This document shows, in pieces, positions 1-37,539 of a stretch of DNA of 37,539 nucleotides. The position numbers were made by a program, and so were the translations under genes. Positions within the stretch are counted from its first letter, which is position 1. The number at the start of each line of letters is the position of its first letter. The notes beneath the pieces were generated by a model. The model did not search any database. It worked only from the letters and a program-made list of their open reading frames with translations, and had not been told where the DNA came from. The stretch lies in NCBI GenBank assembly GCA_934869045.1, contig CAKXAF010000002.1:1-37539 (forward strand), given 5' to 3'. Source of the DNA: an uncultured Nitrososphaerota archaeon (lineage in GTDB: Bacteria; Bacillota; Clostridia; Oscillospirales; Ruminococcaceae).

Positions 1-1530
1 GCGTTCGAGTGGTTCTGCTGGGAGTAGATTCAGCGTGACTTCCCGACATCTCCCCTGCGTCTGTTCAAAGTCATCCTCAGTCTGAGAGATACAGTCCGTT
101 CCCCACAGATAGGTCGCGCATTCAAAGTGATGATAGAGGCTGCGGTAGTCCAGATTGATGGTGCCGACAACAGCCTCCCGGTCGTCACAGACAAAGACCT
201 TGGCATGTACGAAGCCGGGGGTGTATTCGTAGATCTTCACCCCGGATTCCAGCAGGGATCTGTAATGGGTCAGCGCAAGGGCAAAGGGGATGTACTTATC
301 TGGAACACCAGGCAGGATGATCCGCACATCAACACCGCGCTCGGCGGCATACTTGAGCGCATTTTCCAGCTCACCGTCCAAAATCAGATATGGCGTCATG
401 ATATGGACATACTTCTGGGCCCGGTTCAGCATATCCATGTAGACCTGTTCGCCCACCTTGTCCTTGTCCAAGGGGCAGTCTCCGTAAGGCATGACAAAAC
501 CGTTTGCAGCCTGCTGCTTTGCCGGTACATTCAGAAATGTGTCAAAATCCGGTGCCTTTTCATCCAAGTACCACATGTGCAGGAACATCCTGGTGAAGCT
601 GCGGGCTGCTTCGCCCTTTACCATCACGGCGGTGTCCTTCCAGTGACCGTACTTTTCATAGGCGTTGATGTATTCATCCGCCAGATTGATGCCGCCGTTG
701 AAGGCGGTCTCCCCGTCGATCACCAGGATCTTCCGGTGATCGCGGTAGTTATAATGGGTGGAGACAAAGGGCTTGATGGGGGCAAACATTTTGCTTTGAA
801 TGCCAAGAGATCGAAGCCGCCTGGGGTAGTCATGGGGCAGGGTAGACAGCTCACAGGTGCCGTCGTAGAGCATACGGACCTCCACGCCCTCTTTGGCCTT
901 CCGCGCCAGGATCTCCAGGATCTTGCCCCACATTTCCCCCTCATCCACGATGAAGTACTCCAGGAAGATGAACCGCTTTGCCTGCTCCAGCTGGATCAGC
1001 ATCTCCCGGAACTTGTCCTCGCCTAGTGGGAAATAGGTGACGGCAGTATGGTCATAGACCGGATAGCATCCACTGCGCTGAACATAGCGGGCAAGCGCCG
1101 CGGCTCCGGGGTCGGACTGCCCCAGGGCCTGAGCTGTCTCCGGGGACTGGACAAGGGTTTCCGCAGTTTCCGTATTCAATTCCGCATAGCGCTTTTTCAG
1201 AGCCCGGTGGCCAATGTTTTTCTGGGTGTAAAGAAACAGCAGGGCGCCGAACACCGGCAGGAGCATGACCACCACCAGCCACGTGATCTTGGCGGTGGGG
1301 TCCATAGCGCTGTTGAGCAGATACAGTACCATAAAAAACGTGAAGATTACAACGCCGCCGTAAATGTGGGGCAGGAAGGCCTCGAACCAGTGAAAGATGC
1401 TGAACAGGAACAGCACCTGCATGGCCAGCAGGACGAGGATCAATCCAGAGCGGCTGAAGATCACCCGGAAAATCCCCCGCTTGCCCTTTTCCAAAAGGTG
1501 TATCCCTGCTTTTTTGGAATTCTCTTTCAT
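1..1530 (-). CDS. cls: Cardiolipin synthase (phospholipase D superfamily), host gene; C-terminus lies beyond the left window edge
   Basis: Absent from the ORF track because there is no stop inside the window. Manual translation of the minus strand from ATG at 1530 gives MKENSKKAGIHLLEKGKRGIFRVIFSRSGLILVLLAMQVLFLF..., with hydrophobic N-terminal segments. Two HKD motifs lie in the same frame: YRDHRKILVIDGETAFNGGINL (His codon 736-738) and FVHAKVFVCDDREAVVGTINLDYRS (His codon 205-207). The frame stays open to position 1. Confidence 0.85.
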   Translation of the reverse strand, partial: MKENSKKAGIHLLEKGKRGIFRVIFSRSGLILVLLAMQVLFLFSIFHWFEAFLPHIYGGVVIFTFFMVLYLLNSAMDPTAKITWLVVVMLLPVFGALLFLYTQKNIGHRALKKRYAELNTETAETLVQSPETAQALGQSDPGAAALARYVQRSGCYPVYDHTAVTYFPLGEDKFREMLIQLEQAKRFIFLEYFIVDEGEMWGKILEILARKAKEGVEVRMLYDGTCELSTLPHDYPRRLRSLGIQSKMFAPIKPFVSTHYNYRDHRKILVIDGETAFNGGINLADEYINAYEKYGHWKDTAVMVKGEAARSFTRMFLHMWYLDEKAPDFDTFLNVPAKQQAANGFVMPYGDCPLDKDKVGEQVYMDMLNRAQKYVHIMTPYLILDGELENALKYAAERGVDVRIILPGVPDKYIPFALALTHYRSLLESGVKIYEYTPGFVHAKVFVCDDREAVVGTINLDYRSLYHHFECATYLWGTDCISQTEDDFEQTQGRCREVTLNLLPAEPLER

Positions 1531-1644
1531 AATAAGCCCTCTCTTTTGGAAATTACAAAAATTTCCGCAAACCTTATGCAACAGCAGTTCTTGACTTTTA
1601 TTTTAAAAACTCAAAATCCAGCAATATCAGGGCTCGAACGGTCG

Positions 1645-1690
1645 AGGTGTAGGAGTAGTCAAGAAATAACCGACTCTCCTACACCTTTTT
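1645..1690. terminator. Strong stem-loop at the prophage/host junction (15 bp stem, one bulge, 11-nt loop)
   Basis: AGGTGTAGGAGtAGTC (1645-1660) pairs with GACTCTCCTACACCT (1672-1686). TTTTT follows on the plus strand and AAAAA precedes it on the minus strand. It sits 7 nt downstream of the stop of minus-strand gene 1697-2182. The U-tract orientation fits a plus-strand terminator better, so the strand is left undefined. Confidence 0.45.
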
Positions 1691-1696
1691 CCGCTC

Positions 1697-2182
1697 TTAA
1701 TTGCGAGGAAAATCATCGCCCATTCGGGGCTGACTCTCCTGAAGGAAGTCCCGTTTTTTCAGCCGCTCCTTATAGACCTCCCGAATGTTCTCAATGGCCA
1801 GGACCGCCCGGTTATTCGGATAATCCTCATGTTCGTCGCAGTACCGCTCATACTCGTCGATTTTCACCAGCACCTCCACAAACTCCTCTTTTGTGTGATA
1901 AATAGGCCGGAGCAGTTCGTTGTTGAAGTGCAGAATTTGAGCCCGGCAACTGTCAGCGGTGCGGCGGCCATCCATCTCGATATGTTCGTCCAGTTTCGCT
2001 CCGATTTCATCGAGTCTGCCGGATATGTCGGCGTTGATCGCTTTCCCAATGGCTTTAGCCAATGCCGACCACGGATTGATTTTGATGGGGGCGATCTGTA
2101 CCAGGGTCATCAGAATCAGGAGCAAACCGCTCCCGCTCAGCAGAATTTCTTTGATAGTCAAGATGTAACTCCTCTCCGCCAT
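1697..2182 (-). CDS. Membrane-anchored phage protein of unknown function (N-terminal TM helix, helical acidic C-terminal domain)
   Basis: 161-aa ORF. A hydrophobic segment ILLSGSGLLLILMTLVQIAPI is followed by KINPWSALAKAIGKAIN. It is the last gene before the host junction. The start is uncertain: ATG 2182 has no SD, while in-frame TTG at 2161 is preceded by GGAGAGGAG. Confidence 0.6.
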   Translation of the reverse strand: MAERSYILTIKEILLSGSGLLLILMTLVQIAPIKINPWSALAKAIGKAINADISGRLDEIGAKLDEHIEMDGRRTADSCRAQILHFNNELLRPIYHTKEEFVEVLVKIDEYERYCDEHEDYPNNRAVLAIENIREVYKERLKKRDFLQESQPRMGDDFPRN

Positions 2183-2190
2183 GTCGCGGA

Positions 2191-2676
2191 TCAGGCGCCC
2201 ATGACTTCCTCAATCGTGCCAAGATCCGTCCACTTCACATTGATCATCCCCGGCTCCCACACATTGTTGTCCTGCCCAGATCGCCACACATGGCCGTTGT
2301 GGGTGCAACAATTTCCCGTCATGTACGGGCTCGTGGACATGGCGACGAAGGGGAGGGCCTTCTTAGGATCATCCGACCAGTAGAACCCCCACTGGGCGGG
2401 CAGTTCCTCCGGCTCCTGGGGGTAGGTGTCGCTGTTGTAGTTTTGGATAAGGCGCACAATACGCCCAGCCGAAGATCGGCACAGGAACCCGTCCGTCTTG
2501 CCGGCCTTGCGCTCCAGCATGTTCTTCTTGGCGACCGCGGCGGAGAAGTCGGGAATATAATCCTCTTTCTCGTACAGTTCGGTGCCCGTCATGCCCTCGG
2601 AAGTCTCCTGCAAATCCTGGGCCCGGCGCATGCCGTATTCCCGCATAGTGATCAGCACAAACTCCTTGTCAGTCAA
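2191..2676 (-). CDS. Phage protein with a possible C-terminal carbohydrate-binding (CBM5/12-like) motif
   Basis: 161-aa ORF with a TTG start 9 nt after GGAAGGAG, overlapping the upstream stop (GTTGACTGA). The C-terminus YMTGNCCTHNGHVWRSGQDNNVWEPGMINVKWTDLG resembles the aromatic Y..G..v..nG.vw.s...N.W.P pattern of small chitin/carbohydrate-binding modules seen in phage tail accessory proteins. This is recognition by eye only. Confidence 0.55.
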   Translation of the reverse strand: MTDKEFVLITMREYGMRRAQDLQETSEGMTGTELYEKEDYIPDFSAAVAKKNMLERKAGKTDGFLCRSSAGRIVRLIQNYNSDTYPQEPEELPAQWGFYWSDDPKKALPFVAMSTSPYMTGNCCTHNGHVWRSGQDNNVWEPGMINVKWTDLGTIEEVMGA

Positions 2677-2998
2677 CTCCGTTCACTCCTTCCCGAATCG
2701 CATTGGCCAGTTCCACATAGGATGCCAGCTCTTTCTGAGCACGATACCGAGCCTCGTTGCTGAGGTCGATCTCATTGTCCATGCCTTTCTTCAGGAACTC
2801 CTCATAGTTGTCCCGGACATTCTGGACAATGCCGTCCCAGGTTTCCACCTCCACATGGTACTCGTCGTACTCATATCCGGCGAACTCCTCGGTCTCTGCC
2901 GGTTTCACATTTTGAAACAGCCGCACAAGGCTTCGGTTGGTTCCCGGGATCTGCTCCACGGTAAACTTCCCCGGATCGACCATTCCCTGTACTTTCAT
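2669..2998 (-). CDS. Small acidic phage protein, unknown function
   Basis: The track ORF 2669-3136 is trimmed to the internal ATG at 2998 (MKVQGMVDPGKF...). That ATG is preceded by AAAGGAG at 9 nt, and this start avoids overlap with the RT gene ending at 3013. Length is 109 aa. Confidence 0.6.
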   Translation of the reverse strand: MKVQGMVDPGKFTVEQIPGTNRSLVRLFQNVKPAETEEFAGYEYDEYHVEVETWDGIVQNVRDNYEEFLKKGMDNEIDLSNEARYRAQKELASYVELANAIREGVNGVD

Positions 2999-3012
2999 AG
3001 GTGCCACTCCTT

Positions 3013-4188
3013 TCAGGCCGCCCGATAAGGCGGATATAATCGTTGCAGCCGCCGACATTCCCTTCGGACGACTTTCTTGAGATTGAACATGGTATTCGGC
3101 TGGTAATACCGTTCCAATATTCGCTGACTGTTGCACTTGCGGAGCTGCCCCAGTCTTGAGATCAGTCCGGACGCCCTCTTGAACGAGATGACCCGGTTCC
3201 GGTCTCTCCGATGGTAGTAGATGTGCAGCGCCCGCTTGAGCCGAAACAGGTTGTGCTTTCGGAGGATCGTGTACCCATGCCCGAAACGATAGCCCAAGGC
3301 AGACGGAATTCTTGGCCGGCGGTGCCGCTGCTTTTTCTCAGGCAGGGCGTCGTGGACTTTCTCCACTCTCGGCGTAAAACCAACCCGGAAGATCTGCCAA
3401 TTTCCCTTCAACCGCAAGCCCACCTCGGCCAACCATGCCCGGATGTCCTCCAGCAGCCGCCTCAGCTTCCGCTTATTGGAGCTGAAGATGGTGAAGTTAT
3501 CCATCTGCCGCAGATAGTGGCTCACGCCATATTGCTTTTGGTGAATCATCAGATCCAGCGGCTGGAGCAGCAGATGCAGGAACCATGCGGAGAAGAACGC
3601 GCCGATCAGGACTCCATACTCCATCAGCGCGTCGTACAGCCAGAGCGTTTCCCGGTCCTTGAACAGACGTTTCAGCGCATGGATGACATACGGCGGGTCC
3701 ACCTCCACAAAGCAGTGGTGAATATCGCACTCCGCGCAGTATTGGGTGCCCACAGGGTCGTTCTTCATCCATTTCTTCAAAACCTTTACGCCATAGGAGT
3801 TGCCGCGCCCCGGCACGCTTGCGATGCAATACTTGTCCATGCTCCGCCTGATATGTGGAATCATGGGCTGCACCACCGCATGGTGGACATACTGGTCCGG
3901 CCACAAAAGCGGCTCATTGATATCCCGCCATTTCCCTTTGCCGCTATCCGCGTTCCGGTCCCATTTCCGCCGTTGCAGGGGTTTATGCATATGCTCGTCC
4001 CCGGTCACCAGGTCTTCGATGAACTTGCGAAGTTTCTTCACATATTCATCCTTGTTGGCCTCGATCTCCATGACCTTCTTATTCAGCGTGTGGTCGCCGT
4101 TGCGCCGGTGTCCCCGGTTGACCTCATCGATTGCCAAATAAAGATTTTCATCGGAAATGATTTGTTGGTAAATTCTAACTCGTTTCAT
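3013..4188 (-). CDS. Reverse transcriptase of a diversity-generating retroelement (atypical catalytic box)
   Basis: RT motifs are readable in the translation: WPDQYVHHAVVQPMIPHI (motif 2-like), VPGRGNSYGV, CDIHHCFVEVD (motif A Asp), GVLIGAFFSAWFLHLLLQPLD (motif B), YLRQMDNFTIFS (motif C position), GLRLKGNWQIF (D) and LGYRFGHGYTILR (E). The gene lies 221 nt downstream of the template repeat. Start is taken as ATG 4188 (AAGGAGG 13 nt upstream); the track start at 4218 is a GTG. Confidence 0.85.
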   Translation of the reverse strand: MKRVRIYQQIISDENLYLAIDEVNRGHRRNGDHTLNKKVMEIEANKDEYVKKLRKFIEDLVTGDEHMHKPLQRRKWDRNADSGKGKWRDINEPLLWPDQYVHHAVVQPMIPHIRRSMDKYCIASVPGRGNSYGVKVLKKWMKNDPVGTQYCAECDIHHCFVEVDPPYVIHALKRLFKDRETLWLYDALMEYGVLIGAFFSAWFLHLLLQPLDLMIHQKQYGVSHYLRQMDNFTIFSSNKRKLRRLLEDIRAWLAEVGLRLKGNWQIFRVGFTPRVEKVHDALPEKKQRHRRPRIPSALGYRFGHGYTILRKHNLFRLKRALHIYYHRRDRNRVISFKRASGLISRLGQLRKCNSQRILERYYQPNTMFNLKKVVRRECRRLQRLYPPYRAA

Positions 4189-4409
4189 CAGGGATAGTGT
4201 TCCTCCTTGTAGCCTCACAACTGTTCCATCGCCGCGGGTGGTTCCGGGGCGGGACCCGGCCCGAAGTGTACTAAGCTGTGTCCTGACGGCTCATCTTCAG
4301 CAAGTGCTGCGCGGTCAACGATGCGTAATAGAAAGGGTGAGGAACCCTGACTACCAAAAGGAGGTTTAGCCATACCCGACAGGCCCTTCGACCTGCGTCT
4401 GCTTCAAGA

Positions 4410-4551
4410 AGGCGACAGCCGATGTTGGAGTTGGAGTTCGACGTGTTGTTGTAGTTCACGTAGAAAGGTCCGTGATTCTGGTTCTGGTTATAGTTACCGC
4501 CATGGTGCAGGCACGGGTTACCACCGTTGAAATTCCAGTTATCCGGGACAT
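4410..4551 (-). repeat. DGR template repeat (TR), non-coding
   Basis: 142 bp aligning with 4736-4877 at a constant offset of 326 (124/142 identical). In the VR frame it reads DNWNFNGGNPCLHHGGNYNQNQNHGPFYVNYNNTSNSNSNIGCRL, which is rich in AAC Asn codons as expected for a TR. Confidence 0.9.
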
Positions 4552-4629
4552 CGTCTGCTGCAAAGTTGACCCCGCGCTTTCCCCTTACCAAAGGAAAAGC
4601 GGTTTATAAGAGCGAAATCGCTCCATTTT

Positions 4630-4689
4630 GAAATTAAGAAACAGCGGAGGTTGGGGGAAGGGACTGCGGTCCCCTCACCCCAAACCCCC
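4630..4689 (-). terminator. Candidate intrinsic terminator after the DGR target gene
   Basis: A long imperfect GC-rich hairpin spans 4646-4689 (about 18 pairs, CGCA loop on the minus strand). On the minus strand it is followed by GCTGTTTCTTAATTTC. It starts 19 nt after the stop at 4708. Confidence 0.5.
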
Positions 4690-4707
4690 TCCTCGCCAGG
4701 GGAATGG

Positions 4708-7446
4708 TCACGCCGCCTTCGGCGGGCGCTCCTGGAGGCGACAGCCGATGCTGGAGTTGGAGTTCGACGCGTTGCCGCAGTACACGTAGAAAAGCCCGTG
4801 ACTCCGGTTCTGGTAATAGTAACCGCCATGGTACAGGCACGGGTAACCACCGCTGAAATACCAGACATCCGGGACATAGGTAGTCGTACTGCCAGAAGAT
4901 TCGGTGGGGTAGAGCGCCCACTCCAGACCGCTTTGAGTCGGGATAGTGAAATTGCTGGGGTAACCGGCGGTCGGCTTGCCCACCAGGACCCCGTTGGCGC
5001 TGTCGCTGAACTGGTTGGGATTCTTGATGACGTTCAGGCCGCTGCTGTTGTAATAGCACCCGTCCATCCAGTCGTACACGTTGTCCCACCAGCCCTCAAT
5101 GTTCCGGTACTGGCAGAATCCGTAGGAATCCCGGCTGGCCGCCGTGGTTCCCGTGTGGTACTGCATGGCGTCCGTCTTGCCGTTGTTCTCCTCGGAGCCG
5201 CTGGCCGAACAGCCCAGGCCGATGCGCTCGCCGTTCCAGTCTGCAAACTCCACCAGGAACAGCATGTTCACATACCAGAACTGGGCAAAGTCCATCTGCC
5301 AGATGTTCGTCCCCAGATTGTGGATATTGGTGCGGGCAATGGAACGGGTGATGTTGACCATCTGCGCCTGATTGGTCTCCGATTTCCAGTTGGAGCCGCA
5401 GTGGTACCGGCCGATGTAGGAGTGATCCAGCTCGCCCAAGCCATCGCCCCGATCCATATTCACAGGGTCCACATGGAACCCCTCAACAGGGCCGTCCGCG
5501 ATTTGCAGCTTCAACTTCTTCCCCGTCTTGGTCCACTTGAACCAATACTTGGGCTCCTTCACCATCACACCACCGGTCCGGGTAACCTTGGTCATGTCCC
5601 TCCACGGGTACAGGTTGTCAAATGGAGAGGAGCCGGAGCCATTATTCACTGCCGGATTGGGGTCGCCGAACCCGGTCGCCCCGTCCGTGCGCTTTCCCTT
5701 GGTGGAGCCGCTGCTGGTCCAATCCCACTCCACGCCGTAGATGGTGACGAACTGAGCCTTGACCTGTACCTGCTTGTCCGCGCCGGCCAGATAGTTGCCC
5801 CCCTCTGCCACCTTGACGGTAATTGTGGTGGTGCCTGTGGTGTCCTTTACACTGTTCACCGTCACCTCCCCCGTGATCTGATTGACGTTGCTCACGGTAG
5901 CCACACTCTGATTGTTGGAGATGGCGGAGATCACACCGTCCCCTTTCCGGGTCACCGTGAATTTGGCGCTTCGGGCGCTGGTGTTCAGGGTCACAGCCGC
6001 GGGGTTTACCGTCACCACCTGATCGCCCTTGGCGATGGACCAGGTCGCGGTCTTGCCGCCCACTTCGCCGTCCCACCACTGATGGTTGGAGTCCGGTGTA
6101 AAGGTGGCGGTGTATCCCGTCCCGGCGTTGATTTGGGGCTCCACCGAAACAGTCATCTTATTGCTGTCATAGTTGCTGTCCCAGGACGGGGTCTTGGGGT
6201 TGCCGTCGTACTTCGGCACGCTGCTCTGCTTTGGCACCGCCGCCAGGCTGGCCCGGCCAATGGTCCAGTTTACCGTCTTCTTCCCGGTGGTGCCGTCCGA
6301 CCACATGCCTTTCAGCAGGGTAAAGGTGGCGGTATGGGTGCCCGCGTTGGTCTGGGGTGTCACCGATACCGAGGAATTCTCCTGGTCAAAGTTGTCCCAC
6401 TCTGGCGTCTGCGGCGCGCCCGTATAAACGGGAGAGCCCTTCTGCACCGGGATGGGTACGATGACGCTGGTGATGGTCCAGATGACCTCCTTGGCCCCGG
6501 TGGAGCCGTCCCACCACTTGTAGTTGGGCGTGGGGGTAAAGGTGGCGGTATAGTCCTTGGCCTCTGTGCCGAACCGCTCTCCGCCGATGGTCAGCTTGCT
6601 GGTGTCATAGTTGTCCCAGGTGGGGGACTGGGGCTTTCCATTGGCCGCCAGCGCATTGCTCTGCTTCGGCGGCGAAGCGATGACCGCCCGGTCGATGACC
6701 CAGCTTACGGTCGCCTCATTCTGCCCTCCGGGGAATACATAGCCATAGTCCAGAACAAACTTGGCGGAATAGGTGCCTGCATTGACGCCATTGGTTTCTC
6801 CGGAAATGGTCATCTTTCCGGTGTCATATCCGGTCCACGCCGGCGTCTTGGTCTCTCCGTCATAGGTCAGAACTCCATTTTGAACCGGGACGGCCACCTC
6901 GATGGGGTTCACCGTCACCGTCAGGCTTGCGGTCTTGGTCACGCCCTCGTAGGCGTACTGGATCTGCACTGCCTGCTGCCCCAGTGCGGAGAACGCGTCC
7001 GGGGAGTGGGTGTATCCGGAGACTTCCTCCGAGGATTCGTCCGAATAAGTGGCTGTGACCACCATTCCGGCCGGATCAAAGGTCTCCAGATACTGGTATG
7101 TCATCTTTGTCGGGTTTGCCGTGATGGCGATGGACACCAGCACCTTCTTCACTGTCACGGGTACGCTGGCCGTCTTGGTGATCCGCCCCTCCGTGTAAGT
7201 AATGGTCACCTCCGTGACCCCATCCGTCAGAACCTGAGGCGAAACGGTGTAGCCGGTCACGTCTGAAGTAAGACCGTACCCATAGCCCGCCGTGACCACC
7301 ATGCCGGTCGGGTCAAAGGACTCCCCGGACTTATAGATTGTCTTGTTGGGCTGCTTGGTAATTGCCAGGGTCTCCAGCTTCAGAGCGCCGCCGCCACCGT
7401 TGCCGCCGGTCATGTTGAAAACCTTGCCGACGTTAGCGTTACTCAT
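4708..7446 (-). CDS. DGR target: tail fibre / receptor-binding protein with Ig-like repeats and a C-terminal C-type-lectin/FGE-like variable domain
   Basis: 912-aa ORF whose ATG overlaps the upstream stop (ATGAGTAA). It has two ~79-aa Ig-like repeats (..KQPNKTIYKSGESFDPTGMVVTAGY.. and ..NPTKMTYQYLETFDPAGMVVTATY..), four ~70-aa repeats, and a Big_2-like segment. The C-terminus ..WYFSGGYPCLYHGGYYYQNRSHGLFYVYCGNASNSNSSIGCRLQ is typical of DGR variable proteins. Confidence 0.85.
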   Translation of the reverse strand: MSNANVGKVFNMTGGNGGGGALKLETLAITKQPNKTIYKSGESFDPTGMVVTAGYGYGLTSDVTGYTVSPQVLTDGVTEVTITYTEGRITKTASVPVTVKKVLVSIAITANPTKMTYQYLETFDPAGMVVTATYSDESSEEVSGYTHSPDAFSALGQQAVQIQYAYEGVTKTASLTVTVNPIEVAVPVQNGVLTYDGETKTPAWTGYDTGKMTISGETNGVNAGTYSAKFVLDYGYVFPGGQNEATVSWVIDRAVIASPPKQSNALAANGKPQSPTWDNYDTSKLTIGGERFGTEAKDYTATFTPTPNYKWWDGSTGAKEVIWTITSVIVPIPVQKGSPVYTGAPQTPEWDNFDQENSSVSVTPQTNAGTHTATFTLLKGMWSDGTTGKKTVNWTIGRASLAAVPKQSSVPKYDGNPKTPSWDSNYDSNKMTVSVEPQINAGTGYTATFTPDSNHQWWDGEVGGKTATWSIAKGDQVVTVNPAAVTLNTSARSAKFTVTRKGDGVISAISNNQSVATVSNVNQITGEVTVNSVKDTTGTTTITVKVAEGGNYLAGADKQVQVKAQFVTIYGVEWDWTSSGSTKGKRTDGATGFGDPNPAVNNGSGSSPFDNLYPWRDMTKVTRTGGVMVKEPKYWFKWTKTGKKLKLQIADGPVEGFHVDPVNMDRGDGLGELDHSYIGRYHCGSNWKSETNQAQMVNITRSIARTNIHNLGTNIWQMDFAQFWYVNMLFLVEFADWNGERIGLGCSASGSEENNGKTDAMQYHTGTTAASRDSYGFCQYRNIEGWWDNVYDWMDGCYYNSSGLNVIKNPNQFSDSANGVLVGKPTAGYPSNFTIPTQSGLEWALYPTESSGSTTTYVPDVWYFSGGYPCLYHGGYYYQNRSHGLFYVYCGNASNSNSSIGCRLQERPPKAA
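4736..4877 (-). repeat. DGR variable repeat (VR) at the 3' end of the 912-aa fibre gene
   Basis: Partner of the TR. There are 18 mismatches, and 16 of them fall where the TR has A on the coding strand (10 A>G, 6 A>T). The VR ends 28 nt before the stop codon of ORF 4708-7446. Confidence 0.9.
6028..6894 (-). repeat. Four in-frame tandem ~70-73-aa repeats inside the DGR target
   Basis: Residues ~185-473 carry units such as VPVQNGVLTYDGETKTPAWTGYDTGKMTISGETNGVNAGTYSAKF.., PPKQSNALAANGKPQSPTWDNYDTSKLTIGGERFGTEAKDYTATF.., IPVQKGSPVYTGAPQTPEWDNFDQENSSVSVTPQTNAGTHTATF.. and VPKQSSVPKYDGNPKTPSWDSNYDSNKMTVSVEPQINAGTGYTATF.. Confidence 0.75.
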
Positions 7447-7828
7447 TGCTCTGCTCGACCTCCAGTCGCAAAATAGAAATCGTCAGGTTCTCCGTGGGGG
7501 TGACCTCGCACCGGAACGTGACCTGACCGTCCGTTGTAATGTTATCGGCTTTTACGCCGGTCTCGCTTGCCGCCATAAAGCAGTCTGCGTCGGCGCACAC
7601 AATGTACCAGTATTTTCCGTCAGCCAGGAGGAACTCGTCCTGCACGGTTTGAGCTCTGCCGCTCCACTTCTCGGCCGGCAGAGTGACGGTGATGCCGGCA
7701 TGCTGCGCGCTTTCCAGCAGAGGGATCATCGAGTCCAATAGTTCGTTGATGCGGATCAGGGTGTCCTGTTTCCCTCGCTCTGCCAGTGCCCGTAACTGCT
7801 CTATGGTGGTGAGTTGTTTCTCTGCCAT
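7439..7828 (-). CDS. Phage protein of unknown function, translationally coupled to the DGR target
   Basis: The track ORF is trimmed to ATG 7828 (MAEKQLTTIEQLRALAERGK...), which has AAGGAG 7 nt upstream. Length is 129 aa. Its stop overlaps the fibre gene start. Confidence 0.65.
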   Translation of the reverse strand: MAEKQLTTIEQLRALAERGKQDTLIRINELLDSMIPLLESAQHAGITVTLPAEKWSGRAQTVQDEFLLADGKYWYIVCADADCFMAASETGVKADNITTDGQVTFRCEVTPTENLTISILRLEVEQSNE

Positions 7829-7852
7829 ATGAGAGCTCCTTTCGGGAAATAT

Positions 7853-7887
7853 AAAAAGGGGGACGGGAATCTGTGCCCCCATCCCCC
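7853..7887 (-). terminator. Rho-independent terminator after the 330-aa fibre gene
   Basis: The minus strand reads GGGGGAtGGGggcacagattCCCgTCCCCC followed by TTTTT (hairpin 7858-7887, T-tract 7853-7857). Confidence 0.7.
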
Positions 7888-7900
7888 TTAACGGAGCCAT

Positions 7901-8893
7901 TTAAGGCTCCTCTTCAGTGGTGCCGAAGACCTCATCCAGCATGGATTGCACCTCGGTGTCCTCAGCCACAGCCATGCCGTCCAGCTTCTTCTTGTCCTCC
8001 TTGGACATCAGGCCGTCGGCTGCGGAAGTAGCCTTCTCATAGGTGGTGTCCTGGCCGGGGATGCCCAGCTTGGTGATATCCTCCTTGGTCACGTTGTCGC
8101 CCAGCACCACATGGCCGCTGGCGTCGCTGCCCACCTTCTTGAATCCGGCCTCCACGGCGGAGCCGGCGGGGTGGGTGTAGACCACGGTCTCCTGGCCGTT
8201 GATCTTGATGTTGCCATTGGTCTCGGACTTCTCCACCTTGGTCGCGCCCTGGGCGATGCCGGCCATGGCGGCGGTGATCTTGCCCTCGATGGCGGCCATC
8301 ACGGTGGCGTAGTCGTCCTCCTCACCGCCGATACCGGCGGTGATCTCGTTGAGCTTGGTGATGGCGGCGTTCATGGCGGAAGCGTCGTCCGGGTGTTCCT
8401 GAATCCAGGCGGCAATCTCGGCCAGGGTGTTCAGGGACTCCTGGGCGTCCTCGGGAATCAGCTGCTTGGCCAGCTCCTCATTGGCAATGGTGCGGGCACT
8501 CTTGCCGGCGTCGCTGCCGATCAAGGTGTCCACATCCGCCTTGGGGGCCTTGGCGGCCAGAACGGCAGTCAGGGCAGAGTCCAGGTCGGCCTCAGACACC
8601 TGGGCCTTGTAGGCCAGGGCAGCCAGACCCTTGACAGGCACGTCGATACCATTCACCGCCAGAGTGCCGTTGGCGGCGCCAGTGGCGATCAGGATATCGA
8701 CGACCTTGTCAACGATTTTCAGGGCGGTGCCGTTGACCTTGACGCCCTCCAGGACGTTGGCCTGGCCGCCCGCGCCTTCCAGCGTGTCCACTCGGCCGGA
8801 CAGGGTTGCCACCTTGGAGTCGACCTTATCGATCTCGCCCTTGGTGCGCTGGGCCAGCATCTTCAGCTGGTCAAGAGTAGTGTGCTTAGACAT
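7901..8893 (-). CDS. Tail fibre-like protein
   Basis: 330 aa, ATG with AAGGAGG 8 nt upstream. Motifs common in phage fibre proteins are present: NTLAEIAAWIQEHPDD and GLMSKEDKKKLDG. It ends with an acidic tag, VAEDTEVQSMLDEVFGTTEEEP. Confidence 0.7.
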   Translation of the reverse strand: MSKHTTLDQLKMLAQRTKGEIDKVDSKVATLSGRVDTLEGAGGQANVLEGVKVNGTALKIVDKVVDILIATGAANGTLAVNGIDVPVKGLAALAYKAQVSEADLDSALTAVLAAKAPKADVDTLIGSDAGKSARTIANEELAKQLIPEDAQESLNTLAEIAAWIQEHPDDASAMNAAITKLNEITAGIGGEEDDYATVMAAIEGKITAAMAGIAQGATKVEKSETNGNIKINGQETVVYTHPAGSAVEAGFKKVGSDASGHVVLGDNVTKEDITKLGIPGQDTTYEKATSAADGLMSKEDKKKLDGMAVAEDTEVQSMLDEVFGTTEEEP

Positions 8894-8920
8894 AGATATG
8901 TCCTCCTTAAATGTATTTGT

Positions 8921-9454
8921 TTACGGCTCGTCGCCGAAAACATCGTCAAGAACGTCCTCCACTTCTTCGTCGGTGGCCGTATTCCCCGGATGCTCCGGGT
9001 CGTCCGGGGGCGTCCAGTCGGATGCGAACGCATCGTCCAGGGCCGCATCCACTTCCTCGTCCGTAGCCGTGTTCTCCCGGATGACTTCCAGAATCTGAGC
9101 CCGTATGTCTGCTCCGGAATGGGAGGGCGGAACCAGCTGGGCCGCATCGACGGCATACATGATTCGGCTGGTCAGGCACCATACGGTGTCTTTTTGCTCC
9201 CCGCCCTTGACGCCGGACACGCCGATGCGAAGACTGACCCCCGCCTGCTTCAAACACTCGGCGGGGATGATGCACCGGTCGTCCGTCAGCTTCACGGACA
9301 GCTCCACGCTGCCGGCCTTGAAAATGGCCGTTTTTGTGTAGCCATCCCAGCTTTTATCAAAGAGGAACTCCACGATGTAGAGGGTTTCGGCGTTCTGCAC
9401 CAGACTCTCATCCTTGAGCATATGGGCATAGGTTTCTTTGACTGCGATTTCCAC
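8921..9454 (-). CDS. Fibre-module protein with a duplicated acidic C-terminal tag
   Basis: ORF 8921-9463. The GTG at 9463 abuts the SD, so the GTG at 9454 (9 nt after AAGGAG) is preferred. The C-terminus carries NTATDEEVDAALDDAF and NTATDEEVEDVLDDVFG. Confidence 0.6.
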   Translation of the reverse strand: MEIAVKETYAHMLKDESLVQNAETLYIVEFLFDKSWDGYTKTAIFKAGSVELSVKLTDDRCIIPAECLKQAGVSLRIGVSGVKGGEQKDTVWCLTSRIMYAVDAAQLVPPSHSGADIRAQILEVIRENTATDEEVDAALDDAFASDWTPPDDPEHPGNTATDEEVEDVLDDVFGDEP

Positions 9455-9467
9455 GGGCCGCACCTCC

Positions 9468-10775
9468 TTACTGAATAGCCCCGTTGCCGGACAGCTCGAA
9501 CCGGATAAGATGGACCGTCAGATCCATCGCCGGGTCGGTGTCGCAGGTAAACACGAGAAAGCCGGAGGCGGTGATGTCCTTCGGCTGTACGTTGCAGTCG
9601 ATGAACTCCTCCTTGCAGGCCTCCTCGGCGCTGAGAAAATACTTGTGGGTCGCCAGGGCCAAAAGCCGGCTGTCGGCAAGGGTGACGCTCCCGTCCTTCC
9701 ACCCGTTCTTGGGGATGACCAGGTCAAAGGAGATGCCCAGCACGTCCCCCGCGCCCGTTCCATTCAGACCGTTGTAGACCGAGATGTTGTACGAGGACCC
9801 GTCTGTCAGATGCACGGTGTAAACGTCTGTGCTGCCGGGGGAGTGGTCGCCCTCGGTCATCTGGATGTCGTCGATGCCCACGCCAATGGGCCCCCGCAGC
9901 TCACAGCTGATTTTTGTGTCGTAGTATGTGCCCGTTTCCGCGTCCCAGATCCACCAGGTTCCATTTTGAGGCTTGGGCGGTTTCCCACTGTACTGTTCTG
10001 CCCTGGAAGCGCTCTCCGCGGCGTTTCCGGCGCTCTCTGCGGCGGCGGTCTTGGCCTGTTCCGCGGCCAGTTTGGCATTTTCGGCGTCCTCTTTGGCCTG
10101 CGCAGCGGAGAGGGCGTCATCCTCGGCGCTCTCTTTAGCGGCTTGAGCCTCGCCGCTTGCGGCCTCCGCGGCATCCTTAGCCCCCAGCGCGACGGTTTCC
10201 GACTCCTTGGCGTTGGTCTCGCTGAGCTTGGCTGCCGCCTTTGCCTTCTCGGCGGCCTCTTTGGCGGCTTGAGCAGCCTTCGCATCTGCCGCTGCCTGGC
10301 CGCCCAGCGCTTCTACCTCATTCCTGACGTTTTTGGCCCGATCCTCAGCGGCTTTTGCCTCGGACGCGCTCAGAGCGGCGGCATTCCTGGATTCTTCCGC
10401 CTCCCGGGCCTTCTGGATCGCTGCCTCCGCCGAATCAGCCGCATTGGTCTCTGACTCCTTGGCGCGGCTTGCCGCATCGATGGCATTGTCAGAATACTGT
10501 CCCGCCTGGGTCTCAGAGGCCTTGGCCCGTTCCTCGGACGTTTGGGCGTCTTTGGCGGAGTCCTTGGCCTCCTCCGCCTTTTGAGCGGCGGTGGCCGCCT
10601 CACTCTTGGCTTTCTCGGCGGAGGCGGCGGCAGAGTCCTTGGCCGTGGCCGCAAACTCCATCGCGCTGGAGGACTCCTGGTTCATAGCGGCCAGGGCGTC
10701 GTGGATGGACCCGCGCACCTCCTCGCCATAGATAGCCTCCAGTATTTTCTTTAGATAACTGCTGATGTCGGCCAA
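9468..10775 (-). CDS. Tail fibre / baseplate-associated protein with a long Ala/Glu/Lys-rich coiled-coil-like stalk
   Basis: 435 aa with a TTG start after AAGGGGTGAG. The N-terminus LEAIYGEEVRGSIHDALAAM is a motif I associate with Gram-positive phage fibre/upper baseplate proteins. Residues ~40-265 are low complexity (AKDSAAASAEKAKSEAATAAQKAEEAKDSAKDAQ...). A globular C-terminal domain follows. Confidence 0.7.
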   Translation of the reverse strand: MADISSYLKKILEAIYGEEVRGSIHDALAAMNQESSSAMEFAATAKDSAAASAEKAKSEAATAAQKAEEAKDSAKDAQTSEERAKASETQAGQYSDNAIDAASRAKESETNAADSAEAAIQKAREAEESRNAAALSASEAKAAEDRAKNVRNEVEALGGQAAADAKAAQAAKEAAEKAKAAAKLSETNAKESETVALGAKDAAEAASGEAQAAKESAEDDALSAAQAKEDAENAKLAAEQAKTAAAESAGNAAESASRAEQYSGKPPKPQNGTWWIWDAETGTYYDTKISCELRGPIGVGIDDIQMTEGDHSPGSTDVYTVHLTDGSSYNISVYNGLNGTGAGDVLGISFDLVIPKNGWKDGSVTLADSRLLALATHKYFLSAEEACKEEFIDCNVQPKDITASGFLVFTCDTDPAMDLTVHLIRFELSGNGAIQ

Positions 10776-10791
10776 ATCAACTCACCCCTTC

Positions 10792-11163
10792 CTAATCCTC
10801 CAGCATCCAGTCGATTGCCAGAATCTCTTCCCCCGACAAATTTCCAACGGCGTCGTCATACTTCGCCATCATCAGCTCCACCTCATGCTCCATTTCATTG
10901 AACGGGGCCAGCTCGTCGCAGAACTGCTGGAAGTTGGGGGAATCCATTTTGAGCGTATAGGTCGGCGCGCCCCGCTCGTCCTTTCCCTTCTCGCCGTACT
11001 TTTCGATCAGGCTTAAGCGAATCGTGTCAAACTCCACGATGGAATTGGAGAGAAAGCGGTAATTCCGGGCCGCCACATATCCGATCTTGTCCCGCCGGGC
11101 AAGCAGGGGCTTGAGCGACTTCAGATATACGAGCACTTCTGAATTTTTCAATTTTTTCTTCAT
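10792..11163 (-). CDS. Conserved tail-module protein of unknown function
   Basis: The track ORF 10792-11568 is trimmed to ATG 11163 (MKKKLKNSEVLVYLKSLKPLL...), because its N-terminal extension overlaps the Tal gene in another frame. Length is 123 aa. Confidence 0.6.
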   Translation of the reverse strand: MKKKLKNSEVLVYLKSLKPLLARRDKIGYVAARNYRFLSNSIVEFDTIRLSLIEKYGEKGKDERGAPTYTLKMDSPNFQQFCDELAPFNEMEHEVELMMAKYDDAVGNLSGEEILAIDWMLED

Positions 11164-11170
11164 AACGGCA

Positions 11171-13438
11171 TTATTCTCCTGTTCCAAAATCCAGACCTCG
11201 GACGGTCGCGCCGCTGAAATCCACATGCCCCTCAAAGAAAACGACACCGCCGCTGCCCCGGTTGCCAATCGTGATATAGCCGCCGCAGGGGCTGTAAATG
11301 TCGATGTAGGGGGCGTCCCCCTCGTAATACTCGATGGCCAGCATGTGGAACCGGCTGTTCCCATAGGGACCGTAGAGGTTGAAGCTCCCAAAGTCGCTCC
11401 CGGCGATGATGTTGAATTCCTCGCCGTAGAACTCTCCGCCTTCAATGACCGGGGAACGGATCGTGGTCTGGTCAATATAGGTACTCTTGATGTAGCCGGG
11501 CATCTCAATGGAGTCCGCCAGCTTGTACGCCCGGTCGGCCCGGGAGTACGCGTCGTCGGCGTAGTCATAGGCCTCGTCCGCCAGATTATAGGCGTCGTTG
11601 GCCATGGAATAGGCCGGATTGGAATTGATGTTCTGGTTGCTTACCTGGGCCCAGTTGATGCTGCTCCCGGCTCCCATGGTCACGCTGCCGTTGATGGTGA
11701 CAAGACCGTTGGAGCTCACGGCGAACGTCACCGCTCCCGTGCTCTTGTTGCTCACGGTCAGGCCGTAAAGGTCCAGATAATCCGCCTTGAACTTGTCGCC
11801 CGTCAGCATGCTGTTTCCATAGGGGTCCAGAAAATCCTCCGCCTGTACCACGCCTCCGAAGGAGCCCTTGGCGGCTACCAGCGTTCCGGCAAAGGTGCCC
11901 CGCCGCGCAGTCAGATTCCCCTGCTCGTCCACGATAAAATTTCCGCCGATATTGATGGAGCCTTTCTTCATGGTCAGCGTACCCGTTTTCATATCCAGGG
12001 AAAAGTTCCCGCTGACGTCCTTGAGCACGCCTGCCCGGATCACATCGGCATTGAGCACGCCCGTATTGACGTAGTCAGCCACGATGGACCCGTCCATGGT
12101 CATGGCCAGCCCAAAGGTCTTGCCTCCATCATTGGAGTACCCCAGGCCGTTCATGTTCCACTTCCACAGCTTGTCCGCCTTGGTGTAGTCCCGCACGTTG
12201 GAGATATAGAGCGTATCCGAGCCATACTCGTCCCGGGTGATGGTGATGTAGCCCGTGGTGGCCATGTTGATGATCTCGGTGGCGTTTTCCTTGGCCTCCT
12301 TGAGAATGGAATGGGCCTTGGGAAGCCCCTCGATCTTCTCCAGCACCGCGGCGTTGGTCTGATTGTTCACGCTGGTCAGGCTGACCTGTACCGAATCCCC
12401 CATTTTGAACTGGGTGTTCTCCGGGTGATCCAATGGGATCTCCAGCTTGGTCACCGGGAACATCCGGTCCAGGCCATGAGGGCGGGAGATGACCCGGATC
12501 TCGTCCAGCAGCTTGACCGCCTCTGTGTTTACGTCCAGATAGTGCAGATCCAGCGCGCTCAGCTCTAGCTCCAGGTTGTCGAACTGGAGGTCTGCCAGAT
12601 ACTCCCTGGCCTTTTCCAGAAGCGCCTCCGGGTCGCTCACATCGTCCCAGCTGACTGTCTTGGCGATCCAGCCGTAGTGCTTCACCGCCTCGTCCGACTG
12701 GACATAGAGGCTGCCGCCGTTCACGCTCTCCACCGTCAGGTAGGCGTCCAGCGCCTCGATGGGGCTGTCATCCAGCCGGCTGCCCAGCGGGATAATGGCG
12801 GTGGCATACTCCGTGGAATCCCAGTTGCGGGTGAAGTCGATGAGATTGGACCCAAACTGGATGACCTGGCTGCAAGTGTCGGGGTACTCCTTCAGGTAAT
12901 CCAGATACCGCACCCCATCCGCCTTCCGGACCCGGAGATGGCCTCCATAGGTTTCCACCAGAGCGTTGAGCAGCTCCATCGTCTTCTCGTAATTGGTGTA
13001 GTAGGTGGGGAAGTTCTCATCCACCACCGTCACCGCGCCGATGGCAAATTGCCGGTTGGCGCCGACTTTGGAGTTGTGAACGGCAATCAGCTGCTCCAGA
13101 TACTCCCGGATCGATTTTCCGGCATACTCCGCCGGAGGCTGAACGGAATCATTGAAAAACGCCAGTTCTCCCTCGCAGTAGAGCACCCGGTTATTCCAGA
13201 AGTCCTTGCTCTCCGAGAGCGCCCGCCCCGCCCAAATCTCCTCTCCGTTTTTCTTCACGGAAATATCCGTGACCATGCGGACAATGGTGTCGTAGGCCTT
13301 GTTGGTGTAGGGGAGGGCCATCTCCAGCGACCCGGCCGCGCTGTCCTCCAGCGTCAGCTTGGGGTTGACCACCTTCATGTCATCCAGCGAGAACACATCA
13401 TTGTAGATGCACACGCCGTCCGCGTAAATGCTATACAT
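11171..13438 (-). CDS. Tail-associated tip protein (Tal / phage minor structural protein family)
   Basis: 755 aa, located immediately after Dit. The N-terminus MYSIYADGVCIYNDVFSLDDMKVVNPKLTLEDSAAGSLEMALP is typical of siphovirus Tal N-terminal domains. Confidence 0.75.
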   Translation of the reverse strand: MYSIYADGVCIYNDVFSLDDMKVVNPKLTLEDSAAGSLEMALPYTNKAYDTIVRMVTDISVKKNGEEIWAGRALSESKDFWNNRVLYCEGELAFFNDSVQPPAEYAGKSIREYLEQLIAVHNSKVGANRQFAIGAVTVVDENFPTYYTNYEKTMELLNALVETYGGHLRVRKADGVRYLDYLKEYPDTCSQVIQFGSNLIDFTRNWDSTEYATAIIPLGSRLDDSPIEALDAYLTVESVNGGSLYVQSDEAVKHYGWIAKTVSWDDVSDPEALLEKAREYLADLQFDNLELELSALDLHYLDVNTEAVKLLDEIRVISRPHGLDRMFPVTKLEIPLDHPENTQFKMGDSVQVSLTSVNNQTNAAVLEKIEGLPKAHSILKEAKENATEIINMATTGYITITRDEYGSDTLYISNVRDYTKADKLWKWNMNGLGYSNDGGKTFGLAMTMDGSIVADYVNTGVLNADVIRAGVLKDVSGNFSLDMKTGTLTMKKGSINIGGNFIVDEQGNLTARRGTFAGTLVAAKGSFGGVVQAEDFLDPYGNSMLTGDKFKADYLDLYGLTVSNKSTGAVTFAVSSNGLVTINGSVTMGAGSSINWAQVSNQNINSNPAYSMANDAYNLADEAYDYADDAYSRADRAYKLADSIEMPGYIKSTYIDQTTIRSPVIEGGEFYGEEFNIIAGSDFGSFNLYGPYGNSRFHMLAIEYYEGDAPYIDIYSPCGGYITIGNRGSGGVVFFEGHVDFSGATVRGLDFGTGE

Positions 13439-13441
13439 CCC

Positions 13442-14203
13442 TCACAGCCTCCCCACTCTGAAATCCACCGAGACCGTACCTGTGCCGGTGTCGCACCACA
13501 GCTCCAATGTGGCTCCCTGGCCGCCGAAGAACACAAACTCCGGGAACTGGACGGTGCCGTCGGTGAGCAGCTTTGTCTCATCCAGCCCCAGCGTTGGGTT
13601 GACAAACCGGATGTGTACGCCCCTCTGGTCTGAGCTGGTCACAAAGAACTGCGGACACACCGGGGCCCGCCCAAAGAGCGCGGCCTCCAGCTGGATGGTT
13701 CTCTTTTCAGCAGTCACGGCGATGTCCTTGAACAGAGCCGGCCGGATCACGCCATTTTGAAAGTTGAAGGGGTCCCACAGCCAGTCGTCCGTGGAGGACA
13801 GAACCGACCACTTGTAGGGCCCCACGTCATAGTCGATGGTGATGCGCGACCAGTCCTTTTCCGACTTCCAGGCGTTGACCACGAACCGCCCCTCGTAAAA
13901 ATACTCCGGGTCATCCTCCAAAATCGCCCGCAGCTTCTGGCCGTGCAGATAGTCCATAATGTCGGAATAGGCCATGTGCCAGGGCTTAAAGTCATTCATC
14001 ACGATAAACTCAATGGAGCCCGTCCGGTTCTGATACACCGGATACCCGGTGAGAGACTGGGATAAATCGATCACCCCGTCCCCACCGGGTATTTCCAGCG
14101 TCGTCACCTTCTGGGCCGGAGGATTGAACACGGGGCGGGAGGCGGGAACCAGCCGCCAGTCGTCCCAGGTGTTTTTATCCCCAAAGGTAACCGAATGGTA
14201 CAA
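13442..14203 (-). CDS. Distal tail protein (Dit, siphovirus tail component family)
   Basis: 253 aa, located directly after the tape measure. The N-terminus reads MYHSVTFGDKNTWDDWRLVPASRPVFNPP...LEIPGGDG. Confidence 0.75.
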   Translation of the reverse strand: MYHSVTFGDKNTWDDWRLVPASRPVFNPPAQKVTTLEIPGGDGVIDLSQSLTGYPVYQNRTGSIEFIVMNDFKPWHMAYSDIMDYLHGQKLRAILEDDPEYFYEGRFVVNAWKSEKDWSRITIDYDVGPYKWSVLSSTDDWLWDPFNFQNGVIRPALFKDIAVTAEKRTIQLEAALFGRAPVCPQFFVTSSDQRGVHIRFVNPTLGLDETKLLTDGTVQFPEFVFFGGQGATLELWCDTGTGTVSVDFRVGRL

Positions 14204-14205
14204 GC

Positions 14206-17200
14206 TTAGTTCCCCCTTCCTCTGCGCGTGACCCTCTGCCCGAGGGCGTTGTCCATGGGTCCTGCCATCTCGCCCACCAGCGTGCCGGTATCCAGGACCA
14301 CACGCATCCGTTCCATTCGCTCCGTCATTTCTGCCATTTCACTCCGAAGGGCGCGGAGCTCCTCCACAATGTCGCCGTTGTCCACGTTGACCACCGTTCC
14401 GCCGCTTCGGCCGGACTCGGCAAAGGCCAGGCTGGCCTGCCCCGCAAGGCCGATGGTCCGCTGGGGATAGAACAGGCTGTTCAGCTCGTCCGCCCCGCGC
14501 ATTACGTCGGAGAGGTCGAGGACCGGCCGGATCGTAGGCTGAGCATCCATATCCCCGCTGAGCAGCTCGGCCGTGATGGACATGGCGTTGGAAAGGCCGT
14601 CTGCGGCGTACTCCGCCACATTCGCCCCCGCAGCGTAGGACTTCTTCGCGTAGTCTGCCAGTCCCGTCACAAAGCCAAGCCCCGTAAAGTTGCCCAGCTC
14701 CCGGAAGACCCGAGAGGGAGAGTTGATTTTCAGCGTACTCTTGACCGCCTCTACGCCGGCCAGCGCCATGCTGGTCAGTTCGTCGAGGAAGGCGGATTTC
14801 GATAGGGAGACGCCCTCCGCAAGACCGGCGGGGATCTGCTGTCCCGTCTCGGTCCATCCGGCTTCCTTCAGGATCTTCGTGGCCGCCTCGGTCATTTCCC
14901 GCATCTCGGCCTCGGTGTCCTTCTTGATCAAGCCCACGTTTTCCGCGAACTCCTGCCGGAGCGACGCCAGTTGATCGGCTGTGTCCTCTTCCAACTGGGA
15001 CAATTCCTCCTGCCAAGTAATGCGGTACTCCTCCAGCTCCGCTTCCGCGTCGGCCCGCAGCTGAGCGATCTGCTCCTGGGTTTCCACGCGGAGGCCTTCC
15101 AGCTCCGAGGTGGCCTGTTCCCGGGCCTGAGCGTGCTTGACGGACCAAAGGGAGACGTACTTCTCCAGCTCGTCGTCGCTCATGGAGTTCAGCGCCCGGA
15201 TCTCTTCGATGGCGGATGGTCCCATCTCCTGGAGTTCGGAAATCAGGTCCGCGTCAACCCCCCTGGCGGAAAGCTGGCCCAGAATATCCTGCCATTCGCC
15301 GAACTCCTGTACCTGCCCCTCCAGGTTCTTCATCAGGGTATCGCTGCTGACGGCCTCCTTCTTTGTAACTTCATCGAAAAGGCCGTAGGACTGGTAGAGA
15401 CTGTTGGTGCGGGATTCCACCGCGTTCTGATACTGGTCGTTCAGCGACTGAATATCCCGTTCCAGCTGCTCATTGACAGAGCGAACCTTGTCGGCATACT
15501 CCTGCTCCAGCTGGATGCGCTTCTGGTTGGCGGACTCCTGAACGCTCTGGACGTCGGCGATATACTGCTTCTGGGCCTCATAGATCTCCTGCTCCAGTTG
15601 ATAGACCTTCAGGTCCATCTCCTCGCGCTCTTTGCTGCCCGCCGCATACCGGCTCTGAACACGCTTATAGGCGGCCAACTCGTCCGCCAGGCTCATTCGG
15701 CCGTAGTTCTTCTCCTTCTCGATCCAGTCCATGGAATTCTGATAGGACTCGTCCACAAGCTGGTTGCGAAGGGTATAGACCTCCCGGTCGATCTTCTTGC
15801 GTTCCTCGCTGCCCTCCATATACCGGGACTGCATCCGCTCATAGGCGGCCAGTTCCTCCTCGGTGCTCAGCCGGTTGTAGTATTTCTCCTCCTCGATCCA
15901 ATCGAGGGAAGCCTGATAGGTGGACGCCACCAGTTCATTTTGAAGCTGATAGACCTCCCGGTCGATCTGCTTCCGCTCCTCAGAACCGGCTTTGTACCGC
16001 TTCTGAAGGTTTTCCCATCCGACCAGCTGGTCTTTCAAACTCAGCTCGTCGTAATAGGTCTTCTCGTCCACCCAGTCCTTCCAGGCGTCGATGCCTTTGC
16101 TGCTGACGGCGATGACCTCGCCGATCATGTCGGAAGTGGCCTGGGCGGCCGGGACGATGCTATTGTCGACGCCGATGGCCAGGCCCTCACCGATGTTCTC
16201 GCCCAAATAGATGAACTCCCGGGAGGGAGAATGGCTGTCCAGGGCCTTTTTCGCCGCGTTCAGCGCGGCAAGGCCCAGACTGCGGCCCGCGGAGCTGGAG
16301 GCGCTGAACTTAGAGCGGATACCTTTGACAAAGCCCTGTCCGGCATTTTCACCGGCAGTCTCAAACTCGGGCTTCATGCTGTTGATTTGGGATACGGCCG
16401 CAGATGCCACCGTCCCCGCTGCCGTTTTTACGGCGCCGGAAGACGATAGGATCGAAACGGCGAGATTCCGCATCATGCCCTCAACTGCGGACTCAATCAC
16501 AACGACCTTTTTGTCTACAATATCCGCCATTGACTCCACAAGCGTCTCCATGGCGGAGCTTGCCACCGGGATATTCGACGTGATGGAACCGCGGACGGAG
16601 GTCAGCATACTGACCACGGCGCTGTTTACGGTGCCGCCGCAGTTGTAGAAGGCGTCGGCGAATCCGGAAATCCCGGCGTCGCCCATCTTCTTCATACTGT
16701 CGGCGAATTTGGTCAGGCCGCTGGTATTGACGCCGTTTACCCCTTCCGCCAGCTCGATCAGATCCCAGACCTGGGTGATGACGTCGGACAACTTGCCGAG
16801 GTCAATACCGGAAATCTCATTGTAGTAATCCTTCATGGAGGCGCCGAATTTGGAAATATCCGCGCCAAAGGACGCCAGCGTCTGATCCCCGCCGAACCAC
16901 TGGTCGAACAGGCTGCTGTCCGGAAGGCCGGTCGCCAGATTGGAAAGCGCGCTCGCAGCATTGGCCGAGGCCGTTACCGCTTCCGGCTTCACATCCTTGA
17001 TGGCCTCCGCATAGGCGGCCAGATCTGCGCCGAAGGCCGTGAGGTCGTCTCCAAAGGCAGCCAGATCGGTTCCTCCTGTAAAGAAGGAGAGCAGCCCGCC
17101 CGTATTGGGTAAGGTATTCGCCAGTTCCACCAGCGCCTGACCGGCGGAGGCGGAACTTTCCACGGCAGTGGGATTGATGTCGGCCACAGCGTCGCTGTAA

Positions 17201-20200
17201 GACTTCATGGCCGCGCCGAAGGGGATGATCCCGGCGGCAAAGGCGGCCAGATCATGGCTTCCATTGAAAAACTCCATGACTCCGCCCGCCAGGGGAAGGG
17301 ATTCTTGCAGCCTTGCCAGGGACTGGGCCGCCACAGCCGAGGCGGTGATAGCCCCGGTGTTGATGTCCGCCACGGCGTCTCCGTAGGACTTCATAGCCGC
17401 GCCGAAGGGGACAATACCCGCGGCAAAGATGCCAAGGTCGTTGCCGCCATCAAAGAAGGTCATCACACCGCCCACATTGGGCAGGTCGGTCTGAAGCTGT
17501 GCCAGGGACTGGGCGGCAACCGCAGAAGCCGTGATCGCCTCGGCGTTGATACCGGCTACGGCTTCCCCATAGGATTTCATGGCCGCGCCAAAGGGCACAA
17601 TGCCCTCCGAGAATTTACCGAGATCGTTTCCTCCCGTGAAGAACTCCATAACCCCGCCAACCTGCGGCAAAGCAGCCTGAAGTTTTGCCAACGACTGGGC
17701 GGCGACTCCAGACGCCTCCACGGCGCCGGCGTTGATACCGGCCACAGCCTCTCCATAGGACTTCATGGCCTCACCAAAGGGGATGACGCCCTCAGAGAAT
17801 GTTTCAAGGTCGTTCCCGCCGGTGAAAAACTCCATGATGCCGCCCACGTTGGGCAGGGATGCTTGCAGCTCCGCCAGGGCCTGCGCTGCCACAGCCGAGG
17901 CGGAGACCGCGCCGGCGTCAATGCCGGAAACAGCGCCGCCATAGGATTTCATGGCCAAGCCAAAGGAGAGAACTCCATCCGCAAAGGCCCCAAGGTCGTT
18001 TCCGCCGGTGAAGAATTCCAGCACCCCGCCCACATGGGGAAGAGACGCCTGAAGCGCGGAGAGGGCCTGGGCCGCGGTAATGGAGGCGGAAACAGCGCCC
18101 GCGTCCAACCCGGTCACGGAATCGGCATAGGCTTTCATCCCTTCCCCGAAGGGGAGCAGACCGTTTGCGAAGGTCTCCAAATCGTTACCTCCGGTGAAGA
18201 AGTCCACCACCCCGCCGATATTGGGAAGGGAGGCTTGCAGCTCTGCCAGCGCCTTTGCCGCAGTGGCGGAAGCGGTGACCGCTTCACTGTCCATGCCGGT
18301 CACGCTGTCGGAATAAGCCTTCATCGCCTCTCCAAAGGGAACCAACTGATCGCCAAAGGTCTCCAAATCGTTGTCGCCCGTGAAGAATGCGACCAGACCT
18401 CCGGTATTCGGAATGGTGTTTGCCAGCTCCACCAAAGTTTTTCCGGCAATGGCCGAGTTCGCAACCGCGTCGCTATCCAAACCGCTGACCGATTTTGAAT
18501 AATTCTTCATGGAGACGCCAAAGGAGGCAAGCTGCGCTCCGAAGGTCGCCATATCGTTGTCGCCGGCAAAGAAAGCGACAGCGCCTCCCGTGTTCGGGAG
18601 CGTGGCCGCCAGCTCCGCCATGGCCTGCCCGGCGATGGCTGAGTTCTTAACCGCGTCCACATCCAGTCCGGTCACCGCGTCAGAGTAGGCTTTGATGGCC
18701 TCTCCAAAGAGGACCAGCTGGTCGCCGAACGCGCTCATATCGTTGTCACCGGCAAAGAAAGCCACGGCTCCGCCTGTATTGGGCAGGGTAGCCGCCATTT
18801 CCGCCATGGCCTTCCCCGCGATGGCGGCATTGTTTACCGCGTCGGCGTCCAGCCCTTTGATGCTTGCAGCAAACCGCATCATGGACCCGCCGAAACCAAC
18901 CAGCTGGTTTCCAAACTCGTCCATGTCATTTTCGCCGGTGAAGAACCCCGCGATGCCGCCGCGGTTCGGCAGGGTCGCCGCCATTTCGGCCAGTGTCTTT
19001 CCGGCAATCGCGGCCGTGCTGACCAAATTGCCGTCAAGGCCGGCGATGCTGTTGGAAAATTTCATCATCGCCTCACCGAAGGGGACAAGCTCCCCGGCAA
19101 AGGCGGATAGGGAAGAACCGCCCGTCAGCCAGGAGGTCAGCCCTTCCAGCAGATCAGCGGCAGTAATCAGCAAAATCGCCTCGGTAAGCGCCTTTACACC
19201 ATCCAGCATGGCGGCGTCAATGCCACGGGCTCCATCGATAAACGGCTGCACGTTGGTCATGAACGCCGCGAGATCGGCGCCGATCTGCGGGAACGATCCG
19301 GATATGCCGCCCATAAACCCGCCGACAATACCGCCGATAAATCCGCCAATGGCGTTTCCGATGGTTTGCAGCAGCTTGCCGCCTTCCCCAATCAGCCAGT
19401 CGAGGCCGGGAATCTGCGCCAGGCCTCCAATGGCCGCCAGAACAACGGCAAGTTCCGCCATAACGACGCCCAGGCCAAGCACACCCACCATTGCGGAGGG
19501 AATCAGCCCGGCCAACGCGCCGAGGGCCACCATAATGCCGCTGAGAAGCCCGATCCCGACGACGCCTTTCAGAAGGGCGTCCGTGTCGATGCTCCCCAGG
19601 GCGGATACGATTCCGGAGAAGAAGGACATCAGCAAATTGACCACCGACTGGATCAGTGTCGGCAGATTGCGCGCCAAGCCGTCGATGACTTCGATCAGGA
19701 ACTGCATGATAGAATCCACGATCTGCGGCGTATAGGCCGCCAGCGCCGCAAGGACTCCGGCAATCAGCTCCAGAGCCCCGTTGGCAATCGCGGGCACACA
19801 CTCCACCAGGACGTCCACCAGGGTGAGCACCAGCGCTTTGACCGCGTTTCCAATCGCCGGGGCGCCATTGGTGATGACTCCGGCAAAGGCGATGACCGCC
19901 TCGCCCAGCTGTTGGGCAATCGCAGGGATTAGCGCGGCAATACCCGTGATAATGGACGTCAACCCGGCCACAATGATGGTCACGCCTGCCCCCAGGGAGG
20001 TAGCCAGGCCCGTGATGCCGACCGCGATGGCGGTGAGCCCAGTCCCAACCAGAAGAAGCCCCGCCCCAAGGCCGGCAATGCCGACGCCAATCAAAGCAAA
20101 CGCGCCGCCCAGCCCGAGAATGGTGGGGAGCAGCGGCGTGAGAAGCGCGCCGGCCGTCCCAATCACCGTAAAGGCTCCGGCAACGGTAATCAGCCCCTTG

Positions 20201-23200
20201 GCGATGGCCTCCCAGCTCATGCTTCCCAGGGTAAAGAGCACCGGGGTCAAAACCGCCAAAGCGCTTGCGGCTACCAGCATAGCGGCGGAACCGGCCAGTG
20301 TTCCGTTCATAAAATTCAAACCGACCGCCAGCTCGGCCAGAGCGCCGCCCATGGCAACCAGGCTTTTCGCAATGGCCTCCCAGCTCATGCCCCCCATTTT
20401 TCCGAGGGCCTCCGCCAAGACATTCAGCGCCGCTCCAACTGTGACAAGCCCCGCGCCCGTGGTAATCAAGTTCTTCGGCATGGCTTTCATGGCGATCGCC
20501 ACTTCCGCCAAGGCCCCGCCCATGGCCAGCAAGCCCTTCCCGATCTCCGCCAAAAACATGCCGCCGAAGTCCGCCATCGCAGAAGCAAATATCTTCATGG
20601 CCGCGCCGATCTCAATCATGGCAAGACCAGTGGAGATAAGCCCCTGTGCATTTCCAGTCAGTTTTGTGAATGCGGTAATCTCCAAAAGGACAGCTCCAAC
20701 AGAGCTCAGCCCCTTCACCAGCTCGCCCGCATTCATCTGCCCAAAATCCTTGCAGGCGGAGGCAAAGACCTTCATAGCGCTGGCCAGAACCAGAATCCCG
20801 GCCGCAGTAGCCATGGCGCCCTTGTTGACCTTAACCGTGTTCGTGAATAGAGAAACCTCCGCCATCAGAACGCCGACTCCGGTCAAGCCCTTTGCCACCC
20901 CGGCAAAGTCCAGCTGGGCCAGGTCGATACAGGCGGAGGCAAGCATTTTGATTGCGCCGGCAAACACCACCATCTGGGCGGACCCCTTGATGACGGAGCT
21001 GGAACCGCTCCCCAAAACTTTGGCCGCAGCCACCAGCGCGGTCATCAGCCCGGCGATCCCGGCAAGGGCCACGACCATCTGCTCCGGCTCGATATCGGAG
21101 ATTTTCTTCAGGGCGGAGGCCAGCAGAAGAACTGAGGTGGAAACGCCAATCATAGCCGCAGTGCCTTTAACGACACCCTTGACTTCTCCACTAATACGAC
21201 TAAAGATGGCCATGGAAGCCATCAATTCCGCAAACAGTACGGTAATGGCGCCCAGAGAAGCGGTCAGCTTGCCGCTGTCAATCAGAGAAATGGTTACGAT
21301 CGCGGCCGCCAGCACGGCAATAGCGGAGGCGATTTTCAGAAGGGTTCCAGCCTTCAGCTGGGTCTGATAGGCTTCAAAGCAGCCCCGCACCCCGTCCAAA
21401 ATACCCTTTACATTGTCAAGAAGGCCGCCGACATCGTCGAAAGACTTTGTCAGGCTGTTCATGAACTTGGTGATGCCTACCGCGATTCCGCCCAGAGAAA
21501 TGCCGTTGAGTAAATCAATCACTCCGCTGAAATCAGCGTTGCCAATGGCGTCTATCAGCGTGGCGGACAAGCCGCCGAGCACGCCGATGATTCCGCTGGC
21601 AATGGTTTTCACGCCGTTGAACAGGCTCTGAAGCATTTGCAGGAATTTGCTGTTTCCAACGGCGGAATCCATGGTATTTACCGCATCGTCCACCCCAAAT
21701 CCCAGGCCGCCGACTGCGTCGATCACCTGGCCGATTCGGGTCTGGATGCGGCCGAGAAGCGCCTGGAACGCCTCGAAGCCGGGGATGGCAAAGACGTCGC
21801 CGAGAAACCCGATAAAGGTTTGGATTCCTGATACAACGAAACCCAGAGCATCCGCGATACCCTGGGCCACTTTACTGAAGACTTTACCTTTCTTTGCCGC
21901 GTCGTTGATGCCGGTCAGAAAATCGCCAATCGCGGCGGTCACCGTAAGAAGACCATCTGCTAGGGACCCTATGCCTCCAGCCATAGGCATGACCGCGTTG
22001 ACCACCGCCATAATTGCCTGACGGCCCAAATCCAGCATGGAAAAGAGCCCTTTGAAGGTCCGCTGCAATTTATCCGCTGTTTCATCCGAAATCGTCAACC
22101 GCTCGGAAAAGCTCCGCAGCGTCTCCGTCAGCGCGTAGAGCTGGTCGGAAGTGGCGGGCGGAAAAATATCGCGGAACGCATCCTTGATCGGGGCGATAAC
22201 GCTTACCAATCCCTTGGCCGCGTTCCAGACCGACTGGATCAGGTTCTCCCGGCCGGAGGGGCGCAGAATCTTCTCCGTAAACTCATCCATGGAGACGGAG
22301 CCATCCCGAAGACTGTCGGCCAGCGTTTCGATCTGCTCCACCATCTCCGAGGTGTATCCGGCGGCCTTGCGCTCCTCCTGGGACATGCCGGACATCTTTC
22401 CCTGGAGATGATAGACCGCCTCGGACAAGGTTTCAGAGGAGATTACTCCATCCTTCAACCCCTGCTTCAGCGCGTCAGTAAAGCTGTCCGAATCCGCTAC
22501 CAGCTGGTCAAAGGCGTCGCCGCTCTCTCTGGCGACTGCTTGGATCGACTCTATAAAACCCGCTTCATCGGCAATTCCCTGATCCAGCAGCTGTTTCCAG
22601 CCGGAACTCAAGCCGCCGCTGAGCAGTTCGTTTCTCGCCTGGGCGGACTCGCCGATGATGCCGCCGATGGTGTTGAATACTTCCGTCAACAGCGCTTTTG
22701 CCTCGTCAAAGTCGCCAACCAGAATCTCCCACGTCTCGGTCCATCCCGACTGGGCGCTCTCCTTCAAGGTGTCCCATAGCTGGGTAAAGGTTTTCACCTT
22801 CGTAGCGGCGTCCTCTGCCGTCTGTGCCATCTGGGCAATTTCCTTTGCCTGGGCCTCCGTAAAGCCCTGCTGCACCAGATCCGCCTCGGTATATGCGCCG
22901 GCAAACTGCTTCAGGGTCTCCGTGAGGACTTCCGTGGTGAGCCACTCGCCCCTGGTAAGGGATTCCCGGAAGGAACCATACATATTGATGGCATTCTGGG
23001 CTCCGGTGCCCAGCAGCTCGGATGTGCGGACCAGGGCGTCCTGGAACACCTTGCCGCCCATGCCCGCGTTGACCACCGAGTTCCAGTCCATCAGGGACAC
23101 TCTGCCTGCGGCCAGCGCCTGGGAGAGCTGATACATGGCTGTGGACGCCTGCTGGGAGGTGGAGCCGGAAATGGCGGCCAGGTTCGCGATACCCTTGATG

Positions 23201-23733
23201 GAGTCAACGGATGTCTGAAGTTTTACACCAGCCGCGGTAAACGTGCCGATGTTCCGGGTCATTTCCGTGAAGTTGTAGATCGTCTTGTCCGCGTAGGTGT
23301 TCAGCTCATCCAGCGCCCGGTTCACCTGCTGAAGATTGGTCCCTTCGTGCTGGGTGTTCGCCAGGATGGTCTGCACCGCTCCGATCTGGGTCTCATACTC
23401 CTGAAAACCGGTTTTGATGGGGTCGATTGTAAGGGCGGACACAAGCCGTTTTTCCGTGTTCAGGGCTGAATTTGTAATGTTGGAAAGGGTCGTCATGGCA
23501 ACGACTTCAAGCGCCGAGAATTTCGCCCGAACCGTCTCGACGGAGCTGCTAAGGGCGGACATATTGCACTTCTTAGCAGCGTCGCCCAGGTTTTCAAGTC
23601 CCTTGGCAGCACCGTCCAGATCCAAACCCTGCTTGAGTTTGTCGAGTGTCGACAGACTGGTCTGCACATTCCGCTCAAACTGTCTGTTGTCAAATCGCAT
23701 CTCGACGATTCTCTCGTCGATGGTCCTGCTCAT
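14206..23733 (-). CDS. Tail tape measure protein, ~3175 aa
   Basis: The N-terminal core (..QQVNRALDELNTYADKTIYNFTEMTRNIGTFTAAGVKLQ..AISGSTSQQASTAMYQLSQALAAGRVSLMDWNSVVNAGMGG..) matches my memory of the TP901-family tape measure core. Long Gly/Ala-rich hydrophobic stretches and several tandem arrays follow. Start is taken as ATG 23733, which forms an ATGA overlap with the upstream stop and has AAGGAGG 10 nt upstream. Confidence 0.9.
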   Translation of the reverse strand: MSRTIDERIVEMRFDNRQFERNVQTSLSTLDKLKQGLDLDGAAKGLENLGDAAKKCNMSALSSSVETVRAKFSALEVVAMTTLSNITNSALNTEKRLVSALTIDPIKTGFQEYETQIGAVQTILANTQHEGTNLQQVNRALDELNTYADKTIYNFTEMTRNIGTFTAAGVKLQTSVDSIKGIANLAAISGSTSQQASTAMYQLSQALAAGRVSLMDWNSVVNAGMGGKVFQDALVRTSELLGTGAQNAINMYGSFRESLTRGEWLTTEVLTETLKQFAGAYTEADLVQQGFTEAQAKEIAQMAQTAEDAATKVKTFTQLWDTLKESAQSGWTETWEILVGDFDEAKALLTEVFNTIGGIIGESAQARNELLSGGLSSGWKQLLDQGIADEAGFIESIQAVARESGDAFDQLVADSDSFTDALKQGLKDGVISSETLSEAVYHLQGKMSGMSQEERKAAGYTSEMVEQIETLADSLRDGSVSMDEFTEKILRPSGRENLIQSVWNAAKGLVSVIAPIKDAFRDIFPPATSDQLYALTETLRSFSERLTISDETADKLQRTFKGLFSMLDLGRQAIMAVVNAVMPMAGGIGSLADGLLTVTAAIGDFLTGINDAAKKGKVFSKVAQGIADALGFVVSGIQTFIGFLGDVFAIPGFEAFQALLGRIQTRIGQVIDAVGGLGFGVDDAVNTMDSAVGNSKFLQMLQSLFNGVKTIASGIIGVLGGLSATLIDAIGNADFSGVIDLLNGISLGGIAVGITKFMNSLTKSFDDVGGLLDNVKGILDGVRGCFEAYQTQLKAGTLLKIASAIAVLAAAIVTISLIDSGKLTASLGAITVLFAELMASMAIFSRISGEVKGVVKGTAAMIGVSTSVLLLASALKKISDIEPEQMVVALAGIAGLMTALVAAAKVLGSGSSSVIKGSAQMVVFAGAIKMLASACIDLAQLDFAGVAKGLTGVGVLMAEVSLFTNTVKVNKGAMATAAGILVLASAMKVFASACKDFGQMNAGELVKGLSSVGAVLLEITAFTKLTGNAQGLISTGLAMIEIGAAMKIFASAMADFGGMFLAEIGKGLLAMGGALAEVAIAMKAMPKNLITTGAGLVTVGAALNVLAEALGKMGGMSWEAIAKSLVAMGGALAELAVGLNFMNGTLAGSAAMLVAASALAVLTPVLFTLGSMSWEAIAKGLITVAGAFTVIGTAGALLTPLLPTILGLGGAFALIGVGIAGLGAGLLLVGTGLTAIAVGITGLATSLGAGVTIIVAGLTSIITGIAALIPAIAQQLGEAVIAFAGVITNGAPAIGNAVKALVLTLVDVLVECVPAIANGALELIAGVLAALAAYTPQIVDSIMQFLIEVIDGLARNLPTLIQSVVNLLMSFFSGIVSALGSIDTDALLKGVVGIGLLSGIMVALGALAGLIPSAMVGVLGLGVVMAELAVVLAAIGGLAQIPGLDWLIGEGGKLLQTIGNAIGGFIGGIVGGFMGGISGSFPQIGADLAAFMTNVQPFIDGARGIDAAMLDGVKALTEAILLITAADLLEGLTSWLTGGSSLSAFAGELVPFGEAMMKFSNSIAGLDGNLVSTAAIAGKTLAEMAATLPNRGGIAGFFTGENDMDEFGNQLVGFGGSMMRFAASIKGLDADAVNNAAIAGKAMAEMAATLPNTGGAVAFFAGDNDMSAFGDQLVLFGEAIKAYSDAVTGLDVDAVKNSAIAGQAMAELAATLPNTGGAVAFFAGDNDMATFGAQLASFGVSMKNYSKSVSGLDSDAVANSAIAGKTLVELANTIPNTGGLVAFFTGDNDLETFGDQLVPFGEAMKAYSDSVTGMDSEAVTASATAAKALAELQASLPNIGGVVDFFTGGNDLETFANGLLPFGEGMKAYADSVTGLDAGAVSASITAAQALSALQASLPHVGGVLEFFTGGNDLGAFADGVLSFGLAMKSYGGAVSGIDAGAVSASAVAAQALAELQASLPNVGGIMEFFTGGNDLETFSEGVIPFGEAMKSYGEAVAGINAGAVEASGVAAQSLAKLQAALPQVGGVMEFFTGGNDLGKFSEGIVPFGAAMKSYGEAVAGINAEAITASAVAAQSLAQLQTDLPNVGGVMTFFDGGNDLGIFAAGIVPFGAAMKSYGDAVADINTGAITASAVAAQSLARLQESLPLAGGVMEFFNGSHDLAAFAAGIIPFGAAMKSYSDAVADINPTAVESSASAGQALVELANTLPNTGGLLSFFTGGTDLAAFGDDLTAFGADLAAYAEAIKDVKPEAVTASANAASALSNLATGLPDSSLFDQWFGGDQTLASFGADISKFGASMKDYYNEISGIDLGKLSDVITQVWDLIELAEGVNGVNTSGLTKFADSMKKMGDAGISGFADAFYNCGGTVNSAVVSMLTSVRGSITSNIPVASSAMETLVESMADIVDKKVVVIESAVEGMMRNLAVSILSSSGAVKTAAGTVASAAVSQINSMKPEFETAGENAGQGFVKGIRSKFSASSSAGRSLGLAALNAAKKALDSHSPSREFIYLGENIGEGLAIGVDNSIVPAAQATSDMIGEVIAVSSKGIDAWKDWVDEKTYYDELSLKDQLVGWENLQKRYKAGSEERKQIDREVYQLQNELVASTYQASLDWIEEEKYYNRLSTEEELAAYERMQSRYMEGSEERKKIDREVYTLRNQLVDESYQNSMDWIEKEKNYGRMSLADELAAYKRVQSRYAAGSKEREEMDLKVYQLEQEIYEAQKQYIADVQSVQESANQKRIQLEQEYADKVRSVNEQLERDIQSLNDQYQNAVESRTNSLYQSYGLFDEVTKKEAVSSDTLMKNLEGQVQEFGEWQDILGQLSARGVDADLISELQEMGPSAIEEIRALNSMSDDELEKYVSLWSVKHAQAREQATSELEGLRVETQEQIAQLRADAEAELEEYRITWQEELSQLEEDTADQLASLRQEFAENVGLIKKDTEAEMREMTEAATKILKEAGWTETGQQIPAGLAEGVSLSKSAFLDELTSMALAGVEAVKSTLKINSPSRVFRELGNFTGLGFVTGLADYAKKSYAAGANVAEYAADGLSNAMSITAELLSGDMDAQPTIRPVLDLSDVMRGADELNSLFYPQRTIGLAGQASLAFAESGRSGGTVVNVDNGDIVEELRALRSEMAEMTERMERMRVVLDTGTLVGEMAGPMDNALGQRVTRRGRGN
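15556..16077 (-). repeat. 3 x 174-bp (58-aa) in-frame tandem repeat in the tape measure C-terminal part
   Basis: Units start at 16077, 15903 and 15729 (DWVDEKTYYDELSLKDQLVGWENLQKRYKAGSEERKQIDREVYQLQNELV / DWIEEEKYYNRLSTEEELAAYERMQSRYMEGSEERKKIDREVYTLRNQLV / DWIEKEKNYGRMSLADELAAYKRVQSRYAAGSKEREEMDLKVYQLEQEIY). Confidence 0.85.
16741..19131 (-). repeat. ~13 x 186-bp (62-aa) in-frame tandem repeat array in the tape measure
   Basis: Unit consensus is FFTGGNDLxxFxxGxxPFGxAMKSYxxAVxGIxxxAVxASxxAAQxLAxLQxxLPxxGGVxE. The register was checked at 19131, 18945, 17457, 17271 and 16899, all separated by multiples of 186. Confidence 0.9.
20150..21000 (-). repeat. ~5 copies of a 56-58-aa hydrophobic repeat in the tape measure (approximate bounds)
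   Basis: Recurrent ..A(M/I)K(M/V/I)(L/F)ASA..D(L/F)(A/G)(Q/G)(L/M)...(V/I)(A/V/G)KGL..(V/M)G..L.E.. units. The MSWEAIAK motif recurs at 20212-20220 and 20380-20388 (168-bp spacing). KxFASAxxDFG motifs occur near 20590, 20765 and 20940 (~175-bp spacing). Confidence 0.6.
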
Positions 23734-24107
23734 GACCGTGTGACCTCCTTCCATGCGTAATCTGCGATCTGGTCAAAAATAGGCTGGATAGCAGGGTTGA
23801 TGTAATCTCTTCCCTGTACCCAGCCTCCGGTCCCAGTGCCATGTCCGTATTGCAGGATAATGGCAATGGGAACTCCATTTTGAACATTTGAATTGTGAAA
23901 CGAGATGGTGACGGTGTTGTCCCTGTTGGTAATTTTGTAATACCAGGACGCGGCCGTCTCTCCGGAGTCAACAGGCGTTGCAGACGCAAGGGCGGCCACG
24001 CCTTCCCGGCCAAACTTGTCCAGATCGCCGAGATGAACCGTCTCCTTTGCTCTTTCCAGAAATCGGGTCAGCTTGGAAAAATCGCCCTTGTGTCTGAAAC
24101 GAATCAC
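23730..24107 (-). CDS. HK97 gp10-like tail/head-tail joining component
   Basis: 125 aa with a GTG start 6 nt after GGGAGGAG. The pattern ..ATPVDSGETAASWYYKI......ILQYGHGT......DYINPAIQPIF resembles the HK97 gp10 family (V.tG.l..S....., .YGT, ...PF..pA). Confidence 0.6.
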   Translation of the reverse strand: MIRFRHKGDFSKLTRFLERAKETVHLGDLDKFGREGVAALASATPVDSGETAASWYYKITNRDNTVTISFHNSNVQNGVPIAIILQYGHGTGTGGWVQGRDYINPAIQPIFDQIADYAWKEVTRS

Positions 24108-24122
24108 TGCCGTCTCCTCCCA

Positions 24123-24431
24123 TCATTCCGTTTTCTTCGGCCAGTTCTTGAATGCCTCAATCAATTTGTCGTAGCCCACCATGGCCGCGTAGGCGGACAG
24201 AAGCCCGACCACGACAGCCGCAAATACCAGATACCAGGTAATTGCAATCCCTTTGATTTGTGCATAGGCGGCGCCGGCGGCCAGTGTCAGCGCCTCCGAC
24301 ACCATAAGCGCAAGGAAATTTGTGGGAATCTTGTCCCAGGTCACAGTCTTAACCACCTGGACAATGATGTTGGTCAGGATCGTAACCCCGCCAATAATCA
24401 TCAGCAGCGTCGAAATGATTTCCGCGTTCAT
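24123..24431 (-). CDS. Holin (three predicted TM helices)
   Basis: 102 aa, ATG 6 nt after AAGGAGG. The sequence is MNAEIISTLLMIIGGVTILTNIIVQVVKTVTWDKIPTNFLALMVSEALTLAAGAAY..ITWYLVFAAVVVGLLSAYAAMV, with a charged C-terminal tail. It sits next to the endolysin. Confidence 0.7.
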   Translation of the reverse strand: MNAEIISTLLMIIGGVTILTNIIVQVVKTVTWDKIPTNFLALMVSEALTLAAGAAYAQIKGIAITWYLVFAAVVVGLLSAYAAMVGYDKLIEAFKNWPKKTE

Positions 24432-24442
24432 ACGCTTCCTCC

Positions 24443-24796
24443 TTAAATTGCCGGGCTCTCCACAGAGCCAACCGGTGTCTGCGAAACATTTACATTGAAA
24501 TTGGACGCCTTCGCCGTTTCAAAAGTGATTCCGCCCTCCCGGTGGTCGGACTTGCACAGGTTCAGATAGAAACTGCACACCACGCCATGGGCCGTCCAGG
24601 GCAGACCGACCATAGCGCCGATCCAGGGCAACGCTCCCATATACCCCTTATAGACACAGTAGAAGGCCAATAAAAAACCGCCGATGGTCACGATCCACAA
24701 CAGCGGACGGATATCGGCGATCATCCATTTTGAAAACTGCGAAAGGTCAGGTTTTCTTCCAGATTTGCCTCTGGTCCGGCTTCGCCTGCTTTTCAT
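24443..24796 (-). CDS. Second holin-like small membrane protein
   Basis: The track ORF is trimmed to the ATG at 24796, which overlaps the endolysin stop (TGATG). Length is 117 aa. A basic N-terminus (MKSRRSRTRGKSGRK) is followed by hydrophobic helices LLWIVTIGGFLLAFYCVY and LPWIGAMVGLPWTAHGVVCSFYL. Confidence 0.55.
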   Translation of the reverse strand: MKSRRSRTRGKSGRKPDLSQFSKWMIADIRPLLWIVTIGGFLLAFYCVYKGYMGALPWIGAMVGLPWTAHGVVCSFYLNLCKSDHREGGITFETAKASNFNVNVSQTPVGSVESPAI

Positions 24797-26151
24797 CACG
24801 CAAGCCCCGCCATCTGCGCAAAGCGGTAGAAGAGCTGGGCCGCCTGCTCTCTTGTCAGACCGGACGGCCACATCATGTTCGGCTTGCCGTCAACCGCGGT
24901 GCCGTTCCCGGCAAAGAGCCCCACACTTTCAGCCCAAACCCGGGCCTCTTCCGACCAATCGCCGCAGTTGTTGTTCTGAAGACCCTTAAGGTAATTCGTC
25001 ATGGCCGCGCCGAACATCTCATTGAATTTCGCCTGATCCATATCGTCGTCCTCCTCCGGTACGATAGAATAGTCGGGGCGGCCGTAGCCGCCGATCTTGT
25101 TGTATCCCAGGGGGTAGCTCTTATCCCGGACACAGCCGCCGTTTTCCACGACGCCGGCCGCGGAGCTGGTGTTCCCCTCGATGGTGTAGACCCGCCCGCC
25201 AGACACCTTCTCCACGATACCAGTGTGGTAGAACGACTTGCCGCCGTCCTTCGTAAAGAAGATCTGGTCGCCAGGCTGGGGACCTCCGGTGTAAAACCGT
25301 CCCTTCTGCTTATAGTAGTTGGCGGAACCGGTGCACCCTGCCCCCACGCCGTTCTTTGCCTGGCAGAGCAGCTTCAACGCCAGCTCCAGACCGAACGTGT
25401 GGATGTGGCACCAGTCCACAAAGATGTCGCACCAGGAATAGCCGTTCTTCCTTCCGTTATAAACGACCCCCAGCGCATCCAGATCCCTGGCATACTTGTT
25501 CCAGTTTTTATCTCCGGCATTGGCCGTCTTATGATCGAGCTGGGCATTGGTTTCTTTCTCGATATAGCCGATCTCGGCTCTGGCCGTGGCTAGCACGCGC
25601 TCCACAGCCGGCAGCATCGTTGTAGAAGACATCGTTTCACCTCTTTCTGCAAATTGGTCGTAATACTTCTGCCCGTAAGCGGCCCGTCTGGCCTTGGCCG
25701 TCTCGCTCTGGTCTGCGGGGCGCTCAAACTGTACCAGCGCGGCGTCGGAGGCCGCCCGGACAGATGCGGCGGTCTTCAAGATGTTGACCAGAGATGGATA
25801 GCTCTCGGTCAGTTCCTTCCAGAGAAAATCCAGCTGCATCTCCAAATCCCCGATGCTCTTGCCGCGGCTCAGGGCAAAGACGAGCAGCTTTTGCTTCCGG
25901 CTCCAGAATGTCCACTGGGCAAGGCCATATCCGGCGCTGTCGTGGACAAAATCCTGATAGATTCTGGCGTCCACCTGGGCGGTATAGTCCGCGTCGGACA
26001 ATCCCAGCTTCTTTTCACAGGTGTTCTGGAGATTGTCCGGCTTCAGGCCGCTCTCGGCATAGAGATTCCCCATCAGTCCAGCCGCTCCGCAATCCGAGAG
26101 GCCTTTCTTCTTGAAGAAACTCCAAATCACTGCTTCGGACATGTGCATCAT
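24796..26151 (-). CDS. Endolysin: lysozyme-like N-terminal domain + CHAP/NlpC-P60-type peptidase + SLH-like C-terminal wall-binding motif
   Basis: 451 aa. GLMGNLYAESGLKPDNLQ...GYGLAQWTFWSRKQ is a phage lysozyme-like domain. NGYSWCDIFVDWC...FYHTGIVEKVSGGRVYTIEGNTS gives the Cys/His CHAP signature. The C-terminus DWSEEARVWAESVGLFAGNG...LTREQAAQLFYRFA is SLH-like. The start codon forms an ATGA overlap with the upstream gene; internal ATGs at 26148 and 26142 are also possible starts. Confidence 0.8.
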   Translation of the reverse strand: MMHMSEAVIWSFFKKKGLSDCGAAGLMGNLYAESGLKPDNLQNTCEKKLGLSDADYTAQVDARIYQDFVHDSAGYGLAQWTFWSRKQKLLVFALSRGKSIGDLEMQLDFLWKELTESYPSLVNILKTAASVRAASDAALVQFERPADQSETAKARRAAYGQKYYDQFAERGETMSSTTMLPAVERVLATARAEIGYIEKETNAQLDHKTANAGDKNWNKYARDLDALGVVYNGRKNGYSWCDIFVDWCHIHTFGLELALKLLCQAKNGVGAGCTGSANYYKQKGRFYTGGPQPGDQIFFTKDGGKSFYHTGIVEKVSGGRVYTIEGNTSSAAGVVENGGCVRDKSYPLGYNKIGGYGRPDYSIVPEEDDDMDQAKFNEMFGAAMTNYLKGLQNNNCGDWSEEARVWAESVGLFAGNGTAVDGKPNMMWPSGLTREQAAQLFYRFAQMAGLA

Positions 26152-26690
26152 CCTCTCGAATTGGCTCTCTTTCTGCGTGCCGCGTTCAGCGCACGGTTCT
26201 GTGCAAAGATTTCCTTCTGGCTCATTTTCTTTTGAGGGCCGTTCTTTGCGTTGCAGACGTTAATCAGCGTCATAAGCCGGTTCAAATGCCACTTCTGGCA
26301 CTCAAAGGGGATCTGGTGGGAGAGCATCCAGTAGTAGATGATCTCCGCCGTGACGACCTCATTGGCCGACCGGCCCTTCCGGCCTTTGACAAAGGTGGTC
26401 GCCGTCATGGAATCGTCGATGTAAGCGTCGACCATTTTCAGCATCTGGGGCGTAATGGCGGTGTAGACATCGGGGTCCACGTTCTGGGTCAATGTCATGC
26501 ACCGGACATAGTCGATCCGCTCCTCCCGCGTCTTCGGCTTTCGGGAAAGGTAAGGCTTATGCCATTTTGATTCCCATTTTGAAAGGGAGACCAGAGAGTG
26601 TTCCAGCCGAAGCACCTGCTTCTTGGTCGTGATAAAACGGTCGTTCGCCTCGTCATACTGCTCGGTCTCCGGTATCACAAGTTCCAGCAT
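26148..26690 (-). CDS. Tail-module protein in the second chaperone (gpT-like) position, unknown function
   Basis: 180 aa with its own ATG 8 nt after GGGGAG. It contains LSKWESKWHKPYLS and has a basic C-terminal tail. Confidence 0.55.
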   Translation of the reverse strand: MLELVIPETEQYDEANDRFITTKKQVLRLEHSLVSLSKWESKWHKPYLSRKPKTREERIDYVRCMTLTQNVDPDVYTAITPQMLKMVDAYIDDSMTATTFVKGRKGRSANEVVTAEIIYYWMLSHQIPFECQKWHLNRLMTLINVCNAKNGPQKKMSQKEIFAQNRALNAARRKRANSRG

Positions 26691-26711
26691 CTCTGATCTC
26701 CCCAGTCAGCC

Positions 26712-27095
26712 TTATGCCCGAGGAGCCGGAGCCTTCTTGCCCTGGGGGACGATGCCGTTGATGAACCGGGCCGCCGCTTCCGCATCGGTGGCCAGCTCCA
26801 TGAACAGATCGCTGTACGCCTCCGTCTGGGCGAACGCGTCCCGCAGCTCCTGGTTCTTGATAAAGCGCTTCCCGTCAGGGGACTTCTCACCATAGGCCCG
26901 CAGAATGATGTCCTTGAAGATGGCGATGATCTGCTTCCCATCCTGGGCCGCGACAATGCGGTTGATCATCTCCACCAGACCGCCGTCCACGGAGAGCTCC
27001 AGCTCGGTCACCTCGGCCTGGGTCAGATTGAAGTAGAAATCCTCCGTGCGGGAAACGCCGTTATAGTCGTTGTAAGTCCTTGTCAGCTTCAGCAT
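26712..27095 (-). CDS. Tail assembly chaperone
   Basis: 127 aa, ATG 9 nt after AAGGAG, directly after the major tail gene. The sequence YNDYNGVSRTEDFYFNLTQAEVTELELSVDGGLVEMINRIV...AYGEKSPDGKRFIK resembles Gram-positive siphovirus chaperones. Confidence 0.65.
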   Translation of the reverse strand: MLKLTRTYNDYNGVSRTEDFYFNLTQAEVTELELSVDGGLVEMINRIVAAQDGKQIIAIFKDIILRAYGEKSPDGKRFIKNQELRDAFAQTEAYSDLFMELATDAEAAARFINGIVPQGKKAPAPRA

Positions 27096-27111
27096 TGCAG
27101 TTTTCTCCTTT

Positions 27112-27155
27112 CAAAAATAAAAGAAAGCGGAGCCCTCGGTGAAGAGAGCTCCGCC
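27112..27155 (-). terminator. Rho-independent terminator after the major tail protein gene
   Basis: The minus strand reads GCGGAGCTCTCttcaccGAGGGCTCCGC followed by TTTCTTTTATTTTT (hairpin 27127-27154). Confidence 0.75.
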
Positions 27156-27191
27156 TTGCGGATTCGTTGTCTGGATTTCAGTCCCCGTTTC

Positions 27192-28226
27192 TCAGGACTC
27201 CAGAGTCAGGCCGGTCAGAGTATAGATCTTGGTGACAGAGGAGCTGTCCTTGGTGGAGATTACCTTGACGCTCTGGGAATTGTTCTTGATGGGCAGAACA
27301 ATGTTCTTGTCCTCATCCAGAGCCACAGCCCCCTTGGTGCCGCCCACCAGCTCCACGGTGGTGGTGGCGTCGGCCGGAGCGACGTCAAATTTCAGCGCCA
27401 GATAGTGCCCCTTCTGCTCAGAGGGATCGCTGCTGAACCCGGTATAGCCGGTCACATTCTTCAGGCTGCCGGTGATGGCGCTCTCGCCCACTACGACGTT
27501 GCTCTGAAGTTCGGAGACCTTCTTGCCCAGCAGGGTGGCGGAGGGGCTCTCCGGGGCGACGGTCACTGTAACATCGTTCGCCAACAGCTTGATGACTTCC
27601 TCGGGCAGAGGCAGCCGGGGCTCCGTTTCCTCGGTGCCGTAGAGGATGTCCTCCAGCGCCTTCAGCTTGGCAGGGTCGGCCTTGGTGGAGGTGATGATCA
27701 GACGGGCAGTGGGCTTGAAGCCGGGTACGTCCACGGGAGTGGTCGTGACCTCCCAGCTGGGGTTGATGGGTTCAGGAGAGTCGTTGACAGTCTGATAGCC
27801 CCGCTCAGAGGGAGAGGCCAGACCGCCGTAGACCAGGTGCAGCTTATAGCCGTGGTCCTGACCGTCCACATCGTTGCCCAGCTTGGTGCGGTAGCTCAGG
27901 CCAAAGACCTTGCGGGTCTGCTGGCCGGCCATCACGCCGGGGGCGATCTCCGCGGAGCCGTCGCACTCCTCCCACTCGTCGGGGTAGGTGTAGCACTCAA
28001 TGGTCAAACCGAAGTCCTCGGCGCCCACCAGCACCAGGTACTTGATGTTGTCGGCGTACATGTTGTTGGGCTCGGCGCCGGAGGGGCTCTCGTTAATGGC
28101 GGTGATGCCGCTCCAGGCTATACCCCTGTCGTAGACGCCGGTGGCGCTGATGGGGTAGAGGACGGCGTGATCGATGCCGGTTTCGTAGAAACGTTCCCCG
28201 ATCTTGTCCCATACGAGTTTACTCAT
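27192..28226 (-). CDS. Major tail (tube) protein with a C-terminal Ig-like extension
   Basis: 344 aa. The N-terminus MSKLVWDKIGERFYETGIDHAVLYP...GIAWSGITAINESPSGAEPNNMYADNIKYLVLVGAEDFGLTIECYTYPDEW is typical of Gram-positive siphovirus major tail proteins. The terminator immediately downstream fits a highly expressed gene. Confidence 0.8.
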   Translation of the reverse strand: MSKLVWDKIGERFYETGIDHAVLYPISATGVYDRGIAWSGITAINESPSGAEPNNMYADNIKYLVLVGAEDFGLTIECYTYPDEWEECDGSAEIAPGVMAGQQTRKVFGLSYRTKLGNDVDGQDHGYKLHLVYGGLASPSERGYQTVNDSPEPINPSWEVTTTPVDVPGFKPTARLIITSTKADPAKLKALEDILYGTEETEPRLPLPEEVIKLLANDVTVTVAPESPSATLLGKKVSELQSNVVVGESAITGSLKNVTGYTGFSSDPSEQKGHYLALKFDVAPADATTTVELVGGTKGAVALDEDKNIVLPIKNNSQSVKVISTKDSSSVTKIYTLTGLTLES

Positions 28227-28242
28227 TTCGGATTTCCTCCTT

Positions 28243-28566
28243 TTAATAGTACAGGTTGAAGATGTCGTGGTTCAGATTGTCGGCCGTGAAATGACGGTCG
28301 TGGGCGCACATGGGCAGCATGGCAAGGCGGTGGGGCAGATCGCTGTCCGGGTTCTTGTAGATGGCCGTCACCTGATACCGGTCCAGCAGTCGGTAGGGGG
28401 CGTTGTCAGCGTGGATGGCGCTGATTTCGCTTCGCTCGTAGACGATGCAGGGGTACTGGATTTCCTTGCTGGCCGGAGGCTGAAAATAAGCCCGGCACGC
28501 ATCGCCGCGTTCCGGACAGCCAAGAATCCCGCACAGAAGGGTATGAAGTTGAATCCTGTCACCCAT
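28243..28566 (-). CDS. Head-tail connector / tail completion candidate
   Basis: The track ORF is trimmed to ATG 28566 (MGDRIQLHTLL...), which overlaps the upstream stop (ATGGGTGA). Length is 107 aa. The function is suggested only by its position between capsid and tube genes. Confidence 0.55.
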   Translation of the reverse strand: MGDRIQLHTLLCGILGCPERGDACRAYFQPPASKEIQYPCIVYERSEISAIHADNAPYRLLDRYQVTAIYKNPDSDLPHRLAMLPMCAHDRHFTADNLNHDIFNLYY

Positions 28567-28873
28567 TATAGAGCCCCCCAATCGTCAGGATCAGGCGGGG
28601 ATATCCCACTTCGACCTTGGAAATCTTCCATTTCGCGCCCATGTACGCCACATACCGCATCTTGTGGAAGTTCTTCCTGGCGAACGGATCGGCGACTATG
28701 CTGATCTCATTCGCGATATTGATGTCGTCGTTCAGGGTCTCCCCAGACTGAAGCTGGCGTGTATTCCGAGTCAAATCGCCATAGTACGGATACTCAACGA
28801 TCTTCTCTTCATACACGCCAGGGGCAGTCTCAACGGTATCAGCATAGCCTACCGATCCATAAAATTTCGCCAT
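28559..28873 (-). CDS. Conserved head-tail module protein
   Basis: 104 aa, MAKFYGSVGYADTVETAPGVYEEKIVEYPYYGDLTRNTRQLQSGETLNDDINIANEISIVADPFA...AKWKISKVEVGYPRLILTIGGLYNG. I recall a similar family immediately after capsid genes of Gram-positive siphoviruses. Confidence 0.6.
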   Translation of the reverse strand: MAKFYGSVGYADTVETAPGVYEEKIVEYPYYGDLTRNTRQLQSGETLNDDINIANEISIVADPFARKNFHKMRYVAYMGAKWKISKVEVGYPRLILTIGGLYNG

Positions 28874-28887
28874 TTTGAAGCTTCTCC

Positions 28888-30792
28888 TCAGGGAGTGCCG
28901 GCGCCGGAACCACCGCCGGAGCTGGCGGCCACAGGCTCCTCCAGCGCGATGGCGGAGTAGACGCGGGTCAGCGCGCCGGACAGGCGGGTCTCGATCAGGT
29001 ACTTCTGCTGGTTGAAGTCGATGTCGAACTGGTCAAACCGGGTGATCTCGCCCCCCTTGGTGGAGCCCACGGTATAGTCAGCCAGGTTGACAAAGAGGCC
29101 CAGCAGCTTGTGCTTGGTGCCCTCATCGTCCATACGGACCAGGCCCTCAAACTGCTCGGCAGTATAGAGCTCGCCGATGTTCAGGGCGGCGGCCAGGTCG
29201 GCCTTGGAGTTGTAGATGCGGCGGCCGTTCATGTCCCGGGCCAGCAGCATCACGTTCACCAGATGGGGCGTGCAGAAGAAATCGGGGGTGCCGGTGCCCT
29301 TGTACTTCTCCCGGGCATAGAGAGCGGCGGTGATGATGGCCTCGGAGTAGATGTAATTCTCGCCGAAGCTCATATCGGTCTTGCTGCCGTTGAGCTCGGC
29401 GCGGGCGGCCTCAATATCCACGTCGTAGTGGATGGTGTAGAGGTCGTTGTCGTTCCAGATGGAACGGATGTGGTCCTCGGAGATCTTCATCTCGTCGTCC
29501 GCTTCGCGGCCGTCGCCCACCATGATGGCGGTAGCCACCTCTTCGTTGAGGTTCTCCCGCATCACGGCATACTGGTACTCCACCACATCGAAATCAGTGA
29601 TGTCGACAATGTCGTCCCGGTGCAGGGCGTCGGTGCGGTACACCGTCTGAGGGTCAGTGGTCCGGGTGATGACGTTCATGTTGCCGGACAGAGTCTTGCG
29701 CTTGCCCTTCTGATAGCCGTGGGCCCGGATGGAGTCCTTGCGGGTGTCCATCTGGCGGGTACGAATGCGGCTGATGGGGCTCTTGTGGACCTTCTGCATG
29801 ACAGCAGTCACCCAGCCCTGGTCGCGGGTAACGCGCTCAGGCGCGCCGGGGCGCAGGTCCTTGAAGTCCGGGAACAGGCTCTCGATATTGTCGATGCCGT
29901 GCTTGAGCTCGTTCTGCTCAGCGTAGATCTTCAGAGCGGTCTGAAGGCTGCCCACGCTGTTGCTCTTGGCCAGAGCAAGAATGTCAGCGCGGTCGGAGTG
30001 GCTCAGAACGGTGTCCTGAGTGTCTTCGTTCTCGAAAACATTGTGCTTCATGGTCTTGTTTCCTCCCTTGGTTTTGTCAGATTTCTTGTCGGGGTCGTCG
30101 TCATCGTCGTCGCCCCCGTCCCCCTTGCCCTTCTGGGAATCCAATTCCTCCATGGCCGCGGCGATCAGGGCATACATGACCGTTCTCTGCTCCTCGGTCA
30201 TGCTGTCCACCACGTCCTGGACGGTCTTCTCATCCTCAGGCTTCTCCTCTTTTCCGTCGCCCTTGGGCTTGTCCTCCTTCTTGCCATCCTCAGAGCCGGC
30301 CTTGTGAACAAGAGGGGGTTTCTCGTCGGGGCGGAACAGGGAAATGGGCTCGTAAGCGGACAGGATCATCTCCTGCTCGCCGCCTTCGCCATGGGCCATA
30401 TCCACAAAGTCAATAAAGGCGCCGGGATTTGCCCCGGCGACCACCAGGCTGACCTCCCGGATGACGCCGTGCGTCACATCCTTGCTGGGGGTCTGCTTCA
30501 GCCCATTGGCGTAGATGGACAGGGACGCAATGTCCCCATGCTGGACCAGCATCTTGGCCGCCTTGCCGGCGTCGGTCTCGTTGAATGTGCAGTAGGCGTA
30601 AACGCCGTCCTTCCGGTTCTCCAAAAGGGCGTGGCCCAGGATGTTGCCAGGTTCGTCGTGCTGGTGGTTCCAAACCAGGGGAACCGTCTTCCCGTCGCAA
30701 TCCTCGAATGCGTTATGGCGGATGGTTCGTCCGTCCGCGCAGACAAGGTCGTTCCGGGTCGCCCAGCCACTAAAGTCATACTTCAGGTTCAT
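28888..30792 (-). CDS. Prohead protease (HK97/S78-type) fused to major capsid protein
   Basis: 634 aa. The N-terminus VPLVWNHQHDEPGNILGHALLENRKDGVYAY...HGDIASLSIYANG...VIREVSLVVAGANPGAFI is an S78 prohead protease pattern. Next comes a Lys/Asp/Glu-rich linker (..GKKEDKPKGDGKEEKPEDEK..GDGGDDDDDDPDKKSDKTKG..). The remaining ~380 aa are capsid-like. Confidence 0.75.
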   Translation of the reverse strand: MNLKYDFSGWATRNDLVCADGRTIRHNAFEDCDGKTVPLVWNHQHDEPGNILGHALLENRKDGVYAYCTFNETDAGKAAKMLVQHGDIASLSIYANGLKQTPSKDVTHGVIREVSLVVAGANPGAFIDFVDMAHGEGGEQEMILSAYEPISLFRPDEKPPLVHKAGSEDGKKEDKPKGDGKEEKPEDEKTVQDVVDSMTEEQRTVMYALIAAAMEELDSQKGKGDGGDDDDDDPDKKSDKTKGGNKTMKHNVFENEDTQDTVLSHSDRADILALAKSNSVGSLQTALKIYAEQNELKHGIDNIESLFPDFKDLRPGAPERVTRDQGWVTAVMQKVHKSPISRIRTRQMDTRKDSIRAHGYQKGKRKTLSGNMNVITRTTDPQTVYRTDALHRDDIVDITDFDVVEYQYAVMRENLNEEVATAIMVGDGREADDEMKISEDHIRSIWNDNDLYTIHYDVDIEAARAELNGSKTDMSFGENYIYSEAIITAALYAREKYKGTGTPDFFCTPHLVNVMLLARDMNGRRIYNSKADLAAALNIGELYTAEQFEGLVRMDDEGTKHKLLGLFVNLADYTVGSTKGGEITRFDQFDIDFNQQKYLIETRLSGALTRVYSAIALEEPVAASSGGGSGAGTP

Positions 30793-32032
30793 TTTGAACG
30801 TTTCCTCCTTCAGATGTTGATGGTGGCTGATTGCCCTCCTCTTTCGGGGCGCTTAGGTTGCTGTTTCGGAGCTCGTCCGCCTTGGGGTCCTTCGACGGCT
30901 TCATGCCGATCTTCTGCCGGATCTCATTGGAGGTCATGATCTCGTTGCGGGTCATCTTGTCGGCAATTTCGGCAATATCGTTGATGGGCACCAGCCGGAA
31001 CGGGTCTCTGAAGAAGAGGATCGACTGCTTCTGTGACCGAGCAGTTTTGGTGAGGAATTTCCTCTTCATTTCGTCAACAATGGCTGATAGGATCGGTTCA
31101 ATCGTCCGGTTGTCGTAATTCAGCTTCGTCCGGTCATCGGCAGTCCCGTCCAAAATCCCCTGCGTGATCCCCAACTGGCTGTAAAGCATGCTCGTCAGGT
31201 ATTCAATCTGGGACATCAGATTGTTGTCGATGGGCCGGTTCAGCTGGACCACATGCTCCGTGCCGTCGGTGTAAGCGACGCCGTACTTGGAGTCGGACAA
31301 CTGTTCCTCGATATCTTTACGGCGTTTTTCCGCCTGTTGACGCCTCGCTTCCGTCTTGATGACGTAGGGCAGCTGAATGATCAGGTTGAGTTTTCCGGAA
31401 CCGCTCTGCTCGTCGATTGCGTCCAAAATATTGAGCTTTCGGATCAACCGCTGCATGGTGGAGTTGGGCTCGTTCATCACCGCGAAAAACGGGTTCTCAA
31501 TGATGGCGACCCCGCTCTTCGGCAGGATGACATCCTGCTTCTCACCCCGGTTCTCGTTGTAGACCCGGACCTTGACGTGCTTGGGATACCACTCCACGAT
31601 TTTCCCGGTACGCATCGTTTCGATCTTGAACGAGCCGGTCTCCGGGTCGAGGTCGGTATCCGTGGGCACGATGGCCACGCATCCCTCGTCCAGCATGGAC
31701 ATGACCACGTCCTGGATAAAGGCTCGCCCGGTCTGGTCCAGATTCGCCTCCAGGGTCAGACAGCCGTTCAAACTTGAATTGATCACCTCTGTAAACCGGC
31801 CGTCGTCATCCAGGCGGACATGCTGAATCCCAATCGACGCCGCGTCCAGCGCGATCCGGTTGTAGACGGAGGTAATGATGGAGCGCTCGTTTCCCCGGCT
31901 GAAAATGGGCCGGTCCGGGCGGTAGGAGTAGCTGGGACCAAGGGAATAGCTGTACTTGAAAAACTCATTGCCTAAAAAAGCGTTCCAGGCGTGTTTCAGC
32001 CTGGAACCAACTGACATTTCCACTTTTCTCAC
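30776..32032 (-). CDS. Portal protein (by position and size)
   Basis: 418-aa ORF between terminase and protease-capsid, with its stop overlapping the capsid gene start by 17 nt. The start is ambiguous: GTG 32032 abuts the SD AGGAGG, GTG 32023 lies 8 nt after it, and ATG 32017 lies 14 nt after it. Confidence 0.65.
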   Translation of the reverse strand: MRKVEMSVGSRLKHAWNAFLGNEFFKYSYSLGPSYSYRPDRPIFSRGNERSIITSVYNRIALDAASIGIQHVRLDDDGRFTEVINSSLNGCLTLEANLDQTGRAFIQDVVMSMLDEGCVAIVPTDTDLDPETGSFKIETMRTGKIVEWYPKHVKVRVYNENRGEKQDVILPKSGVAIIENPFFAVMNEPNSTMQRLIRKLNILDAIDEQSGSGKLNLIIQLPYVIKTEARRQQAEKRRKDIEEQLSDSKYGVAYTDGTEHVVQLNRPIDNNLMSQIEYLTSMLYSQLGITQGILDGTADDRTKLNYDNRTIEPILSAIVDEMKRKFLTKTARSQKQSILFFRDPFRLVPINDIAEIADKMTRNEIMTSNEIRQKIGMKPSKDPKADELRNSNLSAPKEEGNQPPSTSEGGNVQNEPEV

Positions 32033-32035
32033 CTC

Positions 32036-32530
32036 CTACGACAGCAGATCGGCGTACATCTTCTTGAGCAGCTCGTCGTTCTGCTTCATCAAGGCCGCGA
32101 AGTCGTAAGCCGGAGGAGGCTTTGCCGCGGATGCCTGCTTTGTGGCCGAGGCAACGGTTTTTACCGTCTGCTGGACGCTGCTGCCCGGAGACGGCCCGGG
32201 AGTCCGAAGCTGGCTGACCGGCGTCGAGAAGACGGAGGCGCTCTTTTGAAGCTGCTCCACAGCCCGCTTTCCCTGCTCTGCCTTTGCGGCCAGCTCCGCC
32301 GCCTTTTTCGCCCCGTGCCGTTTTACCAGATAAGCGGTAAGAACGATTCCTGCGGCTGCCGCCGCTCCCACGGCCGCTTTTCCGGCTGCGGGCAGCTTCT
32401 TCCGCTCGGGTCCATCCTCACCGCCGTACCGTTTCCGGCCCTGGGGCGTCAAGCTTCCGTCCTTCTGCTGAAATCTCCGCACGCCCCACTTCATCCCACG
32501 GATGCCGTAGTGCTGCAAAACATCTGACAA
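32036..32530 (-). CDS. HYG-x-GMKWGVRR-motif protein D (one central TM segment)
   Basis: 164 aa with a TTG start 9 nt after TAGGAGG. The N-terminus is MSDVLQHYGIRGMKWGVRRFQQKDGSLTPQGRKRYG, and the hydrophobic segment is AAVGAAAAAGIVLTAYLV. Confidence 0.7.
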   Translation of the reverse strand: MSDVLQHYGIRGMKWGVRRFQQKDGSLTPQGRKRYGGEDGPERKKLPAAGKAAVGAAAAAGIVLTAYLVKRHGAKKAAELAAKAEQGKRAVEQLQKSASVFSTPVSQLRTPGPSPGSSVQQTVKTVASATKQASAAKPPPAYDFAALMKQNDELLKKMYADLLS

Positions 32531-32595
32531 TCGCGGTCACCTCCTATCTGTGATAAAATTTGTAACAACTGTCCCGTGTGTATCTAATTTAGGTC

Positions 32596-32631
32596 AAAAA
32601 AAAAACCACAGACCCGGTTAAGAGTCTGTGG
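32596..32631 (-). terminator. Rho-independent terminator (8-bp stem + T10) on the minus strand
   Basis: The minus strand reads CCACAGACtcttaaccggGTCTGTGG followed by TTTTTTTTTT (plus-strand A10 at 32596-32605). Confidence 0.75.
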
Positions 32632-32648
32632 TGAGGCGTTTCGCCGCT

Positions 32649-32677
32649 TTGACAGGGCGAATGCTGTGTAGTATAAT
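32649..32677 (+). promoter_or_regulatory. Consensus sigma-70/SigA-type promoter on the plus strand
   Basis: TTGACA (32649-32654), a 17-nt spacer, then TATAAT (32672-32677). Both hexamers are perfect consensus. It lies in a lower-GC 500-bp gap. Confidence 0.7.
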
Positions 32678-32690
32678 GCGGTAAAAAGTG

Positions 32691-32733
32691 GCCGCCAGTA
32701 ACGTTCGAGTGCAAGTCAGACATTACTGGCGGC
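32691..32733 (+). promoter_or_regulatory. 5' leader stem-loop of the moron transcript
   Basis: GCCGCCAGTAA (32691-32701) pairs perfectly with TTACTGGCGGC (32723-32733), giving an 11-bp stem and a 21-nt loop. It begins about 7 nt after the predicted transcription start. Confidence 0.5.
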
Positions 32734-32757
32734 GCAGTGGAAAGAAGGACGGAGAAT

Positions 32758-32910
32758 ATGAAACCCAATGAAAAGACAACAATCCTCGATCACAACACCC
32801 TATTCGATCTCGCCGTTAAATCCGCTTATGTCATAGCAAAAACATTGGATGAACGGTATGCCGATAGGGATCGGTCGGAAGTCACGCCGGTTATTCACTG
32901 GTATCATTGA
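32758..32910 (+). CDS. 50-aa moron ORF, unknown function
   Basis: Below the ORF-track size cut-off. Manual translation gives MKPNEKTTILDHNTLFDLAVKSAYVIAKTLDERYADRDRSEVTPVIHWYH*. GAAGGAcGGAG lies upstream of the ATG. It is flanked by the consensus promoter and a plus-strand terminator. Confidence 0.55.
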   Translation: MKPNEKTTILDHNTLFDLAVKSAYVIAKTLDERYADRDRSEVTPVIHWYH

Positions 32911-32922
32911 TTCCGATAGGAG

Positions 32923-32956
32923 GAGGGCGGCGCCATGCCGCTCTCTTTTCTTCTTT
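32923..32956 (+). terminator. Rho-independent terminator of the moron (plus strand)
   Basis: GAGGGCGGC-gccat-GCCGCTCTC (9 pairs including one G-U) is followed by TTTTCTTCTTT. Confidence 0.65.
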
Positions 32957-32961
32957 CCTGT

Positions 32962-32984
32962 AAAAACCGATGGTCGACCATCGG
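32962..32984 (-). terminator. Minus-strand terminator after motif protein C
   Basis: An 18-bp perfect palindrome CCGATGGTCGACCATCGG (32967-32984) is followed on the minus strand by TTTTT (32962-32966). It lies 50 nt after the stop at 33035. Confidence 0.6.
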
Positions 32985-33034
32985 AAATTACCAAATGTAG
33001 TCATAAGATCCGCAGGGCCCGGTTAAAAACTGCG

Positions 33035-33589
33035 TCAATGAGCATAGTACGCCCGCAGCTTTCTGTTCTCGCTGATGGCCTTTCCAGCGAGCAAAGCGTT
33101 CACGATTGTTCCGCCCACTGCGATAGCTGAGCCCGCAAGTTGTGCCGTCCGCTGGTCTTCCATCCCTTTGGATAAGAGTGAACTTACCGCATAGGAACCA
33201 ACTACTATGGCCGTTTCCGCTAAATAAGCAGTTCGGGTATTCCCGGTAATGGTCTTGCCGCGCTGATAAAGTTTCTTGCCTTCATCCGCTAACTTGTCGG
33301 TCTTCAGTTTACCATAGGCATCTTCCATCCGACGTTTTTCGGTTTTGACGGCCCGATTAGCGTCCTTGACCTGCTGCCGGGTAGCCTGCCCGGATTTATG
33401 GGCGGCTTTCGTTTCTACCGCTTTTGATTTGGCACGTTCATAGTCCGATTCGGCTTTGCGATAGCGCTCCAGTCCTTTTCGGGTATAGGAACCGTCATAG
33501 TTCTGATAACGCCTAACGCCCCATTTCATGCCTTTGATGCCGTAATGGGCAAGGCAATCCTGGGGAGAAGGTTTCTCATAGGGCTTCAT
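33035..33589 (-). CDS. HYG-x-GMKWGVRR-motif protein C (two C-terminal hydrophobic segments)
   Basis: Track ORF 33035-33619 begins at a TTG inside the A8G10 tract. ATG 33589, 6 nt after the G-run, is preferred. The motif reads LAHYGIKGMKWGVRRYQNYDGSYTRKGLERY, and the hydrophobic segments are TAIVVGSYAVSSLL and LAGSAIAVGGTIVNALLAG. Confidence 0.7.
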   Translation of the reverse strand: MKPYEKPSPQDCLAHYGIKGMKWGVRRYQNYDGSYTRKGLERYRKAESDYERAKSKAVETKAAHKSGQATRQQVKDANRAVKTEKRRMEDAYGKLKTDKLADEGKKLYQRGKTITGNTRTAYLAETAIVVGSYAVSSLLSKGMEDQRTAQLAGSAIAVGGTIVNALLAGKAISENRKLRAYYAH

Positions 33590-33595
33590 AAGTAT

Positions 33596-33613
33596 CCCCC
33601 CCCCCTTTTTTTT
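33596..33613. repeat. Homopolymer tract C10T8 (minus strand A8G10) at the terminase / protein C junction
   Basis: C x10 at 33596-33605 and T x8 at 33606-33613. The terminase TAA stop (33612-33614) overlaps the A-run. The G-run is the only SD-like element for ATG 33589. Confidence 0.9.
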
Positions 33614-35360
33614 ACTCAAATGCTTCCGGGTTGTGTTTATAGGCGACGTAGGCGTCCATCATGGCCGCCACCGCGTCGATCTTCTGGTCAGACCGCTTTT
33701 TCAGCAGCTTACGGTTGCCGTTGGTGTCCTCCATCGTGATGCAGTTGCCCATAGAGAAGGTGATTAAGTCCTCGTCAAAGAGCAGCATCCGCTCTCCGGC
33801 CAGCTTCTTCAGCTCGCCCAGGGGGACGGATTCCGTTCTCGCGCCCTGCCGGACCACCTCGACCCCAAACGGGCCGTTCTCATTGACCCAGCGTTCCACA
33901 AATTCCTTGGCGTTGTAGGGGTCATATCCAAAGCAGCGCACATCGTAGCCGCAGTTGATGATGTGGTCGTCCAGATCCTCATAGACCTGCATCATGTCGA
34001 GAACTGTCCCCTCCATAACGATCAGGCTGCCCTCTGCCATAAAGTCCTCGTACTTGACCCGCATGGCCGCCGGGAGCTTATGGAGCGTCACCGATGTGAT
34101 GTAGTTGCGCGACTTAACGCCAAAGGAACCATCCCGAAGAGGGAACAGGAACGTAAAGGAGCAGAAGTCGTCGCCCTGGGAGAGATCGGCGCCCATGGAG
34201 CAGGGCATCTGCCAAAACCGCTGCCGGCGGTGTGGCAAAGTCTCCTCGTAGGTGAAGTAGTAGGTGTACCCCTCCATAGGGAGGCCGAACCGCTTTGCCA
34301 GCATGTCATTCCGCGTGGCGGGGGCGGTTTCCGCCCGATCCACATCCTTCTGATAGGTCTCATAGGTGACGGTCTTTCCCAGATTCGGGTTGGCCTTGGG
34401 CCACATATCGGGGTAGGCCACCTCCTCAACGGAGTCCAGCTTGTACCACCAGATGGAAACATGTTCCTGCGGAGGACCGATGCCCTGGAGAATGTTCATC
34501 AGCTCCATTTTGATGGTATCGCCAGCGCCGTTGCGGACTGTACCCTCGGAGCTGGTGGCTATAATAAGGTAGTCGTCCAGCTTGGAGGCGCCCTGTTCCA
34601 CCGCGCCGATGACGTCCTCCCGGGCGTCGGCGGAGGACAGCCACTCGTCCACGGTAGCCACTTTGCAGCGCAGACCCTGGAGCTTGTCCACCGACATAGG
34701 ACGGATTTCGACCAGGGAGCCTGAAATGAAATTCTCAATGCCCTTCTTGGTAGAGGCCAGCTTCACCCGGTTGGCCCGGGACCCGGTGGTGTTCTGCAAA
34801 GACCCCTCGGTCATGAACTGGAAGACGGGGCCTCTGGCCCGGGTGATGGCGGTCTTGATGGGGTTGATGATCTCCTCGGCCTGCTTCATGGTGGGGGCCG
34901 TGGTGATCTGATGGGTGGTGGAACCGTCCACAACGCAAAAGTATGCCTGAATGCAGGAATCGTAGAGCGACTTCGCCGCACCCCGTCCCACGATCAGGTA
35001 CTGCTTTTTGGTCAGCCGCTGCTTGATCCGCTTGGTCACATAGCGTCCGCCTCTGCCGTCCGGATTGGGCACATAGACAGAGCGGTCGTCGAAATAGTAC
35101 CAGCCAAACACCTGTTCCCCCCAAAGCTTGAAGGTGTCCAGAAGATGCAGGTCGGAACCATCGGTCAGGGTCAGCTCGTTCTCGCAGAACTCGATCCAGC
35201 CCTCTACCGCCCTGTCGTCATAGTAGTAGCTAGGCGACTCGATCAGCCGGTCGATCCGGTACATCTCCATGGCAACTTCCTTGCAGACCGGAATATCGCC
35301 GCGGATGACCGCATCGCGGAATGCGCCGTAGTAACGGGGGACGGCGGTGTTGGATAACAT
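33612..35360 (-). CDS. terL: Terminase large subunit
   Basis: 582 aa. It has a Walker A-like LIVGRGAAKS, a Walker B-like KVATVDEWLSS, and a C-terminal nuclease-type region (..CFGYDPYNAKEF..QKIDAVAAMMDAYVAY). Confidence 0.9.
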   Translation of the reverse strand: MLSNTAVPRYYGAFRDAVIRGDIPVCKEVAMEMYRIDRLIESPSYYYDDRAVEGWIEFCENELTLTDGSDLHLLDTFKLWGEQVFGWYYFDDRSVYVPNPDGRGGRYVTKRIKQRLTKKQYLIVGRGAAKSLYDSCIQAYFCVVDGSTTHQITTAPTMKQAEEIINPIKTAITRARGPVFQFMTEGSLQNTTGSRANRVKLASTKKGIENFISGSLVEIRPMSVDKLQGLRCKVATVDEWLSSADAREDVIGAVEQGASKLDDYLIIATSSEGTVRNGAGDTIKMELMNILQGIGPPQEHVSIWWYKLDSVEEVAYPDMWPKANPNLGKTVTYETYQKDVDRAETAPATRNDMLAKRFGLPMEGYTYYFTYEETLPHRRQRFWQMPCSMGADLSQGDDFCSFTFLFPLRDGSFGVKSRNYITSVTLHKLPAAMRVKYEDFMAEGSLIVMEGTVLDMMQVYEDLDDHIINCGYDVRCFGYDPYNAKEFVERWVNENGPFGVEVVRQGARTESVPLGELKKLAGERMLLFDEDLITFSMGNCITMEDTNGNRKLLKKRSDQKIDAVAAMMDAYVAYKHNPEAFE

Positions 35361-35378
35361 CGGTTCACCAGCCTCCCG

Positions 35379-36263
35379 TTACAGCCCCAGCGCTTTTCTG
35401 CCAAGGAGAACCAGGGTGGAGAACTTCTGCTCGCTCAGCTTTGTCCGGTAGGTATCTTTTGGAATAACCTGCTCCATGTCGAACACGATGATGGGCGATT
35501 TGGCCTTGAAACCGCCGTAAATGGCGTCGTTCGTGTCAAGGAGCGCGCCGTAGCCCGCCTTTTTGCATTCGTTAAAAAACTTGGTGCGCTGGACATAGAC
35601 GTCATGCCCCTTCCATCGGTCACCCTGTCCGTCATATGGAATCACATAATTGAACATCCGATAGACTGTCTGGAGATCTTTGGCCGAGGGCGTATAGTCC
35701 GGGTCCTTCATCCTTTCCAACACTGCGGCAGCTTCCCGATACCCCTTGAATTTGTACTTGTCTTTCACGAAATAGCTCTGCATCCGGTCCTTATCCGTTA
35801 CAAAGTTATAAAAATCCCGATCTTTTCGATAGAGATTCATGAAGACCTCTGCGCCGGAGTCCTCGCTCGCCACCTTCAAGTCAGTTTTAAGCGAGTTGTC
35901 GATCCGGTACTTCATAAACGCGCCGGTTCCGATTTGCTTCCCATTCTTGTCATATACCGGCTGCGGGATCGGCCGGTTGAACAGTGCGTTATACTGGTGC
36001 TTGTCCAGGGAATTGTGGGTTGCGTAGAACATATCGGTGTTCTTGGTCCGGTCCTTGTCATAGGACAACGTGCTCAGGGTCGTCTTATCGGCGTTCAGCA
36101 CTTCGTCAAAGTGCTTCTTGTTGTAGATACTGTTGCCGCTCTTCCGCTTATTGCGGATGGCTTTTTTCTGAGCCGGAGTGTAGTCGCCGCCCCGCAGGGG
36201 ATAGGGAGGACCGTTCCGAACGCCCCACTTCTGTTTCAGAATTCCATGGTGATACAGTTCCAT
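35379..36263 (-). CDS. Divergent HYG-motif protein B with a ~250-aa globular C-terminal domain of unknown function
   Basis: The track ORF starts at TTG 36269; ATG 36263 is preferred. The N-terminus is MELYHHGILKQKWGVRNGPPYPLRGGDYTPAQKK. It lies immediately upstream of terL. Confidence 0.65.
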   Translation of the reverse strand: MELYHHGILKQKWGVRNGPPYPLRGGDYTPAQKKAIRNKRKSGNSIYNKKHFDEVLNADKTTLSTLSYDKDRTKNTDMFYATHNSLDKHQYNALFNRPIPQPVYDKNGKQIGTGAFMKYRIDNSLKTDLKVASEDSGAEVFMNLYRKDRDFYNFVTDKDRMQSYFVKDKYKFKGYREAAAVLERMKDPDYTPSAKDLQTVYRMFNYVIPYDGQGDRWKGHDVYVQRTKFFNECKKAGYGALLDTNDAIYGGFKAKSPIIVFDMEQVIPKDTYRTKLSEQKFSTLVLLGRKALGL

Positions 36264-36269
36264 AAACAA

Positions 36270-36785
36270 CTACCCCCGCAATTCCTTGATTGCAAGGGCA
36301 ATGCTCAGGGAAGACCCTGCGATCGCCAGAACGCTTCCCGCCACTTCCAGCGTATCCCGCAATGCCTGCCGCCCTTTGGAAACCTGAGCCGGGGAGGTGT
36401 TCGCGAACAGCTGATTGTATTGCCGCTCCAGAAGTTCCCGGTTGATCTTATCCCGCATCTCCTTGTCGGTCATCTTGCTCAGATCCATCCGTTTCGGAGC
36501 TGGCTTGGACGTGCTGGTCTGCTCCAGCTTTTTCATCTCCTTCACCAGATCCGAGCTGGAGTCGACGGTTTTCTTGGTCCGCTCCAGGTCCTCCTTAGCC
36601 CAGCGCTTCGGGTCCGGGTTGGACAGGTCGATGCGGTTCTCCTTCTTCTTGGCCGCATTTTCCCGCTTATCCCGGTCATAGCGTTTTTCACCGGCGGCGG
36701 TCAGGGTGCCGTCTTTGTTCTGGTAGCGGCGGACGCCCCACTTCATGCCTTTGATGCCGTAGTGCAGGAGCATGCTATTCTCCAT
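36270..36785 (-). CDS. HYG-x-GMKWGVRR-motif protein A (C-terminal TM anchor)
   Basis: 171 aa, ATG 9 nt after GGAGG. The N-terminus is MENSMLLHYGIKGMKWGVRRYQNKDGTLTAAGEKRYD, and the C-terminus is LEVAGSVLAIAGSSLSIALAIKELRG. Confidence 0.7.
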   Translation of the reverse strand: MENSMLLHYGIKGMKWGVRRYQNKDGTLTAAGEKRYDRDKRENAAKKKENRIDLSNPDPKRWAKEDLERTKKTVDSSSDLVKEMKKLEQTSTSKPAPKRMDLSKMTDKEMRDKINRELLERQYNQLFANTSPAQVSKGRQALRDTLEVAGSVLAIAGSSLSIALAIKELRG

Positions 36786-37161
36786 TTTGACTTTCCTCCT
36801 TCCCGCTGGTGTTCTTCACGGGGTCCGCTGCAATAAAAAGCCGCCACTCAAACTCGCTGATCTGCCGGTTGATGGACTCAATGGCAGCGGAGCTGAGAGG
36901 CGGGTCGAATAACAACCGAACCTTCATGTAAACGTAGGATTTGACTAAGGAAAAGATGTTCGGCTTATCCTGAATAAATCCGGACCAGATTTCATCTTTT
37001 CCTGAGATTGAGAAACCGTTGGCAGGTCCAACGCCCATTTGCGTCAGGATGGAAAACACGCTGTTGATGTGGATGATAATGTCCGGGTCAAAGTGCGTGT
37101 AGCTCTCGTCGATGCCCAACAGTTTCTTGATGGATATCAGGATGCTTTCGGAAATCTCCAT
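36775..37161 (-). CDS. gp6-like head-tail connector / putative DNA-packaging family protein
   Basis: 128 aa, ATG 5 nt after GAGGAGG. The pattern SIKKLLGIDESYTHFDPDIIIHINSVFSILTQMGVGP...VKSYVYMKVRLLFDPPLSSAAIESINRQISEFEWRL matches my memory of Phage_connect_1-type proteins. Confidence 0.55.
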   Translation of the reverse strand: MEISESILISIKKLLGIDESYTHFDPDIIIHINSVFSILTQMGVGPANGFSISGKDEIWSGFIQDKPNIFSLVKSYVYMKVRLLFDPPLSSAAIESINRQISEFEWRLFIAADPVKNTSGKEESQNGE

Positions 37162-37171
37162 AACAGCCTCC

Positions 37172-37384
37172 TCACCGGCGGACTGCGATGAACTTCTTCA
37201 TGCAGTACCCCTGGGTGCCATTGGAGGTCGATACTTTATAGAAAGCATCTGTTGACTCGTCTATATTGACGGAAACTCTGGTCAGAGCCGTAATGACTGT
37301 AAGGACTTTGGAATTTGCTCTCGGCTCTTGATAAAGCGCCGCTCTCAGGCAATTCGTCACAACACCGGCAGCATGATTCTCCAT
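37172..37384 (-). CDS. Small hypothetical protein (possible SH3b-like fold)
   Basis: The track ORF is trimmed to ATG 37384 (MENHAAGVVTNCLRAALYQEPRANSKVLTVI...FYKVSTSNGTQGYCMKKFI), which has GAGGAGG 7 nt upstream. The fold guess is weak. Confidence 0.5.
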   Translation of the reverse strand: MENHAAGVVTNCLRAALYQEPRANSKVLTVITALTRVSVNIDESTDAFYKVSTSNGTQGYCMKKFIAVRR

Positions 37385-37539
37385 ATCGAATCCTCCTCGT
37401 ATAATAAGTTTCAAAGTTAATAGTTTCAGGTATCAGCAGGCTTTGAGGTGCCCGTGATACAATAGCTGTAGGACAGCAGGGTCAAGTTCTGAGTCCTCCG
37501 GTTGAGCCGTAAGGCTACTTCACTGAAAGTCTGTTCCCC

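Follow-up and report, generated by a model that had tools for sequence, protein, structure and literature searches.

A very probably active diversity-generating retroelement with an unusual reverse transcriptase active site at the tail-fibre end of a gut Clostridia prophage

In this window (the whole stretch of 37,539 nucleotides that was analysed), a prophage tail module ends with a direct repeat and a reverse transcriptase (RT) gene, which raise the question of whether a diversity-generating retroelement (DGR) still operates here with an RT that lacks the canonical catalytic YxDD box. A previous reading of the sequence alone (the sequence-only reading) had described a complete DGR targeting the distal tail fibre. 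The region is very probably an active DGR at the tail-fibre end of a siphovirus-type prophage of gut Clostridia (Oscillospiraceae-type), and its host is a gut Oscillospiraceae-type bacterium. The main components are:

4410-4551, minus strand: template repeat (TR), with 41 adenines and predominantly AAC codons (repeat search and alignment)
4736-4877, minus strand: variable repeat (VR), encoding residues 857-904 of the target and hypervariable across relatives at TR-adenine columns only
4708-7446, minus strand: DGR target gene, 912 aa (ORF; Pfam Big_3; phrog_5302)
3013-4188, minus strand: RT assigned to the DGR class, 391 aa (RVT_1, phrog_1423; bRT best by sequence and fold)

A repeat search returned a single 142-nt direct repeat, the two copies of which are 87% identical and ungapped, with the likeness breaking off sharply at both ends. 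On the coding (minus) strand, the VR departs from the TR by 18 mismatches, comprising 10 A>G, 6 A>T and 2 C>T. Adenines make up 41 of the 142 nt of the TR, and 16 of these 41 are changed in the VR against 2 of the 101 other bases (Fisher odds ratio 31.7, p = 1.9e-8). This mismatch spectrum, obtained from an alignment that calls for no gaps, rules out ordinary duplication followed by drift. A scan of the whole window on non-adenine TR positions only matched the TR (101/101) and the VR (99/101) with no third copy, and thus a single VR is present in the window. The two repeats are separated by 184 nt (4552-4735), in which no credible ORF was found. Realignment reproduced exactly the repeat coordinates, the 16 mismatches at TR adenines and their division into A>G and A>T that had been read from the sequence, and the recomputed translations of both repeats, with TR codons mostly AAC, agreed with those given earlier. 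The claimed position of the VR at the extreme C-terminus of a 912-aa fibre was also borne out by verified coordinates, as was the presence of an RT gene (ORF 3013-4218, minus strand) beside the TR.

The same pattern recurs across related loci. In 92 non-redundant loci, 43% of adenine sites but 0.6% of non-adenine sites were changed between TR and VR, and TR adenines accounted for 94% of the 1714 mismatches. The adenine bias was present in all 53 loci analysed, which carry 53 distinct VRs against 31 TRs. Column entropy at adenine columns was 1.18 bits in the VR and 0.19 bits in the TR, whereas at non-adenine columns it was 0.25 and 0.24 bits, so that the adenine columns of the TR are about as conserved as its other columns. 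Furthermore, in pairs of loci with identical TRs, the VRs differed at 49% of adenine columns and 0.7% of non-adenine columns, against a background of 3.3% in the upstream target gene and 3.5% in the RT gene. This evidence for activity is comparative, drawn from contigs of different samples rather than from this prophage copy itself. The sequence-only reading had named three findings that would speak against it, namely an RT of another class, no adenine bias, or an invariant VR; none of these was seen, as the bias is strong in this window and throughout the related loci, the VR varies at TR-adenine columns alone, and the RT is closest to bRT.

The RT begins at an ATG at 4188, as in its homologues, and has a pI of 10.2, its C-terminal ~110 aa being very basic. 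In a single-sequence search (phmmer), the Bordetella bRT was the only solved structure matched, and with the family profile bRT came first (58 bits), followed by group II RTs (50 bits), with retron and Drt RTs well behind. Foldseek searches with an AF2 model likewise gave bRT as the best match (8ubd/8ub7; E 1e-12, TMt 0.70), with group II RTs as the second-best structural class. Sequence and model comparisons thus support placing the RT in the DGR class rather than with group II, retron or Abi RTs, by a margin over group II RTs that is modest. Two motifs depart from the DGR norm:

3496-3507, minus strand: RT motif C, Q-M-D-N where RTs have Y-x-D-D (aligned to bRT YMDD; coordinates verified)
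3586-3606, minus strand: RT motif B region, IGAFFSA where DGR RTs have [LIV]GxxxSQ (alignments; coordinates verified)

The canonical YxDD box is absent not only from this RT but from the whole surrounding clade (Y/Q-M-D-N). QMDN was found in 82 loci and Y[MI]DN in ~40 more distant ones, so that x-M-D-N is kept in ~120 loci ranging from 36% to 100% identity. The subclade of the query has SA or SS (82 loci) in place of the hallmark SQ of motif B, which is retained by sister lineages at 36-51% identity. RTs below ~32% identity, including those of cultured phages, carry Y-x-D-D (YMDD or YADD), except for NIDD in LBR48, and the xDN motif was found in no cultured phage among the matches inspected.

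These substitutions raise the possibility that the element is a relic, in which the TR/VR pattern records past activity and the RT is catalytically dead through the D-to-N change in motif C. Loss of the second Asp of YxDD is usually crippling in other RTs, and this residue is generally required in retroviral RTs; an xDN motif C does, however, work catalytically in other polymerases, such as the GDN of mononegaviral L proteins. Experimentally, bRT was inactivated by changing YMDD to SMAA (PMC12875486). Set against the loss of both QMDN-site Asp and SQ hallmark are the retention of x-M-D-N across the clade and a dN/dS of 0.05-0.15 for the RT gene, which indicates strong purifying selection. In addition, the identical-TR loci of the QMDN subclade carry VRs that differ at 49% of adenine columns on a background of ~3%, and diversification therefore postdates the change in motif C. 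A relic is thus very improbable, and the RT is, to judge from these comparisons, evidently active despite QMDN and SA. It is less probable still that the adjacent RT is inactive or otherwise engaged and that the TR is copied in trans by a YMDD DGR RT of the host or of a co-resident prophage. Some host MAGs do hold several related DGR loci (one Oscillospiraceae MAG contains L081, L097 and L106), but the co-resident loci that were found also belong to the xDN clade, every locus examined shows the TR, RT-18 RNA and xDN RT in synteny, and the adjacent RT is under purifying selection. The VRs, moreover, show almost no non-adenine differences from their own TR, column 45 excepted, and hence were not written from a foreign TR. 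We give least credence of all, close to none, to the proposal that there is no retroelement, only a drifted duplication of a gene's 3' end next to an RT from a group II intron, a retron or an Abi/DRT defence system. This proposal could draw on the rank of group II RTs in the fold search and on NCBIfam matches to a group II intron maturase (TIGR04416), Drt4 and Drt3a, yet the maturase match, at 38.8 bits, fell far short of its cutoff of 300, and the Drt matches were weak (E > 1e-3) and far under their cutoffs. An Rfam search of 2500-5500 found no intron or retron RNA families, only RT-18; bRT came first by both sequence and fold, and the adenine bias is repeated in every relative.

One TR position other than adenine does vary, and its origin is harder to settle:

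4507, minus strand: TR cytosine at column 45, codon CAC (His); its VR partner at 4833 is T, codon TAC (Tyr)

Where the TR has C at column 45, the VR differs in 46 of 88 loci, mostly by C>T, and this cytosine varies as much as the TR adenines do, while no other non-adenine column exceeds 2.4-7.7%. The change could come from outside the DGR, as an ordinary point mutation that arises in the VR once homing is complete and that very strong selection for Phe or Tyr then fixes. Selection on the residue is evident, given that His is kept in only 1 of 75 VRs whose TR codon is CAC, and that the base at column 46 is contingent on that at column 45, with R, F and Y dominating; C>T is also the commonest spontaneous change, and synonymous background divergence among the loci is not negligible. 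Every homing event, however, would return column 45 to C, and homing saturates the adenine sites at a background of only ~3%. The point-mutation account also has to meet the quiet of the other non-adenine columns and the one-way character of the change, in that a TR with T at this column has a changed VR in 1 of 23 loci, and never by T>C, though Arg (CGC) is favoured. Moreover, the variation recurs in RT lineages only 39-50% identical. On balance, we hold post-homing mutation to have a little under an even chance of being the explanation.

Two further elements lie near the repeats, one a presumed recognition hairpin and the other a spacer RNA:

4710-4729, minus strand: GC-rich hairpin GCGC-C-CGCC GAA GGCG-GCGT (folding; coordinates verified)
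4203-4309, minus strand: spacer RNA between TR and RT, Rfam RT-18 (RF03021), at 68.5 bits (gathering score 41.3)

The hairpin begins 6 nt past the end of VR/TR similarity and overlaps the stop codon of the target. The 3' ends of the repeats differ in the manner of IMH and IMH*, the VR ending in ...GTCGCCTCCAGGA and the TR in ...GTCGCCTTCTTGA. The hairpin is kept after the VR throughout the main clade, gives way in a clade at ~50% identity to another GC hairpin whose loop is AAA, and does not follow the TR. It is presumed to be a target-recognition (cruciform) element, by analogy with the function described for BPP-1 (PMC3240598; PMC5758913). The RT-18 match spans the full model (1-84 of 84) and ends 14 nt ahead of the RT start codon, with the RT Shine-Dalgarno sequence AAGGAG falling within its 3' end. 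All 13 related loci tested carry it at this position as well (54.7-80.8 bits). Folding energies were no better than those of shuffled sequence for either the hairpin region (z = -0.59) or the TR-spacer RNA (z = -0.17), and structural support thus comes from conservation and the Rfam model. RT-18 was defined as a structured RNA beside RT genes. In BPP-1, the TR-RT spacer holds the RT-10 motif according to Weinberg et al. (2017; PMC5737381), who tied RT-10 alone to a DGR and offered speculation on the other motifs. Position and co-occurrence in the sequences compared here link RT-18 to this DGR clade, where it fills the TR-RT spacer of a demonstrable DGR as RT-10 does in BPP-1. A search around the TR for sigma-70-like promoters found none.

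The target, downstream of the TMP, Dit and tail proteins, is the last of the tail module's large genes. Its N-terminal part carries Ig-like (Big_3) repeats and its C-terminus is a variable, presumably ligand-binding domain; the PHROGs family phrog_5302 'tail protein' covers residues 624-911.

4711-5649, minus strand: C-terminal domain of ~313 aa with a predicted C-type-lectin/FGE-type fold (AF2 and Foldseek)

No sequence-level Pfam or PDB match was obtained for this domain, even with a profile. The AF2 model is confident (pLDDT 89.7, pTM 0.91), and Foldseek against the PDB placed TaqVP of Thermus aquaticus first (5vf4; E 4e-8, probability 1.0, TM 0.57), then formylglycine-generating enzymes (FGEs), Treponema TvpA (2y3c) and Mtd (1yu3). 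The C-type-lectin fold that had been expected from the BPP-1 Mtd paradigm is therefore upheld by model and fold search alike, but Mtd is not the nearest relative. Sequence identity to TaqVP, TvpA and FGE-type domains is 9-14%, and unlike these the domain here is fused to a phage fibre. Clustering at 50% identity places its occurrences in 1742 clusters; of the 150 listed, most have the domain at the very C-terminus. The designation as a distal tail fibre holds as far as gene position and homology to annotated tail and tail-collar-fibre proteins go; by analogy, the protein would act as a receptor-binding tail fibre.

Among known systems, the BPP-1 DGR (mtd-avd-TR-brt) shares a VR at the 3' terminus of a tail-fibre gene whose product ends in a tip of C-type-lectin fold, an AAC-codon TR immediately ahead of the RT, adenine-specific mismatches, a GC hairpin after the VR, unlike VR/TR 3' ends, structured RNA in the TR-RT spacer, and in bRT the best match of the RT by sequence and fold. 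In contrast to BPP-1, the present element has no avd, RT-18 in place of RT-10, and an RT that is ~20% identical to bRT, carries QMDN and SA for YMDD and SQ, and is longer (391 against 328 aa) through its basic C-terminal region; its target is nearer to TaqVP/FGE than to Mtd and has N-terminal Ig-like repeats. A Pfam search of 22 window ORFs found no PF05635 (Avd) or other accessory match, the other large structural ORFs being covered by PHROGs only, and the small ORFs neighbouring the DGR are acidic. The element is not complete in the BPP-1 sense, because it has no Avd. According to the account of DGR architectures in Wu et al. (2017; PMC5758913), avd is missing in about 26-29% of DGRs, and accessory-gene-free elements form 'Architecture A1' (TR-RT). 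The element has this TR-RT architecture, and avd is no general requirement for a DGR. Of the same architecture are the DGRs of Faecalibacterium phage FP_Epona and Butyrivibrio phage Arawn, whose hosts, like that of this prophage, are Clostridia of the gut or rumen; they too run from target through VR and TR to the RT and then lysis genes, with adenine-only mismatches. Neither has an annotated gene between target and RT, and hence no Avd is placed there; their RTs are 24-29% identical to this one and, unlike it, keep the canonical YMDD and SQ.

With its adenine-biased repeat pair, variability confined to the VR, DGR-type RT, C-type-lectin target and presumed recognition elements, the element is an ordinary DGR in kind, and its unusual points are the RT active site and one variable TR cytosine. 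In the proposed mechanism, a transcript across the TR (4410-4551) and the RT-18 RNA (4203-4309) would be bound by the RT encoded just downstream (3013-4188), which would copy the TR into cDNA faithfully save opposite adenines, the spacer RNA perhaps serving in priming by analogy with BPP-1. The cDNA would replace the VR (4736-4877), probably guided by the shared A-free 3' block (IMH) and the VR-only GC hairpin. Some 20 codons would be rewritten in the exposed face of the C-type-lectin/FGE-type domain that ends the 912-aa tail fibre with its Ig-like repeats, and this rewriting is proposed to change the receptor specificity of the phage.

A template repeat (TR, 4410-4551) and a variable repeat (VR, 4736-4877) of a diversity-generating retroelement (DGR) had been claimed in the sequence-only reading, with adenine mismatches, a target open reading frame (ORF) and a reverse transcriptase (RT) gene, and all of these were borne out in every detail. 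A repeat search of the window recovered the two intervals as a single long direct repeat of 142 nt with 87% identity and no gaps, and the likeness breaks off sharply at both repeat ends. Read on the minus (coding) strand from the RT-proximal copy to the gene-internal copy, the 18 mismatches divide into 10 A>G, 6 A>T and 2 C>T; thus, 16 of the 41 adenines in the RT-proximal copy are changed, against 2 of the 101 other bases (Fisher p = 1.9e-8). One of the two non-adenine mismatches (4467/4793, Pro to Leu) looks like an ordinary substitution, since it was seen again in just 1/53 and 2/38 related loci. The VR encodes residues 857-904 of the 912-aa ORF at 4708-7446 (minus), and the RT ORF (3013-4218, minus) was judged from homologues to start at the ATG at 4188, so that the protein has 391 aa. 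A whole-window scan in which adenine positions were ignored found no further repeat copy or second VR. Some related loci carry a truncated target 3' end (L004, 3065-3304, a 79-aa ORF; L005, ~3354-3494; L064, ~2255-2396) some 2 kb beyond the RT on its downstream side, past small lysis-region ORFs. The GC hairpin and a VR that has been diversified are kept in it. Such remnants may serve as an additional homing site without function; none was found in the window.

The element is part of a minus-strand structural module of siphovirus type, which is arranged as follows.

Module start, minus strand: large terminase, portal, protease/capsid
Next in the module, minus strand: major tail protein, tail assembly chaperone
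14206-23754, minus strand: tape measure, 3182 aa, exceptionally long, matching several tape measure protein (TMP) families in series
Then, minus strand: Dit and tail proteins, followed by the DGR target, TR and RT
After the VR, at the end of the target gene, 4710-4729, minus strand: GC hairpin GCGC-C-CGCC GAA GGCG-GCGT, which begins six nt past the VR/TR similarity and overlaps the stop codon
Module end, minus strand: small ORFs, one of which is a membrane protein

A 451-aa ORF with endolysin-like domains (24796-26151, minus) separates the assembly chaperone from the tape measure, and may be a tail-associated lysin. Positions 1-1530 (minus) encode a cellular protein of the PLD/cardiolipin-synthase type, whose ORF runs off the window start. 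The prophage-host junction is therefore placed at ~1530-1700, just past the DGR and the lysis end, so that the DGR is close to one end of an integrated prophage. Contigs of this kind are abundant in public data, and the RT turns up in genomes of gut Clostridia, chiefly Oscillospiraceae (Lawsonibacter, Oscillibacter, Dysosmobacter and many MAGs). A megablast search with 2500-8000 gave no match among 50,697 phage genomes, and the nearest named phages by tblastn share <42% identity. The cultured phages Epona and Arawn have the same gene order, A-only mismatches and no annotated gene between target and RT.

Activity of the element was assessed across relatives, using 79 viral-contig, 47 genome and 63 metagenome loci in which a relative of the RT or TR is present; these loci come from assemblies, possibly from shared samples, and duplicate VRs were taken out. 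A pattern scan for further TRs in viral contigs brought up mostly contigs that were in the set before. The first set includes 53 loci with both repeats in register, and in each of them almost all mismatches are at TR-adenine positions. These 53 loci comprise 53 distinct VR sequences and 31 distinct TR sequences. Column entropy at TR-adenine columns is 1.18 bits in the VR and 0.19 bits in the TR, and at other columns it is 0.25 and 0.24 bits, respectively. Furthermore, in 70 pairs of loci with identical TRs, the VRs differ at 49% of adenine columns and 0.7% of non-adenine columns, and in the same pairs the target gene just upstream differs by 3.3% and the RT gene by 3.5%. Among 92 non-redundant loci, per-site change is 43% at adenines and 0.6% at other sites, with an adenine spectrum of 1040 A>G, 496 A>T and 80 A>C. 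This comparison across samples shows a VR that has been rewritten repeatedly, recently and in an adenine-directed manner. The expected confinement of polymorphism to VR positions opposite TR adenines is thus found across samples rather than within one. The element is a DGR in the functional sense and works like the DGR of Bordetella phage BPP-1; the evidence for its activity is comparative throughout.

The RT matches Pfam RVT_1 and the phage RT family phrog_1423. The RT of the BPP-1 DGR (bRT) was the sole solved structure matched in a single-sequence search, and it was also the top match of a 24-sequence profile (58 bits), followed by a group II intron RT (50 bits), with retron and Drt RTs far lower. 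The AlphaFold2 (AF2) model of the RT (pLDDT 75.5) likewise has bRT as its closest fold (E 1e-12, TMt 0.70). The NCBIfam group II maturase model scores 38.8 bits on the RT, and its cutoff is 300. With bRT first by sequence, profile and fold, the assignment of the enzyme to the DGR type rather than to group II intron or retron RTs is supported, by a modest margin over group II RTs.

The active site departs from that of bRT. In the alignment to bRT, motif C (3496-3507, minus) reads QMDN opposite the bRT YMDD, and motif B (3586-3606, minus) reads IGAFFSA, where the hallmark of DGR RTs is [LIV]GxxxSQ. In the numbering of the 391-aa protein, the Gln and Asn of motif C are Q228 and N231 and the Ala of motif B is A201; the C-terminal region (about residues 280-391) is basic. 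The Ile of IGAFFSA is conserved and aligns with bRT I181, which promotes adenine mutagenesis (PMC7826257). Y[MI]DN or QMDN (xDN) occurs in every RT at 36% to 100% identity to the query (~120 loci), and YMDD or YADD is limited to DGR RTs at or below ~32% identity, including those of Arawn and Epona; LBR48 has NIDD. Of the related loci from isolate genomes, such as L088, L091 and L112, the last two have YMDN rather than QMDN. The Gln of QMDN and the SA/SS of motif B are derived in the query's own subclade. RT dN/dS against 17 relatives is 0.05-0.15, with an apparent internal stop in L012 that stems from fixed coordinates and does not mark a pseudogene, and the loci with identical TRs and differing VRs fall within the QMDN subclade. 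Judged by these comparisons, the QMDN/SA active site is not a product of decay. Because the motif is conserved, dN/dS is low and VR diversification occurs within the QMDN subclade, the xDN enzyme is evidently active without the second aspartate. An xDN motif C is competent in other polymerases, such as the GDN of mononegavirus L proteins, and Ty1 RT mutated at the second Asp reportedly retains polymerase activity in vitro. In the full-text literature that could be searched, no relevant mention of YMDN, QMDN or YxDN as an RT motif was found. Some RT clusters of the clade hold >4000 member sequences, with thousands in human-gut data.

No Avd (the accessory variability determinant of BPP-1-type cassettes) or other accessory gene was found in the ORFs scanned with Pfam, PHROGs and NCBIfam, and the gap between VR and TR is 184 nt. 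The element is thus of the accessory-free TR-RT architecture, which accounts for 29% of DGRs (Wu et al., PMC5758913). Two acidic ORFs follow straight after the RT (2669-2998 and 2191-2676, minus; pI 4.5 and 4.9) and are syntenic in the related locus L004. In size and charge only, they are similar to the 'CH1' accessory proteins reported by Wu et al. from Avd-less DGRs.

The spacer between TR and RT contains the RNA motif RT-18 (Rfam RF03021) at 4203-4309 (minus), which matches the full model at 68.5 bits (gathering score 41.3) and whose 3' end is the Shine-Dalgarno sequence of the RT. RT-18 is found at the same place in 13/13 relatives tested, including the clade of ~50% identity. Its sister motif RT-10 occurs at the same position in BPP-1, and for the other RT motifs a role in DGRs was only speculated (Weinberg et al., PMC5737381). 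Position and co-occurrence place an orphan Rfam motif in a functional setting, as the spacer RNA of a DGR. The GC hairpin after the VR is kept in the main clade, and the distant clade instead has another GC hairpin, whose loop is AAA. No hairpin like that at 4710-4729 follows the TR, and the two repeats end in bases that differ consistently, as IMH and IMH* do. The post-VR hairpin and the differing VR/TR 3' ends match the target-recognition elements of BPP-1, a hairpin and the IMH (PMC5758913), and presumably have the same function. Folding energy is not significant for the post-VR hairpin (z = -0.59) or the TR-spacer RNA (z = -0.17), so the hairpin and the spacer RNA rest on conservation and the Rfam model. 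A promoter scan of 2900-5000 found none, and one weak terminator-like site lies within the spacer (4334-4348). About 25 nt upstream of the TR there is a perfect 11-bp hairpin, GCTTTTCCTTT GGT AAGGGGAAAGC (4576-4600, minus), which may act as a terminator for transcription of the target gene or define where the DGR RNA has its 5' end.

The N-terminal part of the target carries Big_3 Ig-like domains; direct repeats with a period of ~219 nt (73 aa) at 6035-6853 in the gene correspond to tandem Ig-like domains of the fibre shaft. The last ~313 residues have no Pfam match, and a 26-sequence profile found no PDB match even at E = 10, so this domain was assigned by fold comparison only. Its AF2 model (pLDDT 89.7, pTM 0.91) is closest among solved folds to TaqVP (E 4e-8), formylglycine-generating enzymes (FGE), TvpA and Mtd; further matches are predicted viral structures with the annotation tail collar fibre protein, and tail fibres of crAss-like phages. 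The proposed C-type-lectin-fold tip is supported by the match of the predicted model to DGR variable proteins, with TaqVP/FGE as its nearest neighbours. The domain is found in 1742 clusters at 50% identity, and in most of the 150 clusters listed it forms the extreme C-terminus, preceded by N-terminal parts that vary. The DGR interpretation is sustained, with two amendments besides the nearest fold: the cassette described as complete is one without Avd, and the target presumably acts as a tail fibre. DUF7211, a Pfam motif of ~25 aa, opens three otherwise unrelated ORFs in the window (36270-36785, 33035-33619 and 32036-32530, minus), and is also on record for P0207, a homologue of the target C-terminal domain.

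The other non-adenine mismatch of the window, TR C4507 against VR T4833 (minus; His to Tyr), falls at column 45 of the TR/VR alignment. This column is mismatched in 21/53 loci, and every other non-adenine column in at most one locus. The effect replicates in three independent locus sets. In 39 new non-redundant loci from an independent metagenome scan, column 45 was changed in 21 (other non-A columns, at most 7.7%), and in genome loci with an RT of 39-50% identity it was changed in 6/16 where the context is CTG-CAC. With the sets combined, the VR differs in 46/88 loci where the TR has C (T 39, G 4, A 3) and in 1/23 where it has T, never to C (Fisher p = 1.2e-5), against a baseline of 0.6% at other non-A sites. 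In pairs with identical TRs and C at column 45, the VR position differs in 16/24.

Four explanations of this column were tested and discarded. A mispair at the neighbouring A46 shows no association with the change (14/38 vs 7/15). The published 'template slippage, re-use of preceding base' predicts either G over T, as at adenine sites, or C>A, and T was seen in 39/46 of the changed loci (85%). Cross-homing from a T-carrying TR would be expected to bring accompanying non-A differences, which are absent. A DNA-level C>T hotspot would hit both repeats, and the TR is still C in 75/92 main-clade loci (82%), as well as in deep clades.

Two readings are left. The C>T change may be an ordinary point mutation that arises after homing and is fixed by very strong selection, to which we give a little less than an even chance. 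In favour of this reading, selection clearly acts on the residue, as His is left in 1/75 VRs, and Arg, Phe and Tyr prevail; moreover, the sequences seen are post-selection only. The alternative is that C4507 is miscopied, or altered at the RNA level, site-specifically during retrohoming. In favour of miscopying or RNA-level alteration, the change is one-directional and recurs across loci, and each homing event resets the base; we hold this reading to be the less likely of the two. The wider proposal, that retrohoming in the xDN, Avd-less, RT-18-associated lineage is not strictly adenine-limited, with C4507 (CUG-C-ACC) miscopied or RNA-edited, mostly to T, near the adenine frequency, is accordingly offered as a tentative one.

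A DGR on the tail fibre of a gut prophage adds one more case to a very large, well-surveyed class and would be routine alone. It is set apart by an xDN/SA active site that is conserved in an active lineage with RT-18 and no Avd, together with a hypervariable cytosine. The usual way to inactivate bRT is to mutate its YMDD box to SMAA (PMC12875486), so a natural, selected xDN enzyme is a ready-made test of the role of the second aspartate in a low-fidelity, adenine-mutagenic polymerase. The xDN clade also bears on how Avd-independent DGRs operate. If C4507 is indeed miscopied, an RT without the second catalytic aspartate would be fully competent for cDNA synthesis and homing, and the codons of a key ligand-binding residue would widen from His/Arg/Leu/Pro to include Tyr/Phe/Cys. 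If the DGR itself changes column 45, there would be an exception, at one specific site, to the adenine rule, which underlies the search criteria of DGR finders and DGR-based protein-evolution tools.

Follow-up and report, generated by a model that had tools for sequence, protein, structure and literature searches.

A Diversity-Generating Retroelement of a Gut Phage Whose Reverse Transcriptase Carries a Conserved QMDN in Place of the YxDD Box

Introduction

The YxDD box is treated as a universal signature of reverse transcriptases (RTs), and mutation of either of its aspartates is the standard control for a dead enzyme. The window analysed here, a stretch of DNA of 37,539 nt, carries a diversity-generating retroelement (DGR) in whose RT a first-pass annotation had read QMDN where YxDD is expected, raising the question of whether such an element still works and, if so, by means of which enzyme. 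Three readings had been offered: a frozen fossil, an element serviced in trans by another RT, and a functional non-canonical RT lineage. Our analysis favors the last of these, given that QMDN is conserved and the variable repeats turn over, and speaks against the fossil and against a helper RT, no second RT having been found nearby. We hold with good confidence, short of certainty, that this is a working DGR, carried by a temperate, siphovirus-like phage that infects gut Oscillospiraceae, and that it uses its own RT from a natural YxDN lineage where, in this case, Tyr has additionally been replaced by Gln and the SQ of motif B by SA.

Organization of the DGR Cassette

The cassette lies on the minus strand (Table 1) and begins with the target gene, which carries the variable repeat (VR) at its 3′ end, followed by the inverted repeat, the template repeat (TR), the RT-18 RNA, and finally the RT gene, which closes the cassette; no ORF is present between the target and the RT. 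The element thus displays an adenine-biased TR/VR pair, a VR at the 3′ end of the target, and a TR adjoining the RT gene. The TR and VR in the window differ at 18 positions, 16 of which are TR adenines and two of which are C, the VR ends 26 nt before the stop codon of the tail protein, and 222 nt separate the TR from the start of the RT gene downstream. The mechanical ORF of the RT (401 aa) begins at a GTG at 4218; the likely start is the ATG at 4188, since it is preceded by an AAGGAGG Shine-Dalgarno sequence and the homologues are 391 aa long. The RT ORF is intact, as had been noted at first pass, and its ribosome-binding site is carried in the 3′ end of the RT-18 RNA. The inverted repeat that follows the target may be either the VR-following hairpin of DGR targets or the terminator of the tail gene.

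The Avd accessory protein occurs in ~74% of DGRs and is therefore not strictly defining; no Avd-like gene was detected by Pfam or PHROG among the genes flanking this cassette.

Table 1. Features of the DGR cassette and of the RT motifs within the window.
Feature	Position	Strand	Basis and remarks
Target gene: 912-aa phage tail protein with Ig-like repeats and C-terminal VR	4708..7446	minus	Pfam Big_3; PHROG 5302
VR, 3′ end of the target gene	4736..4877	minus	Alignment to TR
G+C-rich inverted repeat I1, 17-nt arms, 76% complementary	4646..4688	minus	~20 nt after the target stop
TR, 142 nt, 41 adenines	4410..4551	minus	Direct repeat D1; TR/VR alignment; mismatch table
RT-18 RNA (Rfam RF03021)	4203..4309	minus	68.5 bits vs gathering score 41.3; full-length match
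RT gene: DGR reverse transcriptase, 391 aa	3013..4188	minus	ORF; Pfam RVT_1, PHROG 1423 and 8ub7_A matches
Motif A AECDIHHCF, residues 152-160; catalytic Asp155, Glu153 at -2	3709..3735	minus	Aligned to bRT LKSD138FSKFF
Motif B LIGAFFSAWF, residues 194-203; I-G kept, SQ replaced by SA	3580..3609	minus	Sequence; bRT alignment
Motif C hairpin YLRQMDNFTIFS, residues 225-236	3481..3516	minus	bRT alignment; model strands 222-228 and 231-236
QMDN at the YxDD position, residues 228-231; Asp230 kept, Asn231 in place of the second Asp	3496..3507	minus	Aligned to bRT Y-M-D215-D216

The target gene closes the tail module (tape measure, Dit, tail endopeptidase), and its match to the PHROG 5302 tail protein spans residues 624-911. 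A comparison of its C-terminal 330 aa with PDB sequences returned a chance match only and gave no support for a lectin-like VR fold. The rest of the window is a siphovirus-like late module (terminase, portal, protease, major tail protein, the 3182-aa tape measure, Dit, and tail endopeptidase), and relatives reside in prophages of Oscillospiraceae, among them Lawsonibacter, Oscillibacter, and Dysosmobacter, as well as in viral contigs from the human gut.

Catalytic Motifs and Fold of the Reverse Transcriptase

At the position of motif C, the codons CAG ATG GAT AAC (3507-3496, minus strand) encode Q-M-D-N inside YLRQMDNFTIFS, and the motif B sequence LIGAFFSAWF sits thirty residues upstream of it. 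A phmmer search against all PDB sequences gave a single match, the DGR RT of the Bordetella phage BPP-1 (bRT; 8ub7_A, E 7e-5), with HYLRQMDNFTIFS aligned on HWARYMDDIVVLG, LIGAFFSAWF on PIGSLTSQLF, and CDIHHCF on SDFSKFF. An AlphaFold model of the protein (mean pLDDT 74) puts M-D-N at the turn of a beta-hairpin with strands 222-228 and 231-236, and a fold search of the PDB with this model once more ranks 8ub7_A first (E 6e-13; TM 0.79 when normalised to the target), with group II intron RTs next. Sequence alignment and fold comparison with 8UB7 agree in placing QMDN on YMDD and SA on SQ, which confirms what the first-pass annotation had claimed for both motifs, and no intact YxDD that might represent an alternative motif C occurs elsewhere in the protein.

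The catalytic residues of bRT are D138, D215, and D216, and its Q187 touches the base of the incoming dNTP (bioRxiv 10.1101/2023.10.23.563531). From the alignment, the window RT keeps the equivalents of D138 in motif A (Asp155) and of D215, the first Asp of motif C (Asp230), as well as the I-G of motif B (I181 and G182 in bRT). In contrast to bRT, it has QMDN for YMDD, with Asn for D216, and Ala for Q187, and the two proteins are only ~19% identical.

Membership of the protein in the DGR RT clade is indicated by BPP-1 bRT being both its only PDB sequence match and its best fold match; it also matches Pfam RVT_1 (residues 119-271, E 5e-8) and the PHROG 1423 reverse transcriptase (E 1e-49), and relatives at 24-50% RT identity sit in TR/VR cassettes. 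Two other RT classes were considered and rejected. A group II intron RT/maturase would be expected to score far above the 38.8 bits obtained on TIGR04416 (cut-off 300), and the Rfam scan of the window contained no group II intron RNA, while the defence RTs Drt3a, Drt4, and Drt5 reached 14-18 bits on NCBIfam equivalog models with cut-offs of 200-550. The RT departs from two signatures commonly cited for DGR RTs, with LIGAFFSA for (I/L/V)GxxxSQ and QMDN for YxDD, the latter departure being conserved and not sporadic.

Conservation and History of the QMDN Box

The 135 loci compared, namely the window and 134 fetched ones, comprise 91 with QMDN, about 37 with Y(M/I)DN, and six with YxDD. Among the 120 best protein clusters, all of those above ~60% identity with a readable motif C have RQMDN, with SA or SS in motif B, while clusters at ~50% identity have RYMDN and SQ; some QMDN clusters represent thousands of member sequences (e.g., 4607 in P0010). 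All QMDN relatives have SA or SS in motif B. The four residues are unchanged in 81/81 full-length RT genes, even as their codons vary (CAG/CAA, GAC/GAT, AAC/AAT), and a sequencing or assembly error at this site can be dismissed altogether, given that the same residues recur, in four codon combinations, in 91 independently assembled loci from many studies.

Pairwise dN/dS among the QMDN RT genes has a median of 0.075 (2657 pairs), and because this holds at a median dS of 1.4, selection on the RT gene has been purifying for as long as the QMDN clade has been diverging. The first-pass annotation had argued that QMDN is not a single recent lesion, which is borne out by its presence in 91 loci with synonymous codons and by this dN/dS of about 0.075. 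These values also bear on the reading of the element as a frozen fossil, in which the D-to-N and Y-to-Q changes inactivated the RT and the VR differences predate that inactivation. The non-canonical catalytic box, taken alone, is what such a fossil would show; the sustained selection at this depth of divergence is not.

Relatives at 36-55% identity to the window RT carry Y(M/I)DN with SQ. An exhaustive search of 50%-identity representatives yielded 1754 relatives, and those alignable across the motifs comprise 29 D-N and 85 D-D proteins. From this distribution, D-to-N is the distinctive change and a family- or clade-wide state, with Y-to-Q and Q-to-A having arisen later, in one sub-clade only. 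A crude neighbor-joining tree, too weak to tell one D-to-N origin from several, places the window RT in one main DN clade that is sister to a YMDD cluster, with scattered DN tips among DD relatives. The loss of the motif B Gln is not particular to this clade, as SA, SS, and SP are common among the YxDD relatives of the window RT.

The best INPHARED phage match to the RT is 41.8% identical. The cultured phages examined among these matches showed no DN motif (NIDD in the Lactobacillus phage LBR48, YMDD in a Butyrivibrio phage), and a fecal scaffold inspected among them carries YMDN. The QMDN loci have a further feature in common, an ORF of 114 aa that follows the RT in all 84 of the 84 loci with enough downstream sequence.

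Template and Variable Repeats as a Record of Activity

A TR/VR pair was found in 61 QMDN loci with enough upstream DNA (60 distinct pairs). Mismatches within the repeats fall at TR adenines in 1031 of 1071 cases (96%), with ~42% of the adenines changed, and the YxDN loci give a closely similar value (95% of mismatches at TR adenines, n = 24).

The age of these changes can be gauged from pairs of near-identical phages. L001 and L002, which come from different samples and sequencing runs, have identical RT genes and TRs and differ by 19 mismatches in 8400 aligned nt, of which 16 lie in the 142-nt VR and 15 of those 16 at TR adenines. L113 and L114 likewise differ by 16 mismatches in 8386 nt, with 15 in the VR and 15/15 at TR adenines, and the pairs L111/L113 and L012/L107 show the same VR-centred differences as L001/L002. 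In pairs with 0 differences in 1176 nt of the RT gene and 0-1 in 1500 nt of the target body, 15-22 VR sites differ, nearly all of them TR adenines. In every group of phages that have a TR in common, those of 3 to 10 phages included, the number of distinct VRs equals the number of members, with the one exception of L006/L007, which are sibling assemblies. Since near-identical phages with identical RT genes differ nearly only at the TR-adenine sites of the VR, retrohoming has been recent. These signs of ongoing mutagenic retrohoming come from close relatives of the window element. Judging from such comparisons between assemblies, VR turnover appears to be much younger than the QMDN state.

This relative age is the second difficulty for the frozen fossil, as VR diversification is seen between phages whose RT genes are identical and thus postdates the QMDN box. 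The identical VRs of L006 and L007 would suit a fossil, but these are the sibling assemblies mentioned above, and overall we regard this reading as very improbable.

Two further features of the VRs were noted. A recurrent change at a non-adenine site, CAC to TAC (His to Tyr), affects one TR codon in 24/61 QMDN loci and is seen at CAC codons in the YxDN loci as well. Separately, A-to-C changes are rare in the VRs of the QMDN/YxDN clade.

Source of the Reverse Transcriptase Activity

If the VRs are being rewritten, the cDNA could in principle come from another RT in the phage or its host, with the QMDN protein dead and kept as an RNA-binding scaffold. Early studies of retroviral RTs, in which mutating any of the three aspartates, the second of motif C included, severely disrupted polymerase function (summarised in PMC2148107), lend this idea some weight, as does the ability of BPP-1 avd, TR, and brt supplied from a plasmid to act in trans on the target (PMC5758913). 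DGRs also do co-reside, the metagenome-assembled genome CALDMA01 having three DGR loci (L010, L026, and L035); however, all three of its DGR RTs are of the DN type. A family HMM run on the six-frame translation of the window (37.5 kb) found one RT only, and no second RT turned up in the 137 loci searched, including 852 kb around the 91 QMDN RTs. The check for a second DGR RT that the first-pass annotation had proposed is thereby answered at the scale of the window and these loci.

Other observations also sit poorly with a helper enzyme. A DGR RT works with RNA structures on either side of its own TR (bioRxiv 10.1101/2023.10.23.563531), and in this element the RT gene directly adjoins a conserved RT-18 RNA. 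A pure scaffold would have no use for the motif A Asp or for the first Asp of motif C, yet both are invariant. Finally, the whole YxDN clade, spread over many hosts and phages, has the same adenine-specific VRs. We therefore consider servicing in trans improbable, if somewhat less so than the fossil, and favor the QMDN protein as the element's own enzyme.

Proposed Mechanism and Catalysis with an Asparagine in Motif C

That this protein is itself the polymerase, and how it would prime, hold its metals, and pace its reaction, we infer from sequence and from related enzymes. In the working model, transcription would yield an RNA that includes both the TR and the RT-18 spacer, and the RT would bind the structured spacer and copy the TR into cDNA, misincorporating opposite adenines. 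This cDNA would then take the place of the 3′-terminal VR of the tail-fibre gene, altering residues involved in receptor binding. The metals would be held by Asp155 of motif A and Asp230, the first Asp of motif C, with Asn231 where the third carboxylate normally sits. If the D211N mutant of the Ty1 RT is a guide, catalysis by the QMDN RT would probably be slower and may prefer Mn2+.

In Ty1 D211N, Asn likewise replaces the second D of YXDD, and polymerisation proceeds with the Asn in place, albeit with a kpol 223-fold lower and a preference for Mn2+ (PMC2148107). The first-pass annotation had taken both motif C aspartates to coordinate the catalytic metals in all characterised RTs, and both are 100% conserved in the 155 DGR RTs of DiGReF (PMC3521204), but the Ty1 mutant indicates that the second is not strictly essential for polymerisation. 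The analogy has its limits, as Ty1 D211N is an engineered mutant of the RT of a eukaryotic LTR retrotransposon and loses transposition in vivo (PMC2148107), whereas the Asn of QMDN is natural and conserved, in an element judged to be active in vivo. In the structure of bRT, a cation lies next to D138 and D215 (bioRxiv 10.1101/2023.10.23.563531), and bRT is intrinsically slow, a slowness that has been tied to adenine mutagenesis (PMC7826257). Taken with the Ty1 mutant, the position of this cation and the slowness of bRT make catalysis with two, rather than three, active-site aspartates plausible. A DGR could moreover cope with slow catalysis, since a cDNA of ~140 nt suffices and DGR RTs are already slow.

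The change from SQ to SA is of little concern. The bRT Q187P mutant keeps adenine mutagenesis (PMC7826257), the last two residues of the motif 4/B SQ signature are variable in 15/155 DGRs of DiGReF (about 10% non-SQ; PMC3521204), and SA, SS, and SP are, as described above, frequent in YxDD relatives. The earlier premise that SQ is typical of DGR RTs accordingly needs tempering: SQ is absent here, but loss of the Gln is common in this RT branch.

The DN state is accompanied by changes elsewhere in the active site. Among the 50%-identity representatives, the residue at -2 of the motif A Asp is Lys in 68/85 DD RTs, while in DN RTs it is Glu in 20/29, Gln in 6/29, and never Lys; the residue at +2 after the box is Val, Ile, or Leu in DD RTs and Thr in 23/29 DN RTs. 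The idea of Glu at -2 as a universal compensator holds up in part only: Glu or Gln is present in 26/29 DN representatives, but S, C, T, A, or L takes its place in a dozen or so YxDN loci. The sole general rule there is the absence of Lys, which holds for all DN-type RTs, representatives and related loci alike. The co-variation at -2 and +2, with its exceptions among related loci, suggests a remodelled active site. It fits either the transfer of a third carboxylate out of motif C onto the strand of motif A or a retuned, slowed chemistry by which the mutation spectrum is shaped; the recurrent CAC-to-TAC change and the scarcity of A-to-C changes would be compatible with the latter. Whether the YxDN clade has evolved an alternative, natural RT active-site architecture, as opposed to merely tolerating a defect, is a possibility that we raise tentatively and on balance doubt.

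Comparison with Known Systems

In architecture, the element follows the BPP-1 DGR (bRT-Avd, mtd; PDB 8UB7), sharing with it the order of a target with a 3′ VR, a TR, a structured spacer RNA, and the RT, as well as adenine-specific VR changes and a phage tail receptor-binding protein as the target. Unlike the BPP-1 element, it has no Avd gene found beside the cassette, and its spacer is of the RT-18 type where that of BPP-1 is RT-10 (PMC5737381). RT-18 is one of the orphan motifs adjoining RT genes described by Weinberg et al. 2017 (PMC5737381), who connected RT-10 with the spacer of BPP-1 and surmised that other DGRs are served by the other RT motifs. We found the RT-18 motif at the same place in 16 related loci. 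The idea that it is specific to the DN clade was rejected, as it also occurs beside a YMDD RT (L050) and beside the NIDD RT of the Lactobacillus phage LBR48 (L135); its distribution suggests that RT-18 marks a broader Firmicutes branch of DGRs.

The Avd-less A1 DGRs (target-TR-RT) surveyed by Wu et al. 2018 (PMC5758913) resemble the element in lacking a recognisable accessory gene and in occurring in Firmicutes and the human gut. The main text of the survey makes no mention of a departure from YxDD such as that of the window RT. Closer still are the YxDN DGRs of other Oscillospiraceae, Clostridia, and gut phage contigs (e.g., L019-L046, L130-L134, and MT838586.1), which share the D-to-N change, RT-18, the target-TR-RT order, a TR of ~140 nt, and adenine-specific VR changes. 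Their RTs differ in keeping the Tyr and the SQ (YMDN or YIDN with SQW) and are 36-55% identical to the window RT, and the 114-aa ORF found after the RT in QMDN loci is absent from these loci.

Full-text searches of an open-access library turned up no description of DGR RTs with a D-N motif C. As a DGR RT that breaks a signature, the nearest precedent is the SP-type RT of the crAssE-Sib DGR (GxxxSP; PMC11054128), likewise from a gut phage and missed by the motif-dependent myDGR; it differs in having kept YxDD and departing in motif B only. Architecture and output of the element are those of an ordinary DGR; its catalytic box is non-canonical, apparently functional, and common to a sizeable gut lineage.

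Implications

Finders and curators that require SQ or YxDD would drop elements of this kind as degenerate, the failure of myDGR on the SP-type RT being an example of such a motif-dependent miss (PMC11054128), and counts of gut-phage DGRs may consequently be underestimated. For RT-18, an orphan motif in Rfam, the cassette provides a role and a genomic context. With the QMDN/YxDN DGRs one can also ask whether adenine mutagenesis goes hand in hand with slow chemistry, as has been proposed for bRT (PMC7826257), and their RTs offer enzymologists a natural system in which to study the role of the third carboxylate. More broadly, a large and natural lineage of RTs, abundant in the human gut, is without the second aspartate of the catalytic box and yet carries all the genomic signs of current activity.

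Features of the DGR cassette and its surroundings, with a phage homologue of the RT
Feature	Location	Strand	Remark
114-aa ORF	window 2669-3013	-	begins directly after the RT stop codon
RT residues 153 and 233	window 3730-3732 and 3490-3492	-	three-way covariation
RT-18 RNA	window 4203-4309	-	also found in related loci
12-nt-arm hairpin (CGCTTTTCCTTT/AAGGGGAAAGCG)	window 4575-4601	-	~25 nt upstream of the TR
Diverged direct repeats, families D2 and D3	window 6035-6853	+ coordinates	within the DGR target gene; spacing ~213-225 nt
Tape measure protein, 3182 aa	window 14206-23754	-	matches PHROG 4372 and further tape measure families
RT of Lactobacillus phage LBR48 (locus L135)	GU967410.1 822-1886		NIDD

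Variation in and around the motif C box

Replacement of the Tyr of the YxDD box is also seen in other DGR-type RTs of the same branch, which carry NIDD, NMDD, HVDD or HMDN (RT cluster representatives P0147, P0151, P0154, P0200, P0204, P0142, and P0225), with NIDD or NMDD found in the LBR48 phage and several clusters. Thus, whereas DiGReF reported Y/F at the first box position, this position is much less constrained in the present branch. Residues elsewhere in the RT covary with the box, as scored among cluster representatives P0100-P0264. In YxDD representatives, Lys stands two residues before the motif A Asp (position -2) in 68/85, and V, I, or L occupies position +2 after the box. In the 29 YxDN representatives, the -2 residue is Glu (20) or Gln (6) and never Lys, while Thr is found at +2 in 23; S, C, T, A, or L replaces the Glu in some YxDN loci. 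We also noted that a single MAG of an uncultured Oscillospiraceae (CALDMA01) holds three separate DGR loci (L010, L026, and L035), one QMDN and two YMDN, each with its own TR/VR pair and adenine-specific differences.

Substitution spectrum of the variable repeat

At TR adenines, A-to-C changes are rare in the DN clades, comprising 33/1031 substitutions in QMDN and 15/346 in YxDN loci (TR/VR pairs of L001-L134), compared to 18/73 in the YxDD relatives, a small control set of only five loci, and these counts mix selection with enzyme bias. A recurrent substitution was also observed at a non-adenine site (VR nt 4833/TR nt 4507, minus strand; context CTGCACC), with the same position changed in 24 of the 61 QMDN loci. 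Here, a CAC (His) codon of the TR has its first C replaced in the VR, mostly by T, which gives Tyr or Phe, or else by G, which gives Val; CAC-to-TAC changes occur in YxDN loci too (n = 7). This recurrent change stems either from strong selective pressure for an aromatic residue out of the reach of adenine mutagenesis or from a second, context-specific misincorporation.

Target gene and neighboring genes

The D2 and D3 repeats correspond to tandem Ig-like (Big_3-type) domains located within the body of the protein that the DGR targets. Elsewhere in the phage late module, the great length of the tape measure protein implies an unusually long tail, or extra domains within the tape measure itself. 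The ORF downstream of the RT returned no match in Pfam or PHROG; every one of the 84 QMDN loci whose sequence extends far enough downstream has it, and all YxDN and YxDD loci lack it. It may encode an accessory factor, or may merely be a gene of the QMDN phage lineage.

RNA elements flanking the template

The hairpin preceding the TR may belong to the DGR RNA, on the 5′ side of the template. On the other side of the TR, the RT-18 RNA of the window recurs in related DGR loci of differing motif C class (L001, L005, L006, L019, L020, L031, L036, L040, L042, L045, L050, L130, L135, and L137), adjoining the RT both in L050, a YMDD relative, and in the LBR48 phage, whose RT has NIDD; it is not present in L048, L049, L053, L054, or L136. 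Given that its position is the counterpart of that of the spacer RNA in BPP-1, RT-18 is likely, by analogy, to serve a Firmicutes branch of DGRs as spacer and primer RNA.

What the first reader, a model, noticed from the sequence alone, without database searches (positions are those of the whole stretch)
32036..36785. Four-member paralog family with a shared N-terminal HYG-I-K-GMKWGVRRYQ-x-DG motif bracketing terminase and portal
Proteins A (36270-36785), B (35379-36263), C (33035-33589) and D (32036-32530) all begin with the same ~30-aa module. A reads LLHYGIKGMKWGVRRYQNKDGTLTAAGEKRY. C reads LAHYGIKGMKWGVRRYQNYDGSYTRKGLERY. D reads LQHYGIRGMKWGVRRFQQKDGSLTPQGRKRY. B is divergent, LYHHGILKQKWGVRNGPPYPLRGGDY. 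After the module they diverge completely. A, C and D carry Lys/Glu-rich helices plus one or two hydrophobic segments, and B has a ~250-aa globular domain. The motif-coding DNA is also similar (A versus C is 41/48 identical over CACTACGGCATCAAAGG...CAGAAC). The four occupy positions where small terminase, scaffold or minor head genes are normally found. A conserved N-terminal tag on variable cargo is reminiscent of capsid-targeting sequences of phage internal/ejected proteins (the T4 IP precedent), but that is speculation. I cannot assign the motif to a characterised family.
Basis: partly seen in the sequence, partly recalled or inferred. Interest (0 to 1): 0.7.

Follow-up and report, generated by a model that had tools for sequence, protein, structure and literature searches.

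The report
Shared docking tag on phage head-module proteins
Four neighbouring prophage genes share a ~35-residue N-terminal module (Pfam DUF7211, function unknown) that marks a large, variable set of very basic accessory proteins encoded around the terminase and portal genes of one widespread phage head type. It most likely acts as an address tag that brings them into the capsid, but no experiment shows this yet.

Summary
A, B, C and D are late-operon genes of a Flavonifractor-type prophage. Three hit Pfam DUF7211 (PF23847, E 1e-10 to 1e-12); B is a divergent copy. The module is not a local duplication: a profile of it finds 33,132 protein clusters.

In about 150 phage and prophage loci from Clostridia, Bacilli and Actinobacteria phages the layout is constant: connector, 0-4 DUF7211 genes, large terminase, 0-5 DUF7211 genes, portal, capsid-protease fusion. 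Each genome has 1-7 such genes. In some phages they are fused into "polyproteins" of 2-5 units, each headed by the module.

An A-type unit is nearly universal (97 of 106 complete loci) and a B-type domain is common. Other cargos are variable: hydrophobic or glycine-zipper helices, GNAT, glutamine-deamidase toxin, 2H phosphoesterase, HExxH, HTH. 99% of the proteins are net basic. A hydrophobic-K-H-S-D-hydrophobic element precedes internal modules and resembles conserved sites in the capsid-protease linker.

Best reading (confidence about 0.4): a docking module that loads variable internal or ejected proteins into the procapsid, analogous to T4 capsid-targeting sequences and MuF toxins. No virion data or published function exists. 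The small-terminase, scaffold and membrane readings remain open.

The parts
36270..36785 (-). Gene A, 171 aa. This is the core 'A-type' DUF7211 protein: N-terminal module, Lys/Glu-rich helices, a conserved LSxMSDxEL...RxxLExxY helix, and a C-terminal Gly/Ala/Ser-rich hydrophobic helix (aa 148-166).
   Evidence: ORF. Pfam DUF7211 41.7 bits. 95% identical to a Flavonifractor plautii protein. The A-tail profile is found in 97/106 complete loci. AF2 gives an all-helical model, pLDDT 71. The start overlaps the connector gene by 11 nt.
36678..36770 (-). DUF7211 module of A (aa 6-36, LLHYGIKGMKWGVRRYQNKDGTLTAAGEKRY).
   Evidence: In the AF2 model it is mostly coil with a small hairpin and the start of a helix, pLDDT 63-81.
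35379..36263 (-). Gene B, 294 aa. It carries a divergent module (LYHHGILKQKWGVRNGPPYPL) plus a conserved 'B-type' domain of about 250 aa that ends in GYGALLDTNDA...SPIIVFD.
   Evidence: The B-type domain occurs in 27 viral loci and in the actinophage proteins Fazel gp16 and HazuAndZazu gp8. It has no Pfam family, no informative PDB match and no fold match.
36165..36257 (-). Divergent DUF7211 module of B (aa 3-33).
   Evidence: Alignment. The local profile matches aa 1-41. It is below Pfam detection.
33035..33619 (-). Gene C, 184 aa from ATG 33589 or 194 aa from TTG 33619. It has the module, a coiled-coil-like Lys/Glu stretch and two hydrophobic Gly-rich helices.
   Evidence: Pfam DUF7211 47.5 bits. 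Hydropathy. C-type cargo occurs in 8 loci.
33461..33553 (-). DUF7211 module of C (LAHYGIKGMKWGVRRYQNYDGSYTRKGLERY).
32036..32530 (-). Gene D, 164 aa, TTG start. It has the module, one hydrophobic helix (aa 51-69), an Ala/Ser/Pro-rich region and an A-tail-like C-terminus. Its stop lies 3 nt before the portal start.
   Evidence: Pfam DUF7211 40.0 bits.. D-type cargo occurs in 10 loci.
32426..32518 (-). DUF7211 module of D (LQHYGIRGMKWGVRRFQQKDGSLTPQGRKRY).
33612..35360 (-). Large terminase (context; flanked by the DUF7211 genes).
   Evidence: Pfam TerL_nuclease 9.4e-32 and TerL_ATPase; phrog_9.
30776..32032 (-). Portal protein (context; candidate docking partner).
   Evidence: Pfam Phage_portal 4.2e-17; phrog_12.
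28888..30792 (-). Prohead protease (S78) fused to the major capsid protein. The acidic linker holds conserved His sites at H134, H250, H265 and H298. It is a candidate docking partner and processing enzyme.
   Evidence: phrog_3270 2.2e-216 and Peptidase_S78. Linker conservation. The junction-derived matrix lands on H250, H265 and H134.
36775..37161 (-). Phage_connect_2 protein. It opens the conserved block connector > DUF7211 genes > TerL.
   Evidence: Pfam PF24829 1.1e-37; phrog_4247 'virion structural protein'. It holds the same position in about 150 loci.

Best explanation
DUF7211 is a short, portable docking module of about 31-37 residues: L-x-H-[HY]-G-[IV]-[KL]-G-[MQ]-K-W-G-V-R-R-[YF]-Q-N-x-D-G-[ST]-L-T-x-A-G-x-K-R-Y. 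It belongs to one lineage of HK97-type siphovirus head modules: a TerL of about 581 aa, a PF04860 portal, and an S78 protease fused to the capsid protein.

Proposed mechanism, all inferred:
1. The module binds a common site in the assembling procapsid. Candidates are the portal vertex or the acidic protease-capsid linker that acts as an internal scaffold.
2. This recruits a genome-specific set of strongly basic accessory proteins into the head: one near-universal A-type protein plus variable cargos.
3. Where the units are encoded as one polyprotein, the capsid-embedded prohead protease would cut them apart at hydrophobic-K-H-S-D-hydrophobic sites upstream of each module.
4. After DNA packaging the basic proteins would stay with the DNA and leave with it at infection. 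The Gly-zipper and hydrophobic members would act at the host membrane. The enzymatic members (GNAT, glutamine deamidase, 2H phosphoesterase, zincin-like, HTH) would act on host targets or defences.

Shown: the family, its size, its genomic architecture, its polyprotein forms, its cargo diversity, its basic charge, its translational coupling to head genes, and the junction element.

Inferred: binding to the procapsid, proteolytic processing, presence in virions, and ejection.
For: 1. The module is the only part shared by otherwise unrelated proteins, and it is extremely conserved across two phyla. Synonymous sites have diverged. This points to selection on a common interaction.

2. Genomic coupling is strict. 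In 78 viral loci, 76 genome loci and the actinophages Scap1, Eevee, Fazel, HazuAndZazu and the Faecalibacterium phage Oengus, DUF7211 genes lie between the connector, TerL and portal of the same head-module type. They are on the same strand. In the window they have gaps of -11 to +22 nt, which indicates late-operon co-expression.

3. The copy number is variable (1-7 genes in 106 complete loci) around a near-universal A-type (97/106). This is a core-plus-accessory pattern.

4. Polyprotein forms exist. The top 150 of 33,132 matching clusters carry 2-5 modules at spacings of 150-400 aa, nearly always with one module at or near the N-terminus. P0241 (1335 aa, 5 units, including B-like and C/D-like units) occupies exactly the TerL-to-portal slot.

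5. A junction element, hydrophobic-K-H-S-[DA]-hydrophobic, occurs 5-26 residues before 36% of 198 internal modules, against 2.8% of background windows. A matrix built from it picks the three conserved His sites of the protease-capsid linker (H250, H265, H134). 141 of 183 top hits fall in the linker, which makes up 28% of the length.

6. 99% of 409 distinct DUF7211 proteins are net basic, median +6.8 per 100 aa. The cargo alone is +5.8. TerL, portal, capsid and connector are all acidic. T4 internal proteins are likewise basic, variable between phages and tagged by an N-terminal capsid-targeting sequence (PMC9026906).

7. The cargo includes toxin and effector-type domains:
- Gln_amidase in 4 of 149 proteins and GNAT in about 6 of 149.
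- LigT/2H phosphoesterase in Fazel gp13.
- An HExxH motif in HazuAndZazu gp10.
- HTH/sigma-70 region 4 in P0280.

8. In L145 a DUF7211 unit is fused to the C-terminus of the portal ORF. From general knowledge of portal structures, that end faces the capsid interior.

9. AF2 models the module as a largely unstructured motif or hairpin rather than a globular domain, as expected for a docking peptide.
Against: - There are no virion proteomics, no structure and no genetics for any member. No paper mentions DUF7211, and there is no PDB relative of the module, connector or capsid fusion.
- All loci sampled were chosen by closeness to this window's motif. The strict association with one head-module type may therefore be partly a sampling effect.
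- Motif copies show almost no genome-specific co-variation: 0.591 identity within genomes against 0.560 between genomes, while orthologues reach 0.717. There is thus no co-evolution signal pointing to a partner.
- With the H and S columns masked, the junction matrix no longer finds the capsid linker: 33/183 hits. The shared-cleavage-site idea therefore rests on a very short pattern.
- A profile-profile comparison of the module with the capsid fusion is not significant.
- Hydrophobic helices could equally mean that the proteins reside in the producer cell's membrane.
- The L145 fusion is a single case and could be a frameshift.
Confidence: 0.4

Rival explanations
1. Packaging-factor reading. 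The A-type protein, possibly with B, is the missing small terminase or another DNA-packaging accessory. The basic, aromatic module would bind DNA, TerL or the portal. The other paralogs would be derived copies that kept the binding module.
For: - No small terminase is recognisable in the window, in 10 genes upstream of the connector in the close relative L008, or in the annotated isolates.
- The A-type gene lies immediately upstream of TerL, the classical TerS position, in most loci (94 of 123 A-tail hits). It is the only DUF7211 gene in Scap1 and in 20 complete loci.
- Its size (130-190 aa), long helices and strong positive charge fit a DNA-binding oligomer.
- One polyprotein carries HTH domains that also hit TerS models weakly.
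Against: - A, B, C and D have no HTH or TerS Pfam/NCBIfam hit.
- The A-type gene lies downstream of TerL in 29 cases, and in many loci TerL directly follows the connector.
- This reading does not explain 1-7 paralogs with enzymes, toxin domains and hydrophobic helices, nor 5-unit polyproteins.
Confidence: 0.15
2. Scaffold or assembly-core reading. DUF7211 proteins are internal assembly factors needed to build or size the procapsid. They would bind through the module and then be degraded or expelled before or during packaging. They would not be delivered effectors.
For: - The lineage has no separate scaffold gene.
- The A-type protein is near-universal, helical and rich in Lys and Glu, like scaffolding proteins.
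- The proteins are basic and so complement the acidic protease-capsid linker.
- Candidate protease sites are present.
- In T4 the internal protein IPIII also influences head assembly (PMC9026906).
Against: - A variable copy number and unrelated cargos, including GNAT, deamidase toxin and phosphoesterase, are not expected of scaffolds.
- The capsid fusion already carries a scaffold-like linker.
- One locus found in two samples has a frameshifted A gene and no other DUF7211 gene. This could be a sequencing error or a defective prophage.
Confidence: 0.15
3. Membrane reading. The hydrophobic members (A, C, D types) are inner-membrane proteins of the producer cell. They might be membrane anchors for head assembly, or lysis or exclusion factors. 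The module would be a cytoplasmic juxta-membrane interaction domain.
For: - A, C and D have hydrophobic 19-mers with Kyte-Doolittle scores of 1.4-2.0.
- The family medians of the maximum 19-residue hydrophobicity are 1.55-1.83.
- Pfam Gly-zipper and ETRAMP-like hits occur in relatives.
- The flanking positive charge fits the positive-inside rule.
Against: - Many members have no hydrophobic segment: the B-type, the enzyme cargos, and Scap1 gp06 and Fazel gp13, whose tails are amphipathic.
- The positive charge extends over whole cargos rather than only next to the helices.
- The genes are embedded in the head operon, whereas a true independently transcribed moron sits between C and D with its own promoter and terminator.
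- There are no PADLOC hits apart from coiled-coil noise.
Confidence: 0.12
4. Chance similarity or a recent, genome-restricted duplication with no functional meaning.
For: None beyond the high local DNA identity of A versus C (41/48).
Against: - Pfam E-values are 1e-10 to 1e-12.
- 33,132 clusters match the module profile.
- The family is present in actinophages and Clostridia phages.
- Synonymous codons have diverged.
Confidence: 0.01

Closest known systems
Pfam PF23847 (DUF7211)
   Same: A, C and D score 40-47.5 bits against this 25-position model, whose gathering score is 27. Relatives in public databases are labelled 'DUF7211 domain-containing protein'.
   Different: The Pfam entry is a family of unknown function, and no paper in the searched library mentions it. 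The features documented here are not attached to any description I could find: the multi-paralog layout, the polyproteins, the head-module restriction, the basic cargo and the junction element. The conserved module is also longer (about 31-37 aa, plus an optional upstream hydrophobic-K-H-S-D-hydrophobic element) than the 25-aa model. B is too divergent for the model.
T4 capsid-targeting sequences on internal proteins (IPI, IPII, IPIII, Alt)
   Same: Both have a short shared N-terminal signal on otherwise unrelated, basic, poorly conserved proteins, some of them enzymes. In T4 these are loaded into the prohead core, processed by the prohead protease and ejected with the DNA (PMC9026906). Here there is a shared module, 99% basic proteins, enzyme cargos, a head-encoded protease and candidate cleavage sites.
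   Different: There is no sequence relationship. The T4 sequence is about 10 residues, is removed at an L/I-x-E site and binds the gp22 scaffold core. DUF7211 is about 35 residues, is conserved across phyla, also occurs internally and repeatedly in single polypeptides, and belongs to a siphovirus head with a protease-capsid fusion. Its packaging, cleavage and ejection are untested.
MuF (SPP1 gp7-like) minor head proteins and MuF polymorphic toxins
   Same: Both are a conserved head-module-encoded domain joined to variable C-terminal toxin or effector domains, encoded next to the portal gene of temperate siphoviruses that are common in gut Firmicutes. SPP1 gp7 binds the portal and is present at 1-2 copies per capsid (PMC5576092). 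Some DUF7211 proteins carry a glutamine-deamidase toxin domain.
   Different: No MuF domain (PF04233 or PF06152) was detected in A-D or elsewhere in the block. The portal gene is directly followed by the capsid fusion gene, so there is no MuF slot. DUF7211 is a roughly 35-aa motif rather than a MuF-sized domain. It comes in 1-7 genes per genome and as tandem units.
Polyvalent proteins of phages and conjugative elements (Iyer et al. 2017; recalled from memory, not read here)
   Same: Both are very long proteins that concatenate several independent effector-like units. Polyvalent proteins are proposed to travel with the DNA into the recipient cell and to be processed into pieces.
   Different: In DUF7211 chains a repeated address module heads every unit, and most units have no known enzymatic domain. 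No polyvalent-protein-associated Pfam domains were hit.
Encapsulin cargo-loading peptides (recalled from memory)
   Same: Conceptually both are a short Gly-rich, hydrophobic and basic peptide that targets diverse cargo to the interior of an HK97-fold shell.
   Different: Encapsulin peptides are about 10 residues, usually C-terminal, and there is no sequence similarity. This is purely an analogy, and binding of DUF7211 to the capsid protein is untested.

Membership tests
Pfam DUF7211 (PF23847) | Score at or above the curated gathering threshold (27 bits) of the family HMM. | tested here: met
   A scores 41.7 bits, C 47.5 and D 40.0. B has no Pfam hit and belongs only by alignment (11 invariant columns), by the local profile and by shared PHROGs 7502 and 32444.
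T4-type capsid-targeting-sequence internal proteins | An N-terminal propeptide that is necessary and sufficient for incorporation into the prohead. | not testable with these tools
   This needs reporter-fusion packaging experiments. Only the shared N-terminal module is shown here.
T4-type capsid-targeting-sequence internal proteins | Removal of the targeting peptide by the prohead protease at a defined site (L/I-x-E in T4). | tested here: inconclusive
   No L/I-x-E consensus follows the module. A different candidate site, hydrophobic-K-H-S-D-hydrophobic, lies upstream of internal modules (36% against 2.8% background). It resembles conserved sites in the protease-capsid linker. Cleavage itself is untested.
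T4-type capsid-targeting-sequence internal proteins | Small, basic proteins that are variable between related phages. | tested here: met
   99% of 409 proteins are net positive, median +6.8 per 100 aa. There are 1-7 genes per locus and 44 singleton or doubleton cargo types.
T4-type capsid-targeting-sequence internal proteins | Presence in mature virions and ejection into the host. | not testable with these tools
   No proteomic data were found.
MuF / SPP1 gp7 minor head proteins and MuF polymorphic toxins | Presence of a MuF domain (PF04233 Phage_Mu_F or PF06152). | tested here: not met
   A Pfam scan of A-D and neighbours at E up to 1 gave no MuF hit. Scans of 149 relatives also gave none.
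MuF / SPP1 gp7 minor head proteins and MuF polymorphic toxins | A conserved head-associated N-terminal part plus a variable C-terminal toxin domain, encoded beside the portal gene. | tested here: met
   This is architectural analogy only. Gln_amidase, GNAT, 2H phosphoesterase and HExxH cargos lie behind or around the module, next to the portal gene.
Small terminase subunit | An N-terminal HTH DNA-binding domain or a match to a TerS family model. | tested here: not met
   A-D have no TerS or HTH hit in Pfam or NCBIfam. AF2 of A shows no HTH fold in the module.
Small terminase subunit | A gene immediately upstream of TerL, one per genome. | tested here: inconclusive
   The A-type gene is upstream of TerL for 94 A-tail hits and downstream for 29. 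In several loci TerL directly follows the connector. No other TerS candidate was found.

The most novel reading that the evidence does not exclude
DUF7211 is a general, phylum-spanning cargo-loading signal for phage capsids. Any protein, or string of proteins, that carries the ~35-residue module would be loaded into the procapsid of this head lineage, released from polyprotein precursors by the capsid-fused protease, and injected with the genome. This would give thousands of Gram-positive phages a plug-and-play slot for membrane-active pilot proteins and anti-host or anti-defence enzymes. It would also give engineers a ready-made packaging tag.
Probability: 0.3. Interest if true: 0.8.

Novelty: new variant of a known kind. 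Interest (0 to 1): 0.6.

Why it matters
If the module is a capsid-loading signal, it would define one of the largest sets of phage-injected proteins known. More than 33,000 protein clusters match it, in gut Clostridia prophages and soil actinophages.

It would explain the function of nearly every unannotated gene between terminase and portal in this lineage. It would also point to new injected anti-defence or host-takeover enzymes: GNAT, glutamine deamidase, 2H phosphoesterase and zincin-like proteins.

A roughly 35-residue tag could be used to load proteins into phage capsids. Cultured phages that carry the module (Streptomyces, Gordonia, Arthrobacter, Curtobacterium, Faecalibacterium) make this directly testable.

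If instead the A-type protein is the missing small terminase or a scaffold, that would fill an annotation gap for a very common head module.

Tried and rejected
- **Literature.** DUF7211 occurs in no paper. Searches for virion proteomics of Arthrobacter, Faecalibacterium and Microbacterium phages found nothing about these genes.
- **Solved structures.** The module profile matches nothing in the PDB, even at E up to 10. The connector and capsid fusion have no solved relatives. B's only hit, a PFU domain at E 0.03, is treated as chance.
- **Structure of B.** The model has pLDDT 49.8. The Foldseek search of the PDB gave no match with E below 0.5, so no fold is assigned.
- **Structure of A.** The model is extended helices with pTM 0.27. 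The BFVD search returned only uncharacterised members of the same family.
- **Does the module mimic the capsid N-terminal region (L-x-H-G-I at residue 296-300)?** hhalign gave probability 1.5% and P 0.033, so this is rejected.
- **Do motif copies co-vary within a genome, as expected for co-evolution with a partner?** The effect is very small: 0.591 against 0.560, with 2 of 500 permutations reaching it. It is confounded by relatedness and is not used as evidence.
- **Stand-alone 40-80 aa 'module-only' proteins.** The one case examined in a long contig is a frameshifted A gene. These are therefore not taken as evidence for an autonomous mini-protein.
- **C's PADLOC and NCBIfam hits (JetC, TIGR02680).** These are coiled-coil composition matches.
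- **Third homologous-protein search, with the module alignment.** It returned only short fragments and added little.
- **Flanks-only version of the junction matrix.** It does not find the capsid linker, so the shared-site argument is kept weak.

Full report
**Observation**

The four ORFs are present on the minus strand as described:
- A: 36270-36785.
- B: 35379-36263. Homologues are 294-295 aa, which supports the ATG start.
- C: 33035-33589, or up to 33619 with a TTG start.
- D: 32036-32530.

They sit in a tight late operon. The order is connector (Phage_connect_2, 36775-37161), A, B, TerL (33612-35360), C, D, portal (30776-32032), then the S78 protease-major capsid fusion (28888-30792). Gaps are -11 to +22 nt, except for 504 nt between C and D.

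The shared module is real. A, C and D share 14-16 of 17 core residues, and B shares 9 of 17. Eleven columns are invariant in all four.

Only 9 of 16 identical residues use identical codons. The similarity is therefore maintained by selection on the peptide, not by recent copying.

A, C and D carry hydrophobic Gly/Ala/Ser-rich 19-mers (Kyte-Doolittle 1.4-2.0). B has none. All four are strongly basic, with net charge +12 to +18.

**What the module is**

A, C and D hit Pfam PF23847 (DUF7211, a 25-position model) at 40-47.5 bits, against a 27-bit cut-off. Fourteen PHROG families share the motif, almost all of unknown function. NCBIfam and PADLOC add nothing. No paper in the library mentions DUF7211.

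The window is about 95% identical at protein level to a Flavonifractor plautii prophage.

A profile of the four window modules, searched against 1.84 billion representative proteins, found 33,132 clusters at E of 1e-3 or better and 20,590 at 1e-10 or better. This is a very large family, not a local curiosity.

**Architecture across phages**

The same motif occurs in cultured actinophages:
- Streptomyces phage Scap1 gp06.
- Curtobacterium phage Eevee gp11, gp14 and gp15 (two copies in gp15).
- Gordonia phage Fazel gp13, gp15, gp16 and gp17.
- Streptomyces phage HazuAndZazu gp6, gp8, gp9, gp10 and gp11.

It also occurs in Faecalibacterium phage Oengus. In Fazel and HazuAndZazu every otherwise unannotated gene between TerL and portal carries it.

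I examined 78 IMG/VR loci and 76 loci from GTDB genomes. The order is essentially invariant: connector, 0-4 DUF7211 genes, TerL (about 581 aa), 0-5 DUF7211 genes, portal (about 420 aa), protease-capsid fusion (about 600 aa). Nearly all of these genes are on one strand.

Of 106 loci containing connector, TerL and portal, 20 have a single DUF7211 gene and the rest have 2-7.

Hosts named in isolate genomes are Clostridia, for example Clostridium leptum DSM 753 and Faecalibacterium tardum, and the phage isolates infect Actinobacteria. So all cultured hosts are Gram-positive. Odd MAG labels (Bacteroidaceae, Methanosphaera and others) are probably binning errors.

These loci were selected by similarity to this window's motif. 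The exclusivity of the association is therefore not proven.

**Core and accessory members**

I clustered the cargo parts.
- An A-type tail is the dominant type. It has a conserved LSxMSDxEL...RxxLExxY helix plus a C-terminal Gly-rich hydrophobic or amphipathic helix.
- A profile of the A-type tail hits 97 of 106 complete loci, almost always inside a DUF7211 ORF. The hits lie upstream of TerL 94 times and downstream 29 times.
- Scap1 gp06, Eevee gp11, HazuAndZazu gp6, the C-terminal half of Fazel gp13 and Oengus gp (215 aa) are A-type.
- B-type cargo is second most common (27 viral loci). It is conserved in actinophages, in Fazel gp16 and HazuAndZazu gp8, and ends in GYDAILDDNDA...PMILL. It has no Pfam family.
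- C- and D-types are found in 8 and 10 loci. Forty-four cargo clusters are singletons or doubletons.

Among 149 high-scoring relatives most cargo has no Pfam match. The recurrent exceptions are:
- GNAT acetyltransferases (about 6 proteins).
- 'Papain fold toxin 1, glutamine deamidase' (4 proteins).
- HTH/sigma-70 region 4 (2 proteins).
- CW_7 and Gly-zipper.

Fazel gp13 places a LigT/2H phosphoesterase in front of an internal module at residue 351. HazuAndZazu gp10 has an HExxH motif.

**Polyproteins and a junction element**

The best-scoring relatives are proteins of 300-1569 aa with 2-5 modules spaced 150-400 aa apart. A module nearly always lies at or near the N-terminus.

P0241 (1335 aa, five units) contains B-like and C/D-like units. 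It fills the TerL-to-portal slot. P0280 (three units, HTH cargo) ends directly before the portal gene in a locus that begins with the end of a TerL-like ORF.

So the same units are encoded either as separate genes, as in this window, or as one chain.

A hydrophobic-K-H-S-[D/A]-hydrophobic element lies 5-26 residues upstream of 36% of 198 internal modules, against 2.8% of background windows. It also occurs in long N-terminal leaders, for example HazuAndZazu gp11.

The protease-capsid fusions have conserved His sites in the acidic linker between the protease and capsid domains:
- [AK]-H134-[GS]-[ED], with His in 100% of sequences.
- K-H250-N, with His in 75%.
- L-x-H265-S-[DE], with His in 98%.

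A matrix built only from the polyprotein junctions places 141 of 183 top hits in that linker, which is 28% of the length. The hits concentrate on H250, H265 and H134.

I read this as a hint that the capsid-embedded protease cuts both substrates. The signal depends on the His-Ser core, because the flanks-only matrix fails. Cleavage is not shown.

**Physical properties**

99% of 409 distinct DUF7211 proteins are net basic, with a median of +6.8 per 100 aa. The cargo alone is +5.8. TerL (-2.6), portal (-1.4), capsid fusion (-5.9) and connector (-7.1) are acidic.

AF2 of A used 147 aligned sequences and gave pLDDT 71 and pTM 0.27. The model is a chain of helices. The module is mostly coil, with a small hairpin around YQNKDGTL and the start of a helix at TAAGEKRY. 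This fits a docking motif that folds on a partner, not an enzyme.

There is one natural fusion of a DUF7211 unit to the C-terminus of a portal ORF, in L145. Another locus has a unit between the portal and the capsid gene (L076).

**Interpretation**

These facts are best explained by a docking or address module that brings a variable set of basic proteins into the procapsid of this head lineage. The A-type protein would be an obligatory member and the others exchangeable cargo. The whole would parallel three known systems:
- T4's capsid-targeting sequences on variable basic internal proteins (PMC9026906).
- Portal-bound MuF proteins with variable toxin domains (PMC5576092).
- Polyvalent proteins (recalled from memory).

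I put this at about 0.4. Binding partner, processing, presence in virions and ejection are all inferred.

The main rivals are as follows.
- **The A-type protein is the unrecognised small terminase or a packaging factor.** No TerS is detectable anywhere in this lineage, and A usually sits in the TerS position. This does not explain the paralogs, the enzymes or the polyproteins.
- **The proteins are scaffold or assembly-core components.**
- **The hydrophobic members are producer-cell membrane proteins.**
- **Chance or recent duplication.** This is excluded.

**Comparison with known systems and novelty**

Membership in Pfam DUF7211 is met for A, C and D, and for B by alignment only. Membership in the MuF, TerS or T4 internal-protein families is not met by sequence. 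The resemblance is functional and architectural.

The domain itself is catalogued. Its genomic logic, polyprotein organisation, charge signature and candidate processing sites appear undescribed.

I rate it a new variant of a known kind (virion-internal protein targeting), with interest 0.6. It is not categorically new, and the mechanism is unproven. But the family is very large, restricted to a definable head type, and testable in cultured phages.

**Things that led nowhere**

These are listed under 'tried and rejected': PDB and fold searches, the B structure, the capsid-mimicry idea, within-genome co-variation, and 'module-only' mini-proteins, which are frameshift fragments.

Noticed in passing
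window 32605-32984 (gap between C and D): An independent plus-strand cassette is inserted in the minus-strand late operon. It has a perfect sigma-70-type promoter TTGACA-17-TATAAT (32649-32677), a 50-aa ORF with a good ribosome-binding site (about 32761-32910, MKPNEKTTILDHNTLFDL...), and a terminator (32919-32949). It is flanked by minus-strand terminators at 32984-32967 and 32632-32605. It looks like a moron. The small protein has no PADLOC hit, and no Rfam family reaches threshold in the gap.
   Followed up: partly
window 3013-7446 (minus strand): This is a diversity-generating retroelement. It comprises a reverse transcriptase (3013-4218, RVT_1), an Rfam RT-18 RNA (4203-4309, 68.5 bits), a template repeat at about 4410-4551, and a variable repeat at about 4736-4877 at the 3' end of a 912-aa Big_3-containing ORF (4708-7446). 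The two repeats are about 87-90% identical, and within the repeat the differences fall at template adenines.
   Followed up: yes
window 28888-30792 (protease-capsid fusion), residues 125-300: The acidic linker between the S78 protease domain and the capsid domain carries invariant or near-invariant His sites (H134, H250, H265, H298) in 61 relatives. H-[SNG]-[DEAVF] is 4.2 times denser there than in the rest of the protein. These are candidate maturation cleavage sites, and no published specificity is known to me.
   Followed up: partly
window 36775-37161 and about 150 related loci: The Phage_connect_2 / 'virion structural protein' gene always lies upstream of TerL rather than after the capsid gene. 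It is preceded by lysis genes: SH3_3 at window 37172-37414, and endolysin or holin in Scap1, Fazel and HazuAndZazu. No small terminase is recognisable in the window, in annotated isolates or in 10 upstream genes of relative L008.
   Followed up: partly
L145 9182-10834: The portal ORF is 551 aa instead of about 420 aa. Its C-terminal 130 aa are a DUF7211 unit with the B-like variant HHGIKGQKWGVQNGPPYPI. This is either a natural portal-cargo fusion or a frameshift. In L076 a separate DUF7211 gene lies between the portal and the capsid gene.
   Followed up: no
L087 8001-9131: The A-type gene is broken into three frames, giving a 56-aa module fragment, a middle piece and a 72-aa tail. A 195-aa opposite-strand gene with a C-terminal hydrophobic helix lies between it and TerL. 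The same state is seen in two samples. It could be a pseudogene, a programmed frameshift or an assembly error.
   Followed up: partly
window 35379-36263; L084 8799-9635; L085 4599-5627: The B-type cargo domain (signature ...K[KA]GY[DG]A[IL][LV]D..DA......P[IL]I[VL]F...) is conserved from Clostridia prophages to Gordonia and Streptomyces phages. It has no Pfam, NCBIfam or PDB relative, so it is an undescribed conserved phage domain.
   Followed up: partly
window 14206-23754 (minus strand): There is a single 3182-aa ORF in the tail region, presumably an unusually long tape-measure protein. The relative L089 has an ORF of more than 2179 aa that hits TMP_3. It was not analysed.
   Followed up: no
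L093, L110, L114, L119, L127, L129, L138, L149 (GTDB genome contigs): Contigs carrying this Gram-positive-type phage head module are binned into MAGs labelled Bacteroidaceae, Parabacteroides, Desulfovibrionaceae, Tannerellaceae, Sphaerochaetaceae, Saccharibacteria, Burkholderiaceae and even Methanosphaera. These are most likely mis-binned phage contigs.
   Followed up: no

Follow-up and report, generated by a model that had tools for sequence, protein, structure and literature searches.

Morons are accessory genes of phages, with HK97 gene 15 and the bor/lom genes of lambda as the classic examples, and were reportedly treated by Juhala et al. in 2000. By definition, a moron is DNA that a phage carries in excess of its close relatives, that deviates in base composition, that possesses its own promoter and terminator, and whose expression continues in the repressed prophage (Cumby et al. 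2012, PMC3594210). Anti-CRISPR and other anti-defence loci of prophages also take the form of a small orphan protein gene with a strong promoter, inserted among structural genes. Prophages further harbor type I toxin-antitoxin loci (e.g. hok/sok, bsrG/SR4 of SPbeta and ralR/ralA of rac), and toxin mRNAs of the hok and aapA types typically display sequestration between their 5' and 3' regions. In Firmicutes, 5' stem-loop stabilisers, such as the ermC and aprE leaders and the stabiliser of phage SP82, guard mRNAs from decay. The polymorphic MuF toxins of phages are encoded beside the portal gene, with immunity genes close by (PMC5576092; Jamet et al. 2017).

Here we describe a small transcription unit, an insert of roughly 350 bp among the head genes, in the late region of a phage contained in a stretch of 37,539 nucleotides (hereafter the window). 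We read this unit, with a probability of roughly 0.78, as an independently transcribed accessory gene, i.e. a moron, lodged in a cargo hot spot between the terminase and portal genes of a temperate siphovirus-like phage of gut Oscillospiraceae/Clostridia. It resembles the classic morons in being extra DNA within a late structural operon, with deviant GC content, its own promoter and terminator, and a small, dispensable accessory gene. It differs from them in being transcribed against the late operon with two extra late-sense terminators around it, in specifying a soluble orphan of 50 residues where theirs is a membrane protein or lipoprotein, and in occupying one site in one phage lineage, whereas theirs are spread among unrelated phages. 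The initial annotation of the window had already proposed a moron with a promoter-gene-terminator layout on the opposite strand, and the extra DNA, foreign composition, own signals and purifying selection described below bear this proposal out.

The late region and the TerL-portal interval

The late (structural) genes of a siphovirus-like phage occupy the window, and their transcription runs on the minus strand. In this direction the chain of late genes comprises a connector (36775-37161), a DUF7211 protein gene (36270-36785) and a further probable one (35379-36269), the large terminase TerL (33612-35360), two DUF7211 (PF23847) genes recognized by Pfam-type matches (33035-33619 on the TerL side and 32036-32530 on the portal side), the portal (30776-32032), and a protein with an N-terminal prohead-protease (S78) domain (28888-30792). 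A minus-strand ORF of 3182 residues (14206-23754) corresponds to the ~3175-residue tape-measure (TMP_3) gene of near-identical contigs, and a gene for a prophage-tail protein is also encoded in the late region. Elsewhere in the window there is a diversity-generating retroelement. A literature search for DUF7211 returned no papers.

The two PF23847 genes are separated by a gap of 504 bp (32531-33034), the largest within the late-gene chain. The DNA of this gap is compositionally foreign: its GC content of 47.4% ranks among the lowest 1% of all 504-nt windows, the mean of the whole window being 57.7%, and the GC3 of the small ORF that it contains is 0.48, compared with 0.75-0.80 for TerL and portal. 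The description of this region in the initial annotation as the only sizeable gap of the late operon, with a lower GC content, is thus upheld. Its placement of the unit between terminase and portal is correct as to the interval, but the immediate neighbors of the small gene are the two DUF7211 genes, with TerL and portal lying one gene further out. Similarly, all the elements that it listed are present, but it overlooked two intrinsic terminators on the minus strand. The first of these, T1 (32962-32984), consists of the palindrome CCGATGG-TCGA-CCATCGG (read from 32984 to 32967) with TTTTT after it. This terminator closes the late-sense gene upstream and forms the right-hand edge of the conserved module, with conservation stopping at 32992-32994; its stem displays a compensatory change of a UA to a CG pair in the relatives L160 and L161. 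The second, T2 (32596-32632), has its stem from 32632 to 32605 and its T-run from 32604 to 32596, and is positioned directly upstream of the plus-strand promoter. Together with a ~65-nt leader and GGAGGTGACCGCGATTG, T2 constitutes a cassette ahead of the portal-proximal DUF7211 gene, which is kept in nearly all relatives whether the small gene is present or not.

A BLAST comparison of the module with 158 fetched loci showed that the full module is limited to a subset of the closest relatives. It is present in 7 and absent from 10 of the 17 loci whose TerL is at least 98% identical. Three module-less phages (L021, L080 and L082) are particularly close, with TerL 99.7-100% and portal ~99.5% identical and the same two DUF7211 neighbors. 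They retain positions 32531-32664, including T2 and the -35 element, and have 59 unrelated nucleotides in place of 32665-33034. The left junction of the missing segment lies within the spacer of the promoter, so that these phages probably arose by deletion, and the polarity among the closest relatives looks like loss rather than gain. A source for the 59-nt filler was not found in any of the fetched loci. These genomes also suggest that the phage can do without the small gene.

Across 112 relatives the interval between TerL and portal measures anywhere between 13 bp and 3.6 kb and includes 0-4 DUF7211 genes, and on account of this range it is a cargo hot spot. One relative (L037) has, at the same site, a perfect antisense TTGACA-17-TATAAT promoter sequence ahead of an unrelated small ORF, and several others display sense-strand consensus promoters there. 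The module itself is confined to one phage lineage and occupies the same site every time, so nothing indicates that it has spread horizontally between unrelated phages. Relatives whose TerL is 96% identical occur within bacterial genomes, namely the complete chromosome AP018533.1, Muriventricola aceti and Oscillospiraceae MAGs, which marks the lineage as temperate.

The unit is always found among DUF7211 genes, and this association raises the possibility that the lysogen makes its product in order to neutralise, or provide immunity to, the adjacent and perhaps virion-associated DUF7211 cargo proteins, which would confer protection from superinfection. In L007 the upstream DUF7211 protein bears a papain-fold glutamine-deamidase toxin domain (PF15644, E 2.6e-8), and this neighbor resembles the MuF polymorphic toxins (PMC5576092). 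The DUF7211 proteins match a 'virion structural protein' PHROG, and a constitutive promoter would suit an immunity role. But the same small protein stands beside differing DUF7211 neighbors in the window, L160 and L007, and the three module-less phages named above have the same two neighbors without the small gene. Furthermore, the toxin gene of L007 is directly followed by two other small ORFs on the same strand, which are more conventional candidates for immunity genes, and the small protein shows no homology to known immunity families. In the wider comparison with the MuF toxin/immunity cassettes of temperate phages, both have a region of variable cargo beside the portal gene and a shared N-terminal module (here DUF7211), with at least one member carrying a toxin domain (Gln_amidase, in L007), but the small gene of the present locus lies on the opposite strand, forms its own transcription unit and tracks no particular cargo protein (PMC5576092). 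We accordingly regard a dedicated immunity function as unlikely, and return to the unit as an independently transcribed accessory gene, for which the transcription signals and the coding evidence are the next consideration.

The small gene, its signals and its orphan product

On the plus strand the gap contains a sigma-70/SigA-type promoter, TTGACA-17-TATAAT, at 32649-32677 (-35 element at 32649-32654, -10 element at 32672-32677), which matches the consensus at 12 of 12 positions at exactly the coordinates given in the initial annotation. It is the sole 12/12 match in 28000-37539 and the sole match in the whole window even when one mismatch is tolerated, with 0.03 matches expected by chance (100 shuffles). 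The -10 element is invariant across all 12 distinct homologous sequences, and the -35 element varies among TTGACA, TTAACA and TTAATA. Transcription would start near 32684, and from these signals the promoter is predicted to be active, the ORF to be translated and the gene to be expressed in the lysogen. Downstream, the ribosome-binding site GAAGGA (32744-32749) lies 8 nt 5' of an ATG, within the invariant tract GGAAAGAAGGA. The gene is followed by its own intrinsic terminator at 32919-32958, with the stem at 32919-32949 and a T-rich tail up to 32958, which accounts for the GC hairpin and U-tract previously placed at 32923-32956. Both the promoter and the terminator are conserved in the homologues at the sequence level. 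An ORF of 21 codons within the terminator (from 32936) was considered and rejected, as L007-type sequences carry an indel that disrupts its frame.

Judged against the definition of a moron, the unit exhibits three of the four defining features, namely extra DNA relative to the three phages that lack 32665-33034, a deviant GC and GC3 content, and, as read from the sequence, a promoter and a terminator of its own; expression in the lysogen is a candidate fourth feature.

The ORF itself (32758-32910, plus strand) encodes a protein of 50 residues, MKPNEKTTILDHNTLFDLAVKSAYVIAKTLDERYADRDRSEVTPVIHWYH, as had been predicted together with its Shine-Dalgarno sequence, and is supported by homologues, dN/dS estimates and gene calls. 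An in-frame GTG at 32737 would extend the protein to 57 residues; it abuts the hairpin and consequently has no ribosome-binding site. The ORF was called as a gene in all 23 of the contigs read, and searches for its product elsewhere, as the initial annotation had recommended, recovered homologues with the frame kept in ~40 metagenomic and viral contigs, all of one phage lineage. These include five 90%-identity clusters in a database of 5.8 billion proteins, 7 IMG/VR contigs, and 13 metagenome contigs, at least 4 of which are labelled human gut, with divergent forms in three further contigs. An index of sample blocks lists the exact peptide in 104 of them, and the gene context is always the same. 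Ten distinct ORF sequences hold the frame at 50 or 52 residues. The N-terminal 20 residues are variable, their codons diverging fast, and the conserved core KSAYVIAKTLDERYAD..D..VTPVIH.YH is almost invariant.

The pattern of substitution is that of a protein-coding sequence. By Nei-Gojobori estimates, L007 and L019 differ by 13 synonymous and 5 non-synonymous changes (dN/dS 0.08), and dN/dS between clades is 0.06-0.25 over codons 21-50. Variable sites at codon positions 1, 2 and 3 number 18, 9 and 30, respectively, and many synonymous changes fall within the invariant 16-residue core. The initial annotation had allowed for a nucleotide sequence conserved in the absence of a conserved ORF, and this distribution of changes contradicts such a scenario. 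The ORF is thus a real gene under purifying selection. A decaying remnant devoid of present function might be envisaged, given the loss of the module in close relatives, the relaxed constraint in L159 (dN/dS 0.8-0.96 against its nearest relatives) and the apparent frameshift truncation of the variant P0005. But purifying selection is strong in most lineages, the -10 element, ribosome-binding site and terminators are intact, and the wide recurrence of the exact peptide is difficult to reconcile with decay, so that the notion of a remnant is hardly tenable beside that of a maintained accessory gene.

The protein is a lineage-restricted orphan. The peptide gave no match in Pfam, PHROGs, PADLOC, NCBIfam or PDB sequences, in keeping with its having been called unrecognisable, and INPHARED phages offered neither a DNA nor a protein match. 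It was not found in GTDB representative genomes, though close TerL relatives occur there. A profile search of 1.84 billion representatives retrieved nothing beyond the family's own two 50%-identity clusters and four hits to long, multi-stretch proteins. The peptide is hydrophilic (GRAVY -0.59), with a top 19-residue hydropathy of 0.87 and no membrane segment, which agrees with the earlier assessment that it is soluble. AlphaFold2 models one helix spanning residues 12-41 (mean pLDDT 68), and a soluble single helix is therefore predicted with moderate confidence. In being a small orphan with a strong promoter among structural genes the locus is reminiscent of anti-CRISPR and anti-defence loci, but it differs from them in that an HTH (aca-type) regulator is lacking beside it, in showing no homology, in matching neither PADLOC nor PHROG entries, and in consisting of a single terminator-insulated gene. 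An acr-aca locus was rejected on this basis, there being one gene between promoter and terminator.

Leader hairpin, transcript folding and hairpin inversions

Between promoter and ORF lies a near-perfect palindrome (32691-32733, plus strand), which would form a 5' leader hairpin of ~16-18 pairs with a 7-nt loop, beginning ~7 nt past the putative transcription start. Its arms of 14 nt are 93% complementary, and its folding energy is about -23 to -33 kcal/mol (-22.9 for the stem of 16-18 pairs). The hairpin reported in the initial annotation is thus real, but its stem is longer than the 11 bp originally assigned. When the leader hairpin and both terminator stems are considered across the 12 distinct sequences, 95% of cells pair overall, against 33-58% in slid controls. 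Three compensatory pairs are seen in all across the three hairpins, 2 of them in the leader hairpin, and shuffle controls were not exceeded. The stems are maintained, and the proof by covariation is weak.

The hairpin resembles the Firmicutes 5' stabilisers in being a strong stem-loop that begins a few nucleotides into a short mRNA. It differs from them in the ~7 unpaired nucleotides predicted before the stem, which exceed the protection optimum if the putative start is correct, and in that the palindrome could equally be a site at the DNA level. Flipping the hairpin yields an RNA as stable as the actual orientation, and by this comparison no RNA-strand-specific selection was detected; hence selection could target the DNA palindrome, e.g. 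as a protein-binding site, rather than the RNA. Neither the loop nor a hairpin arm occurs elsewhere in the window beyond chance, as would be seen for a loop target or a repeated operator.

The entire transcript folds considerably better than its shuffles (z-score -4.6), and its 5' hairpin and 3' tail are the best-conserved parts of the module. As its promoter also faces the late operon, the product might be the RNA itself, acting as an antisense regulator of the late operon or as a structured or dual-function small RNA in which the ORF is incidental. A role of this kind for the ~270-nt transcript had been entertained in the initial annotation and finds no support here. The coding substitution signature and a frame held in ten distinct ORF sequences speak against an incidental ORF. 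The transcript is predicted to stop at ~32958, before the next late gene, and overlaps no late coding sequence. Rfam 15, searched over 32000-33700 with a permissive E-value, yielded no family, the best hit being 18.3 bits against a gathering score of 39, on the T2 terminator, and a scan for tRNA and tmRNA found none. Furthermore, the rest of the window offers no complement to the hairpin loop, and the loop is found inverted from one lineage to another; both findings disfavor sequence-specific pairing by the loop. An RNA-only function is therefore very unlikely, and we retain the reading of a protein-coding accessory gene.

The folds also predict an interaction within the transcript: the ribosome-binding tract (32739-32755) is complementary to the terminator tail (32942-32958), with 14 predicted pairs in both the single-sequence and the consensus folds. 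Every position of this pairing is invariant, so that covariation is absent. Each partner also has a separate cause of constraint, one being the ribosome-binding site and the other supplying the T-tracts of two terminators; the pairing accordingly stays a prediction. Such an arrangement invites comparison with type I toxin-antitoxin loci, in which a toxic small protein is made from a stable, self-silenced mRNA under the control of an antisense small RNA. The likeness extends to the small ORF in a prophage, the highly structured mRNA with its very stable 5' hairpin, and the predicted 5'-3' pairing that would hide the ribosome-binding site. But the product is not hydrophobic and, as noted above, has no membrane segment, and the best minus-strand promoter-like site in 32531-33040 scores 8/12, so that no antisense promoter or antisense RNA gene is evident within the module. 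Natural deletion variants are also common. A type I toxin-antitoxin system thus appears most improbable as a description of what we consider to be a moron.

A further property of these hairpins is their occurrence in two orientations. The leader hairpin of L019 is the exact reverse complement of its counterpart in L007, and an inversion of the hairpin likewise separates the window-type clade from the 94%-type clade. Taken by itself, this could indicate that the leader palindrome acts as a phase-variable switch, inverted in a programmed manner to control the small gene. But the orientation is uniform within each sequence type across independent contigs, with 12/12 window-type sequences in one orientation and 15/15 of the 94%-type in the other. 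Either orientation produces an equally stable hairpin, and the promoter and ribosome-binding site are the same in both. The inverted core spans 7-15 nt, far too short for recombinase-mediated inversion. In addition, the loops of unrelated hairpins are inverted as well: that of T2 in L160/L161, and that of T1, which is TTGC in L007 versus GCAA in L019. Replication template-switch mutation at hairpins is a general process (PMC8794818) that fits all these cases, and the inversions are the signature of occasional replication template switches, not of a programmed switch, to which we give next to no credence. As the loops are inverted between lineages with the stems kept, what counts is the stem and not the sequence of the loop.

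Proposed mode of action and significance

Taken as a moron, the unit would operate as follows. The housekeeping-sigma consensus promoter, which is plain in the sequence, would fire against the direction of the late operon and generate a monocistronic mRNA of ~270 nt, from ~32684 to ~32958. The very stable 5' hairpin would most likely shield the 5' end of this mRNA from exonucleolytic decay, and the GAAGGA site and ATG would drive translation of a soluble protein of 50 residues that is modelled as mostly one helix. In the full-length RNA the ribosome-binding tract and the pyrimidine-rich 3' tail are predicted to pair, which may damp translation. The intrinsic terminator would stop the transcript ahead of the next late gene, and T1 and T2, which flank the unit, would block late-operon transcription from running antisense through it. 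Sequence and comparison lend good support to this succession of promoter, hairpin-capped short mRNA, soluble helical protein and terminator, insulated on either side. The protein would then act in the lysogen, possibly by binding a host or phage protein via its conserved helix and its aromatic and histidine-rich tail.

As to what this action might be, the roles first put forward (lysogenic conversion, anti-defence or a regulator) are guesses. With low confidence, we suggest a conflict-type role in the lysogen, i.e. protection from superinfection, defence or counter-defence. A more specific version, which we consider unlikely, is that the orphan is a conflict protein of the lysogen directed against the DUF7211 cargo or effectors of related superinfecting phages, or against a host defence, and that a closed mRNA like those of type I toxins could restrain its translation. 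If true, this would link a new small-protein family to the polymorphic cargo hot spot beside the portal gene.

Among phage morons the unit is an ordinary one, and it introduces no new kind of element; its architecture is textbook, and no concept is changed by it. It nevertheless furnishes a clean and well-bounded example of a moron from a phage lineage of abundant but poorly studied human-gut Clostridia, and the natural plus and minus variants, which differ in little else, offer a simple functional test. It adds one orphan small-protein family to the pool that has yielded anti-defence and exclusion factors. The surroundings of the gene may be of more interest than the gene itself, namely the DUF7211 hot spot with its toxin-domain member, the terminator cassette, and the recurrent inversions of hairpin loops.

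Hairpin inversions and divergence of the small gene

Between related phages, three separate hairpins within the 460-bp module differ by exact inversion of their loops and of imperfect segments of their stems. These are the leader hairpin of the small gene (32691-32733, plus strand) and the two late-sense terminators (32605-32632 and 32967-32984), as seen across homologous loci L007, L019, L160, L161 and L003. At least four such events are distributed over a shallow tree, and the orientation of the hairpins is constant inside every sequence type. Because of this fixed orientation the inversions are, as read from the sequences, template-switch mutations; the same constancy rules out both a switch and an assembly artefact.

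The divergent copy of the small gene in locus L159, which encodes the protein variant P0007, shows relaxed constraint, and its promoter has a -35 element weakened to TTAATA. The P0005 variant of the 50-aa protein is apparently cut to 31 aa, probably through an additional A in an A-run. The changes in both variants could be either real decay or sequencing error. In L165, an otherwise identical single contig, an IS110-family transposase gene (14969-16195) is inserted beside the SH3_3 gene, which adjoins the connector gene.

Promoters and a terminator cassette in the TerL-portal interval

Different consensus promoters occur in the TerL-portal interval of other relatives. In L037 a perfect antisense TTGACA-17-TATAAT promoter (around plus coordinate 8943) lies upstream of an unrelated 72-aa ORF, in AT-rich surroundings. 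The antisense TTGACA-16-TATCAT promoter of L104, L105 and L106 occurs without a conserved ORF. The L022-type prophages carry TTGACA-18-TATAGT on the sense strand, and L077 likewise belongs to the relatives with a consensus promoter in this interval.

Nearly all relatives share a conserved cassette upstream of the portal-proximal DUF7211 gene, irrespective of the DNA further upstream (window 32531-32632, and the equivalent site in L086, L093, L095, L104, L110 and L117). Its elements are, in order, an intrinsic terminator, a stretch of about 65 nt that includes ACACACG...GTTGTnAAAAT, and GGAGGTGACCGCGATTG. Such a strong terminator, placed within the late operon, implies either that antitermination operates or that the cassette leader contains a late promoter not yet recognised.

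A probable diversity-generating retroelement

The gene for a reverse transcriptase (3013-4218, minus strand; RVT_1, E 5e-8) adjoins a pair of 142-nt direct repeats with 87% identity (4410-4551 and 4736-4877). As one copy falls within the 3' end of the gene for a 912-aa Big_3-domain protein (4708-7446), the repeats are a candidate template/variable pair, and the segment 3013-4877 is a probable diversity-generating retroelement.

DUF7211 paralogues around TerL

TerL is flanked by three, probably four, paralogues (36270-36785, 35379-36269, 33035-33619 and 32036-32530) with a common N-terminal DUF7211 motif (HYGIKGMKWGVRRYQ...) and variable C-terminal parts, some of which appear hydrophobic by eye. 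A literature search found DUF7211 in no paper. The DUF7211 protein of L007 (5709-6680 of that locus) contains a papain-fold glutamine-deamidase toxin domain (PF15644), and its gene is followed by two small ORFs. DUF7211 may serve as a module that directs polymorphic cargo or toxins to the virion, in analogy to the MuF toxins.
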